64,000 nucleotides of DNA, from the NCBI GenBank assembly GCA_003402705.1, contig QQNF01000001.1, positions 74,184 to 138,183 of the forward strand, read 5' to 3'. The translations under genes were made by a program, and so were the position numbers. This DNA comes from Verrucomicrobiota bacterium. GTDB lineage: Bacteria > Verrucomicrobiota > Verrucomicrobiia > Verrucomicrobiales > V1-33. This document shows, piece after piece, positions 1 through 64,000 of the stretch. The first letter of the stretch is position 1; every line of letters starts with the position of its first letter. The notes under the pieces are model-generated. The model searched no databases. It saw only the letters and a list, made by a program, of their open reading frames with translations, and had not been told where the DNA came from.

Positions 1-797
1 TCAGCGACCTCAACGACGGCGATACCCGCGCCGTCCTCGCCACCGCCGATCAGGAAAAAGCCGTCCGCGTCATGGTCAAATACGGCATGCTCGCCCTACC
101 CGTCGTCGACGACGACGGGCGTCTCCTCGGCATCATCACCCACGAGGACGCCCTCGAGATCCAGGAGGAAGAAAGCACCGAAGACCTCGAACGCCAGTCG
201 GGGATCGCCGGCGACGCCGCAGAAGAGGTCTACCTCAACACCCCAGTCCTCCGCCACGTCCGCAGGCGCGTCGGCTGGATCGTCTCCCTCGGCTTCCTCG
301 GCCTCGTCTCCGGCAGTGTCATCTATTCCTATCAGAATCAGCTCGGCGCAGTCTTCGCCCTCACCATCTACATGCCCATGATCGTCGCCGCCGGCGGCAA
401 CACCGGTGGCCAAGCCGCCACCATGGTCATCCGCGCCATGTCCCTCGGCGAAATCTCCCCGGCCGCCTTCCTCCGCGTCGCATGGAAGGAACTCCGCGTC
501 GGCCTCACCCTCGGCTCCATCCTCGCCCTCTGCATGACCATCCAGGTCCTCTGGTTCCGACCAGACTTCATGGCCATCGACAGCACACTCCTCCTCCGCT
601 TCGCCGCCACCGTCGCCCTCGCCCTCCTCTCCCAGATCACCGCCTCCACTCTCATCGGAGCCGTCCTCCCCATCGGTGCCCGCGCCATCCGCCTCGACCC
701 AGCCGTCATCGCCAGCCCAGCCATCACCACCATCGTCGACGCCACCGGCCTCCTCATCTACCTCAACCTCGCCCGCGCCATCCTCCCGCTCGGCTGA
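1..797 (+). CDS. mgtE: Mg2+ transporter MgtE, 5' end outside the window
   Basis: The frame is open from the window start. A CBS-like segment (LALPVVDDDGRLLGIITHEDALE) is followed by the MgtE membrane domain (YMPMIVAAGGNTGGQAATMVIRA) and several TM helices. Confidence 0.85.
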   Translation, partial: SDLNDGDTRAVLATADQEKAVRVMVKYGMLALPVVDDDGRLLGIITHEDALEIQEEESTEDLERQSGIAGDAAEEVYLNTPVLRHVRRRVGWIVSLGFLGLVSGSVIYSYQNQLGAVFALTIYMPMIVAAGGNTGGQAATMVIRAMSLGEISPAAFLRVAWKELRVGLTLGSILALCMTIQVLWFRPDFMAIDSTLLLRFAATVALALLSQITASTLIGAVLPIGARAIRLDPAVIASPAITTIVDATGLLIYLNLARAILPLG

Positions 798-811
798 TCC
801 CCCTCATCACA

Positions 812-1591
812 TCATTCCCCCGGCCGCTCCCCGCGCACTTCGTGCTCATAAAGCCGGCTGTGCCTAACAAAGGTCTGATACGCCGTGCTCCACGCAATCC
901 ACAACCCCGGAAACCCATCCAGAAACCCCCGCCGCAGCACATACGCACGGAAAAACCGCCACAACGGCCGCGTCACCGTCGGCAGCAACCGCCACCGCTT
1001 CCCCTCCGCCAGCTGCCGCTTCAGATACTCCCCCGCAAACACATTGATCTTCATCACATACCTCTCCATGTCCGGAAACGAATAATGATGCAGGTCACCA
1101 CGGCACGCCAGCACCGGCCCAGCCACCTCAAGGTAGTCATGCTCAGGACTCCCTCCCCACCGCGCCCCCTCACGCCTCACCAGCCGCAGCTTCCGGTCAG
1201 GATACCAGTCGCCATGCGTGATCCACCGCCCCAGAAACCACACCTTCCGCGGAAAACTCGCACCACTCCACCGCTCCGACCCGCCACCACTGAAAAAAGC
1301 CTCGATCTCCCCGCGCATCTCCGCAGACACTTCCTCATCCGCATCCAGCGCCAGCACCCACGGCTCCACGCACTTCTCCAGCACCGCATTCTTCTGATCC
1401 CGATACCCCAGCCACTCCTGTTCCCACCACACCGCCCCGTGCCGCTCCGCCACCGCCCGTGTCCCATCCGTCGACCCGGAATCCATCACCACAATCTCCG
1501 AACCCAACCCAGCCACACTCGCCAGACACCGCTCCAGATTCCTTTCCTCATTCCGGGTAATTACAGAGATCGATATCGGCAGCCGCTTCAT
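812..1591 (-). CDS. Family 2 glycosyltransferase
   Basis: ATG at 1591 gives MKRLPISISVITRNEERNLERCL...VVMDSGSTDGT...LDADEE, a GT2 N-terminal fold with a DxD-like motif. The longer 408-aa ORF extension upstream is low complexity. Confidence 0.8.
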   Translation of the reverse strand: MKRLPISISVITRNEERNLERCLASVAGLGSEIVVMDSGSTDGTRAVAERHGAVWWEQEWLGYRDQKNAVLEKCVEPWVLALDADEEVSAEMRGEIEAFFSGGGSERWSGASFPRKVWFLGRWITHGDWYPDRKLRLVRREGARWGGSPEHDYLEVAGPVLACRGDLHHYSFPDMERYVMKINVFAGEYLKRQLAEGKRWRLLPTVTRPLWRFFRAYVLRRGFLDGFPGLWIAWSTAYQTFVRHSRLYEHEVRGERPGE

Positions 1592-1706
1592 GTCTCCTCC
1601 ACATGGAACCCCTTCCCCTCCCCATCGCAATCCTTTTCTGCCATCACGGCCGTTGACAGCATCGCCCCAGGCTGACACCCTCCTCCAGTCCCCCAGCCCA
1701 AACCTC

Positions 1707-2978
1707 ATGGCCATTCGTCTGGAAAAAGCGGTGATCCGCGGTGAATTCTCTAACGAAATCCGCGGCCAAGTCACCGGTCGCCTCTGGCTCCTCGGCCTCA
1801 AGGCCCCTCTCATCATCAAACTCTTCGGCGATTGCCTCCGCGATCTCGCAGGCTGCGTCCTCTCCTTCGAAAACCCCAACCCGGAACCGCTCCCCCACCT
1901 CGAACTCCTCGCCCCGATCCAGCAGGGCCCCGTCGGCGACATGACCGCTTCCCGCAAAGCACGCATCCCCACCGTCAGCGAATCCGATCTCCTCGACCTC
2001 CTCGCCAAAGGCAAATCCATCCCCGCCAAACTCTCCAATATCCTCTACCTCGAATGGTTCAGCGATACCAACGGCCGCGTCGTCATCGAGGCCCCGGACT
2101 TCAATGTCTCCCTCAGCGAGGCATTCTGGAAAATGGACCGCCACGACGGCTCCGCTCAGGAACTCGCCAACCAGCACGCCTTCCACGACTACATCGACTC
2201 CATCACAGGCATGGACCCATCCGATGATGACGAGGACGACGAAGAAGACCTCGCCGACGACGAAGACGAAGACTCTTTCGCCAACACCTCCGACCCACGC
2301 ACTTCCTCACCCCACTTCGCCTCCTCCTCTCCGGACGCCTTCGATTCCCCACTCAACGAATTCGAATGGGAACAGGAACTCCGCGACGTCGACCGCCGCG
2401 CCGAAGCCTACGCCGAAGCCTGCGACCGCTACCACAATCACCCCCACCGCGAACGCCTCATCGCCGAAGCCATGGGCTGGGAACCGGAAGACATCGAGGA
2501 AATGAGCCGCCACCTCGCTAGCGTCTCCGACGAAATCGATTTCATCGACCCCACCACCTCCCAGCTCTCCCCAGACGACATCGACGACATCGCCGCTCAA
2601 CACCCACTCAGCCGCCGCGCCGTCACCTTCGCCCTCGGCCTCCAGCGCGACGCCGAAGCCGCCGGCCTCCTCGCACGCGACTGCAATCGGGAAAGCCCAG
2701 TCGTCAGCGTCATCGTCTCCGTCATCGCCCTCGGCGGCAAACTCGCCGCCGCCCTCGACCCGCTCGTCGAAGGCTTCGACCTCGACCCGGGCTTCGTCAT
2801 CGCCATGCTCAAACGCGCCCTCGTCCCCCTCAACGAGGCCCTCCACGCCCTCGCCTCCATCGACACCCGCCCGCTCAAACGCCCCGCCCGCGCATGGATC
2901 CGCCTCGCCCGCCGCGAACTCTTCTCCCTCCGCGCCGACGTCCTCGACCTCATGCAGCAGCTCCGCGCCGCCAGCTGA
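1707..2978 (+). CDS. Hypothetical protein with a strongly acidic central region
   Basis: Long ORF with an ATG at 1707 (MAIRLEKAVIRGEF). It contains a D/E-rich linker (DPSDDDEDDEEDLADDEDED). No family recognised. Confidence 0.5.
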   Translation: MAIRLEKAVIRGEFSNEIRGQVTGRLWLLGLKAPLIIKLFGDCLRDLAGCVLSFENPNPEPLPHLELLAPIQQGPVGDMTASRKARIPTVSESDLLDLLAKGKSIPAKLSNILYLEWFSDTNGRVVIEAPDFNVSLSEAFWKMDRHDGSAQELANQHAFHDYIDSITGMDPSDDDEDDEEDLADDEDEDSFANTSDPRTSSPHFASSSPDAFDSPLNEFEWEQELRDVDRRAEAYAEACDRYHNHPHRERLIAEAMGWEPEDIEEMSRHLASVSDEIDFIDPTTSQLSPDDIDDIAAQHPLSRRAVTFALGLQRDAEAAGLLARDCNRESPVVSVIVSVIALGGKLAAALDPLVEGFDLDPGFVIAMLKRALVPLNEALHALASIDTRPLKRPARAWIRLARRELFSLRADVLDLMQQLRAAS

Positions 2979-2987
2979 CCAACCCGC

Positions 2988-3461
2988 TCACACCCCGCCC
3001 CGCGGCAGCAGCGTGATCCGCTTCATCCGGCTCTCGTCCTCCGGTGCCCACGTCTCCACCTCCGGATCATCCCGGAATAAATGGTGCACCAATCGCCGCT
3101 GGTAACTGTTCATCGGCTCCAGCTTCACCGCCCGACCCCCCTCACGCACCAGATCCGCCTGACGCCGCACCTCGTCCAGAAACACATCGTCCTTCCGCGC
3201 CCGGTACCCGTTCACATCCAGCCGCACCCGCGCCGACCCAGGATGCCGCTGCCGCAGCAGCTTGTTCACCAGAAACTGCAGATCCTCCAGCCGATCCCCA
3301 TCCCGCCCCAGCAACGCATCCGCCTCCTTGTCATCCCCCAGCGTCACCTCCAACCCTGGCGGCCCCCCATCCGACGACTCCACCTCCCACACATCACAGT
3401 CATACCCAAGGTGGTGGAGCATCGTCGAAAGAATCTCCTCAGCAGCAGTTACATCGTTCAT
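2988..3461 (-). CDS. jag: Jag/KhpB-like RNA-binding protein (KH-like + R3H domain), lacking the Jag N-terminal domain
   Basis: The C-terminal LEPMNSYQRRLVHHLF matches the R-x3-H motif of R3H domains. Size and layout fit the KH+R3H part of Jag. Confidence 0.7.
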   Translation of the reverse strand: MNDVTAAEEILSTMLHHLGYDCDVWEVESSDGGPPGLEVTLGDDKEADALLGRDGDRLEDLQFLVNKLLRQRHPGSARVRLDVNGYRARKDDVFLDEVRRQADLVREGGRAVKLEPMNSYQRRLVHHLFRDDPEVETWAPEDESRMKRITLLPRGGV

Positions 3462-3557
3462 GGCAAGGGGGGGTCAGCAACCCCACCCATATGCACCTTT
3501 CCCACGCTGCCAATTGCCGCTCTCGCCTTTTTTTCACACCCCCACCCGCCCCAGAGT

Positions 3558-3580
3558 GGCACAGGCATCCTGCCTGTGAC
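3558..3580. repeat. Copy 1 of the hairpin repeat GGCACAGGCATCCTGCCTGTGAC
   Basis: Perfect 8-bp stem CACAGGCA/TGCCTGTG with a 3-4 nt loop. The same element is at 50736 and 54500. Confidence 0.6.
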
Positions 3581-3616
3581 CTCAATGCCCTCGCACCCAA
3601 ACCGGAAGCGACCTCC

Positions 3617-3702
3617 CGCCCCCCTACCAACAAACTCCCCTCCCCACCCGCAATCATCCCCTTGTCCCAAAGGGACAACCTATACCAGCCTGGGGCATCG
3701 CC
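3617..3702. repeat. Left ~85-bp direct repeat flanking the brnTA cassette
   Basis: About 80% identical by eye to 4514-4601. Shared core: GTCCCAAAG(G/C)GACAACCTATACCAGCCTGG(G/A)GCATCGCCC. Confidence 0.7.
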
Positions 3703-3860
3703 CCAGGAAAGACCCAAAAAACCAACCCAGCCCTGAAGGGGCGCCCTAACTCACATCCGTCCGACCCAACCGCACCTCTCCCAACACGCCCCGTCCCGTT
3801 GGGACGACCGATCAGTAGCCGGGGCGTGCCGCGAGCCACTCGCGGTACCCCCGGTTCCCA

Positions 3861-3891
3861 ACAAAATGACACAGGACCCCATACGGGGTCC
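3861..3891 (-). terminator. Putative intrinsic terminator after brnA
   Basis: On the minus strand, the hairpin GGACCCC-GTAT-GGGGTCC lies 18 nt after the brnA stop and is followed by TGTGTCATTTTGTTGGG. Confidence 0.4.
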
Positions 3892-3908
3892 CCCCCTCTC
3901 CCACCCCG

Positions 3909-4130
3909 TCATTTCTCCTTCACCTTCCACTCCAGACTCAGCTTCCGACGATGCTCCGCACAGTCACGCAGATAAAGATTGATCAGATTCTGATATGGAA
4001 TCCCAGTCTCCAGCGCCATCCGCTTGAAGTATTCAATCACATCCATCTCCAGTCGGATCGTCACCGCCTTCTTCTCATTCTTCGTGTATGGATTGCGAAC
4101 GGCGTTCGTGAAATCGTACTCGGCTCTCAT
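3909..4130 (-). CDS. brnA: BrnA antitoxin (ribbon-helix-helix)
   Basis: MRAEYDFTNAVRNPY...KAVTIRLEMDVIEYFKRMALETGIPYQNLINLYLRDC is typical of BrnA. Its ATG overlaps the brnT stop (ATGA at 4127-4130). Confidence 0.75.
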   Translation of the reverse strand: MRAEYDFTNAVRNPYTKNEKKAVTIRLEMDVIEYFKRMALETGIPYQNLINLYLRDCAEHRRKLSLEWKVKEK

Positions 4131-4417
4131 GATTTTCTCTCCCAATATGGTTTCTGTTCCTTTGTTCCTGCCCGCCTCGCTGAAATAATCCGGATCACTC
4201 CCTCGGCCCGATGACAATGCACCACGACCAAGGCCCTGCCCTCGTCGCTCATCCCGAGAATGATGAACCGATCCTCAACCAGCGAATGGTCCGGATCAGG
4301 AATCACCAGCGCATCCTCGTCAGAGAACACGGATCGCGCCTCCCCAAATGTGACCCCGTGCTTCTTCTCGTTGGAAGCAGCCTTCTCAGGATCCCACTCG
4401 AACTTCAGCTCAGCCAT
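4127..4417 (-). CDS. brnT: BrnT toxin (DUF497 ribonuclease)
   Basis: MAELKFEWDPEKAASNEKKHGVTFGEARSVFSDEDALVIPD matches the BrnT signature (FEWD..K...N..KHGV.F.EA). A GTG at 4423 is an alternative start. Confidence 0.8.
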   Translation of the reverse strand: MAELKFEWDPEKAASNEKKHGVTFGEARSVFSDEDALVIPDPDHSLVEDRFIILGMSDEGRALVVVHCHRAEGVIRIISARRAGTKEQKPYWERKS

Positions 4418-4513
4418 GGACACAGCAATACACCATATTGCTGCCGGACTTCAAGTCCTCATCTCGAAGGCCCCTCTCCTAACCCGCCACCGGGTCCGCC
4501 AGACACCATGCTC

Positions 4514-4601
4514 GCCCCCCTCCCAACAACCTCCCCCTCCCCTCCCTCCATCATCCACTCGTCCCAAAGCGACAACCTATACCAGCCTGGAGCATCGCCC
4601 G
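4514..4601. repeat. Right ~85-bp direct repeat flanking the brnTA cassette
   Basis: Pairs with 3617-3702 in the same orientation. Confidence 0.7.
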
Positions 4602-4937
4602 AACCTCACAACTCCCGCAGGCTCTCTCAATCGCCCCAACCCCGTACCGCGTTGCCCACCTCCCAACCCGCCCTCCCCACCTTCGCCTCAACACACCAAG
4701 CCATTCGTGTCCATTCGTGACATCCGTGGTCCCTAAACCCAACCCTCCCCAACTCCCGCCACGCGACCTCGCCCCAGCACGCCGGATCCGTCCGAACCTC
4801 ACCCTCCCGAAGCCGAAGGCTTAACAGAACTTAGCCGGTGGCGTCAGCCAGCGGTCTAACATTCTCATATATCTCCGCCCCGGCAGGGGCGGCAGACCTC
4901 TTCGATACAAACCAAATCCGCATTCAGGCATGCGCCA

Positions 4938-5264
4938 TTACACGCTCGGGGCACTATTTCGAAAAAACGGCTCCCTTCCGGCTTCGAATCCAACGTGCAG
5001 TCGCAACGCATCTCCACCGCCACGCACATGAAGCATGAAACCGCCACAGACATCCTCCGAACCCATGTTGAACTCGATGGAGAATGTGGGGCGGTCCAAA
5101 ATACCCCAACTTGGATCAGTAAAATCAACGTCCGGAATGACCCGCCGAATCTCACTGATGACCTCTGATCGTGGCCCGAGTGGCGACGGCCGAAAGTCAT
5201 CGGGAATCTCGCCAACACATGTCGCAGACTCTGGAAGATGCTGAATACTGATGTCCCGACTCAT
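4938..5264 (-). CDS. Hypothetical protein, possibly frameshifted at its 3' end
   Basis: 108-aa ORF with an ATG at 5264. An overlapping ORF (4865-5218) in another frame continues plausibly after about 5010. No family recognised. Confidence 0.35.
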   Translation of the reverse strand: MSRDISIQHLPESATCVGEIPDDFRPSPLGPRSEVISEIRRVIPDVDFTDPSWGILDRPTFSIEFNMGSEDVCGGFMLHVRGGGDALRLHVGFEAGREPFFRNSAPSV

Positions 5265-5413
5265 GACGATTTAAGCGAACGTCAAAGAGCACGCACCCCT
5301 ATCAGCGAGGGCGAGCGTCGATCAATGGGTTGAGGTTGAAACCACGAAAGATCATGTAAAGAGGGCGGCTGATAGGGGTTGCTGTGTCTCGTCTTGTTCG
5401 GCTTCTCCGATTA

Positions 5414-5776
5414 TCACTTTCGAAATGGATTACCAATCGCTCGCCAAATGAAAAGCAAAGTTATCGTGTGAAATACTGCGATCCCAAGATTACTGATCAC
5501 CACAGGGTTATGAAACGTTCCTACCGCTAAAGGCGTCGTAATCTTGTAGATTATCTGCACCGACAATAGTGCGGCAACGGATCTTGGTTCGCGAAATGCG
5601 AGCAACAGGAAAGAGGCGATTAGGATGCTTAGATAAACTGAAAGGAGAATACCTCGCGCAGGTGTCGCCTCGCCATAGCTTGCCTGTGACCAGCTCGCAT
5701 CGGTAATGAGACCAGCGCAGACCGGAATGAGCACGGCAATGTTTAAGAGCAACGAGAATACAATCAGCCTTTTCAT
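5414..5776 (-). CDS. Small integral membrane protein (about 4 TM helices)
   Basis: MKRLIVFSLLLNIAVLIPVCAGL... has four hydrophobic segments. It lies in a locally AT-richer stretch. Confidence 0.6.
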   Translation of the reverse strand: MKRLIVFSLLLNIAVLIPVCAGLITDASWSQASYGEATPARGILLSVYLSILIASFLLLAFREPRSVAALLSVQIIYKITTPLAVGTFHNPVVISNLGIAVFHTITLLFIWRAIGNPFRK

Positions 5777-5979
5777 ATGGGATGTGAATCTATTTGGAGG
5801 ACTAACATTGAGGAAATCGAGAGAAATAGGGAGTCAATTTCTTTGCAGAACGTCTAGGCTGTGCCGACCGCCGGGGCGGGGGTGAGCGCGGAGACGGGAC
5901 GGCGGGTTGACGTCACGGAAAGCATTGTCGCCACAGCGGTCCCAGCGGTTGCCCAGCCGCGCCTTGTTCTGCTTCTTGT

Positions 5980-6501
5980 TCATGGGTTGGCGATTCGTCG
6001 AATCTTGCTTGGTGATGCACCGGGCAAATTTGGCTTCTTACCGTCGATGAAGATCTGCCACACGGCGACATGGAGCGCAAGAAAGCCGTCTTCCAGCCTT
6101 CCTTGTTGCTTCCAACCGACTAGAAGACCATCCCGCGTCCAAACGCAATCCGTGAATCTCTCCTGCTTCGTGATAAAACTTCTGGCTTCCGAGTAATTGG
6201 AGAAATGCTGTTGGCCCTCTTCTAGCACTGCATGCATCGTCCCGTCTCCGGTAGGCCGATACATCCCGAGGCTACCATACCATCTTTCCTGTCTCGTCTG
6301 ATGTCTGAATGTCTTGTCGTAACCATCCCAAATGTATCTTCGTGTGTATCGATCAACATGGGAAATCTGCATGGTTCCTTGTGATGTTGTGGCCTCAATA
6401 ACGCTCCCCGGCCCCATCACCAACTCCGCATTTGGATTGTCTGGCACGGACGCGCACGAGCAGAGCAGTAACGCCATGAGCAGGTGGAAAATATTCTTCA
6501 T
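5980..6501 (-). CDS. Putative lipoprotein
   Basis: ATG at 6501 gives MKNIFHLLMALLLCSCASV, a signal peptide with an LLLCSC lipobox. The longer 277-aa ORF extension is Trp/Gly/Arg-rich and looks non-coding. Confidence 0.6.
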   Translation of the reverse strand: MKNIFHLLMALLLCSCASVPDNPNAELVMGPGSVIEATTSQGTMQISHVDRYTRRYIWDGYDKTFRHQTRQERWYGSLGMYRPTGDGTMHAVLEEGQQHFSNYSEARSFITKQERFTDCVWTRDGLLVGWKQQGRLEDGFLALHVAVWQIFIDGKKPNLPGASPSKIRRIANP

Positions 6502-6727
6502 TTCTTTGCAGAACAGTCTATCATCCCACCAGATCCGATGAATTATCCACCTGCAACCAAGGCACCGGATCGTGTCCCTACGACTCTCAATTCCCTGATG
6601 TTCAACGGATATGATCGGATGCTCCCAACAATATCCGACCCAATCGGCATTGCAAGAGATTCCAACAATTCTTCCAGCCACGCAGCCCATCCGGCCATCC
6701 CCGGAACTCACGTGCCCACTCCCTTGG

Positions 6728-7100
6728 TCACCCACCCAACCCCATCGCCTCAGACCCTCTCCGCCCCAAGTTCCCCGTCCCACGACCATCGACTGGAACC
6801 ACCTGAGCGCCATTCTGGCCTGTCCAATTGTAAGCCATGACGGAAAACCCCTCGCAGTACCCCTTGGGCGAGAAGCTCAGGACCATACGCAGGATCCATG
6901 TCCGGCGCCGCTTCCCGTCGGTATCGACCACCATCGGCCCCTGCATGAAATCGACCTGCACCTCTTCCCCGGGCTGCGACTCGACCCTCCACACGGAGTG
7001 TCCTCAAAAGGTCCGTCCACCTGTCGGAGATCCCGTGGAACCAACAACAGACGCAGGTTTGTCTTGGTTGCCTTCGCAGTCCTCACGTATCTTCGTCCGC
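6728..7100 (-). pseudogene. Remnant of an IS21-family (IstA-like) transposase catalytic core
   Basis: The fragment QPGEEVQVDFMQGPMVV....RRTWILRMVLSFSPKGYCEGF resembles the IstA DDE region (PGE.xQVDxG ... VxVLxYSR). It is preceded by an in-frame stop and followed by frame decay. Confidence 0.5.
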
Positions 7101-7122
7101 TTTTGACAAGCCCATTGGCTGG

Positions 7123-7836
7123 ATGAAACCCACCCTCACGCTCCTCACCGCGGTGTTCCTCGCACCGCTGGCCGCGCTGCACGCCGCTGAACCATTCCCA
7201 ACCCCCGCCGCCCTCTGGAAGGACTACGACCCCGATCAGGGAGACTTCAAGGAGGAGGTCGTCAAAGAGGAAACGCGGGACGGCATCCTCAACCGGGACT
7301 CTTACATCAGCGCCTATGTGCTCGGTGAGGAGATCCGTGGTTACTGCCGATACCGCGTGAAGGTGGGTGCGACGAAGGCTCCGGGCCTGCTGGCGGTGCA
7401 TGGCTGGATGGGCGCGGCGGAGCCGGACCGGAAGTTTGTCGAAGACGGCTGGGCGGTGATGGCGCATGACTACTGCGGCCGGACGGGAGATCGCCCCCAC
7501 TTCACGAAGTATCCAGAGAAGCTGCGGCACGGAAACATGGATCGAACGGTGGCGGGCCCGGTGCGGGCGCAGGACCTGGACGGAAAGCAAATCACCGATC
7601 CGAGGCAGACTTCCGACTACGTGTGGTATGCCATCCAGCGCCGGGTGCTGAGCTATCTCGAGCAGGCGGGTTCAGTTTTTCCTCGGAGAAAATGCGATAA
7701 CAATGCGGCTCAAGGTCTTGTGGGTAGGAGAGAAGACGTGTCGAGAAAATACTCCGAGGCCAAAGATTGGCATTGCCTTGCTGCGCTCGATTGCCGTACT
7801 GGGAAGGGATCGGTCTCGATTAGCCTTGAAAGTTAA
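7123..7836 (+). pseudogene. Secreted alpha/beta hydrolase (acetylxylan-esterase/dienelactone-hydrolase-like), apparently truncated at the 3' end
   Basis: A signal peptide and a conserved-looking N-terminal half run to ...YAIQRRVLSYLEQ (about 7665). There GC content drops, the sequence becomes unrelated, and no GxSxG nucleophile is present. Confidence 0.45.
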
Positions 7837-7842
7837 ATCCAC

Positions 7843-9360
7843 ATGAGAAATTTACTAGTTAAAATTCTGCTCGGTTCGGCGTCAGTGCTGCCAACGAGCG
7901 CCGCTGTCACGTCAGTGTCATTCTGGGCCTATGACCGGTACGCTGAGAATTCTCCGTACTACACCCATTATGGGATTGTTGGTCCGAACGTGGTTATGGC
8001 GACGATTGATATGATGGATCGTGGATGGGGATTCAACGCCTCGGGTACTTCATCGTACCACGTCACAGTGAGCACCCCGACGGTGCAGGACATTGTTTCA
8101 AGGCCTCTCCGATCTGTTGGCTGGCACCAGTTCGAGTACACGTTAGACGAAGTGGCGGATCTGCTTGAGATCCGAATGAATGGTGATTTGTTGATCGCAA
8201 CGTCGACCACAGAGACTCTCGACATTTTCTACTTCAATTTGCATAACTATTACGGCGGCACCCAGGCGGCGGTCATCGATGATTTCGAGGTGACCTGTGA
8301 TGGCGTGAGCATCTATCAGGAGGGCTTTGAGAGCCCGACTCTTCCGGCGGGATGGTTTGGGTTGCATTTCAATCCAGGGACATACATCGCTCCTGGCGAT
8401 TCAACGACTGTGCGAAGCGGAACTGGGAGTATGGCTCTGGGAACGTCAACGATGGGCGACCTGTACATTGGGGTCGCCTTCGATCTGTCTGCGTGGGCAC
8501 CCTCGGCCGTGCCTGAGCCCACGACTGGAATTCTGAGCGTAATTTTCATCGGTTGTGTTGTTTCGAGGAGATCACGGCGGCCCCATGTCTCCTCACATCT
8601 CGCTCTCACGACACTGATCGTAGTATGCTTCCTCTCGCAATTTCCGACGTCCGCCAGCGCATCCACGATCTTCACCGATCGCACGTCTTTCAATGCAGCC
8701 ACCGCAGCGTTCGAGAGAAAGACGAACGATTTCGATTCGATCGTTGGAACAGATGTCCCGGCAAATTACCCTTACGGTGTTGGTTACGAAACGGGATCTC
8801 CGCAAGGCATAACTGTGGATGGTGTTAATTTCCTTGGTCGCGGTCCTTTTGAGAATTGGGAAACCTATGTTCTTCGGGACGACAATGCTGGTGGATACTA
8901 TGACCTAGATGACAATATAGACGGAAATTTTGTTGTTCTAGTTGGCAGGCAATACGGACAGATTTCGTTTGATCCAGCTGTGCATGCATTCGGTTTCGAT
9001 TACAGGCTCGACAGGGGCGTTGGTGATTACCCTGTCCCAGGCTCTCTAAAAGCCACAATATATTTCGATGGAGGAGAAACGAGTGATTATGTGATGGATA
9101 CGGTGGATGGAGCGCTGTTTTTTGGGGTTTATTCTGCTGCGTCAATCGAGCGCGTTTCATTCAACAACACGGTGCCACTCATTCCGTACCCAACCTGGAG
9201 TCCTTATCTGCTTGTCGACAACATGACTTTGGCTTCCGTCTCCGCTGTTCCCGAACCATCTTCATGCCTCGCATCTTGCACCGTCGCCGGTTTCGCATTC
9301 GGCATCGTCGGCCGCAGAAGGCGAGTTTGTCAGGCCGTTTGGCACCACCGAGCCGGTTGA
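7843..9360 (+). CDS. Read-through ORF containing two complete PEP-CTERM modules
   Basis: An internal AVPEPTTGILSVIFIGCVVSRRSRR is followed by a signal-peptide-like HLALTTLIVVCFLSQFPTSASAS. A second AVPEPSSCLASCTVAGFAFGIVGRRRR lies near the C-terminus. Confidence 0.6.
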   Translation: MRNLLVKILLGSASVLPTSAAVTSVSFWAYDRYAENSPYYTHYGIVGPNVVMATIDMMDRGWGFNASGTSSYHVTVSTPTVQDIVSRPLRSVGWHQFEYTLDEVADLLEIRMNGDLLIATSTTETLDIFYFNLHNYYGGTQAAVIDDFEVTCDGVSIYQEGFESPTLPAGWFGLHFNPGTYIAPGDSTTVRSGTGSMALGTSTMGDLYIGVAFDLSAWAPSAVPEPTTGILSVIFIGCVVSRRSRRPHVSSHLALTTLIVVCFLSQFPTSASASTIFTDRTSFNAATAAFERKTNDFDSIVGTDVPANYPYGVGYETGSPQGITVDGVNFLGRGPFENWETYVLRDDNAGGYYDLDDNIDGNFVVLVGRQYGQISFDPAVHAFGFDYRLDRGVGDYPVPGSLKATIYFDGGETSDYVMDTVDGALFFGVYSAASIERVSFNNTVPLIPYPTWSPYLLVDNMTLASVSAVPEPSSCLASCTVAGFAFGIVGRRRRVCQAVWHHRAG

Positions 9361-9522
9361 CGAGGAAAGCACGGGCATGGACCCGCATCCGATGCTGTCG
9401 CGCGGCGAACTTTAGCTGCTGACCGAGGCAGAATCCAGCGAGAGGCCTGTCCAATTGAATCCCAACATGCCGTTCGTCAGCAGCCCATCGAAGAACCCGA
9501 ACCCGCCACCCTTCCGGCGCAC

Positions 9523-9723
9523 TCATGGCCGGTCCACACCACCGTCCAGCTCCGCGGGCCAGAGAGAGAGATCGTCCGGCGTGTTGTAGAGCATGTGGTG
9601 TCTCGTCAGCTCACGCTCCCGCTCCGCACGCGGCAGGCGCGCCCAGTCGGCAGCCTCCTGACCCATGATCTCAGCCAGATGTTCGTAGTACGAGTCTGGA
9701 AGCTTCAGTGAGTCCACATTCAT
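9523..9723 (-). CDS. Small hypothetical protein translationally coupled to the upstream NTase-like gene
   Basis: ATG at 9723 overlaps the upstream stop (ATGA at 9720-9723). The product is 66 aa: MNVDSLKLPDSYYEHLAEIMGQEAADW... Confidence 0.4.
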   Translation of the reverse strand: MNVDSLKLPDSYYEHLAEIMGQEAADWARLPRAERERELTRHHMLYNTPDDLSLWPAELDGGVDRP

Positions 9724-10664
9724 GGCAGCATGCGCCCTCGGGACGGGGCCAGTGCAAGAACCGTCGCCGATGGCCGCCCGGAAATCAAGGTGGCTCTCTC
9801 GATTCCACGCGTCCATGCGGCTTCCTTCGCGGCCTCATCGAGAATAACGACGGGAAGATCATAGGTCTTCGCCGCACGCACAAGCCGTTCATGCTGGCGG
9901 GAGAACGGCTCCGGCGTCGGCCACTCCCAAAAGTCCTCCTTCTTCCAGCGCCGGTAAAACTCCTTCCACTCGTGCTGATACCGCCGGTAGCGTTCCTGAT
10001 TCACCGTTTCCCAAATGGTGCGCTCCACTCGGATGAGACCCTGGAGCATGTCGTCATCGCTCACGGATTCAATCATCGCGAGGAGCGGTCGGTGCGGCAG
10101 CAGCGTGTTTTGCACTGCGGTCGGCAACGCTCGCCATATGGCGCGGAGCGCCGCGGCCTGCTGCATGTGCAAGGCAGCTTCAGGCATCTGCGCCCCTTCC
10201 AGAATTCGCGCGAGTCCGTCGACGATCGGCCAGTCCTTGTCGCGGTCCGTTCGCTTCATCCACGCCACGAGATCAGGTTCGGCAAAGCCCATCTCATCCG
10301 CGGCAACCGATCCCGGCAGAACACGCGGCGGTGCGCCGAAAATGTCCACATGCTCCTCCGGCCCGCCGGCCGACGGCCAGATTGCAAGATGGCTCGTCCA
10401 CCCGGCGGCAAGGTATTCCTCCACCAGCGGTGCCCCGAAAATATGCCGGTAACTGATCCGCCACGGAGGAACCCGACGCTCGTACTCCAGCAGCAGCGCC
10501 CGAAGTTTCGGCAGGTCTGCCGGCTCGATGATCCAATCGCTGTCCTTGGTATTCTGCTGAAGTCCGTAATAAACGCACGCCATCCCCGAGGTGATCGCGA
10601 AACGGATCCCCCGCTCCCGCAGCAGATCGCGGAAGTGATAAAGAAACTCGAGCGGCGTGATCAT
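9720..10664 (-). CDS. Putative nucleotidyltransferase-fold protein with a helical C-terminal domain
   Basis: ATG at 10664. ITSGMACVYYGLQQNTKDSDWII fits the pol-beta NTase pattern G[GS]-x(9-13)-DxD. Confidence 0.45.
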   Translation of the reverse strand: MITPLEFLYHFRDLLRERGIRFAITSGMACVYYGLQQNTKDSDWIIEPADLPKLRALLLEYERRVPPWRISYRHIFGAPLVEEYLAAGWTSHLAIWPSAGGPEEHVDIFGAPPRVLPGSVAADEMGFAEPDLVAWMKRTDRDKDWPIVDGLARILEGAQMPEAALHMQQAAALRAIWRALPTAVQNTLLPHRPLLAMIESVSDDDMLQGLIRVERTIWETVNQERYRRYQHEWKEFYRRWKKEDFWEWPTPEPFSRQHERLVRAAKTYDLPVVILDEAAKEAAWTRGIERATLISGRPSATVLALAPSRGRMLP

Positions 10665-11065
10665 GCCGCACCCTATGCCCGCACCTCCCCGCCCGGGCAA
10701 TGCAGCAAATCAATCCCCGACACTCCCGCCAACCCCAACCTCAAGCACCCCCGCTCCGCCGATTCCCGGTGGCCTTCCACCGCTCCAGAGGTCTCGCTCC
10801 TGAGATGTGGCCACCCGTAGAACCCAGAATGAGGGCTCCGGCACGCTTGTTGCCATAGCGCTTCCAGTCGGTTTGAGGGCAGAACGTTTCCGAATAAGCG
10901 GCGGCGAGCAGGAATGGAGCGCCATAGCTTGCCGAAGGCAAGCCGAAGCTCACCACCGCCGGGCGCTCACCACCGTCGATGACGCCACAGATGCCATACG
11001 CACCGTTGCTTGAATCCGTTTTTCCGGCAACTTGATCGCTTACGGATACACCGTGGAACTCGTGC

Positions 11066-12844
11066 CTATTTCTGCAGAGTCAGCAGCGCCTCTGCAAATG
11101 CCTTGCCCATCTGAGCGAAGATCTTCGCGCTGCCAAAATAGTGGTACCCGCCATTGGACGCACCTTTCAGCGCCTCCCGGTCCTTGGGCGAAAGAACCTC
11201 CTCAAGGGCGAGATCAAGCTTCTTCTGGTCCGCTTTGGTGATTCCCTCAATCCTCACGTCGATCCCGGCATAGTGTTCCGGCGCGCTCGGGTCATACTGA
11301 TCATTTGAATAAGCAGCCAGAACGTTCTTGCCCTTCTTCAGATGTTTGACCTGTTCAGCGTCAAGCACAATGGAACCGTAACGCGCATTGTCCTGCCACC
11401 AGACGTAGGTGTGAATCTTGTGGCCATTCAAATACACGTGGAACCCTTGTCTGGCCAGAATCGCGATGCGATAGGACTCGAAGTCAAGGTCCTCAACTTC
11501 AAAAGTGGTGCGCATCAGCAGAAACTCACCCTCACCCCACTTTGAGGGGAACTTGTCCAGAGTGACTCCATTGTGTTTCCAGACACCCTTTCCGATAGGG
11601 GCTTTTCCCTCGGTCCATTTGCTGTCATCAAATTCCGGCATGAACCAGTTCTCCATCCCGGCTGGCAGCGCGATGTCACGGAAGCGCCTCTCGGTGTATT
11701 CCTCGATCTTGTCCTTTTTTTCCGTAGCATCCACCGCAGTGAATCGCCAGTTCCGTTCCTCTGGCAGTGGTTTGCCCACAGGCTTCCAGTAATTCTCCCA
11801 TTTCGAATCCCTGTCCAGGGTTCCATCCGGCTTCAATGTGTGCGCCGTTCCTACGATCTCGTTATACTGACCCTGCTTGGGCTCCGCCGCGGCAATATCA
11901 TAGTCCCAGAAAGGCGCCGTATCGACCGCCACCACGTTGCCCTTGAACTCAGGCATCGCAGCGGGCGCGGCCATCGCCTTACGGAAGTTCACATTCTTCT
12001 CACCATCCACACCCAGCACGCCAATCACGAACGGCATCGCCGGGGCGGAAAGCTCCTTGCGGACGTCGCGGATGAAGTGAGCCAACAAGCGCGAGTATTC
12101 ATCGTAGTTCTCATTGGGATAAGTCGTCCCGTCGACAAGGTCATTGAAACCCTGAAGCCACACAAAACCCGCCACCTCATAGCCAGCCTTCTCATCGTAC
12201 TCCGGACATACCCGCTTCGGATCCGCCAGCACCTTCTTCACGTGTTCCACCATCATCCGGTAGAACACACCCGAGGCCGCGTCCTTTTCATCCTGCCATT
12301 TCTTCCGCTCCTCAAGCTTGGGAACCCCGTGCGCTCCCTCGGGATGCTTGTCCCACACTTCCTGAACCTCCCTTGGCAGTTTGTATTGCCCCGCACTCGG
12401 CGGTCGGAACTCGGTGTTGAGTGACCTCCCGCCCCACGCGGTCTTGATGATCAGAATCGGCTCCTTCAATTCCTTCTCCATGAAGATTCCGAAGGTGAAC
12501 TCGGGCCCGATCTTTTTGCTCAGCTGGGTCGGGTTATCTCCTCGTTCGCCAAAGCCGGCCGTCAGCTTCCCAAGGCCCTCGCCGTTGGCACTGCCATCAT
12601 AAGGGCCCGTCAAATAGGACATCCAGACCTTGTCGCACACCCGTGCCGTGCCGTCAGGATTCCGCATCTCCTTGAGAAGAGGCGCCGTCTTCGGATCCTT
12701 CCCGATGTAATCAAACGTCCTCACCTCGGCATGTCCCTCCATGTTGGACTGGCCGGCAAGGATGAACACCTTGAGCGGCTTGGCATAAGACAGCGGCGAG
12801 AAGACGCAGAGCAGTGCTGCAGTAATATATTGGGTCGGTTTCAT
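11066..12844 (-). CDS. Sialate O-acetylesterase-like SGNH hydrolase (DUF303/SASA) with a C-terminal extra domain
   Basis: The signal peptide is followed by KVFILAGQSNMEGH, the GQSNMxG motif of the SASA family. Confidence 0.8.
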   Translation of the reverse strand: MKPTQYITAALLCVFSPLSYAKPLKVFILAGQSNMEGHAEVRTFDYIGKDPKTAPLLKEMRNPDGTARVCDKVWMSYLTGPYDGSANGEGLGKLTAGFGERGDNPTQLSKKIGPEFTFGIFMEKELKEPILIIKTAWGGRSLNTEFRPPSAGQYKLPREVQEVWDKHPEGAHGVPKLEERKKWQDEKDAASGVFYRMMVEHVKKVLADPKRVCPEYDEKAGYEVAGFVWLQGFNDLVDGTTYPNENYDEYSRLLAHFIRDVRKELSAPAMPFVIGVLGVDGEKNVNFRKAMAAPAAMPEFKGNVVAVDTAPFWDYDIAAAEPKQGQYNEIVGTAHTLKPDGTLDRDSKWENYWKPVGKPLPEERNWRFTAVDATEKKDKIEEYTERRFRDIALPAGMENWFMPEFDDSKWTEGKAPIGKGVWKHNGVTLDKFPSKWGEGEFLLMRTTFEVEDLDFESYRIAILARQGFHVYLNGHKIHTYVWWQDNARYGSIVLDAEQVKHLKKGKNVLAAYSNDQYDPSAPEHYAGIDVRIEGITKADQKKLDLALEEVLSPKDREALKGASNGGYHYFGSAKIFAQMGKAFAEALLTLQK

Positions 12845-12879
12845 TGGAAATTTCTGGATATATCTATACGCGTTAGTCT

Positions 12880-15138
12880 TCAAGTGATTCCGCCACCGAT
12901 CCAGCGGCGGCGCAGGCCCCATTCCATGGTGAGCAAGAGAACCATCAGGGCCATGACCCACCAGCGGTCCCAGATAGCGCGACGGCCGTACTCGATAATG
13001 CGACTGCCGCTCGGATCAACCGCGATCGACCAGGATCCGGGCTCGCCTTCCAACAATTTTCCTCCTCCGACTTGCGCGAGCTCGGTCATCAAGCCGCGGT
13101 TGGCCGCTGTGGATGCAAATTCGCGGGTGTCGGGGGTGACATTGACGAGGGCATAAGAAAACACCGGATCCAACCCGGTGCGCGGCAGGCTGGCGGTGAA
13201 GGTCCATTCTCCCTGATCCTGCAGCGCAACACTCGCGTGCCACGTGCGAGTCACCTCGTCGCGGATCAATTCCACAGGCACCGCTTCCTGTCCCGGCATA
13301 GCCCGCTTCAGCGTGGCCACCGCATCCGGATAGGTCGGCGGAAACGGGATGCGCACATCCACACTCTGGCCCGGCACGGCGACATTGCGATCGACCGAGA
13401 GTCTGAGTTCCCCGCTTTTGCGGCGGATGCGGTCCGCGGCCAACCAGCGCACGGCCTGGTTCCAGAATCGCCGGTAGTAAAGGGTTTTGTCCGCAGGGGT
13501 GCCGAAGCTGGTGTGGAATTGGCTGCCCCAGCTCTGGGTTGTGTCGGAGGTGAACGCCATGGTGCGGCCCCGCCCGATCTGCTGCACGGCGAAAACCACT
13601 AGCGGGCCGTATTTGTTGGATTCGTTCTCATTGAAAGCCAGCGCGCGGGCTCCTGGCTTGACGCGGTTCACGGAATTAAGTCCGCTGAATCCAGGGAATC
13701 GCTCGTTCCAGATCTGCGCGGTCTCCTCCCGGGTGGTGCCGAGTTGCATCACCGGGTGGTCGAACATCTCGCCGGGGACCTGCAGCTTGAAACCTCCATA
13801 CTTGATGTCCTCGTTGCCGTAAACATCCACCGGCATCAGCTTGTCGATCACCGTCTCGTCGTAGTGGCCGGCCCCGAAGGCCGTCGTGCCACCCACCATC
13901 ACGAAACCACCGCCGTGTTCCTCCACCAGCGCCACGGTCAGATCAAGTTGCTCGGGAGTGAAGGCTTCTTTGTAGATATCACTGTTGATGATCACATCGT
14001 AGTTCAACATGTCCTGCAGCGTGCGCGGGTATCCCTTGATCGGATGGGCGATGTTGTAAACCTTGCGGCCATCGGCATCAATGGTGAAAGGGATCTGGCG
14101 GGAGGCTTCGAAAGACTCGGACTGCGGGAAAAACAGACTCGTGACCTCCATATCCGGATCGCTCTCCAGCGCGTTCTCCAGCCAGTGTCCGGCGTTAGGC
14201 GTGCCTTCCATGTTGATGACGCGGATTTTCCGCTCGACGACTTCCGCGCCAATCACGCCCGCGTTGTTAATAGCGAGACGCTCACCGTCGAGAGGGAGCA
14301 CCTCCACCCGATATCGGTGAAAGCCGGTGAACGGGGTTTCAAAGATGAATTCAAAGGGCTGGGCATCGCGGACCACGGTTTCCACAGATTCATGCACCAC
14401 CCGACCCTCACACTGAACACGCATCGTCACCTCGCTTCCTGTGAAGCCGGGAGCTTTCAGCGTTCCTCTCAAACGGAGCCTCCTGCTATAGAGCGATTCC
14501 TGGGCTCCACTAAGACCGGAGAGCGCCAGGTCCGCGGATTCTTCCGGCGTTCCGACCAGAACCGTGTAGAGCGGAACAGCCGCCTGCTGGTAGAGACGCG
14601 CCGCACGAAGGGCCGCCTCGGGATCGTCGGTTTGTCCATCACTCACCAGAACCACCGCGCCGAGATCGCGGGTCCGTTCGTCGCCCAAAACCGTCTCGAG
14701 GGCTTTGTCGATGCGGGATTCATTCCCAGTGGCCGTGAGCTCCTCCGGGCCTGCCACCGGCCGGGCTTCACCGGCAAAGCCATACCATCGCAACTGGCTT
14801 CCGCCACCCGCCAGCCCGGCCATCGGTTTGGCAAGCGCCTTGAGTTGATCAATCCTCGGTGATGAACCGGATTCGTCCCGGAGGCTCATGCTTGCAGAGT
14901 CATCCAACAGGACTGCGATATCCTGCGGCTCACGGAACTCTCGACGTTCCACCCGGTGCGGGTGCAGGAGGATGATGAGCAGAAGTCCAAGCAACGCCCC
15001 GCGAAGCAGCAACCAGAGGCAACGGAGCCCGATGGATGGGCCGTGCGGAGCGCGCAGTGTCCTCCAAGAGATCACGGCAAAGGCGGCCAGAACCGCGGCG
15101 GTGATCCAATACCAGGCTGGGTAGGTCGTCCATTCCAT
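12880..15138 (-). CDS. Membrane-anchored vWA-domain protein (Bat-like operon, distal gene)
   Basis: N-terminal TM helices are followed by DIAVLLDDSASMSL (DxSxS MIDAS motif) and a large C-terminal domain. Confidence 0.7.
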   Translation of the reverse strand: MEWTTYPAWYWITAAVLAAFAVISWRTLRAPHGPSIGLRCLWLLLRGALLGLLLIILLHPHRVERREFREPQDIAVLLDDSASMSLRDESGSSPRIDQLKALAKPMAGLAGGGSQLRWYGFAGEARPVAGPEELTATGNESRIDKALETVLGDERTRDLGAVVLVSDGQTDDPEAALRAARLYQQAAVPLYTVLVGTPEESADLALSGLSGAQESLYSRRLRLRGTLKAPGFTGSEVTMRVQCEGRVVHESVETVVRDAQPFEFIFETPFTGFHRYRVEVLPLDGERLAINNAGVIGAEVVERKIRVINMEGTPNAGHWLENALESDPDMEVTSLFFPQSESFEASRQIPFTIDADGRKVYNIAHPIKGYPRTLQDMLNYDVIINSDIYKEAFTPEQLDLTVALVEEHGGGFVMVGGTTAFGAGHYDETVIDKLMPVDVYGNEDIKYGGFKLQVPGEMFDHPVMQLGTTREETAQIWNERFPGFSGLNSVNRVKPGARALAFNENESNKYGPLVVFAVQQIGRGRTMAFTSDTTQSWGSQFHTSFGTPADKTLYYRRFWNQAVRWLAADRIRRKSGELRLSVDRNVAVPGQSVDVRIPFPPTYPDAVATLKRAMPGQEAVPVELIRDEVTRTWHASVALQDQGEWTFTASLPRTGLDPVFSYALVNVTPDTREFASTAANRGLMTELAQVGGGKLLEGEPGSWSIAVDPSGSRIIEYGRRAIWDRWWVMALMVLLLTMEWGLRRRWIGGGIT

Positions 15139-15143
15139 GATGA

Positions 15144-17603
15144 CTATTCGTAGGAAATGGATCGCAGGTAGTCGTCCACCAGCCGTTCATATCCGGGGGG
15201 ATAGGTTTCGCTTTCGGAGATTCCGCTTCCCAGCTGAGCGGCGATTTCACGCAGCGCTTTTGCTAGGGCTTGTTCGCTTTGCTCTCCGAGACTTTTACTC
15301 GCCTCGGCTTCGCCTCTCGCGAGGGCTTCCGCGTTGTCATCCTCGAGACCGGCGGCGCGCTCAAGTTCCTCCCCGGCCGCCTTGGGATCGCCTCGGCCAC
15401 TGGCGGAAGGCTTTATGCTTTCCGCCTGGCGGGCCGCGGACCGCGCATCCTGTGCCAATGCCTGTTGTTGATTGGAAAGTTCCGCGGGCTCGCCCTTCGT
15501 CTGATTGAGCTTCTGCTGTTCTGCGAGCTGGCGCTGGACTTCTTCCAGAAGCTTGCTCAGTGATTCCTTTTCCCCCGGGTCTTCTTCTCCCTTGGCAGAT
15601 GAACTCTTCGGCTTGGGCTTGCTCAGGGTGAAGGTCATACCGCCTTCCATTGCCGCAGCCGATTGCATGGATTCTTTCAAATCTTCCAGCATCTTCGCTG
15701 CCTCGATGAGATTGGCCAAGGCAGCCTCCTCGTCAGGCACCGCCTGCACTGCCGCCTTCTTGTCGAGAAGGCTTGCCGCCGCCGCCATCGAAATCCGGGC
15801 CTTCTCCAGAACGTCCGCCAGATCCTGCAGGAACATGCCTGCGGCCGCCCGCGCCATCATCCCGGTGTATTCGGCATTCTTTCTTTGGTCATAGGCGACG
15901 GTTTCGCGATCGGATGCCGGGGCGTTGTCCGGCATCACCACGGTCGCTTTGAGAATCTCCATCTGCAATTCCAAGGGGTTCACCGGCGGAGGACCGCTGC
16001 CACCACCTCCTTCGCCTCCGCCATCATCCTCAGACTCCGGCAAGGGGACCTCCAGATACACCACTTCCGAACGGCCGATGCCCGCGCCTTCGAGGGCATT
16101 CGAATCCTCCGCTTCCGCATGCACCGCAATGATGTCTAGCGGTTTCACATTCATCGGAGCCAGCGCCAGCAATTCAGCGCCGGACCAACTGCGTCCAGCC
16201 TCCGCGGGAAGCTTGATTTCCTGCCGCGCGTGAGGCTGGCCCGGCTTGCGGAAAACCAAACGCGCTCCGCTGAGGCGGACATCATCGACGGCACTGACGT
16301 TGAATTGCACCGTTTCATTGCCCAGACGGATGACCTCGCCCCCATCATGGCTCAGGATGCGCACGACCGGAGGGGTATCCGCCACCACATTGATCCGCCA
16401 TGGTTCCTCGTTGCGGACGAGATCGCCCTGCTGACCTTTGATCACGAGCCTGTAGACAATTTCGTCAGCTTCCCGAGACAGATTCCAGTCCGTGTGCCAG
16501 ACCAACGGGTCCGCGGGATCGGGTTGAAAAACCGGAATGCCCGGTTGGTCGCTAGCCGGGTCTTCAACGCCTATCGGTTCGCCGTACATGCCACGTTTCA
16601 TTCCGGCCTGTTCCGTCCGGCTCACGCGTTCTTCTTTCGGTGGGGGCGCGCTGCGTTCGAGCACAAGGGAAACAGCAGGAGCCTTGAGTCTCACTTTGTA
16701 GTCCAACCGACTGCCGCGCAGGACCGAAAAGGACGGCTCCCTTTTTGTCTCCTTCGCGTGGGCAGCGTATTCCGGCGGAATGACGTCGATCTCGAATGAT
16801 GCAACGCCAGGCAACGGGTAAGGCGTGACGCGCAAAGGAGCAGACTGGCCGTCACCCGCACGCACCACAAACTCCGCGGAGCCATCCAGTCCGTTCATCG
16901 CCAACCGCACCACGCCATCGGGTCCTGGAGCAGCTTCCGCAATAGCCAGCGGCGAATCTTGTCGATACAGGGTCACCACTTTAACCGGCACCCCGGAAAC
17001 TTGGGCGATGAGCGTGAAGGGCCGACCCTCCGCGATGGCCTCCTTCGGTCCTTCTAACTGAAGCGAGGTGTAGGGCGATGCCATCCAGGGAATCAGCATG
17101 CGCAGCAGGCCTTTGGGTCCCTGGATCGAAACCAATGTGACAATGGCCGCGAGGGCTGCGGCGGCAAAGGATCGTGGCACACGCAGCCGACCACGAAAAG
17201 TGGGCGGAGCCGCACGGACGGCATCGTTTGCCAGTCGGTCCAGTCGCTCGAGCATCACTCCACCGATGGCTCCGTTTCCTGCGGTGAGCCGCACCGCCGG
17301 ATCAATCGCGGTCGCCACGACCGATGCCGTTTCCCCGGCTTCCTTCTCGATCTGGTGGGCGATCGCCGTTCCATCAGGGCAAGCGGCACCAATAGCCAAT
17401 CGGGCAGCGAACGCCCCTGCCACGAGCCCGGCAATCCATCCGATCCACCTCAGGCCACCGGAAAACATCCACATCCGGTCGAGCAGCGCAGTCAGGACCA
17501 TCACCGCTGCAAAGCCCGCAAAAGCCGCCAGCCATCCGCGTCGCCGACGAATGCCGCGATGGCGAACCAACGCTTGATGGATGATTTGCTGGAGTTCCGT
17601 CAC
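15144..17603 (-). CDS. Large membrane protein with a coiled-coil/acidic C-terminus (DUF4175-like, Bat-operon associated)
   Basis: The GTG start overlaps the upstream stop (GTGA). It has N-terminal TM helices and a long Ala/Glu/Lys-rich C-terminal region. Confidence 0.5.
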   Translation of the reverse strand: MTELQQIIHQALVRHRGIRRRRGWLAAFAGFAAVMVLTALLDRMWMFSGGLRWIGWIAGLVAGAFAARLAIGAACPDGTAIAHQIEKEAGETASVVATAIDPAVRLTAGNGAIGGVMLERLDRLANDAVRAAPPTFRGRLRVPRSFAAAALAAIVTLVSIQGPKGLLRMLIPWMASPYTSLQLEGPKEAIAEGRPFTLIAQVSGVPVKVVTLYRQDSPLAIAEAAPGPDGVVRLAMNGLDGSAEFVVRAGDGQSAPLRVTPYPLPGVASFEIDVIPPEYAAHAKETKREPSFSVLRGSRLDYKVRLKAPAVSLVLERSAPPPKEERVSRTEQAGMKRGMYGEPIGVEDPASDQPGIPVFQPDPADPLVWHTDWNLSREADEIVYRLVIKGQQGDLVRNEEPWRINVVADTPPVVRILSHDGGEVIRLGNETVQFNVSAVDDVRLSGARLVFRKPGQPHARQEIKLPAEAGRSWSGAELLALAPMNVKPLDIIAVHAEAEDSNALEGAGIGRSEVVYLEVPLPESEDDGGGEGGGGSGPPPVNPLELQMEILKATVVMPDNAPASDRETVAYDQRKNAEYTGMMARAAAGMFLQDLADVLEKARISMAAAASLLDKKAAVQAVPDEEAALANLIEAAKMLEDLKESMQSAAAMEGGMTFTLSKPKPKSSSAKGEEDPGEKESLSKLLEEVQRQLAEQQKLNQTKGEPAELSNQQQALAQDARSAARQAESIKPSASGRGDPKAAGEELERAAGLEDDNAEALARGEAEASKSLGEQSEQALAKALREIAAQLGSGISESETYPPGYERLVDDYLRSISYE

Positions 17604-19690
17604 AATGCTTGTCCTTTCTCATCGGGTTGTCGTTTCAGCCTGAAAGCCAGCCAGGGTTCCACCAGCCACACACCGGCGAGGGCCGCGAGAATCCACCGCC
17701 ACCATCCGGATTCGGAGACCAGATCGATCCGGGGCACTTCGCCACTGCCACCTGCAGCTCGCCGACGCGCCTCGACCTGCCGTTCCAGAATGGCGGGAAG
17801 CAAAAACTCGCGGCGGCTTTCCTCGGGAGGAAAATTCACCGCCACCGGCCGCACCAAGCCGCCGTCTTCAGTTAGGACATCAAAGATTCCCGGCGGCTCG
17901 AAGTTGAGGCCGCGCACCCAACCCTCTTCATCCACCTTGAACGTCCGGCCATCGGCACGCAGAAGTTTTCCTGCCAGCGCGGGATCAACCCGGACATCGA
18001 AAGGCACTCCTGCGATCCCTGCACCTGGGCTGTTGCGCAGGCTCTGCGACGGGGAATTCAACACCGCGGAAACCAGCACGTGGACCGTGGGCACGAACAA
18101 GACTCCGTCCGCTGACCAATCACCCCAACTGCGGTCCGGACTGGTGTTGACGAACAGCACGCGGCCGCGGCCCGCCTGCCCGCGCACCACCAGTGGCAGT
18201 TCGTCGGCATAACGCGCCATCACCTCCGCTCCTTCGCCGATACTCAGCGTGAACCGCTTCTTCAACGGAGCCTTGCGCAGGGCCTCCCGCAGATCGGATC
18301 CGAAACCACCCCATAGCGGATGGGTTGTCCCAATTGGTTCAAGGGCCGGACCTCCATCGATCGTTGAAACCGCTCCGGGCAGGACCGGCAGAAGGCTCCG
18401 CCAGGCCGTGGCGAATTCCGCAGTCGGAATCTCCGGACCGGCGAAAAACACCACGCCACCGCCCTTTTGCGCGAAGGCATGGACGGCTGCAGGCAAATCC
18501 GCGGGCCATGCTGCCAGCGGCGGCACCACCACCACGGCCTCGCTGTCTTCCAATCCTCGAAGCGCACCCACTGCATCTCCCACCGCCACCACTTTTGGCA
18601 GGAACCTGGAATCGGACGCTCCAGCCCCAGCCGTCGGACGCAAGGCCTGGTTGAGGAAAAAGGTTGTCTGCAGGAAGACATCACGCTCTGGATAGGGTTC
18701 CAACAGGAGAACCGGCACTTCGGGAACTGCCAGAAAGACATCGAACAATCTGTCGTCCTCTGCCAGCCCATCGGTCGACTCCCGGAAAGAGATCTCGCGG
18801 CGCACCCATCCTTTCGTCCCGGACCGGTACGGCAACTCAAGAATCTTGTCAGGCTGGGAGAACTCCTGCTTCTCGGCCTTTCCATCCTTTTCAACCTGAT
18901 CGCTGACAACCAGAGGCGATGACCCGCCGCCCAACTCGACCACCCCGCGACGCAGTTGATCAAATCCGCGGACACCCAGCGAAAGACTTCTGTTTGCCGC
19001 CTTCGGATTACCTGTCTGGACAACCCGCACGCGCAATTCTTCCGGAAGCGAGAGGGTATCCATGTCTTCCCAGCCTTGGCGTTGCAGGTCGCCGACGATC
19101 TCCAGCGACTCAGGCATGTCGCTGCGGAACCGGGCGACCGCCTCGGCCGCGTCGCGCAGAGCCTCGAAAGGCCGTCCGTCCGCCACGGCCGGAGCAAGAC
19201 CGGCGAGGATCTTGCGCAGCTCCGAGGGCTGGGTCCAATCGTCGCCGGTGGCCGCAGGAGGAAAACAAAACAAACGAACTCGGCTTTCGGAGTGAAGTCC
19301 GTCCAGACGCTCGCGGACTTGTGCCACCGCGTCCTCCCACGCCGTGTTGCCCCCCGGTGATCGCATCGCCATGCTAGCCGATCGGTCGAGCACGAAGGCA
19401 ACCGCTTCCCGTCCCCCAACGGGTGCATGGCCCCCACCCGGGAGTCCGGGTCGTGCAAAAGCCAGTCCCAACAGAATCACCCCAAGGGCGCGCAGTAGCA
19501 GCAACGGCCAGCGGCGAATCTTTCGCCGGTGGCGTGCGACTCTCGGGGCTTCCGGCACAAGGCGCAGGGAACTCATTTGCACACGCCTGCTAGCCACCCG
19601 TTCGTAAAGATGCATCCACACCGCGAGGCCGACCGCCGCCAGCCCGGCAATCGCAAACCACGGTCCCAGCATCACGATCGCAAGCATCAT
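17600..19690 (-). CDS. BatA-like protein (aerotolerance-regulator N-terminal domain + vWA)
   Basis: MMLAIVMLGPWFAIAGLAAVGLAVWMHL...LRLVPEAP is followed by VAFVLDRSASMAM (DxSxS). Its ATG overlaps the DUF58 stop. Confidence 0.7.
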   Translation of the reverse strand: MMLAIVMLGPWFAIAGLAAVGLAVWMHLYERVASRRVQMSSLRLVPEAPRVARHRRKIRRWPLLLLRALGVILLGLAFARPGLPGGGHAPVGGREAVAFVLDRSASMAMRSPGGNTAWEDAVAQVRERLDGLHSESRVRLFCFPPAATGDDWTQPSELRKILAGLAPAVADGRPFEALRDAAEAVARFRSDMPESLEIVGDLQRQGWEDMDTLSLPEELRVRVVQTGNPKAANRSLSLGVRGFDQLRRGVVELGGGSSPLVVSDQVEKDGKAEKQEFSQPDKILELPYRSGTKGWVRREISFRESTDGLAEDDRLFDVFLAVPEVPVLLLEPYPERDVFLQTTFFLNQALRPTAGAGASDSRFLPKVVAVGDAVGALRGLEDSEAVVVVPPLAAWPADLPAAVHAFAQKGGGVVFFAGPEIPTAEFATAWRSLLPVLPGAVSTIDGGPALEPIGTTHPLWGGFGSDLREALRKAPLKKRFTLSIGEGAEVMARYADELPLVVRGQAGRGRVLFVNTSPDRSWGDWSADGVLFVPTVHVLVSAVLNSPSQSLRNSPGAGIAGVPFDVRVDPALAGKLLRADGRTFKVDEEGWVRGLNFEPPGIFDVLTEDGGLVRPVAVNFPPEESRREFLLPAILERQVEARRRAAGGSGEVPRIDLVSESGWWRWILAALAGVWLVEPWLAFRLKRQPDEKGQAL

Positions 19691-20586
19691 CGGGATCTCA
19701 GCAGGAGGAATCGGCGCAGCGCTTCATCAAGGGGTTGATCAGTGGGCAGAAAACAATAATCGGTCTCTGTATCGTGGCAGATCTGCTCGATCTCCGTACG
19801 GATCCGGCTCAGGTTTTCCTGATAAAGCTGGGCATAAACCGTGCCGTCGACCGCGCGTTCAGCTCCGGTCTCGCGATCCACCAGCACCACCTCGTCTTCG
19901 ATCCGTGGCTCCAGTTCTTCGCGCGACAACAGCTGGAAAAGGATCACTTTGCTGCCGCGCATCCGCAAACGACCCAGCATGTCCTTCAGCTCGGCCGGGT
20001 CCACCAGAGCGTCGGTGATGATCGCGGCGAGAGAACGCCGATGGCATTCGTCGACCAGATCGGCTAGTCCACCAAGGTGATCGCGGGGCCCGTCCGCGAC
20101 CGAACTTTCAAGATGGTGGACAATGTGTTCCAGATGATCTCGTCGGGTGCTCGGCGGCCACCAGTCATCTAGCGGAATGGACTCACCTTTTCCAAATACG
20201 GCCAGCCCTGGCGCGTCCTGCTGACGGCGCAGCAGCACGGCCAACACCGCGCACAACAAGCGACCGTAAACGAATTTATTCCCTGCCCCGGCTCCGAAAT
20301 CCATGCTGCGACTGCCGTCCAGAAACAGATAGCCGCGCAGGTTGGTTTCCTGCTCGAATTCACGCACGTAGAGGTCGTCGGTCCGGCCGTAAACCTTCCA
20401 ATCGATCCGCTGCAAGGGGTCGCCCGGAAGGAATGCGCGGTAAGTCGCGAATTCCTGGCTGCTCCCGGCATACGGGCTGCGGTGCATGCCGTGAGCATAA
20501 CCCTCAACCATGCACTCCGCCAGAAGCAGCAGGTCGCGGGAACCCGCTAGCAACTCAGCATCGGCGTAAAGTGCGGCTTCAGACAC
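19687..20586 (-). CDS. DUF58 protein (vWA-like MoxR partner)
   Basis: GMHRSPYAGSSQEFATYRAFLPGDPLQRIDWKVYGRTDDLYVREFEQE is the DUF58 signature. GTG start lies 12 nt after the moxR stop. Confidence 0.85.
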   Translation of the reverse strand: MSEAALYADAELLAGSRDLLLLAECMVEGYAHGMHRSPYAGSSQEFATYRAFLPGDPLQRIDWKVYGRTDDLYVREFEQETNLRGYLFLDGSRSMDFGAGAGNKFVYGRLLCAVLAVLLRRQQDAPGLAVFGKGESIPLDDWWPPSTRRDHLEHIVHHLESSVADGPRDHLGGLADLVDECHRRSLAAIITDALVDPAELKDMLGRLRMRGSKVILFQLLSREELEPRIEDEVVLVDRETGAERAVDGTVYAQLYQENLSRIRTEIEQICHDTETDYCFLPTDQPLDEALRRFLLLRSR

Positions 20587-20598
20587 AGACTCAATGGG

Positions 20599-21633
20599 TT
20601 AAATCCTGGCCGCTTTGACCAACCCATCCAGGAGCCTGTCCGCGTCCATGCCCTCGGACCGGGCCTTGAAATTGGTCAGGATCCGGTGGCGGAGCACCAG
20701 AAGCGCCACCGAACGCACATCCTCAACATCCGCACAGGGTTTGCCGATCATCGCAGCCCTTCCCTTGGCACCGAGAATCAAGTACTGGGAGGCACGCGGC
20801 CCGGCGCCCCAGCGGACAAAACGTTTAACCTGTTCGGTGGCCCCCGCCGCATCCGGGCGGGTGGAGCCCACCAGATCCACTGCGAAGCGGATCACTTCGT
20901 CAGAAACGGGCACCGCCCGGACCAGTTGCTGGATCGCCAGCAGGTCGTCGGCATTCATGACTTTCTCCAACGCCGGACGGACCGTCCCAGTCGTGCGGCG
21001 CACCATGTCCACCTCCTGAGAAGGCTCGGGATAATGGATCATCACCGAGAGCATGAAACGGTCAGTCGCAGCCTCGGGAAGCTGATAAGTGCCCTCCATT
21101 TCGATCGGATTCTGGGTGGCAAACACATGAAACGGCTTGGGCAGGGGCATGGTTTCACGGCCCGCCGTCACCTCGCGCTCCTGCATCGTCTGAAGCATCG
21201 CCGCCTGCGTCTTCGGCGGCGTGCGGTTGATTTCGTCTGCCAATAACAGATTCGTGAAGACCGGCCCAGGCATGAACTTCAGTGCGCGCGTGCCCTTAAC
21301 CGGATCGTCCTGAATGATCTCGGTGCCGGTGATGTCCGCCGGCATCAGATCCGGCGTGAACTGGATGCGCTTGAAATCAAGGTCGAGTGCCTCCGCCAGC
21401 GAGCGGATGAGTAGTGTCTTGGCCAGTCCGGGCACGCCGGTGAGCAGGACATGTTCACCGCAGTAGAGGCCCAGGAGCACGTCTTCAACCACACGCTCCT
21501 GCCCCACGATGGCCTTGGCGACTTCCTCTCGAAGCGCGCGGGTACGGGCGGGCAAGGTTTCAATAAGATCCTCGGGATTCGGCATTGTGGTGGGCGATTC
21601 GATTTGGTTTGAATCCAGGATCACTGGGGACAT
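20599..21633 (-). CDS. moxR: MoxR-family AAA+ ATPase
   Basis: IVGQERVVEDVLLGLYCGEHVLLTGVPGLAKTLLIRSLAEAL (Walker A), LLADEINRTPPKTQAAMLQTMQE (Walker B). Confidence 0.9.
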   Translation of the reverse strand: MSPVILDSNQIESPTTMPNPEDLIETLPARTRALREEVAKAIVGQERVVEDVLLGLYCGEHVLLTGVPGLAKTLLIRSLAEALDLDFKRIQFTPDLMPADITGTEIIQDDPVKGTRALKFMPGPVFTNLLLADEINRTPPKTQAAMLQTMQEREVTAGRETMPLPKPFHVFATQNPIEMEGTYQLPEAATDRFMLSVMIHYPEPSQEVDMVRRTTGTVRPALEKVMNADDLLAIQQLVRAVPVSDEVIRFAVDLVGSTRPDAAGATEQVKRFVRWGAGPRASQYLILGAKGRAAMIGKPCADVEDVRSVALLVLRHRILTNFKARSEGMDADRLLDGLVKAARI

Positions 21634-21636
21634 CTG

Positions 21637-21676
21637 TTTTGGAGGCGCTCCGTTCTCATCTGGCCTGCCTCCAAAA
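21637..21676 (-). promoter_or_regulatory. Perfect 10-bp stem-loop 3 nt upstream of the moxR ATG
   Basis: TTTTGGAGGC (21637-21646) pairs with GCCTCCAAAA (21667-21676) around a 20-nt loop. Confidence 0.35.
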
Positions 21677-21968
21677 CGCAGGCTGGCCCATCAAAAACGT
21701 TTCTCTTTGCCCATTCTCGGATGCGGAGCGCTGGCTGCGAATTCCAGCACACTGCTCGCGGTGCAAGGTCAGTAGCATCTCGTCGGACCCTCTCCCAAGG
21801 TCAAGTCCTATTGTCTCTGAGGCTCTGTGTGGCCTCGTGCAGATTGACGACTAAACCATGGCCGCTCTGCCTCACCCCCAGCAAACACAATCCCCATCAA
21901 CGCCATCCCTTTTGGAACCACCACGATCAGTGCTGCACCATGAATCGCCATGGATCGACAGGCCTCAC

Positions 21969-23183
21969 TCATTTCCCGAGACCATATTCACTCGCGAAGG
22001 CCTTCGCCGCATCGCTGTCCTCAGGGATGTTCTCATAAATGGTCTTCAGCGCCTTGCTGCGGTCAGGGCCCTCCGGCAGCGTCTGAATCCACTGCATCGC
22101 CCCCTCGGGATCGTAGGGATAGACCTTGGCAGCGTAGGCGCTTGCCACAGCGGACTTCTCCGGACCGGCGGGTGCGCTGTTGAGCCACTTGCCGGCCGCA
22201 AGGTAGTCTTTCTCGGTCCACGCGGTGGCGAGTTCGAAAGCGCGTTCCTTGGCGACGTCATCAGGCAATTCGCTTTTCGCCAGCCAGTCAAGCCATCGAC
22301 CAGTTTCGCCGACTCGCACCTTTTTTTCGATGTCCTTGGTGGCAGCAGCAAGTTCATCGCCTGATAGATTCGCCGATCCCAGCCAATCGGACACTTCAAC
22401 AAATGTCGCCTTCGCGCCGCCATGCCCGAAAACGAGCTCGCTCAACTGACCTTTCACAAGCTCCACCTGCTCGGGGGTCGAGGCGAAGCCCCTCATCTCT
22501 TCAAGCAATTCGGTTCGTTTCGGAGCACTGTATGCGTAAAATTCCACAGCCCCACTGATATATTTTGATTGAAACTCCGGCGGTGCTTCAGCGAGGCATT
22601 GGAAGACAGTCTGGATGTCTTTCTTCTCCCAGCTGAAATAGTAAACCAAGTGTTTGAAGGGATCCTGAATGTATCCTTCAGGCGCTGTTTTACCATCAAT
22701 CCCAAAGAGTTCCGGCGACTTGCTCATCATTCTGGCCATCTCAATCGGATACTTAGCGATAAAGACGGTCCGGACATAGCCGTTCAAATCACGTTTGATT
22801 CGCAGGTTCAACTCGGAATTACTGTAGCATTCATCCATGAATTGCCTGATCGCTGCGGGGTCGAGTTCCTCAAGCCGACTCTTGATTCCCGCCTGCCGTT
22901 TCGTGAACTCATCACCGGATTCACCAGTGGCATTCTCACCATAGTCACGGAATAACTGAAAATAGTCGAGCCCGATTGTTTTCACTCGTTCCCTCATCGC
23001 GAGATATTCGTTCCCTCGTTCCATGGCGTTCGACGACTGGTTATCACTACCGAGCTTAGCCGTGGCTTCCTTCAAGAGTCTGGCATTGATCCCTCTGCTG
23101 CTGGAAAGCTGCCGACTTTCCCGCCACCCCAGAAGGGCGGCGATGAAGAGTATAGCAGCACAAATGATCAGGGAACACTTCAT
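21969..23183 (-). CDS. N-terminally anchored alpha-helical hypothetical protein
   Basis: MKCSLIICAAILFIAALLGW anchor followed by a helical, Lys/Glu-rich body. It lies in a lower-GC region. Confidence 0.6.
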   Translation of the reverse strand: MKCSLIICAAILFIAALLGWRESRQLSSSRGINARLLKEATAKLGSDNQSSNAMERGNEYLAMRERVKTIGLDYFQLFRDYGENATGESGDEFTKRQAGIKSRLEELDPAAIRQFMDECYSNSELNLRIKRDLNGYVRTVFIAKYPIEMARMMSKSPELFGIDGKTAPEGYIQDPFKHLVYYFSWEKKDIQTVFQCLAEAPPEFQSKYISGAVEFYAYSAPKRTELLEEMRGFASTPEQVELVKGQLSELVFGHGGAKATFVEVSDWLGSANLSGDELAAATKDIEKKVRVGETGRWLDWLAKSELPDDVAKERAFELATAWTEKDYLAAGKWLNSAPAGPEKSAVASAYAAKVYPYDPEGAMQWIQTLPEGPDRSKALKTIYENIPEDSDAAKAFASEYGLGK

Positions 23184-23186
23184 CCT

Positions 23187-24512
23187 TCAATTCAGCTTTC
23201 GCAGCATTTCTTCACGGAGCCTGTCGTCCGAAACCTTCGTTGCAAGCACTCGTGCCCTGGCTTTTGGATAAGAGATGGTGCCGTTCGCGCTTCCCTCTAT
23301 CAATGGGATCAGCAATTCGTCCCCGGCACCTGATTCATGGTAATCAGTAGCCATCTTCTCGACAAAATCCTGAGCGCTGGTCGTCTTTGAATTCTCAAGG
23401 TAAGTCTGAAGTGCCAATCCTGTTGCCCGGTCAGCGGAGGAAGGGTCGATCGCTTGCATCCGTGCGCGCAGGTCGTCGAACCTTTCACGAGACGGTTCAT
23501 TGCCTCTGTCTCTCATCGCGCCATACTTCGCGACCTCCGCAAAGTGCTGCGCCATCAGGGTGGATCGCTCTTCAGGGCTGAAGCCGAGGCGATCCATGTT
23601 CTTCCGAATGTCTTTTGGATCGTTCTTGCTGTCAAAGCGGAAATTATACTCAGTCAGACTGTTGTCTTTCAGTATAGCCATGTATTCCTCCATCGGCATT
23701 GATCTGCGAAGCATCTCAATGAAATCCTTGCTCTTCTCCTTGGGAACGTCCCACACGTAAGTACCCACACTGGCGCGCAAGTCCGGCGGAAGATTCTTCA
23801 GCCGTTGCTCAGCGGCGGCTGGATCAGATGCGAGCAAGGACATGATGAATGCCGATTCAAACGGAATCATGGTAGGAGATTTACCATCAAGGGTCTTGTC
23901 GAAGACTTCTCCGGCGACCTGCCTCTCATACCAGGCAGTGGCTGCGGCGGGATCTCGCGCAAGCCATTTGCTGAAATCTCCCATCCTGACAGGGTCAATA
24001 CTCTCATTCTGGCATTTCGCAAGGTACTGGCTGAAGGCGAACTCGGGATTCTTCCCCTTGAGTTGGTCCAGCATCACCGATTCGAGGTAATTCCGAAACT
24101 CTGCTTCAACAGGGAGTGCCGCCATTTCCGTATAGGCTTTCACGAGTTCGTCTCCGCTCATTTCGGATGCCAGTTTCTCGAGCCTCCTGCAGGCCGCTGT
24201 CAGATTGAATCTCGCCCCCTCGTTATTGTTGAACATCACGAGTTCGCTCCAATCCCTCGAGGTGTTCACCCAGTCGTCAGACGGCTTGATCTCTTCATCC
24301 GATGGCTTTTTCTCCCTCTTCAACTTTGCGCCTTTCGTCCCGGCTCTCGTGCGATCATTGCTAACACTCGATGAACTGCTGGCGTCCGCGATCTTTCGCT
24401 GAAGCGAGAGATTGCTCTGCTCCAACTCGCGATTTGAGGCCCGCAAGCTGGCAAGCCACGCCGCAGCGATCATCAGCGCGATGAGTGGCGGGGCGTAGTG
24501 AATGAGTTTCAT
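23187..24512 (-). CDS. N-terminally anchored alpha-helical hypothetical protein (same architecture as the downstream gene)
   Basis: MKLIHYAPPLIALMIAAAWLASL anchor, then a coiled-coil and a helical body. Only 3 nt separate it from the next gene. Confidence 0.6.
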   Translation of the reverse strand: MKLIHYAPPLIALMIAAAWLASLRASNRELEQSNLSLQRKIADASSSSSVSNDRTRAGTKGAKLKREKKPSDEEIKPSDDWVNTSRDWSELVMFNNNEGARFNLTAACRRLEKLASEMSGDELVKAYTEMAALPVEAEFRNYLESVMLDQLKGKNPEFAFSQYLAKCQNESIDPVRMGDFSKWLARDPAAATAWYERQVAGEVFDKTLDGKSPTMIPFESAFIMSLLASDPAAAEQRLKNLPPDLRASVGTYVWDVPKEKSKDFIEMLRRSMPMEEYMAILKDNSLTEYNFRFDSKNDPKDIRKNMDRLGFSPEERSTLMAQHFAEVAKYGAMRDRGNEPSRERFDDLRARMQAIDPSSADRATGLALQTYLENSKTTSAQDFVEKMATDYHESGAGDELLIPLIEGSANGTISYPKARARVLATKVSDDRLREEMLRKLN

Positions 24513-24622
24513 GATTCGTTCATGCTCGCAGGGGGCACCGGCCCCAGCATACCATTCGCTGGAGTCCCCGTCCCGGATTCAAAAATGTCATTGGAGTTCG
24601 GCTTCATGCCTGTTGGATGTTC

Positions 24623-24996
24623 TCAAGGAAGAGTCACCGGACCAATGACATGAAGGGTGCCATCGGGGTCTCGATACTTGAGAGTGTAGGTCCCCGACGA
24701 AACTCCATTAACTTTGACATGCCCTGGGTAGCTGCCTTTGCGGTTGCCACTAATGAAGCTCGCAGTGATCAGATGTCGGACCCCGCGACAGTGGCGTCGA
24801 CTGCATCAATCCACTGGCCGGAATGAACGATCTCAGTCTCAAATTCCATCGGTATCTTGTATGATCCGGACCCAAGTGCGGCAGGAGCACCGGTGGTAAT
24901 CCCGCCTTTGGCAAAGAAGTCGCGTGACTTCTTCTCCGAACAACCGGTCAGCGCAAGAACGACCAGAATCAGTGTGGTTTTGAAGATATCATTCAT
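24623..24996 (-). pseudogene. Small lipoprotein gene interrupted by a frameshift near 24770
   Basis: MNDIFKTTLILVVLALTGCS (lipobox) reads to a stop at 24769. A shifted frame continues as ITASFISGNRKGSYPGHVKVNGVSSGTYTLKYRDPDGTLHVIGPVTLP. Confidence 0.4.
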
Positions 24997-25452
24997 GCTT
25001 TTGATATGCTGGCCCTTGATATTTCCCGTTGCTGTTTTGTTTGGAAACTTAATTGGCAAGCCCGGATGGATTGAGCAACCGCCTGAGGAACAGGACAGTG
25101 CCGCTCTCGCGACCACGGATCAGATAGATGAACGTCCGGTCCGCGCGAAAGGTCGGCGTGGAGGGAATTTTTCCGCGCATCGCTGCTGCCGGCATCGGGA
25201 ACCCGGTGATGGCGGCAGCCTGTCCGGCGACAATTAAAGCTGACCCCCGACGACAATTAGAACTGACCCCTGATCGGGTGGTTCTCCGGGGTGGACGGGG
25301 TGCCTTGCGGCATGCGGTTTGACACCGGTCGGGGTGGCGCAGTTGGACAAGCCTCTTCGCTGTGCTCGGCAGGGGATCTGCTTGCACTACCCGGCAGGCG
25401 GCACGATCAGATATTCCTGTCCCCACCAAGGTCGAATGATCCGTTAAAACCC

Positions 25453-25815
25453 ATGGACTACCTCCTCATCGCTCTCAAACTCATCGTGGCACTCGGCATT
25501 CTCAACGTCTGGCTCCTCCGCCGGGACAAGGCGACCGCCTATCGTGGTGGGGACGCGGGAACCCTGCGCGGGGAATTCGCCGCCTACGGCTTGCCCTTCT
25601 CGTTCTTCTGCCTCATCGGCATTCTCAAGGTGGGCCTCGCTCTGGTGCTCCTCGCCTCGCTATGGATTCCGGTCCTCGCCCAGCCGGCGGCCGTGGGCAT
25701 CGGCGCGCTCATGCTGGGGGCCTTTGCCATGCACCTCAAGGTGAAGGACCCAATCGGGAAAGCGCTGCCATCGCTCGCGGTCCTCGCGATGTGCGTCGCC
25801 ATTGCCCTGGGATAG
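25453..25815 (+). CDS. DoxX-like small membrane protein
   Basis: ATG at 25453. MDYLLIALKLIVALGILNVWLLRRDK... is 120 aa with 4 TM helices. Confidence 0.55.
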   Translation: MDYLLIALKLIVALGILNVWLLRRDKATAYRGGDAGTLRGEFAAYGLPFSFFCLIGILKVGLALVLLASLWIPVLAQPAAVGIGALMLGAFAMHLKVKDPIGKALPSLAVLAMCVAIALG

Positions 25816-25827
25816 CAGGCCTTCACC

Positions 25828-26205
25828 TCAGAAGGCCCAGAAGCAAAGATAGGCGTTCAGCACCAGATAAAACAGCGCCGGGACCGTCTGCGGCAGGGAG
25901 TCCTTGATCCGGATCCGGACCAGCACCGCGACGAGCATCATCAGGGCCAGCCCGCCTGCCGCCGCCCGGCCCATCCATGGCTCACTCATTCCCGCCAAAA
26001 GGCCAAGCCCCGCCACCACTTGCAGCATGCCGACCACCACGCGCTGCGCACCGAGCCGGTAGCGATTGAATTCCTGCTTCATGTAGCTGGACAAAAAGCA
26101 GGCCGACCCATATCCAAGAAAGGAGCAGGCCGATAACAGGATGAGGGTGGTTGCCAAGACGAAGCGGTGGAAGCGGCGTGGGACGCGGGCGGCCCACCTT
26201 GCCAA
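25828..26205 (-). CDS. DoxX-like small membrane protein (start uncertain, TTG at 26205)
   Basis: Four hydrophobic helices (…VVGMLQVVAGLGLLAG…GGLALMMLVAVLVRIRIKD…). Convergent with the previous gene. Confidence 0.45.
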   Translation of the reverse strand: MARWAARVPRRFHRFVLATTLILLSACSFLGYGSACFLSSYMKQEFNRYRLGAQRVVVGMLQVVAGLGLLAGMSEPWMGRAAAGGLALMMLVAVLVRIRIKDSLPQTVPALFYLVLNAYLCFWAF

Positions 26206-26313
26206 AGCATACGTATGCCACGACGGGATTGAGGCAACCCGTTCCGTACCCCGAGCGGAATCCCGGTGAGAAACCCGAAATCAACTGCTCCTTCCCATCC
26301 ATGCCGGAAACGC

Positions 26314-26590
26314 CGCAATTGGACAGACCTCTTCGCAGGGGCGCCTCGCCACCTCCAGAGGTCCCGCCACCTATCAGGCTCTCCCGCCCCAAGTCGACAC
26401 GCCCCTTCCAGCGTTCTCCCTGGCCACCCGGACCTCCAGCACCCCGCAATTGGACAAGGGACCTTCAGAAGCCTGGCCATCTGAACGATCCGCCTCCTCA
26501 TCCCGCAGGGATGACAGCATGAAGCCGGTGGTCGAGCTCGGCACGAGCGACACCACCAGAACGCCGCAATCGGACAGGCCTCTTCGCAGG
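26314..26590. repeat. Cluster of three copies of a dispersed ~26-nt repeat CGCAAT(T/C)GGACAG(G/A)CCTCTTCGCAGG
   Basis: Copies are at 26314-26339, 26445-26471 (diverged) and 26565-26590. Further copies are at 39287-39312 and, inverted, at 9436-9457. Confidence 0.65.
26473..26557. repeat. Left ~85-bp direct repeat flanking vapBC-1
   Basis: CTGGCCATCTGAACGATCCGCCTC(C)TCATCCCGCAGGGAT...GAAGCCGGTGGT(C/T)GAGCTCGGCACGAGCGACACCACC. About 90% identical by eye to 27338-27421. Confidence 0.75.
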
Positions 26591-26654
26591 GACCTACCGG
26601 CGCGAACCCGATGCCTTGCGCTTGCGCTGCATTGCGGCAATGCGATTATCCTGC

Positions 26655-26897
26655 ATGACTGTAGTCGTTCCCATCAGCAAGCGAGGCACCGTGACGCTGC
26701 CTCCTGCCCTTCGCCGCAGGTTTGGTCTCGAAACCGAGAACCCCTTGGTGATCATCGAAGAACGGGACGGGGAACTGGTTCTGCGCCCTGCCGTGGCAGT
26801 GGCCGTGCGCGATCTGCCGAAGGCGGTCGTCGAGCGGTGGATTCAGGAGGATGAAGCGGGAATGCGGGAATTCGAGGCAACGCCGCCGCCGCAATGA
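26655..26897 (+). CDS. vapB: AbrB/SpoVT-type antitoxin (VapB-like)
   Basis: MTVVVPISKRGTVTLPPALRRRFGL is an AbrB/MazE looped-hinge motif. Its stop overlaps the vapC ATG. Confidence 0.75.
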   Translation: MTVVVPISKRGTVTLPPALRRRFGLETENPLVIIEERDGELVLRPAVAVAVRDLPKAVVERWIQEDEAGMREFEATPPPQ

Positions 26898-27349
26898 TTC
26901 TATTTCTGGATACCAGTGTCCTTCTGGCCGCCGCTGGCTCGGAAACGGGCGCGTCCCGTTACGTCTGCACCCAAGGAGGGCCACGGCATGGATGGAGGCT
27001 CCTCACCTCAGGTTATTGCGTGCAGGAAACGCTGCGCAATCTGCCCAAACTCGGCTCCGGCGCGGCATTGGCCTGGACTACAGTTGTCGAACCGGTAATC
27101 GAAATCGTGGCGGATGTCGTGTCGCTAGATCAGGCGCTCGTCTTCCCCAAGGCCAAAGACAGACCAGTCGTCATTTCGGCTCTCGCGGCCCAAGCAGGCG
27201 TCCTGCTCACTCTCGACCGAACCGATTTCCACGCATCGCTCGGGCCCCAGCTCTACGGCATGGACATCCGCACCCCTGCCGACTTTCTCATCGAGCAGCG
27301 CCTCAAAGGAAGCATCTGCATCCGGAACCCCAGAGGTCTGGCCATCTGA
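26894..27349 (+). CDS. vapC: PIN-domain toxin (VapC-like)
   Basis: MILFLDTSVLLAAAG (first acidic PIN residue) and ...LLTLDRTDF... The last 4 codons and the stop lie inside the right flanking repeat. Confidence 0.8.
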   Translation: MILFLDTSVLLAAAGSETGASRYVCTQGGPRHGWRLLTSGYCVQETLRNLPKLGSGAALAWTTVVEPVIEIVADVVSLDQALVFPKAKDRPVVISALAAQAGVLLTLDRTDFHASLGPQLYGMDIRTPADFLIEQRLKGSICIRNPRGLAI

Positions 27350-27421
27350 ACGATCCGCCTCTCATCCCGCAGGGATCACCGGCTGAAGCCGGTGGTTGAG
27401 CTCGGCACGAGCGACACCACC
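27338..27421. repeat. Right ~85-bp direct repeat flanking vapBC-1
   Basis: Pairs with 26473-26557. Contains the hairpin CACCGGC-TGAA-GCCGGTG. Confidence 0.75.
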
Positions 27422-27517
27422 GGAAAACGCACCAAATTAAATCGCATGCCCGGCAGGGGTGCCGCCCTGAGCCCTCCAGCGGTCAGGCCACTCAACCGTT
27501 CTGTTCCTGATAGCGCT

Positions 27518-28381
27518 TCAGCGTCCCGATCCTTCTGCCGTGGAGGAAGATTTAGAAACCTTCGCTTCCGGGTGAAAATGACAGGGCGGAAACCCGTCGG
27601 GCAACTCCGTGATGATCACATCCACCGGCACCAGCACGCCATTCTCCGCCATCACCACATTGGCCGGATGCACATCCCACACGCCCAGGCAGCCGATCCG
27701 CCACGACGTGGAATCCTCATAACCGATTCCCTTCCAGCCCATCTGCACGAAACCCAGCGCCTTCATCCCCTCACTGATTTCCTCCATCGTGGCCCGACGG
27801 CCCCGCACATGGGGCTGGCTCGTCACCATGCGCCACCCGTCCGTTCCATCCCGCCAGATTCCGACCAGTTGGATGTCATCCTGAAAAAGATCATTCTGCC
27901 TCCTCAGTCGCTCGAAGTATTCCCGCGGCAACGCATTCCGCAGAGCAGGCCTGCCCTCCGCGTCCCAATCCACCGTATAACCAGCCAGCCCCGGCTTCGT
28001 GTACTTCAGCCAGCGTTCCGTTTCCGGATCGAAAATCAGATCATGCTCGCGGCCCCCCGCAGCGGCAGGCCCGGACGACTCCACAATCATCCCCTGTGCC
28101 TCGCACCACCGCCGGAATTGCCTCCACTGGCGTTCCGGCTCTTCCCAATCATCATCTTCACCGGCGTCCCCATCAAAATCGTCATCTGAGCATAGGCCTC
28201 CGCAGAGGTAGTCCTGTGCCCCGGCAAGCGTGCGATCCGCAGGGATTGCTTCTGTTGCTCCGTCATCGGGTCCACCCTGCCCCGCATCCCCACCATCCGC
28301 AAGATCCACCACCTCAAAAATCACGTCCCCCCCGATGTCCTCCATCGGCATCCCGGTCAGATCCACCACAGTCGCTTCCAC
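27518..28381 (-). CDS. Stand-alone kinase-like protein resembling the polyvalent-protein kinase domain, with an acidic N-terminal region
   Basis: GREHDLIFDPETERWLKYTKPG...YFERLRRQNDLFQDDIQLVGI...MVTSQPHVRGRRATMEEISEGMKALGF...VWDVHPANVVMAENGVLVPVD. GTG start at 28381. Confidence 0.45.
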   Translation of the reverse strand: MEATVVDLTGMPMEDIGGDVIFEVVDLADGGDAGQGGPDDGATEAIPADRTLAGAQDYLCGGLCSDDDFDGDAGEDDDWEEPERQWRQFRRWCEAQGMIVESSGPAAAGGREHDLIFDPETERWLKYTKPGLAGYTVDWDAEGRPALRNALPREYFERLRRQNDLFQDDIQLVGIWRDGTDGWRMVTSQPHVRGRRATMEEISEGMKALGFVQMGWKGIGYEDSTSWRIGCLGVWDVHPANVVMAENGVLVPVDVIITELPDGFPPCHFHPEAKVSKSSSTAEGSGR

Positions 28382-28640
28382 CGATCCCAGATACGCCCCT
28401 CGCCTGCCGCTCCGCCCGGCTGAGAATACTGCAATGCCGTGACCCGCTGCGCAGCGGTTCCTGATTCAAGCGCAACGCGACGTCCGGCACCTCCAGACTG
28501 CTCCAGAGCATCCCGTCCCACCTCAGGCACTTGCCATCCGCGTCGCTGAAGACAATTTCCATCCTGTCAGATTTGCTCCCTCCTCATGAGGTGCGGTCGT
28601 CCATCAGAACCACCTTTTCCAGCAATTTGTCCCGCTAGCG

Positions 28641-29684
28641 CTAAAATGCCGCAATGCGTTCGATGACCCAGAACATGGCCACGCTTCCGATCACATACGG
28701 TGGCACCAAATGAGCCCATCGCGGGAGCGGTAATGGCACCCGGCGGGCAAGTGCGGTAATCGCTAGGACGGCAGCAATGAAGGCAAGCTGGCCGAGTTCG
28801 ACGCCGACATTGAAGAAGAGCAGCGACAGCGGAATAGCGTGCTGGGGCAGGCCGACTTCGGTCAGCGCACCAGCGAAGCCAAGACCGTGGAGCAGGCCGA
28901 AGGTGAAGGCCACCACCCACGGCGCGCGCTCCGTGAGCCCCGGATTCCCGGCCCGGCTGCGGAGGATCTCCGCCGCCACAAAGACAATGCTCAGCGCGAT
29001 GCAGGCCTCGACCGGCGGACCTGGGACGTGGACCAAACCAAGCGTCGCTGCGGCTAGGGTCAGGCTGTGCGCGACGGTGAACGCAGTGATCGTTCCCACG
29101 AGCCGCCTCCAGCCTTTCACGAGCAGCACCAGCGCGAGCACGAAGAGCAGGTGGTCGATGCCGAGGAGAATGTGCTCGATCCCGAGCGCGGTATAAGTGC
29201 GCGCGACTTGCCAACCGGACGCCGCGGCGGCGATGATGACCGATGGTTCATCGGGTGTGGCGCGGAACGTTTGCGTGACGCCCTTCACGTCGGTCACGCG
29301 CACGAGAGCGTCGATCTTCGTCGAGGATAGTCCCTCGATGGCAATGCTCTGCCCATCAAGTCCCCCGGGACGCTGGATGCGCCAGCGTTCAATGTGCGCG
29401 CCGCCGGAAAACATCCCGCGCGGCTCACTGAGCTGACGCGCCTCGGCGGGGAACCGCACATAAAGCGCCAGCCGCATCTCCCCGTTCGCAGGCACCTTCC
29501 ACAGCACGTCGTAAGTCTCCGGGGCGGTCTCGCGCAGCTCGAGATACGCCGGCCGCACCTCATGCGCGAACCCAGATGTTAAGCACAAGAGGAAGAGAAG
29601 AATGGCACAGCAGGAAACCGAGAGAACGGAGCAGAAACGACCCTCCGTTCCCTCCTGTTCAAAATGCCTCGGATTGATCCTCAT
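28641..29684 (-). CDS. HupE/UreJ-family membrane protein
   Basis: HILLGIDHLLFVLALVLL...FTVAHSLTLAAATLG...GLLHGLGFAGAL...FNVGVELGQL. Its ATG overlaps the upstream stop (ATGA). Confidence 0.8.
   Translation of the reverse strand: MRINPRHFEQEGTEGRFCSVLSVSCCAILLFLLCLTSGFAHEVRPAYLELRETAPETYDVLWKVPANGEMRLALYVRFPAEARQLSEPRGMFSGGAHIERWRIQRPGGLDGQSIAIEGLSSTKIDALVRVTDVKGVTQTFRATPDEPSVIIAAAASGWQVARTYTALGIEHILLGIDHLLFVLALVLLVKGWRRLVGTITAFTVAHSLTLAAATLGLVHVPGPPVEACIALSIVFVAAEILRSRAGNPGLTERAPWVVAFTFGLLHGLGFAGALTEVGLPQHAIPLSLLFFNVGVELGQLAFIAAVLAITALARRVPLPLPRWAHLVPPYVIGSVAMFWVIERIAAF
29611..29661 (-). repeat. Operon motif copy 1 (inverted pair, overlaps the HupE signal-peptide codons)
   Basis: CAGGAAACCGAGAGAACGGAG ... 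CCCTCCGTTCCCTCCTGTTCA. The arms are imperfectly complementary. Confidence 0.55.
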
Positions 29685-30541
29685 TTCCCCGCGTCGGTCC
29701 CCACCTTTTGCTTCGGCCATTCGATGGTGACGGCATACTGCTTGAGCAGCTCGTCGAGAAACTTGCGGTTAGTCTCCGTGCGGCGCTCGCTCGCCCACTC
29801 GCGCTCCACCTGCGCACGTACCTCTTGCAGCGCGGGCACACGGCCTTCGGTGCGTTGCGCGATGAAGACAACATGCATGCCGAGGCCGGACGGCACCGGT
29901 CCGCACCATTCGCCCACCGGCAGCTTCGCCAGTTCCACGGCAAACTCCCTGCCAAAACTGCTCTCGATGCCACGCTGCGGTTCATCGGCTAGCGACGGAG
30001 GAAGCAGCGAGGGATCGCCGAGTTCGGAAGCGTCCGCCTGCGCGCCCTTCGCCTTCAGCTCCACCAGCATCTGCGCGGCGTCGGCGGCAAGTTTGTCGCC
30101 GCGTTTGTCCGCGTTGAGATACACCTGACGGAACGTGAGCCGCTGATCCTGACGAAACGCGTCCGCATGTTTCGCCAGATACGCCGCCAGCTCCTCCTCG
30201 GTGGGCTCGACGCCCGCGGCAAAATCGTCAGCGATGAATTCCATCTTCTGCTGGAGACGGCGACGGATGATCACGTCATTTTGATCCAGCCCCAGCTTCA
30301 TCGCCTCGCGCGCAAAGACTTCCTCACGGACGTATTGATCGATCAGCCCCTTGACCTCGTCGTCGTTCGGCGGGCGCTGCCAGGTGCGGGCGAACGTCGT
30401 GACCATGTGCTCGACCTGTCCGGGGCTGACGACGATCTGCTGCGGGTCGGTCTGCGGCCTGCGGTTCAGCAAGTGGTAACCGCCAAAGAGCGCCGCGCCA
30501 AGCAGGACGAAATGCAGCAGTGGCTCGCGGAGAAATTTCAT
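29681..30541 (-). CDS. Membrane-anchored parvulin-like peptidyl-prolyl isomerase (PpiC/Rotamase_2-like)
   Basis: N-terminal TM helix, a SurA-N-like helical region, and a C-terminal ...LPVGEWCGPVPSGLGMHVVFIAQRTEG... Confidence 0.55.
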   Translation of the reverse strand: MKFLREPLLHFVLLGAALFGGYHLLNRRPQTDPQQIVVSPGQVEHMVTTFARTWQRPPNDDEVKGLIDQYVREEVFAREAMKLGLDQNDVIIRRRLQQKMEFIADDFAAGVEPTEEELAAYLAKHADAFRQDQRLTFRQVYLNADKRGDKLAADAAQMLVELKAKGAQADASELGDPSLLPPSLADEPQRGIESSFGREFAVELAKLPVGEWCGPVPSGLGMHVVFIAQRTEGRVPALQEVRAQVEREWASERRTETNRKFLDELLKQYAVTIEWPKQKVGTDAGK

Positions 30542-30548
30542 GGGATTT

Positions 30549-30606
30549 GAACAGGAGGAAACGGAGAGGCAGAAAACAATGGCTCTGTTCCCTCCGTTGC
30601 CTCCTC
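30549..30606 (-). repeat. Operon motif copy 2 (inverted pair forming a 13-bp stem with one mismatch, 8 nt upstream of the PPIase ATG)
   Basis: GGAGGAAACGGAG (30554-30566) pairs with CTCCGTTGCCTCC (30592-30604). Confidence 0.6.
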
Positions 30607-30697
30607 TTGGATTGCGATTCTCATTGGTTTGCTCCCGGAAGGATCAGGCGGCTGATGCCGTCGGTGACCTTCAACTCATGGAAATTGACAGTCTTCA

Positions 30698-30727
30698 CCC
30701 TCCGTTCCCCCTGTTCCCTCCTGTTGA
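30698..30727 (-). repeat. Operon motif copy 3
   Basis: CCCTCCGTTCCCCCTGTTCCCTCCTGTTGA, directly after the stop of the 30730-31758 gene. Confidence 0.55.
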
Positions 30728-30729
30728 TT

Positions 30730-31758
30730 TCATGGTTTGTTGGCCGCGGCGCGGCAGGCTTTCAGGTACTCCTGGATCCTCCCGCGCGTCTCCGGAAGGA
30801 CCGGCTCGCCCGAGGCGAGCAGCGTTTGATAGTGTGCCGCCGCGCTCCAATCGCGCCATGCCGCGAGGTCGCGGGCGACGAGTCCGCTGAGCGGGCGCCG
30901 CTCGGCGAGGAACACCCGACAGGCGGCGAGAATGCGCGGACGCAGCCTGTCACTGGCCTCGCCCTGAACACCAAGCGCGGCGACCGCCGCCTGAATCTCC
31001 TCAAGCGTGCGGTCGCGGTCGCGGAGGTAATGGACCTCAAGCCACGCCACACCCTCGTCACCCTCGCGTTCGATGCGGGCAGTTAGCAGTGCGGCGAGGA
31101 GCGAAGCATCATTCGCTTTCCATGCGGCCTCGAGTTGCTCGTTGGCCTTCCGCGCGTCATCGGCGTCGCCGGACGCGCCGAGCAGCACGATCCACATCGG
31201 CTGCGCATAGGCCTGAGCCGGATCGGCGAGCCATGCACGGAGATTCTCCGCCTCGAGGCGCTGCGTCTTGAGCACGCGATAGGGCGCGCGCGCCCATGCC
31301 GCCCAGGCGCTCCTGGCGATGCGCGGATCGGGATGGCCGAGAAACGGACGAAAGGCCGACAGCCGTTCATTCCATTGCGCCTCCGTCACGGTCTCCGCGG
31401 CGGGCAGGTCGAGGATCGCTTTGAAGAACCCGGCGAACTGAATCCCCGACTCGCCCAGGCTGCTCCACGGCGCATCGACCGCCGCACGGGAAAGGATGAG
31501 TGTTCCCTTCCCATCAATGCTCGGCGCTTTCACGCGGACGCCCTTCAACGCCGCATCGCCTTTGATGACCGCATGGACTTCGAAGGTGCCCGCCTCCGTC
31601 AGGGCCGTCGCCACCACCACCTCGTGCGCCACCGACACTTCATCCGCCAACGTCGGCTTCTGCGGCACAACGCCCATGCAGATCGCACATCCCCACGAAA
31701 CCACCGCCGACAGGTGAAACGCAGCGACGAGAGTGAGGATGATGCGATTGCGGCTCAT
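30730..31758 (-). CDS. Secreted hypothetical protein (helical; CxxC close to the signal peptide)
   Basis: ATG at 31758. MSRNRIILTLVAAFHLSAVVSWGCAICMG... No family recognised. Confidence 0.55.
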   Translation of the reverse strand: MSRNRIILTLVAAFHLSAVVSWGCAICMGVVPQKPTLADEVSVAHEVVVATALTEAGTFEVHAVIKGDAALKGVRVKAPSIDGKGTLILSRAAVDAPWSSLGESGIQFAGFFKAILDLPAAETVTEAQWNERLSAFRPFLGHPDPRIARSAWAAWARAPYRVLKTQRLEAENLRAWLADPAQAYAQPMWIVLLGASGDADDARKANEQLEAAWKANDASLLAALLTARIEREGDEGVAWLEVHYLRDRDRTLEEIQAAVAALGVQGEASDRLRPRILAACRVFLAERRPLSGLVARDLAAWRDWSAAAHYQTLLASGEPVLPETRGRIQEYLKACRAAANKP

Positions 31759-31808
31759 CGGGAAACTTGAACAGTACCAAACAGAGTAAGCGGGATCGAG
31801 GATATCAT

Positions 31809-31836
31809 CTCTGTTCCCTCCGTTTCCTCCTGTTGA
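31809..31836 (-). repeat. Operon motif copy 4
   Basis: CTCTGTTCCCTCCGTTTCCTCCTGTTGA, between the DUF3604 stop (31841) and the next ATG (31758). Confidence 0.6.
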
Positions 31837-31840
31837 CGCT

Positions 31841-33631
31841 TCAGGGCGTGAACCAGATCGGCGAGGTCCACGCACGTTCCTGAATGGAAACCTGCACGCC
31901 GGCGGGTGCTTTCACTCCGTAGCGCGCGGCGTCGTAGGTGCTCCAGCGCGGTGTCGGGATTTCCAGAACGCGGGCGTAATAAAGGGCGCGGAGTGATGGG
32001 TCGAAATCGGGATCGGTCCACACATGGGAGAGTTCCGCCGCGCCGATCGAATTCGCGAAGGTGGCCTTCTTCTCATCCACCGTGTTGCCCACGGGCGGCA
32101 ATTTTCCGTCAGCGCCGGGTTGCCGGTCGCCCGACCAGACGACGTCATAAATCTTCTCGTGCGTCTTCCCGGACTTGTCCACCCAGCCCTTGATGATCTG
32201 GATACGATCGAGGTTCGCTCCGTCAGGATCCTTCATCGCCGAGACGATGAATTTCGGAGATTTACCCTCCGGCGCTGACTTCAAATCACCGCCCATCGGC
32301 ACACCGCCAGCATAGGCCGCTTTCGCCATGCCAGGCTTCTTGACGATGGCTGCGTCATAGTCCCAGCCACCGAAGAATCTCGCTGTGATGCGCGTGCCGC
32401 TCGTCGCAAAGGGTTCCTTGCGGTGCATCCCATCCCAGATGCCCTCGCGTGTGTTCGCATCGGCCCAGACACCCGTCAGCGCGCCGGGCGTGAGATCTTT
32501 GCCTTTGATCCAGCCGCCCACTTCGCTGGTCATGCGGCGCTCGGCGGTCCCGTCAGCTGCCCCGTGACTGCCAGCCATGAAATTGTCCTCGGCCGTATTC
32601 GAAGGCGTGCCGTTGTGAGTGTCGGTCCCGCCCACGAAGCCGTATTTGAACGGGTTCACGCCTAGCGCTTGCTCGACAGCGAGTCCTTTGATCACCCCGT
32701 CGCGCACAAAATTCCCCTTGGAGAAAGCACGGCCGCTGTAGTCCTGGATCGAATCGGCATTCTCAAAGTCGGCGAATTCATCAGTGGGCCAGAATGTCCG
32801 ATGCACCTCGGAGTTGCCCTTGATCTGCATCATCTCGACGAGCGGCTCGAAGTGGCTCCGCGTCTCGGCATACGCACGGTCGATCGGCTTCCCCGCGCCG
32901 TCCACATCGGCAAACATCATCCCTTTGCTCGCATTGGAATTGTGAGGAATCGCAAGCACCTTCATGCCCCGCTTTTCGAGACCGGCCATCCACGCCCACA
33001 ATCCGTCCTCGCGACCGATGTCGATGTAGCTCATTACCTTGTCAGGTACGTTCGTGTCGCGGAAGAACACGTTGCGGTGCAGGTTGCCGCCCTTGGGCGC
33101 GCCACTCCATTCAAACGCCGGGATAGTCGTGAACTCGCCGGGCTTATAGTGCTTCGCGGCCGCCTCCATCACGACTTTCCAGCCACTCTTCTCCGTCTCG
33201 ATTCCCGCGTAGAAGGGCGGGTGCTGCGGATTGCCGCCCCGGTTGCTCTTGACCACATACTCGAGAAACCACCTCTCGCGCTCCTCAATGCTCGTCAGTC
33301 CGCGCAACTGCTGGATCAGCTCCTGGTTGTATCCGGGAGCCCCCTCTACCAGCGTCGAATACATCTCGCCGAGATACTCCGCATGATCCGTGACCGCCGC
33401 CCAGTCGAGCGGACGGCGCAGCTTGAATTTCACCCCGTTCACCTCGACCTCCCCGCCCTTCGCGAAAAGATAGGCGTCGGAAGGCGTCAGCCGCGCGCCG
33501 CCGATATACGCGTCGAGCGAGTAGGCGGTGTGAACATGCTGCTCGCCGAAGAACGCACGCCGGTCCTGAGCATCGCCAGCGGTGGGGATCCAGGCGCAGA
33601 GCGCGGCGAGGAATGCTGACGTAGTTCTCAT
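31841..33631 (-). CDS. DUF3604 protein (PHP-like putative metallohydrolase), secreted
   Basis: ATG at 33631. FFGEQHVHTAYSLDAY...AAVTDHAEYLG...IPHNSNASKGMMF... Paralogous to 34319-36277. Confidence 0.8.
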   Translation of the reverse strand: MRTTSAFLAALCAWIPTAGDAQDRRAFFGEQHVHTAYSLDAYIGGARLTPSDAYLFAKGGEVEVNGVKFKLRRPLDWAAVTDHAEYLGEMYSTLVEGAPGYNQELIQQLRGLTSIEERERWFLEYVVKSNRGGNPQHPPFYAGIETEKSGWKVVMEAAAKHYKPGEFTTIPAFEWSGAPKGGNLHRNVFFRDTNVPDKVMSYIDIGREDGLWAWMAGLEKRGMKVLAIPHNSNASKGMMFADVDGAGKPIDRAYAETRSHFEPLVEMMQIKGNSEVHRTFWPTDEFADFENADSIQDYSGRAFSKGNFVRDGVIKGLAVEQALGVNPFKYGFVGGTDTHNGTPSNTAEDNFMAGSHGAADGTAERRMTSEVGGWIKGKDLTPGALTGVWADANTREGIWDGMHRKEPFATSGTRITARFFGGWDYDAAIVKKPGMAKAAYAGGVPMGGDLKSAPEGKSPKFIVSAMKDPDGANLDRIQIIKGWVDKSGKTHEKIYDVVWSGDRQPGADGKLPPVGNTVDEKKATFANSIGAAELSHVWTDPDFDPSLRALYYARVLEIPTPRWSTYDAARYGVKAPAGVQVSIQERAWTSPIWFTP

Positions 33632-33633
33632 GA

Positions 33634-34257
33634 TTAGTTGCCGATAGGTTTTGGTTCCGGGAACTTCCACGAGCCGTCGAGGATCTCCTTGCGTGGCCGA
33701 TAGAGGCGCACCGTGTAATTCCAGCCCTTCGTGATGGGGATGTAGTTCAACTGCTTCGGGTCGCCTCCGAAATGGATCGTAATGGTGCCATCGCTGTCCT
33801 TCTTCGCCGTGATGTTGTTGAACGAATAGGCTTTGGCCGGGTCCACGAGCGTACGGAAAGCAACCTGGACATAGCGCGTGCCAATCTTCTCGCGGGTCAG
33901 CACGTACTCGCCGGGTTCGTATGCCACGGCCTTGATGTAATGGTCCTCGTTGATCACAACCATGGACTGGAATCGCTTCCCGGTGTCCGGTTTCACGATC
34001 GTCACCGGCTGCGTCAGGTCGAACACCCCCCACGAAAAGAGCGTGTCGCGATTCACACGGACGACGACGTGTCTGTCAATCGGAGCAGGCTCACGGACGT
34101 GTCCGAATTTGCCGAACATCCCCTCGTCCACCTTCTTCTTGAAGTTGAAATCGGACTCCGCGCGCAGGTAGTTGTCGGGGGTGACGGGTTCTGCAGCATT
34201 GACTGCGACAGCCGCGAAACCGGTCAGGGTGGCTATAGCCATTGTGGTTGGTTTCAT
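33634..34257 (-). CDS. DUF1214-like secreted protein
   Basis: Signal peptide. The C-terminal ...GWNYTVRLYRPRKEILDGSWKFPEPKPI resembles the DUF1214 ending. Confidence 0.5.
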   Translation of the reverse strand: MKPTTMAIATLTGFAAVAVNAAEPVTPDNYLRAESDFNFKKKVDEGMFGKFGHVREPAPIDRHVVVRVNRDTLFSWGVFDLTQPVTIVKPDTGKRFQSMVVINEDHYIKAVAYEPGEYVLTREKIGTRYVQVAFRTLVDPAKAYSFNNITAKKDSDGTITIHFGGDPKQLNYIPITKGWNYTVRLYRPRKEILDGSWKFPEPKPIGN

Positions 34258-34286
34258 GGTCTTGATGGTGGAACTTGAACAGGAAA

Positions 34287-34313
34287 CTCTGTTCTCTCCG
34301 TTGCCTCCTGTGA
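34287..34313 (-). repeat. Operon motif copy 5
   Basis: CTCTGTTCTCTCCGTTGCCTCCTGTGA, 30 nt upstream of the ATG at 34257. Confidence 0.6.
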
Positions 34314-34318
34314 AACCC

Positions 34319-36277
34319 TCACGGATTGTACCAAATGGGCGAGGTCCACGCGCGCTCCTGGTGTTTCATCGGCACCCCGGCCGGCATTTTGATCCCGTAG
34401 CGGACGCAGTCGTAGGCGGTCCAGCGCGGAGATGGGATCTCGATGACGCGGGTGTAGTAGAAGGCGGGCTGCGCCGGATCGAAGTCAGGGTCGATCCATT
34501 GCGCGGCGAGGTCGGGGTCGCCGATGGTGTTGGTCCACGTAGCGTTGGCAACGTCCACGGTGTCGCCCACGGGCGGGAGTTTGCCGTCCGCGCCAAGCGG
34601 GCGCTTGTCGGCGTCGCCCCAGGCGACCTCGTAAACCTTCTCGTGTGTCTGGCCGTCCTTGTCGAGCCAACCCTTGATGATCTGGATGCGGTCGAGATTC
34701 GCACCGAGCGCGTCCTTCATTGCGGAGAGGAGGAAGGTCGGTGCCTTCGCGCCGTCCGGACGTTTCGGCATGTCCCCACCCATCGGCACGCCTTTGGCAT
34801 AACCGACCGACGGCAAATAGCGGGTCTTCGCATCTTCCGCCGAATAGTCCCAGCCGCCGAAGAAACGCGCGGTGATGCGGGATCCGGAGGTGGCGTAACA
34901 TTCCCTGCGCATCATCGCATCCCAGAGCGCTTCGCGCGTGTTTTCCTTCGCCCAAACCGCAGCGTAGCCCGCAGCGGTGTAATGCCACGTGTAGCGCGTC
35001 TTGCCAAAACCGACCTTCGAGACGTGCTCCCAGCGGTTCGTGTTAGGCTCCTGAAACGGCAACTTGCCGTAGAAATTGTCCTCCTCAATCGAGGTTAGCG
35101 AGTTGTGCACGTCCGTGCCGCCGATCATCCCGATCTTGAAGGGATTCGTGCCGAGTTTCTGCTCCAGCATGAGACCATTCATCAGCGCGCCGCGGATGAA
35201 GCTGAAAGGCCGCATCTCCGGCGTGGCGGGTTTGTCCGTGAGCGAGAGATTGCCATACTCCCAGCCGGCGACGCCGAAGTCCGAGAACTCGTCGTTTGGC
35301 GAAAGCGTCGGGTGGGTCTCGCTGTTGCCCTTGGTCTGCATCACTTCGTGCAGCGGCTCCCAGCGGGCCCGGCGCTTCGCGTAGTCGGAGGTGAGCGGGT
35401 TGCCCTTGAAATCGGTGAGGGCAAACATCAGGCCGTTCGAAAGGTTGCCGTTGTGCGGAATGGCTAGCATCTTGCCGCCGGTCTTCTTTTCGTAAGCATC
35501 CATCCACTTCCAGAGATCCTCGGCGTCTTCGCTCTGCCACGCGGAAAAGGGCATGATCTGGTCAGCCTTGTCCTTGCCATCACGGAAGAGAATGTTGCGG
35601 TGAAGGTTGTTGCCGCCTGGGACCGAAGTCCACTCGTAGGCGATCATCGCGGTGAAGCGGCCGGGATCATTGTATTTCTCGGCGGTCGCCGTGTATTTCT
35701 GCCAGACCGATTTCATGATCGGGCCGACCGTCTTCGGATCTTTAATGAGCGGGGGGAGCGTCCCGTTGCCCTGTCGGACGACGATGTCGCCGGTAGCATC
35801 CGCCGCCGCCTTGCCGCCGTCCTTCATGGCCTTGTTCCAGCTCGCTATCACTTCATCCTTCATGAAGGCTTCGTTGCCTTCAAATACCTGATACATGATC
35901 CCGAGCCCCTCGGCGTGGTCGCTGATGCACAGGAAATCGAGCGGCCGCGAAAGCCTCGCCGGAATTCCCGTCGAGGAGACGACCTCCTCCCCCTTCGCAA
36001 AACGATAGGCGTCTTCCGGGCTGAGCCGGTCCCCCGCCATGAAGGCATCGCCGGAATTCGCGGTGTGGTGATGCGTGTCGCCAAAGAAGACCCGCGTCGG
36101 GAAATCCCGCTGCGCGTACGCCGAGTAGGCCTTCTTGTCGCCCGCCGGATGATGGGCGATCGGGCCCTCCTCTCCCTCCGTGGCAACGCCCGATTTCGTA
36201 GATTCTTGAGAGAAGACGGCGGGCGGACCGGCCGCGAACGCCAGCAAGAAGGACAGAAAAGTTAGTGCGGTTTTCAT
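34319..36277 (-). CDS. DUF3604 protein, second paralog, secreted
   Basis: FFGDTHHHTANSGDAF...LCISDHAEGLG...IPHNGNLSNGLMF... The C-terminal ...ERAWTSPIWYNP parallels ...ERAWTSPIWFTP in the first copy. Confidence 0.8.
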   Translation of the reverse strand: MKTALTFLSFLLAFAAGPPAVFSQESTKSGVATEGEEGPIAHHPAGDKKAYSAYAQRDFPTRVFFGDTHHHTANSGDAFMAGDRLSPEDAYRFAKGEEVVSSTGIPARLSRPLDFLCISDHAEGLGIMYQVFEGNEAFMKDEVIASWNKAMKDGGKAAADATGDIVVRQGNGTLPPLIKDPKTVGPIMKSVWQKYTATAEKYNDPGRFTAMIAYEWTSVPGGNNLHRNILFRDGKDKADQIMPFSAWQSEDAEDLWKWMDAYEKKTGGKMLAIPHNGNLSNGLMFALTDFKGNPLTSDYAKRRARWEPLHEVMQTKGNSETHPTLSPNDEFSDFGVAGWEYGNLSLTDKPATPEMRPFSFIRGALMNGLMLEQKLGTNPFKIGMIGGTDVHNSLTSIEEDNFYGKLPFQEPNTNRWEHVSKVGFGKTRYTWHYTAAGYAAVWAKENTREALWDAMMRRECYATSGSRITARFFGGWDYSAEDAKTRYLPSVGYAKGVPMGGDMPKRPDGAKAPTFLLSAMKDALGANLDRIQIIKGWLDKDGQTHEKVYEVAWGDADKRPLGADGKLPPVGDTVDVANATWTNTIGDPDLAAQWIDPDFDPAQPAFYYTRVIEIPSPRWTAYDCVRYGIKMPAGVPMKHQERAWTSPIWYNP

Positions 36278-36302
36278 GGTTCGTTTTGGGCGGCGCTCCG
36301 CC

Positions 36303-37085
36303 TCACTTCGGGAAAAGCATCTTAACGGTGAAGCGGATCGTGTCTTCCGGCCCGACAGTCTTATCAGCGAAGTCGTGCTCGTATTGCAGACCGAACTGCA
36401 CCGGAAAGTCTCCGATCTTCTGCATTTTGGAAATCTTCATCCCCAGGGGCAGGCTGCTCCAGCGGTCGGTCTCCCAGTCCCAGGCGAAACTCATCTCGGA
36501 GCTGCCGACAAACCATCCCTCGCCGAGCCCGAAGTTGAAGATCGGCTGGATGACGCTGGCGTTGACCTTGTCGCCGCCGATGTTGAAAAGGTTCTGGTTG
36601 AAGAGGCCCCAGATAAGCTTGTCCCGGCGGGCAGTGAATCCGATCGCCGGACCCAACGCCCACTCGTCTGCCCCGCGATCATCACCTCCCGTCGGAAGCA
36701 ACGCGACCGGTCCCAATCCCCAGCGTCCCCAGTCCTCGTTGAAGACGACCAGGTCGAAAAGCGTTATGTCCGACAATCCCGGGTCGTACGACGGGTGATC
36801 AGTTAGGAAAGGCATCGTCGCCCGGAAAATGTGCCTCCACTCCCCAGTTTGGAAGGGAATCACCGGTCTCAGAACGACAGTGTTCGCGCTCTCGTCCCCG
36901 GGCAGATGATGAAACGAGGCATTGTACCAGTCAGCGATCTGCAGCGACATCAGTGACGCGGTCGGATCCTCCGCCGCCTGGCCGAGGGATTGCCCACCCG
37001 GTTCACCTTCATCGGCACGGCTCATTCCCGAGAGCCATCCGAGCGTCGCCATCGCGACACACAGCAGGATTGGATTCAGATTCAT
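36303..37085 (-). CDS. Putative outer-membrane beta-barrel protein
   Basis: Signal peptide, an alternating beta-strand pattern, and a C-terminal aromatic residue two positions from the end (…KMLFPK). Confidence 0.5.
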   Translation of the reverse strand: MNLNPILLCVAMATLGWLSGMSRADEGEPGGQSLGQAAEDPTASLMSLQIADWYNASFHHLPGDESANTVVLRPVIPFQTGEWRHIFRATMPFLTDHPSYDPGLSDITLFDLVVFNEDWGRWGLGPVALLPTGGDDRGADEWALGPAIGFTARRDKLIWGLFNQNLFNIGGDKVNASVIQPIFNFGLGEGWFVGSSEMSFAWDWETDRWSSLPLGMKISKMQKIGDFPVQFGLQYEHDFADKTVGPEDTIRFTVKMLFPK

Positions 37086-37134
37086 AGGAGGCGATGCGGT
37101 AGAATGTTAGTAATCGTGCCTTGAAGATCCAGGG

Positions 37135-38079
37135 TTAGAACTTCAAGATGAATTTCAACCACATGTAGTCGCCCTGGAGACGGTTCTTCGTCTCCATCTC
37201 ATGCAGCCACTTCAGTTCAGTCACCGTGTCGAGCTTTCCAAGCTTTCCGGCAAAGGAGACGACCGGTCCAAGCCCCGCCGTCCGTCCCTCAAAATCCCCG
37301 AGAAACGCTCCCGCCCCGCTGTCTCCGCTAACCTGTTCGTACCAGTATCCATTGATCCCCACCCCCGCGAGCCCGCCGAAAATCGGGAAATGCTGTGCCA
37401 GCGTGCCATCGGCGTGGAACTGCGCCCCAGACCGGTAGTTCGTGTCCTCGTTCTCCGTATTCAGACTCACGCCGCTGAACAGCGAGGCCTCGATCCCGTT
37501 TTCCTTGCCGAAATACATCAGCCCGACGGTTGGTTCGAAGGTCCAGAAATTCTTCCCCGTGTTCGCGAGCCGTCCCACCTCGTAGTCGCCAGTCGGCACA
37601 TAAATGCCGAGGCGGGCGCTCACGTTGAAGTCCTCGTTGCACCGGTAGTTGAACATCAGCGGCATCAGGACGATGTCGCCCAGCCCCTCAAGACTGCTGG
37701 ACCGCTGAAAAGGGCCGACCCTCGCCGAAACATCCATCGAAACCATCGGGATCGTCATACTCATCGCGTAACTGAGCCTGTCGCCGAAATCACCCGGCGG
37801 ACGCCAGAGCAGCGACAGCCCGTTCGCCCATGAACTCGCATCCACCCCGGCCGCATTCAGTCCGGCGATCGGAATCCGCGCACCGTTCACATCGATCGAA
37901 CCGTCGTAGTAGAGCAGATTGTAGCGCGCAATGAAGGTCTCCGTCGGCGGCACCACATCGGCAAACGAGGACATCGAACCGGGGAGATAGTGGCCGCTGC
38001 CGCCCTCCTCAGCTCGTGAGACGGTTGTCAGAATTCCGCCAAGGATGGCGGCAACTGTTAGGTGAATTCGCTGGTTCAT
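37135..38079 (-). CDS. Outer-membrane channel of the MetA-pathway/phenol-degradation-like family
   Basis: Signal peptide, then GSGHYLPGSMSSFADVVP..., and a terminal ...WLKFILKF ending in Phe. Confidence 0.65.
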   Translation of the reverse strand: MNQRIHLTVAAILGGILTTVSRAEEGGSGHYLPGSMSSFADVVPPTETFIARYNLLYYDGSIDVNGARIPIAGLNAAGVDASSWANGLSLLWRPPGDFGDRLSYAMSMTIPMVSMDVSARVGPFQRSSSLEGLGDIVLMPLMFNYRCNEDFNVSARLGIYVPTGDYEVGRLANTGKNFWTFEPTVGLMYFGKENGIEASLFSGVSLNTENEDTNYRSGAQFHADGTLAQHFPIFGGLAGVGINGYWYEQVSGDSGAGAFLGDFEGRTAGLGPVVSFAGKLGKLDTVTELKWLHEMETKNRLQGDYMWLKFILKF

Positions 38080-38116
38080 GAAACATGCGGAACCCGGTCT
38101 CCGGACAGCGACCCGT

Positions 38117-38128
38117 GCATGGCCATGC
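38117..38128. promoter_or_regulatory. Perfect 12-bp palindrome GCATGGCCATGC in the divergent LysR/operon intergenic region
   Basis: It lies 38 nt upstream of the operon's first ATG (38079) and upstream of the LysR start. Candidate operator. Confidence 0.3.
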
Positions 38129-38251
38129 CCTTGGACACCCCGCGACAGCTTTCCTTTCGATCACCCGGCCCACCGGAAGAAAATGAAGAGCGTTGCTGCT
38201 CGGCGTATTGTTAGGTTCAGTCTCATGTTGACCGAGGAAACCGAGCATGAA

Positions 38252-39187
38252 ATGGGAATTGAATTCATCGGATGCATAGCTTTTGGTGATGCCGTGTCGA
38301 ATTTGAACTTGCAGCGACTGAGCCACTTCCTCGCCGTCGTGGATTCCGGCAGCCTCGGGCGTGCTTCCCGCGTGGTGAAACTGAGCCAGCCCGCCCTGAC
38401 CAAAAGCATCCGCAAGCTCGAGAGCGAGTTGGGCTTCGCGCTTTTCGACCGCGCCGGTTCCCTCGAACTGACCGGCCTCGGACGGGAGTTTCTCGACCGG
38501 GCCCGCCACCTCGTCGGACAAGCCGGTGACCTCGAGCGAGAGACATGCCTCCTGCGAGGTGGCCAGATCGGTACCCTGAAAGTCGCCTGCGGTGCCACCA
38601 TGGCCGAGACCCACCTCGCCCCTGCCCTCGCAACCCTCGTCCAGCGCCATTCCGGCCTGCGCGTCGAGGCCCGCGTCGGGGACTTCCGCGAATTGCCCGC
38701 CTTGCTCAGAAACCGGCAGATCGACTTGGGGGTCGGCGAATATTCCGCGATCGAACTCGAGTCCGACCTGAAGATCTTCCCCCTCGCGCCTCAGGAGGTC
38801 GTGTTTGTCTGCCGACCCGGCCACCCCCTCGACCGCCGCCCGGGCCGTCTCGTCACCCTCGCCGAGTTCTTCGCTTACCCGCTCGTCGCCACCGGCCTGC
38901 CCGATTGGGCCGTGCGCTGGCTGCGTCAGCACCACCCCGAAAAGGCAGGGAGCGAGAGTCTCACCGTCACCTGCAATCACTTTCCCCTCCTCAAAACCGT
39001 CATCGCCCGGACCGACGCCGTCTCCGGCATGCCGGAAGGCGTCGCCCGCCCCGAACTGGAGGCCGGCACCCTCATCCGCATCCGCCTCGAATCCCCGCCC
39101 CTCGTCAACCAGGCCGGCATCATTCATTTGAATGACCGCACCCTCTCTCCCGCCGCCCGGCTGTTGATGGAGGTCATGCTCGGGTGA
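38252..39187 (+). CDS. LysR-family transcriptional regulator (start uncertain: ATG 38225/38252 or GTG 38294)
   Basis: LQRLSHFLAVVDSGSLGRASRVVKLSQPALTKSIRKLESELGFALFDR is a LysR wHTH. Divergent from the DUF3604 operon. Confidence 0.85.
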   Translation: MGIEFIGCIAFGDAVSNLNLQRLSHFLAVVDSGSLGRASRVVKLSQPALTKSIRKLESELGFALFDRAGSLELTGLGREFLDRARHLVGQAGDLERETCLLRGGQIGTLKVACGATMAETHLAPALATLVQRHSGLRVEARVGDFRELPALLRNRQIDLGVGEYSAIELESDLKIFPLAPQEVVFVCRPGHPLDRRPGRLVTLAEFFAYPLVATGLPDWAVRWLRQHHPEKAGSESLTVTCNHFPLLKTVIARTDAVSGMPEGVARPELEAGTLIRIRLESPPLVNQAGIIHLNDRTLSPAARLLMEVMLG

Positions 39188-39435
39188 CCGTGAAGGGGCC
39201 GTGCTTCAGCCAACGATCAGAAATCAGATCGAGGTCCCAGCACGTCTTTCAGCATCAAGAACCGCTACGATTAGGGTGCCGCGCGCCGCAATCGGACAGG
39301 CCTCTTCTCAGAGACCTCGGCGCGTTACAAACTGCACCACCTGAGATGGCAAAGTGACCACCGGGTCGTGGAGCTCGTCCGCCCATTCCGCCATCCCGGC
39401 AGCTCCCGACCCCGCCGCGCCACTCCGCCGCCACC

Positions 39436-41286
39436 TCACTGCTTCCGCTGCTGGTCCCGGAACGCACTCCCGCCGCCGCCGCCGGTCCGCGGCCCCTTGC
39501 CCTTCTTGGCCGCGTCCTGCTGCTGCCGCGCCGCCATCGCCATTTCCATGAACGACGCCCGCGGCGCCTGCTTCACCAGCTCAGGTTCCGGCTGGCGCTT
39601 CATCAGCCACGTCTGGAAGATCGAAATCACGTTCTGCACCGTCCAGTAGAGCGCCAGCGCACTCGCGAAGTTATAGCAGAAGAACATGAACATGAACGGC
39701 ATGAACTTGAACAGCTTCTGCTGCATCTGCATCTGCGCGTTGTCCGTCATCGTCGGCGTCGGAGCCACCTTCATCTGGATGTACATCGACACCGTCATCA
39801 GAATCGGCAGCGGATTCACCGGAATCCCGCCAGCCACTGGAATCGTGAAAATCGTGTCCGGCATCGAAAGATCCTTCACCCACAGGAACGAGTGCCCGCG
39901 CATCTCCACCGCACTCTTCATCATGTTATAGTAGCCAAGGAAGATCGGAAACTGAAACACCAGCGGCAGACAGCCACCCACCGGATTCACCCGGTAATCC
40001 CGGTACAGCTTCATCACCTCCATGTTCATCCGCTGCGGGTCATCCTTGTGCTTCTCGCGGATCTCCGTCATCTGCGGCGCCAGCTTGCTCATCCGCTTCA
40101 TCGCCCGCGTCGCCTTGATGTGCAGCGGCCAGATCACAATCCGCACGCACAGCGTCAGCAGCATGATCGCGAGCCCGTAATTGTGAATCCACCGGTGAAA
40201 CGTGTTCAGCGCCCCCAGAAACAACCGGCTCAGCACCCGGAACCACCCGTAATGCATCACCTGATTCCGGTCTCCGCCCAGCAGGTTCAGCACCGTCCCC
40301 GACCGCGGCCCCGCATACACCTCGCCACTCCATACAAAAGTCTCGTTAGGCTGACTGAACCCCACCGTCCCGATCCCCAGCGCCGCTCCCACGCCCCAGG
40401 CCTCCACCCGCTTCCGGCCCGGATCATCAAACGCCACCTTGTGCCGCGTCGACCACAATGTCGTCTCCCCGGCCTTCACCTCGGACGGACTCATCAGCAC
40501 CGCATAATACTGATTGTGCACCCCGCCGAACGTCACCTTCTCCAAGCGGTTCGGAATCACTTCCCGCTCCGGCCGCCGCTCCGACAACCCGAAAAACGTC
40601 GCCCGCTCGAACTGCGTCCCGTCCTGTTCCTCCGCATTGCCGTCCGCATACCACGTCGCCGCAGGCATGATCCAGTCGTTGTCATGCAGCTTCCCTAACA
40701 TTCCGGAAAACACCGCGTACGGCACCGGCGTCTTCGCACCGCCGCCCGTATTCGTCAGGGTCACCTTCAGATTCCAAAGATACCCCCATCCGTCCAGCGC
40801 CGGTCCCTTGTCCGACAGCACCCACTCCTTCGTGATCCTAACGCCGTCCCGCTCGCCCGTGAACGTCACCGCACGGTCGCTCTTCGCCTGAACCGTGTAC
40901 ACCAGATCCTCAAACTTCCCGGGCTCGTTCCCCAAGGCCCCGATCACCGCCGGCGACTCATGATCGTTCAGCACCTGCTCGGTCTCCCCCGCATACGGCC
41001 CCTTCAGAATCCGCACCTGCTTGATCCCGCCACCCAGACTCGAAAACGTGTACACCGCCGCCTCCCCCGCCACTTCAAACGTCTCCGCCGCCACCGCGGC
41101 CGGACCCGGCACCACCGGCGCCATCGGCTTCACCGCAGCCTCCCCCGCCCCGGGCGTCCCCGCCACCACCGTCGGCACATCCTTCTTCTCCACCGGCTTC
41201 ACCGGCGGCTTCTGCGTGAACAACGTGTAGCTCAGCCCAAGGCTGCACAGGATCACCACGATCCACTCAGTGCGATTCAATTTCAT
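39436..41286 (-). CDS. yidC: Membrane protein insertase YidC
   Basis: ATG at 41286. C-terminal core ...YGLAIMLLTLCVRIVIWPL...MKLYRDYRVNPVGGCLPLVFQFPIFLGYY... Confidence 0.9.
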   Translation of the reverse strand: MKLNRTEWIVVILCSLGLSYTLFTQKPPVKPVEKKDVPTVVAGTPGAGEAAVKPMAPVVPGPAAVAAETFEVAGEAAVYTFSSLGGGIKQVRILKGPYAGETEQVLNDHESPAVIGALGNEPGKFEDLVYTVQAKSDRAVTFTGERDGVRITKEWVLSDKGPALDGWGYLWNLKVTLTNTGGGAKTPVPYAVFSGMLGKLHDNDWIMPAATWYADGNAEEQDGTQFERATFFGLSERRPEREVIPNRLEKVTFGGVHNQYYAVLMSPSEVKAGETTLWSTRHKVAFDDPGRKRVEAWGVGAALGIGTVGFSQPNETFVWSGEVYAGPRSGTVLNLLGGDRNQVMHYGWFRVLSRLFLGALNTFHRWIHNYGLAIMLLTLCVRIVIWPLHIKATRAMKRMSKLAPQMTEIREKHKDDPQRMNMEVMKLYRDYRVNPVGGCLPLVFQFPIFLGYYNMMKSAVEMRGHSFLWVKDLSMPDTIFTIPVAGGIPVNPLPILMTVSMYIQMKVAPTPTMTDNAQMQMQQKLFKFMPFMFMFFCYNFASALALYWTVQNVISIFQTWLMKRQPEPELVKQAPRASFMEMAMAARQQQDAAKKGKGPRTGGGGGSAFRDQQRKQ

Positions 41287-41314
41287 AAATGAGGAAAAGA
41301 AAAATTTGGCGCGG

Positions 41315-41566
41315 TCAATCCCTGCGGCGCGGCGGGAGGTCCGGAACCGGGTCATATCCGCACCCGCCCCAAGGATGGCAACGGCAGATGCGCCGAATTC
41401 CCAGCCACGATCCCCGCATCGCCCCATGCTTCTCAACCGCTTCCAGATAATACTGCGAACACGTCGGCTCGTACCGGCATCCCCCGGCAGGCCCCGCCAG
41501 CCGATGCAGCCCCGGCGACAAAAACCGCTGATAAAACCGGATCAGCCCGCGAATCACCGACTTCAT
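41315..41566 (-). CDS. yidD: Membrane protein insertion efficiency factor YidD
   Basis: [13 protein letters not shown]...[21 protein letters not shown]...[17 protein letters not shown]. Confidence 0.9.
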
Positions 41567-41919
41567 GGCGTCGCCTCCGGTGGCAGCAACCCAGCCCGCC
41601 GCATCGTCCGCACCCAATCCCCCTCCAATTCCGCCGCCGTCACCGTCGCCGCCACCGGCCGCGGAATCGTCACCACCAGATAATTCCCGCGCAGCAACGG
41701 CAGCCAGCGCGCCAGCACCATCTGCAACCGCCGCCGCGTCCGGTTCCGCACCACCGCATTCCCCACCTTCCGGGTCACCGCAAACCCCGCACGGCTCGGC
41801 CCCTCCGCCATCGCCAGCAACCCGATCGTCACCAGCTTCCCCCGGCACGTCCGTCCCTTCGCACGCACCAAACCAAACTCCCCCGTGCGGCGGATGCGCT
41901 GCGGCCTCGGAAGCGCCAT
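41563..41919 (-). CDS. rnpA: RNase P protein component
   Basis: [23 protein letters not shown]...[21 protein letters not shown]. Its stop overlaps the yidD ATG. Confidence 0.8.
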
Positions 41920-42026
41920 GGACAAAAGAAAGCGCGCGCCGTGCCGGAACACGCCGCGCGCTGGATTGAATCTCAGACCCGGACCTCAGCTGCCCGCAGG
42001 CAACCTCCATCCAAGTCTCACCTCCG

Positions 42027-42203
42027 TCAGGATTGCGTGTGACGCGCAAAGTGAATCTCGGCACCCTTCGGCAACAGGCGCTTGCGGCCCTTCTGACGGC
42101 GGCGGGCCAGCGTCATCCGGCCACCTTTGGAAGCCATGCGGGCGCGGAATCCATGCTGCTGCTTGCGGGTCCGCTTGGAGGGCTGATAAGTGCGTTTCGA
42201 CAT
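42027..42203 (-). CDS. rpmH: 50S ribosomal protein L34, with a ~13-aa C-terminal extension
   Basis: [43 protein letters not shown] followed by [15 protein letters not shown]. Confidence 0.9.
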
Positions 42204-42398
42204 ATGCGTGAAAGAAAATAGGAACTCGCCGGAACCCGCCACGGCAGGCGACCAGTTCCAGTAAAAGGGCCGCGATCCTACCGTCCTCCTCCAGCTTGTC
42301 AACGGACAATCCACACTCTCCCATCCCAAAAAACAAAGGAGGCCGCAGGCCACGCCTCATCAGCGCCTCCCGCAGCCTCCCGATTCAAAACCTCAAAC

Positions 42399-42830
42399 TC
42401 AGGCCGGCTTCTGCTCGTCCCCGCCCATGCTCGACAGCAGCGACGGCAGCAACGCCGCCAGCCCTTCCGATGCATCCCCGCCGCCTTCCACCTGCCCGGA
42501 CGGCGTCAGCTTGTCGATGATCTTCGGCAGATACGTCGCCAGAAATCCAGACGCCTTCGACGGATCAACCCCCAGCTGCGACGCCAAAGCCGAAATCTGC
42601 TCCGATCCCAGCGCGCTGTGCACCTGATCCGCAGACACCGACTTGTTCTCCCCCATCCCCACCCACGACGAAAAGATATCGCCCAGCCCGTTCGCCGAAA
42701 ACTTGCTCTTCAGGCCCTCAAGCCCCCCGCTCTGACTGAGCAGACCGGAAAGTGCCGTCTGCAGCGTCGAGGCCTGGCCATCCGCAGGCTTGCCAGTAAC
42801 CAGTCCGAGAAGTGTATCGAGAAGTGACAT
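42399..42830 (-). CDS. YidB-like protein (DUF937)
   Basis: MSLLDTLLGLVTG...GGLEGLKSKFSANGLGDIFSSWVGMGENKSVSADQV... Confidence 0.65.
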   Translation of the reverse strand: MSLLDTLLGLVTGKPADGQASTLQTALSGLLSQSGGLEGLKSKFSANGLGDIFSSWVGMGENKSVSADQVHSALGSEQISALASQLGVDPSKASGFLATYLPKIIDKLTPSGQVEGGGDASEGLAALLPSLLSSMGGDEQKPA

Positions 42831-42932
42831 TTGATTTTTTTTTTTGGGCTCCGGCAGGCAATCGCTGCCCAACGCGACCTGACACGATCCCCCCCACTTC
42901 TGTCAATCCCGGACCAGCGGAAGTCGCACCCC

Positions 42933-43895
42933 TCACTCCCCGCCCGAAAAGACCCCGAACCGCCGGAACTTCGCATACCGCCCCGCCCGCAGCGCCGGAG
43001 CCTCCAGCGGTGTCAGCTCGTCCAGATGCCGGATCACCGCCGCCCGCAACGCCGCCGCACTCGCCTCCGGATCATAATGCGCCCCGCCCAGCGGCTCAGG
43101 CACCACCTCATCAATAATCCCCAACTCGCTCAGATCCTTCGACGTAATATGCAGCGCCTCCGCCGCCTCCGGCGCATGCTTCCGGTCCTTCCACAGAATC
43201 GCCGCACATCCCTCAGGACTGATCACCGAATAATACGCGTTCTCCATCATCAGCACCCGGTCCGCCACCCCGATCCCCAAAGCCCCGCCACTGCCGCCCT
43301 CCCCGATCACCACCGCCACCACCGGCACCTTCAGCATCATCATCTCCCGCAGATTGAACGCAATGCTCTCCGCAATGTTCCGCTCCTCCGCCTGAATCCC
43401 CGGATAGGCCCCCGGCGTGTCAATCAGACTCACCACCGGCAACCCGAACTTGTCCGCCAACCGCATCAGCCGCAACGCCTTACGGTACCCCTCAGGGTGC
43501 GCACACCCGAAATTCCGCATCAGATTCTCCTTCGTGTCCCGGCCCTTCTGATGCCCGATCACCACCACCCGCCGCCCACCGATCCTCGCAAACCCACCAG
43601 GCATCGCATGGTCATCCCCAATGTGCCGATCCCCGTGCAGCTCCACAAAATCCGTGAAACACCGCTCGATGTAATCCAGCATGTACGGCCGCGCCGGATG
43701 CCGCGCAATCTGCACCCGCTGCCACGGCGTCAGCTGCCGGTACGTCGTCTCCCGCAATTCCTCCAGCTTCGCACGGATCGCTCCCGCCTCGCCAGTCAGA
43801 TTGATGTCCTGCGCAGAACTCTTCTGCAGCAATTCGTCCAGCTGCTCCTGGAGCGCAAAGATCGGCTTCTCAAATTCAAGCGGGACGTGCTTCAT
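42933..43895 (-). CDS. accA: Acetyl-CoA carboxylase carboxyltransferase alpha subunit
   Basis: LEFEKPI...[17 protein letters not shown]...[23 protein letters not shown]...[16 protein letters not shown]...[11 protein letters not shown]. Confidence 0.95.
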
Positions 43896-44788
43896 GGGGT
43901 TCGGGGGACTGTTGGTTTCAGAAATCGCAGCGCGCAACCGGGCCGCACCACCGTCGTCAGTTCATCAAGATCTGCTTCACTCAGATAAATCCCCGGCTCC
44001 GCCGTCGCCCCACCCTCACCACCCTCAGGCACCGCCCGGAACACAATCCCGCTCCGCTGCCCACGCGGCGGCGTCTGCAGCCGCTTCGCCGCCCCAGCAT
44101 ACCGGTCGTCATCCGGCCGGATCCGCTGGCTCCCCTCCCAGCCCGCCGACTCCGCCACCGTCGTCTCCGCCGGCAGCGACGGAAACGGCAGATGATAGGA
44201 CACAATCCCGTATTCCTTGAAGTACCGCCCGTCCTTCACCAGCAGCAGCCGCTTCCTCTCCAGATCCACCCCAAGCTCGAAATCCAGCGGATAAAGCACC
44301 AGCCGGTCCCCCGGATGAATCACATTCCCCAGCAGATTGTTCACCCGCTTGATGAACGGCACCGTCGTCCGGAACCGCGTCGCAATCGAATGCAGGTTGT
44401 CCTGCTTCGTCTTCCCCACCGAATACTCCAGCTTCCCAGGCATCGGCACCCGCGCAAACAACCGGTCCATGTTCATCTCCCCAAGCACCCGCCGCGCATC
44501 CCCGCTCCGCTCACTGTCAGGATACAGCTCGATCACCTCCGCCAGCCGCCCCCGCGCCTTCTCAAGGTCCCCGCCACGAATGCTCTCCAGCGCCTCATCG
44601 TATATCCTCCGCCCGGGGTCCGCCTTCGGCCCCCGCCCCTTCAGCATCGCCGTAATCGCCTCCTTCCGCTGCTGCTCCGGCAGCACCGAACGCTCGTAAT
44701 ACCACACCGCCCCAGCCACCGCACCGCCCAGCACCAGCAGGGCACCGAGCGCAGCAAAGGTGCGGAAGGAAAATCGGCTCATCAGCAT
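43892..44788 (-). CDS. Membrane-anchored LysM + YkuD-like (L,D-transpeptidase fold) protein, catalytic Cys not evident
   Basis: LysM-like [31 protein letters not shown]...IHPGDRLVL. The YkuD-like C-terminus has EPGIYL where SHGCIR is expected. Its stop overlaps the accA ATG. Confidence 0.5.
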
Positions 44789-44910
44789 ACGTACACGGAA
44801 AACCTCACGCTGCCCGCGGTTCCCCCTCCCGTCAACCCTCCCGCCACTCCCGATACCGGAGCCGCGGACTTGCTGCCATCCCCGTCTCCCCGCGATCCTC
44901 ACCCCCTCCC

Positions 44911-47829
44911 ATGCCCGCTCCTTCCTTCTCCCTCCCGCGGGCCTCCCTCTCCCTCTCACTCGCCGCCGCCCTCCTCTCACCCGCCCGCACCGCCATCTCC
45001 CCACCCCCGGACGCCCTCCAGCACTGGGCCTTCCAACCTCCCTCCAGCCCCGATCCCCCAGCCGCCACCGATCCCTCCCTCCAACCCATCGATCGCTTCC
45101 TCCGCGCCTCCCTCGCCACCTCCGGCCTCTCCCCCGCCGCACCCGCCGACTCCCGTTCCCTCATCCGCCGCATCACCTTCGACCTCACCGGCCTCCCGCC
45201 CTCCCCAGCAGACACTAACGCCTTCTCCAAAGCCGACGCCGCCAACCGCCCCGCCGCCGTCGCCGCCCTTACCGACCGCCTCCTCGCCAGCACAGCCTTC
45301 GGCGAACGCTGGGGCCGCCACTGGCTCGATCTCGCCCGCTACTCCGACACCAAAGGCTACGTCTACGCCCGCGAAGAACGCCGCTTCGCCCACGCCCCCA
45401 CCTACCGCCGCTGGGTCATCAGCGCCCTCAATCAGGACCTCCCCTACAACCGCTTCCTCCTCCTCCAGATCGCCGGCGACCAACTCCTCCCACCCGCCTC
45501 CCCCGACCTCGCCGCCATGGGCTTCCTCACCGGCGGCCGCCGCTTCATCGGCGTCACCCACGACATCATCGACGACCGCATCGACGTTGTCATGCGCTCC
45601 ACCATGGCCCTAACCGTCCAGTGCGCCCGCTGCCACGACCACAAATACGACCCCGTCCCCACCGCCGATTACTACTCGCTCTACGGGGTCTTCCAGAGCA
45701 GCACCGACCAGCTCATCCCCCTCCACACCACAGCAGACGCGGAACTCAAAAAACGTCAGGACGCCCTCGCCTCCGCCATGGCCTCCCACCGCTCAGACGC
45801 CGCCCAGCGTCTCCGCTCCCGTCTCGCCGACTACCTCAACGCCCAGCGCGAGCTAGCCAAATATCCCGAGGAAGGCTTCGACCAGATCCTCTCTCCCTCC
45901 GACCTCATCCCAGCCTCCGTCCGCCGCTGGCGCGACTGGCTCCACACCCACGCCAGCCCCGCCCACCCGATCTTCGGCCCATGGCTGACCCTCGCCACCA
46001 TCCCCGCCGACCAATTCCCCGATCTCGCCGCCAGCGCCCTCGCCCCGCTCCTCGCCAGCAACTCGCTCCACCCCGCCATCGCCGCCGCCTTCCAGTCCGC
46101 CCCCGATTCCCCCGCCGCCGTCGCTAGCCGTTATTCAGAAGTCTTCAACGCCGCCGCCACCCACCCCGATGCTCCCGGCAGCACCGCCCTCCTCGCCCTC
46201 CTCAACGACCCGTCCGGTCCCTTCCAGGTCCCCGCCACCGGGATCGTGAACAACGAACTCTTCTTCCCCTCCGACACCGTCACCGCCCTCTGGAAACTCC
46301 AGGGCGATGTCGACCGCCGTCTCATCGAACTCAACGCCCCGGCCGCCCTAATCCTAACAGACATGCCGCACGCCGCCAACCCCCGCATCTTCGAACGCGG
46401 CAGTCCCGCCCGGCTCGGCCCCGAAGTCCCCCGCCGTCTCCCGCTCATCCTCGCGCCGCACGACCGCCAGCCGTTCCAATCCGGCAGCGGCCGCCTCGAA
46501 CTCGCGAACGCCATCGCCTCACCACAAAACCCCCTGACCGCCCGCGTCTTCGTCAATCGCGTCTGGCAGCACCTCTTCGGCGCAGGCCTCGTCCGCACCC
46601 CTAGCGACTTCGGCCTCCGCGCCGGTTCCCCCAGCCACCCCGCCCTCCTTGACTGGCTCGCCCGCGACTTCATCCATTCCGGCTGGAGTCTCAAATCCCT
46701 CCTCCGCAATCTGATCGCCTCCCGCACCTATCAGCAATCCCACACCCCGGCCAATCCCGACGCCTCCTCCGTCCTCGACCCTGACAACCGTCTCCTCTCC
46801 CGCGCCCCCGTCCGTCGTCTCGACTTCGAAGCCGTCCGCGACGCCATGCTCGCCGTCTCCGGCGATCTCGACAACGCCAGCGCCGGCCCGCCCATGGAAA
46901 TCACCGACCCTGCCAACCGCCGCCGCACGGTCCATGCATGGATCGACCGCCAGTTCGTCCCCGGCACGCTCCGTTCCTTCGACTTCGCCAACCCTGACAT
47001 CCACGTCGCCACCCGCCACGAAACCACCGTCCCTCAACAAGCCCTCTTCTTCCTCAACGGTCCCTTCGCCGCCGCCCGCGCCCGTTCCCTGGCCGCCACC
47101 TCCGCCTCGCTCCCCGACCCCGATCGCATCCAGTTCCTCCATCGCCAGCTCTATCAACGCCCCGCTTCCCCCGCGGAATCCGCCAGCGCTCTGACATTCC
47201 TCACCGCCGCCAAAGCCGACGCGGCCGCGCAATCTCCCCCTCCTCCTCCGTCTCCTTGGTCCTGCGGCACCGGCGCCTTCGACGAATCCTCACAACGCAC
47301 CGCCTCCTTCACCCCCCTCCCTCACTTCACCGGCTCCGCCTACCAGGGCGCTCCCGCATGGCCCGGCGGCCCCACCGGCTGGGCCCAGCTCACCGCCACC
47401 GGCGGCCACCCCGGCGACTCCCGCCAGCACGCCGTCATCCGCCGCTGGACCGCTCCCGCCTCCGCCACCATCTCCATCACCGGAACCCTCCGCCACGAAC
47501 CCGCCGAAGGCGACGGCATCCGCGCCTTCATCATCTCCAGCCGCCACGGCACGCTCCTCGCCGCCGATGTCCACCACCGCGACATCCCCATGGCCGTCCC
47601 TTCCCTAACGGTCTCCAGGGGCGACACCATCGACTTCCTCGTCGACATCCGCAACGACCTCAACAGCGACCAGTTCCTCTGGAGTCCTCACATCTCCAAC
47701 TCAGACGCAACATGGGGCGCCGACCTCGACTTCTCCGGCCCCGACACCCCGCCGCCGGACCTTCTCGAACCATGGGCCCAGTACGCCCAGGTCCTCCTTC
47801 TCGCTAACGAGTTCACCTTCACCGACTGA
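44911..47829 (+). CDS. DUF1549/DUF1553 (PSD1-type) protein
   Basis: FGERWGRHWLDLARYSDTKGYVY (DUF1549) and CARCHDHKYDPVPTADYYSLYGVF (DUF1553). Confidence 0.85.
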   Translation: MPAPSFSLPRASLSLSLAAALLSPARTAISPPPDALQHWAFQPPSSPDPPAATDPSLQPIDRFLRASLATSGLSPAAPADSRSLIRRITFDLTGLPPSPADTNAFSKADAANRPAAVAALTDRLLASTAFGERWGRHWLDLARYSDTKGYVYAREERRFAHAPTYRRWVISALNQDLPYNRFLLLQIAGDQLLPPASPDLAAMGFLTGGRRFIGVTHDIIDDRIDVVMRSTMALTVQCARCHDHKYDPVPTADYYSLYGVFQSSTDQLIPLHTTADAELKKRQDALASAMASHRSDAAQRLRSRLADYLNAQRELAKYPEEGFDQILSPSDLIPASVRRWRDWLHTHASPAHPIFGPWLTLATIPADQFPDLAASALAPLLASNSLHPAIAAAFQSAPDSPAAVASRYSEVFNAAATHPDAPGSTALLALLNDPSGPFQVPATGIVNNELFFPSDTVTALWKLQGDVDRRLIELNAPAALILTDMPHAANPRIFERGSPARLGPEVPRRLPLILAPHDRQPFQSGSGRLELANAIASPQNPLTARVFVNRVWQHLFGAGLVRTPSDFGLRAGSPSHPALLDWLARDFIHSGWSLKSLLRNLIASRTYQQSHTPANPDASSVLDPDNRLLSRAPVRRLDFEAVRDAMLAVSGDLDNASAGPPMEITDPANRRRTVHAWIDRQFVPGTLRSFDFANPDIHVATRHETTVPQQALFFLNGPFAAARARSLAATSASLPDPDRIQFLHRQLYQRPASPAESASALTFLTAAKADAAAQSPPPPPSPWSCGTGAFDESSQRTASFTPLPHFTGSAYQGAPAWPGGPTGWAQLTATGGHPGDSRQHAVIRRWTAPASATISITGTLRHEPAEGDGIRAFIISSRHGTLLAADVHHRDIPMAVPSLTVSRGDTIDFLVDIRNDLNSDQFLWSPHISNSDATWGADLDFSGPDTPPPDLLEPWAQYAQVLLLANEFTFTD

Positions 47830-47840
47830 TTCCCCATCCC

Positions 47841-49220
47841 ATGCCCCCGCCCGATCCCTCACTCCTCAACCGCCGCTCCTTCCTCGCCCGCGCCGGCATG
47901 GGCATGGGTGCCCTCTCCCTCGCCCCGCTCGTCGCCGCCGACTCCCCGCGCCCTCACTTCGCCCCGCGCGTCAAACGCGTCATCCACTTCTTCCTCAACG
48001 GCGGCCCCTCACACGTCGATACCTTCGACCCCAAACCGCTCCTCTCAAAATTCGCCGGCCAGCCGCTCCCCGATTCCCTCCGCACCGAACGCAAAACCGG
48101 CACCGCCTTCCCATCGCCCTTCAAATTCCAGCGCTACGGCCAGAGCGGTCTCGAAATCAGCGAACTCTTCGCCAAAACCGCCGCCCACGCCGATGACATT
48201 GCCGTCATCCGCTCCATGCACGCCCTCGTCCCCAATCACGAGCCCTCACTCATGCTCATGAACTGCGGCGACAGCGTCCAGGCACGCCCTAGCGTCGGTT
48301 CATGGGTCCTCTACGGCCTCGGCTCGGAAAATCAGAACCTCCCCGGCTTCATCGCCATGTGCCCCGGCGGCATGCCGATCAAAGACTCCGAAAACTGGCA
48401 GGCCGGCTTCCTCCCCGGCGCGTTCCAGGGCACCTTCATCGACCCCCAGCACCGCGAACTCGACAAACTCATCGAACACATCCGCAGCCCCCACGCCTCC
48501 CAAGCCACGCAGCGCCGGCAGATCGATCTGCTAGCCGCTCTCAACGCCGCCCACCGCGACTCCCACCCCGCCATCCCCGCGCTCGACGCCCGCCTCAACT
48601 CCTTCGAACTCGCCTTCCGCATGCAGTCGGAAGCCACCGACGCCTTCGACATCTCCCGCGAACCCGAATCCGTCCGCGCCGCCTACGGCGACCACGTCCA
48701 CGGCCGCCAGACACTCATGGCTAGACGTCTGCTCGAACGAGGCGTCCGCTTCATCCAGCTCTGGCACGGCGCAGGCCAGCCATGGGACACCCACGACAAC
48801 ATCGCCGGCAATCTCCCCAAACTCGCCGCCGACATCGACGGCCCCATCGCCGCCCTCATCTCCGACCTCAAACAACGCGGGCTCTTCGATGACACCCTCA
48901 TCATCTGGGGCGGCGAATTCGGCCGCACCCCCACCGTCGAACTCAACGAATCCGGTCAGTCCAAACTCGGCCGCGACCACAACCACTACGGCTTCTCCGT
49001 CTGGCTCGCCGGAGGCGGCATCCGCGGCGGCACCATCCACGGAGCCACCGACGACTTCGGCTTCCGCGCCACCAAAGACTCCACCAGCGTCCACGACCTC
49101 CACGCCACCATCCTCCACCTCCTCGGCTTCAATCACGAACAACTCACCTATCGCCACGCCGGTCGCGACTTCCGCCTCACCGACGTCTCCGGCGATGTCA
49201 TCCATCCCATCCTCATCTGA
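47841..49220 (+). CDS. DUF1501 protein (sulfatase-like fold), Tat signal
   Basis: LNRRSFLARAGMGMGALSL... ending ...WGGEFGRTP...GRDHN. Canonical partner of the DUF1549/1553 protein. Confidence 0.9.
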   Translation: MPPPDPSLLNRRSFLARAGMGMGALSLAPLVAADSPRPHFAPRVKRVIHFFLNGGPSHVDTFDPKPLLSKFAGQPLPDSLRTERKTGTAFPSPFKFQRYGQSGLEISELFAKTAAHADDIAVIRSMHALVPNHEPSLMLMNCGDSVQARPSVGSWVLYGLGSENQNLPGFIAMCPGGMPIKDSENWQAGFLPGAFQGTFIDPQHRELDKLIEHIRSPHASQATQRRQIDLLAALNAAHRDSHPAIPALDARLNSFELAFRMQSEATDAFDISREPESVRAAYGDHVHGRQTLMARRLLERGVRFIQLWHGAGQPWDTHDNIAGNLPKLAADIDGPIAALISDLKQRGLFDDTLIIWGGEFGRTPTVELNESGQSKLGRDHNHYGFSVWLAGGGIRGGTIHGATDDFGFRATKDSTSVHDLHATILHLLGFNHEQLTYRHAGRDFRLTDVSGDVIHPILI

Positions 49221-49386
49221 TTCCCCACATGAAGCCTTGATGAGGCCCAGACCGTGCTCACGGACACTTTTCCAAGGAAATTCCCCACCAGCGGCGTATC
49301 TCCTGTCGAATACTGCTTCTGAAAGACTCCCGGCCCCGCGCCCGTCACCTTACCAAGACCGCGCGACTCATCCCAAGCCCATCGCC

Positions 49387-50727
49387 ATGAAACCCGACTT
49401 CTCCCGCCGCAGCTTCCTTCGCGGCCTCGGCACGCTCCTCGCCCTCCCGGCCATGGAATCGCTGACCCCACGCTCCGTCCGCGCCGCCGCCGCCGCCGCC
49501 AAATCCCAGTTCCCCCTCCGCATGGCGTTCATCTACTCGCCAAACGGCAAGAACATGGACCACTGGACGCCCAAACAGGACGGCCCCAACTACGAACTCA
49601 CCCGCGCCCTCAAGCCGCTCGCCAAGGTCAAAGGCGACATCTCCATCATCTCCGGCCTCGCCCACGACAAAGCCCGCGCCAACGGCGACGGAGCCGGCGA
49701 CCACGCCCGCGCCAACGCCACCTTCCTCACCGGCACGCAGGTCCGCAAAACCGCCGGCGCCGACATCCGCGCCGGGGTCTCCGTCGACCAGATCGCCGCA
49801 CGCTCGGTCGGCCAGGTCACCCGCCTCCCATCCCTCGAACTCAGCTGCGACGAAGCCCGCCGCGCCGGCAACTGCGACAGCGGCTACAGCTGCGCCTACC
49901 AGTTCAATCTCGCATGGAAAAGTGAAGGGCTCCCGCTCGCCCCGGAACGCGACCCGCGTCTCGCCTTCGAACGCCTCTTCGGCTCCGGCAACGCTGAAGA
50001 AGATGCCGCCCGCGCCAAACGCGACCTCCAGAACAAAAGCGTCCTCGACTTCGTCCTCGACGACGCCAAGGCCCTCCACAAACAGCTCGGCCGCACCGAC
50101 CGCCAGAAGCTCGACGAATATCTCACCTCCGTCCGCGACATCGAACGCCGCATCGGCAACGCCAACAGCGCCGCCCGCGAACTCCCGGATTACCAGAAGC
50201 CCACCGGTATCCCCGAGAGCTACAAGGACCACATCCGCCTCATGTTCGATCTCCTCTGGCTCTCCTTCCAGACGGACTCGACCCGCGTCGCCTCCTTCCT
50301 CCTCGCCCACGACGGCTCCAACCGCACGTTCCCAGACATCGGCGTCCCCGATCAGCACCACGGCATCTCCCACCACCAGAAGGATCCCGAGAAACTCGAG
50401 AAAATCGCCCTCATCGACGAGTTCTACAGCGTCCAACTCGCCTTCTTCCTCGAAAAAATGCAGGCCACCAAGGAAGGCGACGGCTCCCTCCTCGATCACA
50501 GCATGATCGTCTTCGGCGGCGGCATCGGCGACCCCGACCGCCACAACCACGACGACCTCCCCGTCATCCTCGCCGGCGGCGGCAACGGCTCCCTCAAACA
50601 AGGCCGCCACATCCGCCTCAACGGCGAAACCCCCATGTGCAATCTCTACCTCTCCCTGCTCGACCGCATGGGCGTCAAGGAAGAGCGCTTCGGCGACAGC
50701 ACCGGCCGCCTCGACCTCATCGGCTGA
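49387..50727 (+). CDS. DUF1552 protein, Tat signal
   Basis: ATG at 49387. MKPDFSRRSFLRGLGTLLALPAMES...HHGISHHQKDPEKLEK... Confidence 0.8.
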   Translation: MKPDFSRRSFLRGLGTLLALPAMESLTPRSVRAAAAAAKSQFPLRMAFIYSPNGKNMDHWTPKQDGPNYELTRALKPLAKVKGDISIISGLAHDKARANGDGAGDHARANATFLTGTQVRKTAGADIRAGVSVDQIAARSVGQVTRLPSLELSCDEARRAGNCDSGYSCAYQFNLAWKSEGLPLAPERDPRLAFERLFGSGNAEEDAARAKRDLQNKSVLDFVLDDAKALHKQLGRTDRQKLDEYLTSVRDIERRIGNANSAARELPDYQKPTGIPESYKDHIRLMFDLLWLSFQTDSTRVASFLLAHDGSNRTFPDIGVPDQHHGISHHQKDPEKLEKIALIDEFYSVQLAFFLEKMQATKEGDGSLLDHSMIVFGGGIGDPDRHNHDDLPVILAGGGNGSLKQGRHIRLNGETPMCNLYLSLLDRMGVKEERFGDSTGRLDLIG

Positions 50728-50735
50728 TGCAAGGT

Positions 50736-50758
50736 GGCACAGGAATCCTGCCTGTGAC
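50736..50758. repeat. Hairpin repeat copy 2 (GGCACAGGAATCCTGCCTGTGAC), 9 nt after the DUF1552 stop
   Basis: Same element as 3558 and 54500. The next ~17 nt (TTGGAAAGCTCCGACC) also match the 54500 copy. Confidence 0.6.
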
Positions 50759-50901
50759 TTGGAAAGCTCCGACCTAGCAAACCCCAAGCCTCCACCGAGC
50801 CCCAGAAGCCCGCCGTCCGCAGGACCACGGCGCAACCGCGTGACGGGAACGTTGCCGCACCTCAGTTGAAGCCCGGTCCCGGGCAGCGGTAGCGTCCGCC
50901 C

Positions 50902-53571
50902 GTGCGTACCATCTGCATTTCCATGATTCTAGCCTCTCTGGTGCTGCCCGCGGCGGCGGCATCGACCGAGTGGACTTTCGCCAATCCCGCGGACCGACTG
51001 GCCGCCACGGGAGGTCCGGCCGCCCTCGCCTATCATGATCCCGCGGCCGAAGGCTGGGGACCGGCCCTGACAACCTTCGGCCGGGCCTCCGCCCTTGGGC
51101 TGCCTGCCATGCCTGGTGGCGATGCCGACGTGATGGCGTTCCCCGCCTGCACCGCGCAGCAGGGCTATCGCCTCACTCACGGGGCAATGCCCAACGGTGC
51201 CTACGAGCCCGACGGCCGGGTCTCGAACTACACCATCGTCATGGATGTGCTGTTCCCCGCGGCCTCGGACGCTCAGTGGCGCGGCCTCTGGCAGACGTCG
51301 CCGGACAACAGCGATGACGGCGACTTCTTCGTTCAGAATACCGCATCCGGCGGCATCGGGATTAGCTCGAACTATCTCGGCCGCATCCTGCCGGACACAT
51401 GGCACCGCGTGGTCATCACCGTCCGGGCCGCCCCCGGAGAAGGACACTGCCAGCGCTACATCGACGGCCTCTTCATCGGCGGACAGGGCACCACCGGCTC
51501 CGGTCTTGATCTGCGCTGGTCCCTTGGCGGCGAAGCGCTCTTTTTCACCGACAACGACGGGGAGACGGCGGCCGGCTACTGCGCCGGACTCGCCTTCATC
51601 GACCGCGCGCTCTTTCCCGCCGAAGTGGCGGCTCTGGGTGGTCCGCATGCCGTGGGACCGCTCGTTCCCGGCAATCCGCCGCCGCCCGCGGAGCCCATGG
51701 TGCGGCGCGTCGGCGTCATCGGCCACCGCGGCGGTGCTTTCGACCGGGCTCCTGACAACACTCTCGCCGGCATCCGCGCCGGCATCGCCGACGGCGTGCA
51801 GGGCATCGAGGTCGATACGCGCCTGACCGCCGATGGTGTCTGTGTCGCCTTCCATGACGGGACGGTGGATCGCACCACCGACGGAACCGGTGCCGTGGTG
51901 GACCTGACCCTCGCCGAACTCCAGTCGCTGGACGCGGGTTCGTGGTACGATCCAGCCTTCGCAGCCGAGCGGGTGCCGTCCCTCGCCCAAGTGTTCGAAA
52001 CGGCGAAGGGCAAGTGCATCATCTTTCTCGACATGAAGACAAATGGTCAGGCCGACGCGATTCTCTCCGCCGTCGCGTCCACAGGCTTTCCTCTAACGGA
52101 TCTCTGGTTCTGGACCACCAATTCCACCTCTGCGGAAGAGATCAGAACGGTCATTCCGCAGGCGCGCCTGATGTGGGGTGCGCCGGACGCTTCATGGTCT
52201 ACGGACCCGAATTACTTCACCGGGCTCAAAGCGCAGGGCGTCATCGGCTTCAGTTTTTCGGCCGGCAGTGGCGCAGTGGATAGCCGCTTCTGTGCCCGGG
52301 CCAAGGAGGAGGGGATGATCGTCGAGATCTTCACCATCCTGACACCGGACGCCATGCGCGCTGCCGCGGTGTCTGGCGTCGATTATGTCGAGAACGACTA
52401 TCCAGCGGCCATGAACCGCCTCCAGCCGGCGCAGACACCCGCAGCGCGGCTTCCGTTTCCGGCCGACGGTGCCACGGGTGTGCCGCCGGATCTCGTAATG
52501 CGCTGGGTGACGGGCCTCGGCGCCACACAGCGGCGGGTCTTTTTCGGGACCAGCGCGCCGGGCAGCGATCTCGGAGTCCGCTCGTCCGACCTCCTCGCAC
52601 GCAGCAATCTGGCGTGGGGCACCACCTTCTTCTGGCGGGTCGATGAAATCAGCGCCACCGGCACGACCACGGGGCCGGTCTGGAGCTTCACGACTCTTCC
52701 GCGCCCGCCGTCGGCCAATCTCGTCGGGCTGTGGCTTTTCGACAGGGCCGACGATCCCGGGCATGCCACCATCGGTCAGGATCTCGCGATCGAAGGCGAT
52801 GCTCCGGAATGGCTGGCAGTACAGGCCGACGACGCCGGACGGGAAGCTTCCGGCGTGATCACTACTGCCGCCGGGCCCGCCAGCCGCTTGCGCTGCACCC
52901 ATGGCATCGGCGCCAATGGCGGCGGCACATTCACCAACCGCTACACGATCGTGATGGACATCCTGTCGCCTCCTGGCAGCCGGGGCTCATGGCGCAGCCT
53001 GCTCCAGACCAACTCGGCCAATACCAACGATGGCGACTACTTCATCCGCACCGATAATCGTGTCGGCGTCGGAGCGCTGGGCTACGGTCCGGCCATCGAT
53101 TCCTCTTCATGGAAGCGCCTGGCTTTCTCAGTGGATCTCGCGAACCCGACATCGGCGTCATTCATCCGCACCGTTCTGGACGGTGGAACGCCGTTCGTGC
53201 ACTCGCCGCAGCCGCGGGACGGCCGCTTCGCGCTGGATCCCTCGGTGCTCTTTTTTGGCGACGAGGACGGTGAGAACGCGCCCATGCACGTAGCCATGGT
53301 CGCGCTTTTCGACGGTTCGTTGAGTCTGGAGGAAATCACAGCGCTGGGTGCCACGCTTCCCGAGGGTCTCTACCCGCGGCCGTCGCTTGAGGTGGGCCGT
53401 TCCGGCAACCGTGTCACCCTGACATGGCCACCAACACCGGGCTACCTCCTCCAGCGCTCCCCGGGCGCAGCAGCATGGACGGACCTTCCGGAAACATTCG
53501 GCCTCGGTGCATGGTCGGAGCCCATCGCCCCCACACCCGGCCGCATGTTCTTCCGGCTCGCGCCCCGCTAG
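50902..53571 (+). CDS. Secreted multidomain protein: LamG-like / glycerophosphodiester phosphodiesterase / FN3-like / LamG-like
   Basis: GDPD core VIGHRGGAFDRAPDNTLAGIRAGIADGVQGIEVDTRLTADGVCVAFHD. It is flanked by two copies of a ~200-aa module also found in the next gene. GTG 50902 or ATG 50923. Confidence 0.75.
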   Translation: MRTICISMILASLVLPAAAASTEWTFANPADRLAATGGPAALAYHDPAAEGWGPALTTFGRASALGLPAMPGGDADVMAFPACTAQQGYRLTHGAMPNGAYEPDGRVSNYTIVMDVLFPAASDAQWRGLWQTSPDNSDDGDFFVQNTASGGIGISSNYLGRILPDTWHRVVITVRAAPGEGHCQRYIDGLFIGGQGTTGSGLDLRWSLGGEALFFTDNDGETAAGYCAGLAFIDRALFPAEVAALGGPHAVGPLVPGNPPPPAEPMVRRVGVIGHRGGAFDRAPDNTLAGIRAGIADGVQGIEVDTRLTADGVCVAFHDGTVDRTTDGTGAVVDLTLAELQSLDAGSWYDPAFAAERVPSLAQVFETAKGKCIIFLDMKTNGQADAILSAVASTGFPLTDLWFWTTNSTSAEEIRTVIPQARLMWGAPDASWSTDPNYFTGLKAQGVIGFSFSAGSGAVDSRFCARAKEEGMIVEIFTILTPDAMRAAAVSGVDYVENDYPAAMNRLQPAQTPAARLPFPADGATGVPPDLVMRWVTGLGATQRRVFFGTSAPGSDLGVRSSDLLARSNLAWGTTFFWRVDEISATGTTTGPVWSFTTLPRPPSANLVGLWLFDRADDPGHATIGQDLAIEGDAPEWLAVQADDAGREASGVITTAAGPASRLRCTHGIGANGGGTFTNRYTIVMDILSPPGSRGSWRSLLQTNSANTNDGDYFIRTDNRVGVGALGYGPAIDSSSWKRLAFSVDLANPTSASFIRTVLDGGTPFVHSPQPRDGRFALDPSVLFFGDEDGENAPMHVAMVALFDGSLSLEEITALGATLPEGLYPRPSLEVGRSGNRVTLTWPPTPGYLLQRSPGAAAWTDLPETFGLGAWSEPIAPTPGRMFFRLAPR

Positions 53572-53626
53572 ACCGCCTTCATCCTAACCACCCTACCACC
53601 CTACCACCATCCATATCACTCCAGCC

Positions 53627-54442
53627 ATGAAATCACCAGCCATTGCCATCCTTGTCCTCCTCAGCGCTCCCGTCGCGCTGCCCGCCGCCGTCCTCACAGG
53701 TCTCTGGGAGTTCGACGACCAGTCAAATCCCGGCGCGGCCACCGTGGGCGTGCCCCTGAGCTTCGCGGGTGCGGCACCGGGAACATGGAGCGCAGCGCTT
53801 TCCGACGATCAGGCGGACAGCCTCGCCGGCGTCCTCACCACGCCGCCCGCCGCGGCCGCCACAAGGTTCATCGCCACCCACGGCATCGCTCCGAACGGTG
53901 GCGGGGCCTACGTCAACGAATACTCGGTTCTCGTCGATCTCTTCTCGCCTGCAGGCAGCCGCGCCGCATGGCGCACCATCTTCCAGACGAATGAGAACAA
54001 CACCAACGACGCCGACTACTTCATCAGTCCCACCGGCAATGCCGGCGTCAGCGCCCTGACATATTCCCCGGCTGCGCTGGACGCCTCCAGCTGGACTCGG
54101 CTCGTCGTCACGTTCGACCTCGCTTCGGCCGGACCATCCGTGGTCAGAACCTATCTGAACGGGGCCCCGTTCCACACGCATGCGCTCTCCGGGGGACTGG
54201 ACGGCCGCTTCGCGCTGGATCCCACAGTGCTCTTCTTCACCGACGAGGACGGAGACAACGCGCCCCTGCACATCGGGGCGGTGGCAACCTTCAGCGGCGC
54301 TTTGTCAGCGGGAGAAGTCGCGGCGCTCGGGGCCGCCGGAGCCGCGGTCATCCCAGAGCCGCAGACAGCCGGTCTCCTCGCAGCCGCTCTTGCCGGTCTC
54401 GCGGGCCGTCGACGCTCGCGCGTCCAGATCACGGCACCGTAA
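53627..54442 (+). CDS. LamG-like PEP-CTERM protein
   Basis: Signal peptide, the same module (…NEYSVLVDLFSPAGSRAAWRTIFQTNENNTNDADYFIS…), and a C-terminal VIPEPQTAGLLAAALAGLAGRRRSR. Confidence 0.75.
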   Translation: MKSPAIAILVLLSAPVALPAAVLTGLWEFDDQSNPGAATVGVPLSFAGAAPGTWSAALSDDQADSLAGVLTTPPAAAATRFIATHGIAPNGGGAYVNEYSVLVDLFSPAGSRAAWRTIFQTNENNTNDADYFISPTGNAGVSALTYSPAALDASSWTRLVVTFDLASAGPSVVRTYLNGAPFHTHALSGGLDGRFALDPTVLFFTDEDGDNAPLHIGAVATFSGALSAGEVAALGAAGAAVIPEPQTAGLLAAALAGLAGRRRSRVQITAP

Positions 54443-54499
54443 CGGGTGGCCCGTCAACCGGTAGCGGCGACCGGTCACCGCCGTCCTAGCAAGCACACT

Positions 54500-54522
54500 G
54501 GCACAGGCATCTTGCCTGTGAC
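54500..54522. repeat. Hairpin repeat copy 3 (GGCACAGGCATCTTGCCTGTGAC), 58 nt after the PEP-CTERM gene stop
   Basis: Same stem CACAGGCA/TGCCTGTG, followed by TTAGAAAGCTCCAGCC. Confidence 0.6.
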
Positions 54523-54635
54523 TTAGAAAGCTCCAGCCTCCTGTCCAAACAAAACGGCGGCCGCGAATCAAAGTTCGCGGCCGCCGCAGTTGCAGCAAGG
54601 CCGTCCCGGCCTTGTCTCCGAATTAGCAATCCCCC

Positions 54636-55100
54636 TCAGCGCACCACCACGTACGCCGCCGATCCTTGATACATCACCGGCCGGTAATACACGCCGCCGA
54701 CATACCGGCAGTTGTACCCGCGGTACACCACCGTCCGATACCCAGCAGGCACCACCCGCACATAACCGACAGGCAACGGAGCCGCCACGACCACAGGCGC
54801 AGGAGCGACCACGACTGGACGCGGGGCCACGACCACCGGCGCAGGCGCGACCACGACCGGACGCGGAGCAACCACCACTGGACGCGGAGCCACGGCCACC
54901 GGACGACGCGCCACCGCGGTCCCGTTCGGCCCGCTCACGGCCACACCACGGCGCGTCACCGCCGCCGCCCGGTCTTCACCCACCACCGCCGCGCCACGAG
55001 GGCCACGCACGCCATACACATCAGCCTGCGCCACCGCAGCCATGCCCAACAACATTGCACCCATGGCCATCGCCCGGGAAATCTTCAGGGAAGTCTTCAT
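54636..55100 (-). CDS. Secreted protein with (A)PRPVVVA tandem repeats
   Basis: Signal peptide MKTSLKISRAMAMGAMLLGMAAVAQA, then VAVAPRPVVVAPRPVVVAPAPVVVAPRPVVVAPAPVVVA and a Tyr/Arg/Val-rich C-terminus. Confidence 0.6.
   Translation of the reverse strand: MKTSLKISRAMAMGAMLLGMAAVAQADVYGVRGPRGAAVVGEDRAAAVTRRGVAVSGPNGTAVARRPVAVAPRPVVVAPRPVVVAPAPVVVAPRPVVVAPAPVVVAAPLPVGYVRVVPAGYRTVVYRGYNCRYVGGVYYRPVMYQGSAAYVVVR
54784..54910. repeat. Tandem repeat, 21-nt unit (42-nt super-unit), about 6 units, inside the CDS
   Basis: Repeated GCGACCACGAC(C/T)GGACGCGG(A/G)GC(C/A)ACGACCAC(C/A)GGCGCAGG. Confidence 0.7.
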
Positions 55101-55135
55101 AGTTCAGTTTTTCTGGTTCGGGTTATCCAACACAT

Positions 55136-55918
55136 TCAACGCTTCGCAGTCGCATCCATCTCGGCCGTGCTCCACATCTCAATCTTCTCGCTGCCGCTCG
55201 GCGGCACGAAGGCAAACTGCGACGCGGCCGGCACCCCCATCTGCCATCCCTTGAACCGGATGCGCACCTGCGGCTGACCGTCACGCTTGAACGTCGCCAC
55301 CAGACGCCGCGGCAATTGATCCGCCACCCCGATCCACAATTCCGCATCCGCCACCGACCCGCTCAATCCGATCCGGTGGCACGCCACCCCACCCAAGCCC
55401 AGAAACCCGCCGTCCTTCGCACGGCCCAGATACGTCACCCTCTGCGCATTCCCCCGCATCTTCGCCCCGGGATCGCTCACCACAAACTCCGCCAGCGGCG
55501 GCGTGAATCCATACGTCCGGTCCAGCTTCGCCACCAGCCCGTCAATGTCCGTCCGCATCGGCAGCACCGCATGGTAATTCGACTCCACGTCCAGCAGCGA
55601 AAGCGTCGCCCCGTCCGCCACAATCCGACGGCTCCCCGTCTTGCTCGCCGACGTCGCCGCCAGCTTCCCCGGCCGGGACACCGCCACCGAAACCTTCGCC
55701 TTTTCCGCCACATCCCGGCCTTCCAGCAACGGCGCATCAATCTCCCGCACCGCCTGGAACTGGAAACCAGGAGCGGACGCCAGCTTCGCCGACATCCCCC
55801 GCAACAATTCAGCGGCGTCAGGCTCAGCCGCCCGCACCGGACCACAAATACCGGAAATCAGCGCCACAGCGCCAAGGAATCGATTGAATGTCAGCTTCAT
55901 AAGTTTGTTGTGCGCCAT
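55136..55918 (-). CDS. DUF2092 periplasmic LolA-like protein (alternative ATG at 55900)
   Basis: Signal peptide, then AEPDAAELLRGMSAKLASAPGFQFQAVREID... and ...ELWIGVADQLPRRLVATFK... Confidence 0.65.
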   Translation of the reverse strand: MAHNKLMKLTFNRFLGAVALISGICGPVRAAEPDAAELLRGMSAKLASAPGFQFQAVREIDAPLLEGRDVAEKAKVSVAVSRPGKLAATSASKTGSRRIVADGATLSLLDVESNYHAVLPMRTDIDGLVAKLDRTYGFTPPLAEFVVSDPGAKMRGNAQRVTYLGRAKDGGFLGLGGVACHRIGLSGSVADAELWIGVADQLPRRLVATFKRDGQPQVRIRFKGWQMGVPAASQFAFVPPSGSEKIEMWSTAEMDATAKR

Positions 55919-55987
55919 ACCGGCAGCAGGCCGATACTAACGGCTTCATACGTCTTGCCAACCGAAATATCAGGGCACGCCCGCTCC

Positions 55988-56617
55988 TCACCCGGCCGCC
56001 ACCCGCCGCTCCCGCACCCGCGTCAGCAGCGCCACCGCCGCCGCCATCAACGCCCCAAGCCCCGCCAGCGCCATGTCCCGGTGCGCATCCCACGGATCCC
56101 CCTGCGTCCCGAGATACGCCGCCCCCAGTTCCCCTCCAAACACCTCCGCCGCCCCCCACTCGAACAATTCATAAAGCACCGACGTCGACAGAATCATGTC
56201 CACCGAAAACGCCCACGCCCACCGCGGCACCGGTGCCACCCGGTACGAAAGCAGTTCCTTGAGCGGCCGCGCCAGCAGCAAGCCATAACTGAAATGCACC
56301 AGCCGGTCGAAGTGATTCCTCCCCGGCACCACCGCCTGCCCCGTCAGCACGCCCCACCACTCACGATAGGGCACTTCCGAATACGTGTAGTGCGCCCCGA
56401 TCTCATGCACCATCAGAAACCCGAACACCAGCACCCACGACAACCGGCTCAACGGCACCCGGCAGTAAATCCAGCGCGCCAGCACCAGCGACGCCGCCAC
56501 CAGCACGTTCTCCAGCAGCCAGTCCGCAGGATGCCACGGCCGGACCGCCGACCACACAAACACCACCGCAAAGCCCGCGCTCAGCCCGCGGACCAGTGAC
56601 CGGTGTTCACCATTCAT
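55988..56617 (-). CDS. DUF2238 (YjdF-like) inner membrane protein
   Basis: ATG at 56617. ...WLLENVLV...VHEIGAHYTYSEVPY...RNHFDRLVHFSYGLL... Confidence 0.65.
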   Translation of the reverse strand: MNGEHRSLVRGLSAGFAVVFVWSAVRPWHPADWLLENVLVAASLVLARWIYCRVPLSRLSWVLVFGFLMVHEIGAHYTYSEVPYREWWGVLTGQAVVPGRNHFDRLVHFSYGLLLARPLKELLSYRVAPVPRWAWAFSVDMILSTSVLYELFEWGAAEVFGGELGAAYLGTQGDPWDAHRDMALAGLGALMAAAVALLTRVRERRVAAG

Positions 56618-56666
56618 GAACTCATGCTGCCACGGCCGCAGCACCGCACGCAAGCCCGCGCCCGCG

Positions 56667-57929
56667 TCACGCCTTGACCCGGCGCACGTTCGCCCCCAGC
56701 CGCGACAGCTTGTCGTCAATGTGCTCGTAGCCGCGGTCGATGTGATAGAGCCGGTTGATCTCCGTCTCGCCTTCCGCACCCAGCCCCGCCAGCACCAGCG
56801 CCGCACTCGCCCGCAGATCGCTCGCCATGACCGGCGCACCGCTCAGTTGCGGCACTCCCTTGATGACCGCCGTCGCCCCTTCCAGCGTGATCTGCGCCCC
56901 CATCCGGTTCAGTTCCGGCACGTGCATGAACCGTTGCGGGAAAATCGTCTCCGTGATCACACTGATCCCCGGAACGCTAGCATAAAGCGCCGTGAACTGC
57001 GCCTGCATGTCCGTCGGAAATCCGGGATACGGCTCCGTGCGAATCTCCCCGCCCCGCGGATTCTCCGCGCGCGACACCGTGATGCTCTCGCCCTCCACCG
57101 TCACCGGATAACCACTATCTGTCAGGGTCTTCAGAAACGCCGTCATGTGTTCCGGACAGCAGCGCCGCAGCGTCACCCGCTTGCCCGCAATCGCCCCGGC
57201 AATCAGAAACGTCCCCGCCTCGATCCGGTCCGCGATCACCGTGTGCTCCGCCCCGTGCAGCTCCCGCACCCCTTCAATCACAATCCGCCGCGTCCCCGCC
57301 CCTTCAATCTTCGCCCCCATCCGGATCAGGAAATTCGCTAGGTCCTCCACCTCCGGCTCCATCGCCGCCCCTTCAATGACCGTCGTCCCCGGCACCAGCA
57401 CCGCCGCCATCATCAGATTGTCCGTGCCCAGCACCGTCGATCCATGCTTGCCCCGCATGTTCACCTCCCGGCCACCCATGCCCTCGACCGCCTTGATGTG
57501 CATGTTCCCGCCCTGCACCGACACACTCGCGCCCAATTGCTCAAGCCCCCGCAAATGCAGATCCACCGGCCGGTCGCCAATCACACAACCTCCCGGCAGC
57601 GACACCATCGCCTCCCCCGTCCGACCCAGCAGCGGCCCCATCACACAGATCGACGCCCGCATCCGCCGCACCAGATCGTAAGGCGCTTCGCTCTTCACCT
57701 CCTCCGCCTCCACCATCACCGTCCCGCTCGCCCGTTCCACATGCGCCCCCAGACTCGCCAGAATCTGCGTCATGTAATTCGTGTCGCTCAAATCCGGCAC
57801 CCGGTGAATCACACACCGGTCCCGCGTCAGCAGCGTCGCCGCCAGAATCGGCAGCGCCGAATTCTTCGATCCACTGACATAAACGTCCCCCTCCAGCAGG
57901 GAGCCTCCGGTAACGAGCAGTTTGTGCAT
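56667..57929 (-). CDS. murA: UDP-N-acetylglucosamine 1-carboxyvinyltransferase
   Basis: MHKLLVTGGSLLEGDVYVSGSKNSALPILAATLL...LPGGCVIGDRPVDLHL... Confidence 0.95.
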   Translation of the reverse strand: MHKLLVTGGSLLEGDVYVSGSKNSALPILAATLLTRDRCVIHRVPDLSDTNYMTQILASLGAHVERASGTVMVEAEEVKSEAPYDLVRRMRASICVMGPLLGRTGEAMVSLPGGCVIGDRPVDLHLRGLEQLGASVSVQGGNMHIKAVEGMGGREVNMRGKHGSTVLGTDNLMMAAVLVPGTTVIEGAAMEPEVEDLANFLIRMGAKIEGAGTRRIVIEGVRELHGAEHTVIADRIEAGTFLIAGAIAGKRVTLRRCCPEHMTAFLKTLTDSGYPVTVEGESITVSRAENPRGGEIRTEPYPGFPTDMQAQFTALYASVPGISVITETIFPQRFMHVPELNRMGAQITLEGATAVIKGVPQLSGAPVMASDLRASAALVLAGLGAEGETEINRLYHIDRGYEHIDDKLSRLGANVRRVKA

Positions 57930-58009
57930 GAAATAGTCAGGAAAATGGGGATTCCCAACCATCACCCCCCACCCGCCACCTTCAAGGAAGAACTCACCCC
58001 GCAACCACC
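57851..58009. repeat. Left direct repeat of the vapBC-2 insertion (functional murA 5' end plus upstream sequence)
   Basis: The first 61 nt are about 87% identical to 58870-58931, and the terminal ACTCACCCCGCAACCACC is shared with 58951-58968. Confidence 0.75.
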
Positions 58010-58036
58010 ACAGACGCACCACTGCGCCACCTCAGT

Positions 58037-58462
58037 TCAAGACTTCAGATGCAGAAACTGGATGCCGGGGAAGAGCGCAAAATCAGCATCCAAGGAGACG
58101 AGGCGCGACCCGCTTGAGAGTGCGAAGGCGGCAAGGTAGGCGTCCGTCCACATGCGATGGGGAACGGCTGCCTGCGTGGTAAAGGCCTGGAAGTGAGCAT
58201 CCAGACTTGCTGGCTCGACAAGAAACCGGATGTTTGGCAGCACCAGCAAGTCCCGATAAATGGCCCACGCTTCAGCGTTGGTTTTGGGCTTAACAACTGC
58301 CCTGGGGTTGGTGGCCAGCCGGAGAAAGCCCTGCATGGTCGTGCGACAGAAGGCGAACTGGTGAGCCCCGTGACGACTCCAATAGTCGTGGGCGACATGG
58401 TGATGCACATGCCGTTGATCCACGAGCGCCAACCAGATGTTGACGTCGAGCAGATCAATCAT
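58037..58462 (-). CDS. vapC: PIN-domain toxin (VapC family)
   Basis: MIDLLDVNIWLALVDQRHVHH...TDAYLAAFALSSGSRLVSLDADF. Confidence 0.8.
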   Translation of the reverse strand: MIDLLDVNIWLALVDQRHVHHHVAHDYWSRHGAHQFAFCRTTMQGFLRLATNPRAVVKPKTNAEAWAIYRDLLVLPNIRFLVEPASLDAHFQAFTTQAAVPHRMWTDAYLAAFALSSGSRLVSLDADFALFPGIQFLHLKS

Positions 58463-58755
58463 GGCCTTGGCTGCGACTGGTTGGAAACACGGTGGAAACT
58501 CGCGACCTCGTCTTCTTCAAGAATGGCGTACAGCTCCGCATTGGAGCGAGCCGGGGTCACGGTGCCGTCGGCCTCCCACGCCACGGGGAGTGAATTGGGA
58601 TTGCGAGGAACCGTGTCCCTTCCCAATCGTTGCGGCCCACGCAAACCAGCCTCGATGTAGGTGGCGAGCAGTTCCTTGAGAGTGACGCCCTGCTGGACAG
58701 CGCGTGTTTTGACTTCCTTAAAAAGTGAGTCGGGCAGGTCGAGGGTCGTTCTCAT
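58459..58755 (-). CDS. vapB: VapB-type antitoxin (RHH-like)
   Basis: MRTTLDLPDSLFKEVKTRAVQQGVTLKELLATYIEAGL. Its stop overlaps the vapC ATG. Confidence 0.65.
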   Translation of the reverse strand: MRTTLDLPDSLFKEVKTRAVQQGVTLKELLATYIEAGLRGPQRLGRDTVPRNPNSLPVAWEADGTVTPARSNAELYAILEEDEVASFHRVSNQSQPRP

Positions 58756-58869
58756 GGGAGAGGAGTGATGCGGACGCATTAAAATGCAAAAATGCATCGA
58801 ATCCAAGGGAGAATTCAGGCCACCGAGTCGGGCTCTACCTGGATTCCACTGGCGCATCGGCCGCATGAC

Positions 58870-58968
58870 GCAGCGCCAAATTCTTCGATCCACCGACATA
58901 AACATCCCCATTCTAACAGGGAGCCTCCGGTGCGCCGAAATCAGGGAAAAACTCACCCCGCAACCACC
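58870..58968. repeat. Right direct repeat of the vapBC-2 insertion (decayed pseudo-copy of the murA 5' end, start-codon region deleted)
   Basis: GCAGCGCCAAATTCTTCGATCCACCGACATAAACATCCCC...CAGGGAGCCTCCGGT...ACTCACCCCGCAACCACC. Confidence 0.75.
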
Positions 58969-59555
58969 GAACCCCCACGTCCCCGCCGCCGCCTCCCCGC
59001 CAACAACGCCGCCGCCGTCAGCTATCCCGCACTCCCCGACTCCGGCACCACCGTGACCGTCACCGGTCCAAACAAAACCGAGCTGACCACATGCGTTCCT
59101 GGCACCAATGCCTCCGGCGCAATCCCCAGCGCCCCCGGACCACCCGGCACTAGCGCAAACCGCGCCTCACTCTGCCCCGGCCCCGACGCGAACGCCCGAT
59201 CAAACCCGAACGAAGCATAACTTCCATCCGCCCCGATCAGCAGCGAAACCACATCATACGCCCCACCGCTCCCCGTTTCCCTCACCCGCGCAACTGCCGG
59301 AAACACGCCCACAATGTCGCTCGCCCCACCGGAACCCGGCCCGCTCGCCACAAACATCCCCGACGGCAATTCCATCCGAAAACCACTGCTCAGCACCATG
59401 CTCACCGGCACCAGCGGATTCGCCGACATTTCCTCAAACGTGTACGTCGTCCCGCCCAACCCATCCGGCACCACCACCATCGCGATCGCCGCCCCCACCT
59501 CCGCCATCCCCAGCCATAACAAACAACACACAGAAACCGATCGGAACATCATCAT
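58953..59555 (-). pseudogene. Secreted PEP-CTERM protein gene with an in-frame TAG inside the sorting signal
   Basis: ...VTVTVVPESGSAG-TAG(59022-59024)-LTAAALLAGRRRRGRGGSVVAG-TGA. The annotated ORF stops at the TAG. Confidence 0.5.
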
Positions 59556-59567
59556 TGCGTTAGAAAA

Positions 59568-59933
59568 TTGAAAGCCTCGCCCTTCAGGCATCCGCTCCCA
59601 TCACCCCACTTCCCCCACCCCGCAACCGCACCGACCACCGAAGTCTGCTCCAATCATTACAGAACATCCAGCCATGACGTCTATGATGCGAGCGATCTCA
59701 TCAAACCTGGGCGTGACGCATACGTCCTACCGCCCTCCGACTGCCCCGCCTGCGGACGTCGGAAGCTGCTGGTGCGGGAGGATGCCTTCCGCACGGTCAG
59801 TGGCGCATCGAAGGACCGGGCCTCACGGGTGGTGTCCCTGAAAGCCTGGGAACTGAAGGTCACCTTCAGCGAACTTGGCTGGGCGGCGGTGAAACCGGGA
59901 ACGTCAACCTGCAGGGCATTCGCAGCCTTGTAG
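59568..59933 (+). CDS. Repeated-module ORF, copy A (most diverged; start uncertain)
   Basis: Contains ...GRRKLLVREDAFRTVSGASKDRASRVVSLKAWELKVTFSE, homologous to copies B and C. Confidence 0.3.
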   Translation: MKASPFRHPLPSPHFPHPATAPTTEVCSNHYRTSSHDVYDASDLIKPGRDAYVLPPSDCPACGRRKLLVREDAFRTVSGASKDRASRVVSLKAWELKVTFSELGWAAVKPGTSTCRAFAAL

Positions 59934-59958
59934 TCAAGGCCGTGGAACATCGATTTAG

Positions 59959-60032
59959 CTAGCAGACACTGCGCACCGTGCCCTCCTTCACTTCCCGGTG
60001 CCTCGGCACGGGAGCGACTCATTGAGCTTCAT
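59959..60032 (-). pseudogene. hicA: Vestigial hicA toxin (internal deletion plus frameshift)
   Basis: An ATG overlaps the hicB stop (ATGA) and gives MKLNESLP.. then a stop. A shifted frame encodes VPRHREVKEGTVRSVC-stop, resembling the HicA C-terminus (P.H..kE[IL]k.GTlrsI.KQ). Confidence 0.35.
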
Positions 60033-60268
60033 GCCGGAGCCAGTTCAATGCGATGCCGCACGCTACCTGGGGCGGGCTTGCGCTTCCGGGCTTCATCCCG
60101 GTGGTAGTCGAGCACAAGACGCAGCGCATCCAGCAGATTGGCCTCCGCCTCCTCTACCGTCTCCCCTTCCGAAAACACTTCCGGAAACTCTTCAAACGCG
60201 CAGGTGAAGCCTCCCTCGGGGGCTGGCTCATATACGGCCGTCAGATTTAGTTTGGCAGATGATTTCAT
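60029..60268 (-). CDS. hicB: HicB-family antitoxin (UPF0150 fold)
   Basis: LTAVYEPAPEGGFTCAFEEFPEVFSEGETVEEAEANLLDALRLVLD is a typical HicB N-terminal domain. Confidence 0.75.
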   Translation of the reverse strand: MKSSAKLNLTAVYEPAPEGGFTCAFEEFPEVFSEGETVEEAEANLLDALRLVLDYHRDEARKRKPAPGSVRHRIELAPA

Positions 60269-60351
60269 GGCCGCAGTGTGCGGGACAGAGCCTTCCGCTT
60301 CAAGTTCAAGTTGTCCGCTGGCATTCGCGAACCCGCCAGGGGTACCTCCCC

Positions 60352-60594
60352 ATGCCCCCCGGCCGCGAACAACAGAAGCCCTTGGAGCTGCTAGTGCGGG
60401 AGAATGTCTTCCTCACGGTCAGCGACGCATGGAAGGACCGCACCTCCGGCATGGTGTCTTTGAAGGGCCGGGAACTGACGGTCCATTTCAGCGACCCAGC
60501 AAAGCGCGATGCATTCATCGATCGACGCATGGATCGGATCCCCCACGTTCGACAGCTTTGTCACTCCCAAAAAGATCAGCGCCCCGGCCCATGA
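60352..60594 (+). CDS. Repeated-module ORF, copy B
   Basis: MPPGREQQKPLELLVRENVFLTVSDAWKDRTSGMVSLKGRELTVHFSDPAKRDAF... Divergent from hicB. Confidence 0.4.
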   Translation: MPPGREQQKPLELLVRENVFLTVSDAWKDRTSGMVSLKGRELTVHFSDPAKRDAFIDRRMDRIPHVRQLCHSQKDQRPGP

Positions 60595-60654
60595 AAACGA
60601 AGGCAACTCCGGAAAACCAGATCGCTATCCCGCCCATCAGGTTCTAGCATTTCC

Positions 60655-61221
60655 CTACGTATCCAGTGCATCAAGCAGCGGTTTCAGGTCAAAAAACATC
60701 GTTCTGAACTGTTCACCTTCGCGGGGTACACCGCTTGGATCGGCGAAGACAAATCCGAACTTTTCGTAATAGCCCGCCACATCGTAATCGTTGTCCGGAT
60801 CGAAGAGCGCGTCCACCGTGACGAAACGTGCTCCTACCCGGGGACAAAGCTCGCATGCGATGTAGCGAAATGCCCATTTCATCAGCGCAGTCCCGGCTCC
60901 TTTCGCCCGTTGGTCTGCCGCCAGCAGGCCGATCTTGATTGCAGGGAAGCTCCGATACCTAACTTTTTCTGCTTCCAGCAGCGGCGATTCCACGAGCAGC
61001 CTGTCCGAGATCAGAGTAATGTAGGCAGCGAGCACACCATCCACGTCCAGATACCAGCACGCACAAATCGACGCGGTACACTCCCGCGCGATCTTTCCCT
61101 GCTTCCAGTAGGTTCCAAACTCTCCGCGCCGAGGGCGGAATCCCGCATGGGACGGCATCTGCAACGGGTTCAGCCGTCTGACCGGAAGCGCCGCGAAGTC
61201 AATTTCCTCATATCGGCTCAT
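60655..61221 (-). CDS. GNAT acetyltransferase of the TacT/KacT-like toxin type
   Basis: ...FPAIKIGLLAADQRAKGAGTALMKWAFRYI...GARFVTVDALFD...VAGYYEKFGFVF. Its ATG overlaps the stop of a small upstream ORF. Confidence 0.65.
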   Translation of the reverse strand: MSRYEEIDFAALPVRRLNPLQMPSHAGFRPRRGEFGTYWKQGKIARECTASICACWYLDVDGVLAAYITLISDRLLVESPLLEAEKVRYRSFPAIKIGLLAADQRAKGAGTALMKWAFRYIACELCPRVGARFVTVDALFDPDNDYDVAGYYEKFGFVFADPSGVPREGEQFRTMFFDLKPLLDALDT

Positions 61222-61412
61222 CGCTGCCCGCCAGAACGTGCAGTCCTTTTCGTTATCCCCGTGGGAGCGGCTTTCATTTCCGCGACAAGGGTTGCGATGA
61301 AGGCTTGGCCCTGAGGGGTGCTGATCGGTTTGCCACTTTTCACGGCACGCAGAACGCTCGTCGCCTGTTTACCGGTGGCCGGGGCAGAAATGGTGTCGAG
61401 CCTGAGCTTCAT
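61218..61412 (-). CDS. Small protein translationally coupled to the GNAT gene (putative antitoxin, not obviously DUF1778)
   Basis: MKLRLDTISAPATGKQATSVLRAVKSGKPISTPQGQAFIATLVAEMKAAPTGITKRTARSGGQR. ATGA overlap at 61218-61221. Confidence 0.45.
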   Translation of the reverse strand: MKLRLDTISAPATGKQATSVLRAVKSGKPISTPQGQAFIATLVAEMKAAPTGITKRTARSGGQR

Positions 61413-61448
61413 GGTCCCCAGTATCGCGTTCCGGCAGCGGTCCCGCAA

Positions 61449-61643
61449 ATGAACTTTGCAGCAGCTTTCGACGACGCCAACCGCGGCCGACAGAAGGCCA
61501 TGGAGGTGCTGGTGCGGGAGAATGTCTTCCGCACGGTCAGCGACGCGTGGAGGGACCGGGCCTCCGGCATGGTGTCTTTGAAGGGCCGGGAACTGACGGT
61601 CACCTTCAGCGACCCGGCAAAGCGCGATGAGTTCTTCACCTAG
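61449..61643 (+). CDS. Repeated-module ORF, copy C (64 aa)
   Basis: MNFAAAFDDANRGRQKAMEVLVRENVFRTVSDAWRDRASGMVSLKGRELTVTFSDPAKRDEFFT. Divergent from the GNAT operon. Confidence 0.45.
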   Translation: MNFAAAFDDANRGRQKAMEVLVRENVFRTVSDAWRDRASGMVSLKGRELTVTFSDPAKRDEFFT

Positions 61644-61845
61644 CTGGAATCCCGGAAAACCAAGTTCCCGGACGCTCCGCCCTCCGTGGATGCGATGGAG
61701 CAGCTGGAGTTGTTTGGGGAGCAGTGAGAAGATCTCACCCCCAGCCTCACGAATCCTCGACTCTGCCAAGTGAAGAAAGAGGGTGCGCTCCAGAGGTCTG
61801 GCCAGCATGGGTTTCTGGTGCGGCGGGAACTACTTACCACCTCAA

Positions 61846-64000
61846 TCACCACCCGGTGGACAGCAGTTCCCTCACGCTGACCGCATTGAGTACGGAACTG
61901 CATGTCTCCCAGTCATCATCCTCAACCCGGCTGTACTTCACGTCGAAAGGGTTCCTCGTCGCTGTCGTCCTGTCGATGAGCTGCCGGGCCTCCTTCTCAT
62001 CATGAAGCGCCACCTGAACCCAGACATCCTCGAGCGTGTCTGGAATCTGCCCGAAAAGTCCGTGAATCGCCTCGAGCCTGTCGGCTAGCACCTCGTGAAC
62101 CCTGTCCTCTACCGAGCCCCGATAGCGGAGATTGGCGATCCAGACCTCGCTCCTCGCCTGCCCGATTCGCTGGATGCGTCCCTTGCGCTGCTCAAGGCGC
62201 GTCGGGTTCCATGGAAGGTCGATGTTGATCAGTGTTGCGAGTCGCTGGAGGTTCAGGCCCTCGGACGCAGCGTCCGTACCTAGCAGAAGCCTGAGGTCGC
62301 CGCTGCGGACCCGCTCCTTGAGAACGTTTCTGTCGCAGCGCTGGAACTTGCCTTCCCGCCAGAAGCCCGAGCGGTTGCTCCCCGCGTAAAGGCCGATGTC
62401 GATGTGGCTGAACTCCGCGCGCCTCGCCAGCTCATCGCCAACCCAGCGGACGGTATCGTAATACTGCGAGAAGAGGATGCACCCGAGATCCAGCCATCGG
62501 GCGGTGACGCCATCGTGAGTTCCGAGCAGGTAGCCGATCAGCGCTTCCAACTTCGGGTCGTTGTTCCCTCCCTGCATGAGCAGATCGAGGCAGCGCCGGA
62601 GCGAAGCGAACTCCGCATCGGTGAAGTTCTTGAATTCGCTCGCGCCCTGAGGCGGTCGTCCCGGCTGCGTCGGCTCTTCCTCCTCCCCGTCGTCTTCTTC
62701 CTCTTCCTCCACTGCGCCTGGTTCCTCGCCCAGCAGTTTCCTGATGGTGCGTCGTCCCGCCTCCATCGAGCTTCCAATCCGCCGCAGCAGCAAGGTCTTG
62801 AAGAATCCCGCCCCTTTCACCCTCTGCTTGAGAAGCTGCGAAAATGCTTCCGCTTCGTCGTAGGCCTCCTTCAGGTAGCTGCCCAGCACGAGCGCGCCGT
62901 TGCTCTCCTCGCCGAACAGTCTGACCGCCACCTTCGGAAGAAAATAGCTACCGGTAGCCGGATTGATCGTCGCCTCCAGATAGCCGCGGGTCCGGCGGAC
63001 AATGCACCGGAGCAGTGGATTGAACCGCTCTCCGTACGTCGGAAGCAGGCTATTGCGAAGCTGTACATTCCGGATCGCCGGCGAGAGCTTCTCCAGACTC
63101 TCCGGGTTGAACTGCCACCGGTCGTCCCGGGCATCGAGATTGCGCCGGATCCGATCAATCGCCGGATCCTCGAAGCGGGACGGCAAGGGATCTCGCACAT
63201 ACTGCCAACCTTCACGGTCGTCATCCGCAGGTACAGCCGCCACCCCCGTGGCCACATCAAGGCAACGACTCGGGCGGAACCACGGGCTCGTCTGCGTCCA
63301 GCCGCCAAGGACACCTTCGTTCCCGTACGAAAGGATGTGAAGAAGATCCCACGCCTCCACCGGATGAAGCTGCACCGGCGTGGCTGTCGCCAGCAGCATG
63401 CTCTTTGTCTTCGGTCCGATCTCGCGCAGAAAAGCCATCAGCTTGTTCGGCTCGGCCTTCTCGTTGATCTTGTCCTCGCCCGCATCCACCGCAGGTACAT
63501 TTCGCCGGCGGGCACGATGCGACTCATCGACAATCACACACGTGTATCGCCGACTGAGCAGCTGACCGACCGCCTCGGACATGCCCCTCACAACCAGTCC
63601 CTGTGAGACCAGTCCTATCCGCCTCGGGCAACGGCCGAGCGATTTTGGGCCTTCTGACGGATACTCCAGATCGTTCTCGTCGACCCATGCACGGCCATTC
63701 CAACGTGCCGACGGAAGCAGAAGGAGTTCCATCAGTTCATCCTGCCACTGCTGGAGCAGCGGTTTCGGAGCCAGAACCAGAATCGGGCCGCCGCCGGGAT
63801 CATCCAGCGCCATCAGCAGAGCGGCCATCGCCAGCTGCACGGTCTTTCCAAGGCCGACCTGGTCGGCTAGAACAAGCCTTGCTCCTCCCAGACGGTGCCG
63901 CTCCAGCGCCAGCCGGGCAAAGTACTTCTGGTGCGGCCACAGCCCCTGCTCCCGACGGTAAACCGGCGATTCCACCGCCGCCGCCGCCGCCACCGCGGTC
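61846..64000 (-). CDS. SNF2-family helicase (DEAD-like N lobe, long insert, helicase C); 5' end may lie beyond the window
   Basis: LWPHQ...LADQVGLGKTVQ (motif I), VIVDESHRARR (motif II), LLATATPVQ (III), NIDLPWNPTRLEQRKGRIQRIGQ (VI). The frame is still open at 64000 (GTG at 63993). Confidence 0.85.
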   Translation of the reverse strand, partial: TAVAAAAAVESPVYRREQGLWPHQKYFARLALERHRLGGARLVLADQVGLGKTVQLAMAALLMALDDPGGGPILVLAPKPLLQQWQDELMELLLLPSARWNGRAWVDENDLEYPSEGPKSLGRCPRRIGLVSQGLVVRGMSEAVGQLLSRRYTCVIVDESHRARRRNVPAVDAGEDKINEKAEPNKLMAFLREIGPKTKSMLLATATPVQLHPVEAWDLLHILSYGNEGVLGGWTQTSPWFRPSRCLDVATGVAAVPADDDREGWQYVRDPLPSRFEDPAIDRIRRNLDARDDRWQFNPESLEKLSPAIRNVQLRNSLLPTYGERFNPLLRCIVRRTRGYLEATINPATGSYFLPKVAVRLFGEESNGALVLGSYLKEAYDEAEAFSQLLKQRVKGAGFFKTLLLRRIGSSMEAGRRTIRKLLGEEPGAVEEEEEDDGEEEEPTQPGRPPQGASEFKNFTDAEFASLRRCLDLLMQGGNNDPKLEALIGYLLGTHDGVTARWLDLGCILFSQYYDTVRWVGDELARRAEFSHIDIGLYAGSNRSGFWREGKFQRCDRNVLKERVRSGDLRLLLGTDAASEGLNLQRLATLINIDLPWNPTRLEQRKGRIQRIGQARSEVWIANLRYRGSVEDRVHEVLADRLEAIHGLFGQIPDTLEDVWVQVALHDEKEARQLIDRTTATRNPFDVKYSRVEDDDWETCSSVLNAVSVRELLSTGW

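Follow-up and report, generated by a model that had tools for sequence, protein, structure and literature searches.

Three repeat copies at a toxin–antitoxin and defence-gene hotspot in uncultured Verrucomicrobiaceae are probably stacked tail remnants of a decayed gene

A short coding module is present in three direct, same-strand copies (A, B and C) within the 64-kb stretch of DNA analysed here, hereafter the window, and a search of the whole window found no others (Table 1). The layout described in the first-pass annotation was borne out, a minus-strand gene standing before each copy (a 189-aa ORF, a hicB-like gene, and a GNAT-like gene with a 64-aa gene, respectively) and an SNF2 helicase gene closing the series. 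The “PEP-CTERM” label attached to the 189-aa ORF did not survive, as the window ORF has no Pfam or NCBIfam match and its orthologue in L007, one of the related loci on Verrucomicrobiaceae metagenome contigs (L001–L018) used for comparison, has a sub-threshold one only (E 0.0097). The hicB-like gene had been counted as part of a toxin–antitoxin (TA) gene set; the gene is there, but its hicA partner has been lost and only a remnant is left. In L006–L008 the hicB-like gene adjoins HicA, and an intact 146-aa HicA_toxin+DUF5397 gene is found in L007 (Pfam E 1.7e-11). The GNAT-like gene has been deleted independently in L001–L005 (60340–61137) and in L017 (60770–61195), and the 64-aa gene overlapping its start shares 42 of its 48 N-terminal residues with a 50-aa gene of L001 whose partner is a VapD/Cas2-like gene.

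Table 1. Features of the repeat region and its surroundings (window coordinates).
Feature	Position	Strand	Remarks
Decayed murA 5'-end duplicate	58870–58990	-	Against 57851–58031: 93% over 40 nt, 84% over 25 nt, 76% over 50 nt, with a 1-nt indel
57-nt permuted-junction segment	59667–59723		Just upstream of copy A; in relatives just downstream of the relic
Copy A	59727–59872	+	Most decayed piece; about positions 10–164 of copy C, with a 9-nt deletion
hicA/DUF5397 toxin gene remnant	59869–60018	-	92–94% identity to L001 7721–7868 and L014 2417–2565
hicB-like antitoxin gene, 79 aa, orphaned	60029–60268	-	Sub-threshold Pfam matches: UPF0150 (E 7.7e-4), HicB_lk_antitox (E 4.7e-3)
Copy B	60363–60519	+	5' piece of the relic; positions 33–189 of copy C; ends abruptly at 60519
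Gene-1 3' remnant	60521–60595	+	Last ~25 codons of the first gene of the putative operon; also in L017
GNAT-like gene, 188 aa, putative toxin	60655–61221	-	Weak Pfam matches: Acetyltransf_7 (E 1.2e-3), Acetyltransf_1 (E 0.011)
64-aa antitoxin-like gene	61218–61412	-	Overlaps the GNAT start; no family match
Copy C	61449–61727	+	Longest; putative in-situ 3' remnant of a ~354-aa gene, codons ~263–354
PLD-SNF2 helicase anti-phage gene	61846–64000, runs off the window	-	NCBIfam NF042964 (E 2e-260); PADLOC PLD_Helicase (E 6e-167)

The repeat itself is real. Copies B and C are 88% identical over 157 nt (60363–60519 against 61481–61637; blastn E 4e-53), and 109 nt of copy A (59764–59872) are 83.5% identical to C and 79.8% to B, with the homology of copy A extending back to about 59727 once its deletion is allowed for; copy A also carries the radical substitutions D>G, W>S, G>R and R>W. 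One open frame is kept by all three copies, as had been claimed. The differences between B and C had further been described as biased towards third codon positions, and this was not upheld: they fall 6/6/7 on positions 1/2/3 and amount to four synonymous against 11 non-synonymous codon changes, and the antisense frame is equally open. The 64-aa product ascribed to copy C proved to be a shortened one. Its frame meets a premature TAG at 61641–61643, shared with L010/L011, where L001/L006/L007/L018 have TGG, and it runs on to 61727; over its length copy C has 94% nucleotide identity to the full 92-codon ORFs of L001–L005.

The module peptide corresponds to the C-terminal ~90 residues of an uncharacterised family of ~354-aa proteins comprising at least 149 clusters, and a profile of the peptide matches the C-termini (residues ~265–350) of proteins of 350–375 aa. 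In its full form the peptide is a 75–92-aa ORF ending ...WLESRKTKFPDAPPSVDAMEQLELFGEQ, and it has 14 close homologues, no more, among 5.8 billion clusters. The closest view of the parent is offered by an intact 354-aa ORF in L021, residues 268–351 of which match copy C at 70% identity over 84 aa (tblastn E 3e-32). When this protein is searched against the window only residues 268–351 (C), 273–326 (B) and 283–317 (A) are recovered, and the N-terminal ~260 residues, with their PEPEL...YFEAK motif, are absent; the window thus holds fragments and not a member gene. The first-pass annotation had itself named a fragment of a larger decayed gene as what would speak against its reading, and the C-terminal match to the ~354-aa family shows just that. 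The ~280-nt segment seen in copy C, here called the relic, would then be the last ~92 codons of such a gene, and the module the 5' two-thirds of the relic.

In every locus examined the ~354-aa gene is directly preceded by an overlapping gene of 420–460 aa, and the intact pairing is found in L021 and L023–L028. Precomputed annotation labels this first gene PF25924 MJECL33 in relatives; our own Pfam scan did not reproduce the label, and a literature search on MJECL33 gave no papers. The parent ~354-aa protein yields a confident predicted model (pLDDT 93), for which the weak top Foldseek matches are PD-(D/E)xK nucleases, and a (Q)LxLF tail is conserved at the C-terminus throughout the family. Nothing significant was obtained from Pfam, NCBIfam or PADLOC with the module peptides, the antisense ORFs or the parent proteins, nor from the PDB, either with the parent-family profile or by Foldseek with the parent and module models. 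Searches of the region (E<=1) and the whole window (gathering score) against Rfam, together with a tRNA scan, returned nothing.

Judged by its sequence context, copy C is what remains, still in place, of the 3' end of a two-gene operon, with a GNAT/antitoxin cassette lying where the gene body was. The end of the partner gene survives upstream: IDAWIGSPTFDSFVTPKKISAPAHE (window, 60521–60595) matches IEAWIGARRFDSFLTAKNISPPVHE of the 459-aa ORF of L021 at 16 of 25 residues (E 2e-11), and the start codon of gene 2 is still present at 60591–60593. Between this stub of ~25 codons and copy C lies the GNAT cassette, the spacing being 865 nt as against 801 nt in the intact gene. The operon would once have stood at this site in a Verrucomicrobiaceae lineage and would have been destroyed in place, the cassette now occupying the place of gene-2 codons ~6–262; no strain of this lineage was found with an intact operon at this exact locus.

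The arrangement murA...relic...defence gene recurs in L001–L018 with differing cassettes on both sides. Beyond the relic, where the window has its PLD-SNF2 helicase gene as one of many alternatives, the defence side holds in relatives nSTAND/metallophosphatase, type I restriction–modification (R-M), TIR/Thoeris-like, AbiEi or caspase-like genes. Each related locus has one relic copy, whichever cassettes it carries and however many (one to several), the sole exception being L017. The reading of the module as a new small regulator or antitoxin attached to each cassette is not supported by this distribution, nor by the different truncation of A and B and the identity of the peptide as a family tail. 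Nor do the searches support a type II antitoxin or small regulator, there being no Pfam, NCBIfam, PADLOC or PDB fold match and no copy-per-cassette co-occurrence across loci.

The leaders of the three copies are found elsewhere as allele-specific single copies: A-type in L009/L018 (also L015/16), B-type in L006–L008 and L010–L014, and C-type in L001–L005. Copy B is contiguous with hicB exactly as in the single-copy relatives, and window positions 60019–60519 are 95% identical to L007 5961–6461, where the relic continues uninterrupted; the window can be described as an L007-like allele plus a block of 1118 nt. The relic of L007 is B-like at its 5' end and C-like further on, and leader breakpoints recur at relic positions 33 and 56. 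At the level of the population, the relic would be the one conserved stretch between TA/Abi cassettes on the murA side and large defence systems on the other, existing as at least three alleles which differ in 5' erosion and in the abutting cassette, and the window would carry three of these alleles in tandem.

As the three copies match three alleles found separately in other samples, it might be argued that a metagenome assembler concatenated strain variants of a single hotspot. However, the A-hicB-B order and its junctions recur at 92% identity in L017, which comes from a different sample and has a private internal deletion in the GNAT gene; L001–L005, which stem from five samples, are best derived by deletion from an arrangement like that of the window; and P0010 reproduces the B junction peptide. 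An assembly artefact is thus hardly credible. The module is instead probably a set of three leftover tail pieces of a decayed gene, stacked by recombination at a TA/defence hotspot.

A different account, which we regard as unlikely, is that the relic has been exapted, its C-terminal domain living on by itself in a small gene, whose product might bind DNA or a partner, with at least the C-type ORFs and possibly B being functional; such a function would explain why the sequence has been kept at the hotspot. Apparent omega among the full-length relics ranges over 0.15–0.67 and is about 0.3–0.4 (pooled about 0.4), not 1, the frame is intact in five of eight haplotypes, the predicted fold is a compact helix-hairpin-helix unit (core pLDDT ~70–85), the C-terminal (Q)LxLF tail is conserved in the parent family, and in a distant MAG a relic-type 112-aa ORF (L022) lies beside the intact copy in L021 with a dN/dS of 0.095 between them. 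However, low dN/dS to intact genes can stem from earlier time spent within an intact gene. A comparison of L022 with the window for synteny gave weak paralogue-level matches only. Against exaptation there are also nonsense alleles in three of the eight haplotypes, with premature stops in the window, L010–13 and L018, N-termini which are variable and non-homologous, and the lack of any match to a family, PADLOC model or solved structure. Variable sites are distributed 15/12/25 over the codon positions, which is not a significant departure from the composition-adjusted neutral expectation, and the divergence of the relic, at 55–75% of the murA synonymous rate, is near that rate. For copy A, omega is 0.72 against the full-length copies and 1.25 against its L017 counterpart; copy B, at 0.48, cannot be told apart in this respect from the full-length copies (0.40). 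These tests do not separate weak constraint from neutrality, and some constraint on the full-length relics, or a recent origin of the relics, has to be allowed for.

Decidedly unlikely, too, is the idea that selection keeps the relic as an integrase-free platform for cassette stacking, that is, as a ~280-nt anchor possibly encoding a small protein with a (Q)LxLF tail. If this were true, host recombination would bring in, swap and remove TA and defence cassettes on either side of the relic, and would have left a second footprint in the duplicated 5' end of murA.

The ends of the copies bear on how a stack of decayed tail pieces would have come about. Relic copies are cut at varying 3' points (positions 134, 164 and 189). 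The junction of A with hicA has a 4-nt microhomology, GCGA (59869–59872), and no other junction shows a clear one, the rest being abrupt or ambiguous. The permuted-junction segment upstream of copy A is 91% identical to L018 2575–2631 and 89% to L006 3361–3417, and is inverted in L009. Every unit follows a partial copy of the one conserved segment and occurs elsewhere as a sole allele, which is the pattern of a displacement array. On at least two occasions, one allele would have been joined to another by an exchange within the relic or beyond it, homologous or anchored in homology, together with an illegitimate junction inside the relic, once at position 164 and once at 189. With one homologous and one illegitimate junction, a cassette would be added and not swapped, and a truncated relic would be left upstream. 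The mechanism may have been homology-facilitated illegitimate recombination or an unequal illegitimate crossover, and the order of events may also have been the opposite, as recombination between the repeats of an ancestral array could have given rise to the single-copy alleles. Copies A and B would now be non-functional scars, usable as direct repeats for the later loss of cassettes.

The first-pass annotation had also offered the module as a homology arm for serial acquisition. Part of this stands, as the relic is common to all hotspot alleles and would anchor the recombination which best explains the array; there is no sign of a dedicated site. A dedicated cassette system, integron-like or recombinase-driven, with one site per cassette, would fit the cassette-sized, TA-rich units of 0.6–1.1 kb with a ~150-nt repeat between them, the leader breakpoints repeated at positions 33 and 56, and a short hairpin, GTGCGGGAG...CTTCCGCAC, within the module. 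However, the repeat is the tail of a coding gene with differing 3' ends, its folding is no better than that of shuffles (z -1.55, -1.79, +0.79, -0.18), and the structures of B and C differ. No R'/R'' core sites were seen on inspection by eye, nor an integrase among the genes listed for about a dozen Pfam-annotated related loci. The recurrent 5' breakpoints merely mark three alleles with common upstream sequence, and all relatives but L017 have a single copy, however many cassettes they carry. We consider such a system very improbable.

At the opposite edge of the hotspot, the decayed murA duplicate and the intact murA bracket a vapBC cassette (58037–58755), and on the contig of P0002 a 198-aa gene directly abuts murA. 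The duplicate reads as a second scar of the same type. The notion that every TA cassette is flanked by long target duplications was rejected as a general mechanism: the ~95-nt repeats around a vapBC pair at 26.6–27.3 kb belong to an intergenic repeat which is dispersed and also occurs in unrelated settings, such as after clpB. Repeats also surround a brnTA-like pair.

A candidate “new small protein family” is hereby removed and replaced by a case of cassette accumulation without a dedicated recombinase, in which the tail of a dead gene would provide shared homology at a TA/defence hotspot of an uncultured Verrucomicrobiaceae lineage and partial copies would record the order of additions. Scars such as these stacked remnants are of an ordinary kind, though the present example is a neat one. 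For annotation, fragments of this kind should not be called genes, and the result is also of use in studies of defence-island turnover. A by-product is a widespread, uncharacterised two-gene operon, consisting of the 420–460-aa gene and the 354-aa protein with its nuclease-like motif, which would once have resided in a defence hotspot; the 354-aa protein has a confidently predicted fold without a solved relative.

The locus resembles the defence-island and TA hotspots in that fixed flanks (murA and the relic) surround strain-specific TA, Abi, R-M, TIR, nSTAND and PLD-SNF2 genes, but its inner anchor is no housekeeping gene: it is a pseudogene-like relic which lies mid-island and is itself eroded from both sides. 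With chromosomal integron arrays it shares small cassettes, often TA, between mutually similar repeats of ~100–150 nt, whereas the repeats in the window are coding, vary in their ends and have no attC structure, and the annotation of the related loci shows no integrase. Homology-facilitated illegitimate recombination is reportedly known, as are merodiploids generated by transformation. One-sided homology with the 4-nt GCGA fits the A/hicA junction, and the anchor is duplicated; here, however, the mechanism is read from scars in the sequence only.

The orphan immunity arrays of the Vibrio cholerae T6SS have been explained by homology-facilitated illegitimate recombination, with the displacement of Rhs C-termini as an analogous case (Kirchberger et al., 2017, PMC5361080). 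As in these arrays at polymorphic-toxin loci, and in the orphan CT/immunity modules of CDI, each successive cassette of the window follows part of a conserved gene segment, the units are found in other strains as the only or the active allele, and recombination anchored in the conserved segment would, through an illegitimate junction, bring in new DNA and displace the old. There is, however, no hint that the displaced pieces of the window can be reactivated, its cassettes consist of type II TA modules, which lie upstream in the opposite orientation, and its repeat is the tail of a dead gene where theirs is a conserved core belonging to a living toxin gene. As the anchor is the relic of a decayed gene, the array would therefore work like a Rhs/CDI/T6SS array without being one.

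The module that the first-pass annotation had noticed three times on the plus strand, and had proposed as a possible new small regulator or antitoxin-like partner or else as a homology arm for serial cassette acquisition, is what remains, in stacked copies, of a larger gene that decayed at a TA/defence hotspot. The repeat itself is real and the homology-arm alternative holds in part, but the main interpretation, a new small gene, was wrong. A repeat search and blastn recovered three direct plus-strand copies and no more in the window: copy B (60363-60519) and the matching part of copy C (61481-61637) show 88% identity over 157 nt (E 4e-53). For copy A (59764-59872) identity over 109 nt is 83.5% with C and 79.8% with B; in a MAFFT alignment its homology reaches upstream to about 59727, given a 9-nt deletion. 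The frame first proposed is open in every copy, and the GC content of copy C by codon position (0.62/0.46/0.88) speaks for its being, or having been, a coding frame; the antisense frame is equally open. The third-position bias taken as a sign of constraint was not seen, the 19 differences between B and C being split 6/6/7 over the codon positions; among the altered codons, 4 changes are synonymous and 11 non-synonymous. An identical run of 41 nt common to B and C is long enough for occasional homologous loop-out. Searches for Rfam families and tRNAs found none, and folding of the module as single-stranded DNA gave no unusual structure.

The 64-aa product of copy C had only 14 close relatives (66-95% identity) among 5.8 billion protein clusters, the complete form being a 75-92-aa ORF which ends ...FFNWLESRKTKFPDAPPSVDAMEQLELFGEQ. 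At 61641-61643 the window has TAG in place of the Trp codon of FFNW, and past it the same frame runs on to 61727, encoding LESRKTKFPDAPPSVDAMEQLELFGEQ, so that copy C is the entire unit, interrupted by a nonsense mutation. When species-representative genomes were scanned, the unit turned up in Verrucomicrobiaceae/Verrucomicrobiota MAGs; in one of these (L021) the module sequence forms the C-terminus of a 354-aa ORF overlapping the stop of an upstream 459-aa ORF. The small-ORF profile matches residues ~265-350 of many 350-375-aa proteins (1.84 billion representative proteins searched), and with the 354-aa protein as query, hypothetical proteins of ~355 aa were found in at least 149 clusters, from Verrucomicrobia, Planctomycetes, Acidobacteria and others. 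In all contexts examined this gene (gene 2) is preceded by a 420-460-aa gene (gene 1), with stop and start overlapping. Gene 1 carries the precomputed label PF25924, MJECL33, in the L023-L028 contexts, which our own Pfam scan at E<=0.01 did not reproduce, and the ~354-aa parent family had no match in Pfam, NCBIfam, PADLOC or PDB sequence searches. The operon is widespread and unannotated (L021 966-3399; L023 8752-11062; L025 8734-11065). The confident AlphaFold model of the parent protein (pLDDT 93, pTM 0.90) gave no significant Foldseek match; the weak best matches were mostly PD-(D/E)xK nucleases, with which a PEPEL...YFEAK motif, read from the family alignment, is in line. In the model the module is a helix, beta-hairpin, helix unit with a flexible tail; the C-terminal tail of gene 2 retains a (Q)LxLF-like motif that may resemble beta-clamp-binding peptides.

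With the 354-aa parent as tblastn query, gene 2 is found in the window as three pieces, residues 268-351 (C), 273-326 (B) and 283-317 (A), so that the supposed small gene is a fragment of a larger decayed one. An unexpected tblastn match showed that the last residues of gene 1 survive at 60521-60595 (IDAWIGSPTFDSFVTPKKISAPAHE against IEAWIGARRFDSFLTAKNISPPVHE in the parent; 16/25 identical, E 2e-11), and the ATG of gene 2 persists at 60591. The GNAT/antitoxin cassette sits between this remnant and copy C, which lie 865 nt apart versus 801 nt expected in an intact gene. Over its N-terminal extension too, copy C can still be aligned with the parent (NFAAAFDDANRGRQKAMEVLV and TQGAFDYLGPKRQKAMEALV, respectively); leaders in the other copies show no alignment to it beyond the homology limits of those copies. 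Copy C, then, is the gene's own tail, left in its original place after a TA cassette replaced the body.

Genes neighbouring the relic copies, and other repeats of the window
Feature	Coordinates	Remarks
hicB-like gene	60029-60268	UPF0150/HicB matches, sub-threshold
GNAT-like gene	60655-61221	overlaps 64-aa gene
64-aa antitoxin-like gene	61218-61412	overlaps GNAT-like gene
GNAT/antitoxin cassette	60655-61412	strand opposite to gene-1 remnant and copy C
SNF2 helicase (PLD-helicase anti-phage protein)	61846 to window end	NCBIfam NF042964 E 2e-260; PADLOC PLD_Helicase E 6e-167
~95-nt repeats	26490-26561, 27355-27469	flank vapBC-like pair 26616-27349
~90-nt direct repeats	3613-3703, 4510-4600	about 90% identical; flank brnT/brnA-like (BrnTA-like) pair 3909-4423
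REP-like hairpin element TGGCACAGGCATCCTGCCTGTGAC, three copies	3557-3597, 50735-50775, 54499-54539	
Direct repeat	31809-32470, 34287-34957	spacing ~2.48 kb; identity in 72-80% range
Direct repeat	53217-53352, 54199-54334	within two adjacent paralogous secreted proteins; identity in 72-80% range

The evidence as to whether the relic is still a gene is mixed. Pairwise dN/dS among full-length relics is 0.15-0.67; pooled over the stretch that B also covers, it is about 0.40. For B versus the full-length copies it is 0.48 and for A 0.72, or 1.25 when A is compared with its counterpart in the related contig L017. Variable columns fall 15/12/25 by codon position, which at a GC3 of 0.88 is, by our own calculation, not clearly different from the neutral expectation, and the relic has diverged at 55-75% of the murA synonymous rate in the same genomes, 2-3 times murA overall. 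Stop codons occur in 3 of 8 haplotypes (at one and the same Trp codon in the window and L010-13, near the start in L018); L018 and copy A of L017 have another in common (VQVR*DAF). Such nonsense alleles, common to otherwise different haplotypes, suggest exchange among copies. Between an intact gene (L021) and a relic-type ORF (L022), both of one distant MAG, dS is 0.76 and dN/dS 0.095; the low ratio may simply reflect time as intact genes. Copy A is therefore treated as dead, copy B is most likely dead, and C-type ORFs are treated as weakly constrained or recently inactivated; it seems improbable that the relic has retained a function.

Comparison with 18 related contigs carrying the locus (L001-L018), one further contig having come without DNA, revealed a common architecture of murA, a variable minus-strand TA/Abi run, the plus-strand relic and a variable large defence system. 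Cassettes on the murA side include Abi_2, HicAB-DUF5397, PIN/MazE and VapD-like genes, among others; beyond the relic lie nSTAND/metallophosphatase, type I R-M with AAA_13, TIR/Thoeris-like, AbiEi, caspase-like plus hydrolase followed by the same PLD-SNF2, or C1 peptidase systems. In L018 a block of hydrolase, caspase-like (Peptidase_C14) and 106-aa genes (2658-5624) stands between the relic and a 95% identical PLD-SNF2, which makes the relic's downstream side an insertion point too. A 198-aa gene usually adjoins murA. The 189-aa ORF of the window at 59022-59591, labelled PEP-CTERM in the first-pass annotation, stops early (…VVPESGSAG) and is without any family match; its L007 orthologue of 198 aa has only a sub-threshold PEP-CTERM match (E 0.0097).

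Each related contig has one relic copy, L017 excepted, and three types of 5' boundary allele recur: C-type, with an antitoxin/GNAT remnant upstream (L001-5), B-type, with hicB upstream (L006-8, L010-14), and A-type (L009, L015/16, L018). All three are in tandem in the window, which equals the allele of its closest relatives (L007/L008, 98% identical in the murA region) plus a block of 1118 nt made up of a 961-nt cassette region and a 157-nt duplicated relic. In L017, from a different sample, the order A-hicB-B and its junctions recur at 92% identity, along with a GNAT-internal deletion private to this contig, and L001-5 resemble the window-type arrangement minus 60340-61137 (B and most of GNAT). 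The array is therefore real and has been present in more than one lineage. The GNAT-like toxin gene has been removed or gutted by two independent deletions, 60340-61137 (L001-L005) and 60770-61195 (L017), and the antitoxin-like gene is retained despite them. Of its 48 N-terminal residues 42 are common to a 50-aa gene in relatives, partnered in L001 (7018-7457) and L009 (6321-6760) by a VapD/Cas2-like 96-aa protein; the antitoxin head is the same and the toxin different, GNAT versus VapD/Cas2-like.

The truncated copies differ in their 3' ends (134 in L015/16, 164 in A and 189 in B, numbered along copy C). At the right end of A the relic and a hicA/DUF5397 remnant share a GCGA overlap (59869-59872), and copy B ends at 60519, the gene-1 remnant starting by 60521. 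The 57-nt segment adjoining the left end of A (59667-59723) is found in L018 and L006 on the immediate downstream side of the relic, a permuted junction of the kind that tandem duplication or circle integration would give. Tabulated across all copies, the variants form a reticulate pattern, with patches common to non-allelic copies. These features do not fit a site-specific system; they fit one homologous or homology-anchored exchange plus one illegitimate junction. Imported allelic DNA could have entered by homology-facilitated illegitimate recombination, or alleles could have undergone an unequal illegitimate crossover; either event would gain a cassette and leave a truncated relic behind. 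Single-copy alleles may also have arisen by loss between the repeats.

A scar of the same type marks the other edge of the hotspot: the murA 5' end (57851-58035) is duplicated at 58870-58990, decayed and with a 1-nt indel, intact murA and this copy flanking a vapBC cassette (58037-58755). The murA relic is also present in L007, L009 and L015; in the contig of protein P0002 murA is directly abutted by the 198-aa gene. The idea of long target duplications around every TA cassette of the genome was tested and does not hold as a general rule: the vapBC pair at 26.6-27.3 kb lies between copies of a dispersed intergenic repeat that also occurs in unrelated contexts. This ~95-nt repeat, without a match in Rfam, recurs in other metagenome contigs (L029-L035), for example downstream of clpB and once near another PIN/AbrB pair.

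The uncharacterised parent operon and the stacking of cassettes without an integrase are worth following. The module is a further example of an already known type of recombination scar, and in its proposed mode of recombination the array can be likened to T6SS orphan immunity arrays and Rhs C-terminal displacement, for which the same explanation has been put forward (PMC5361080).
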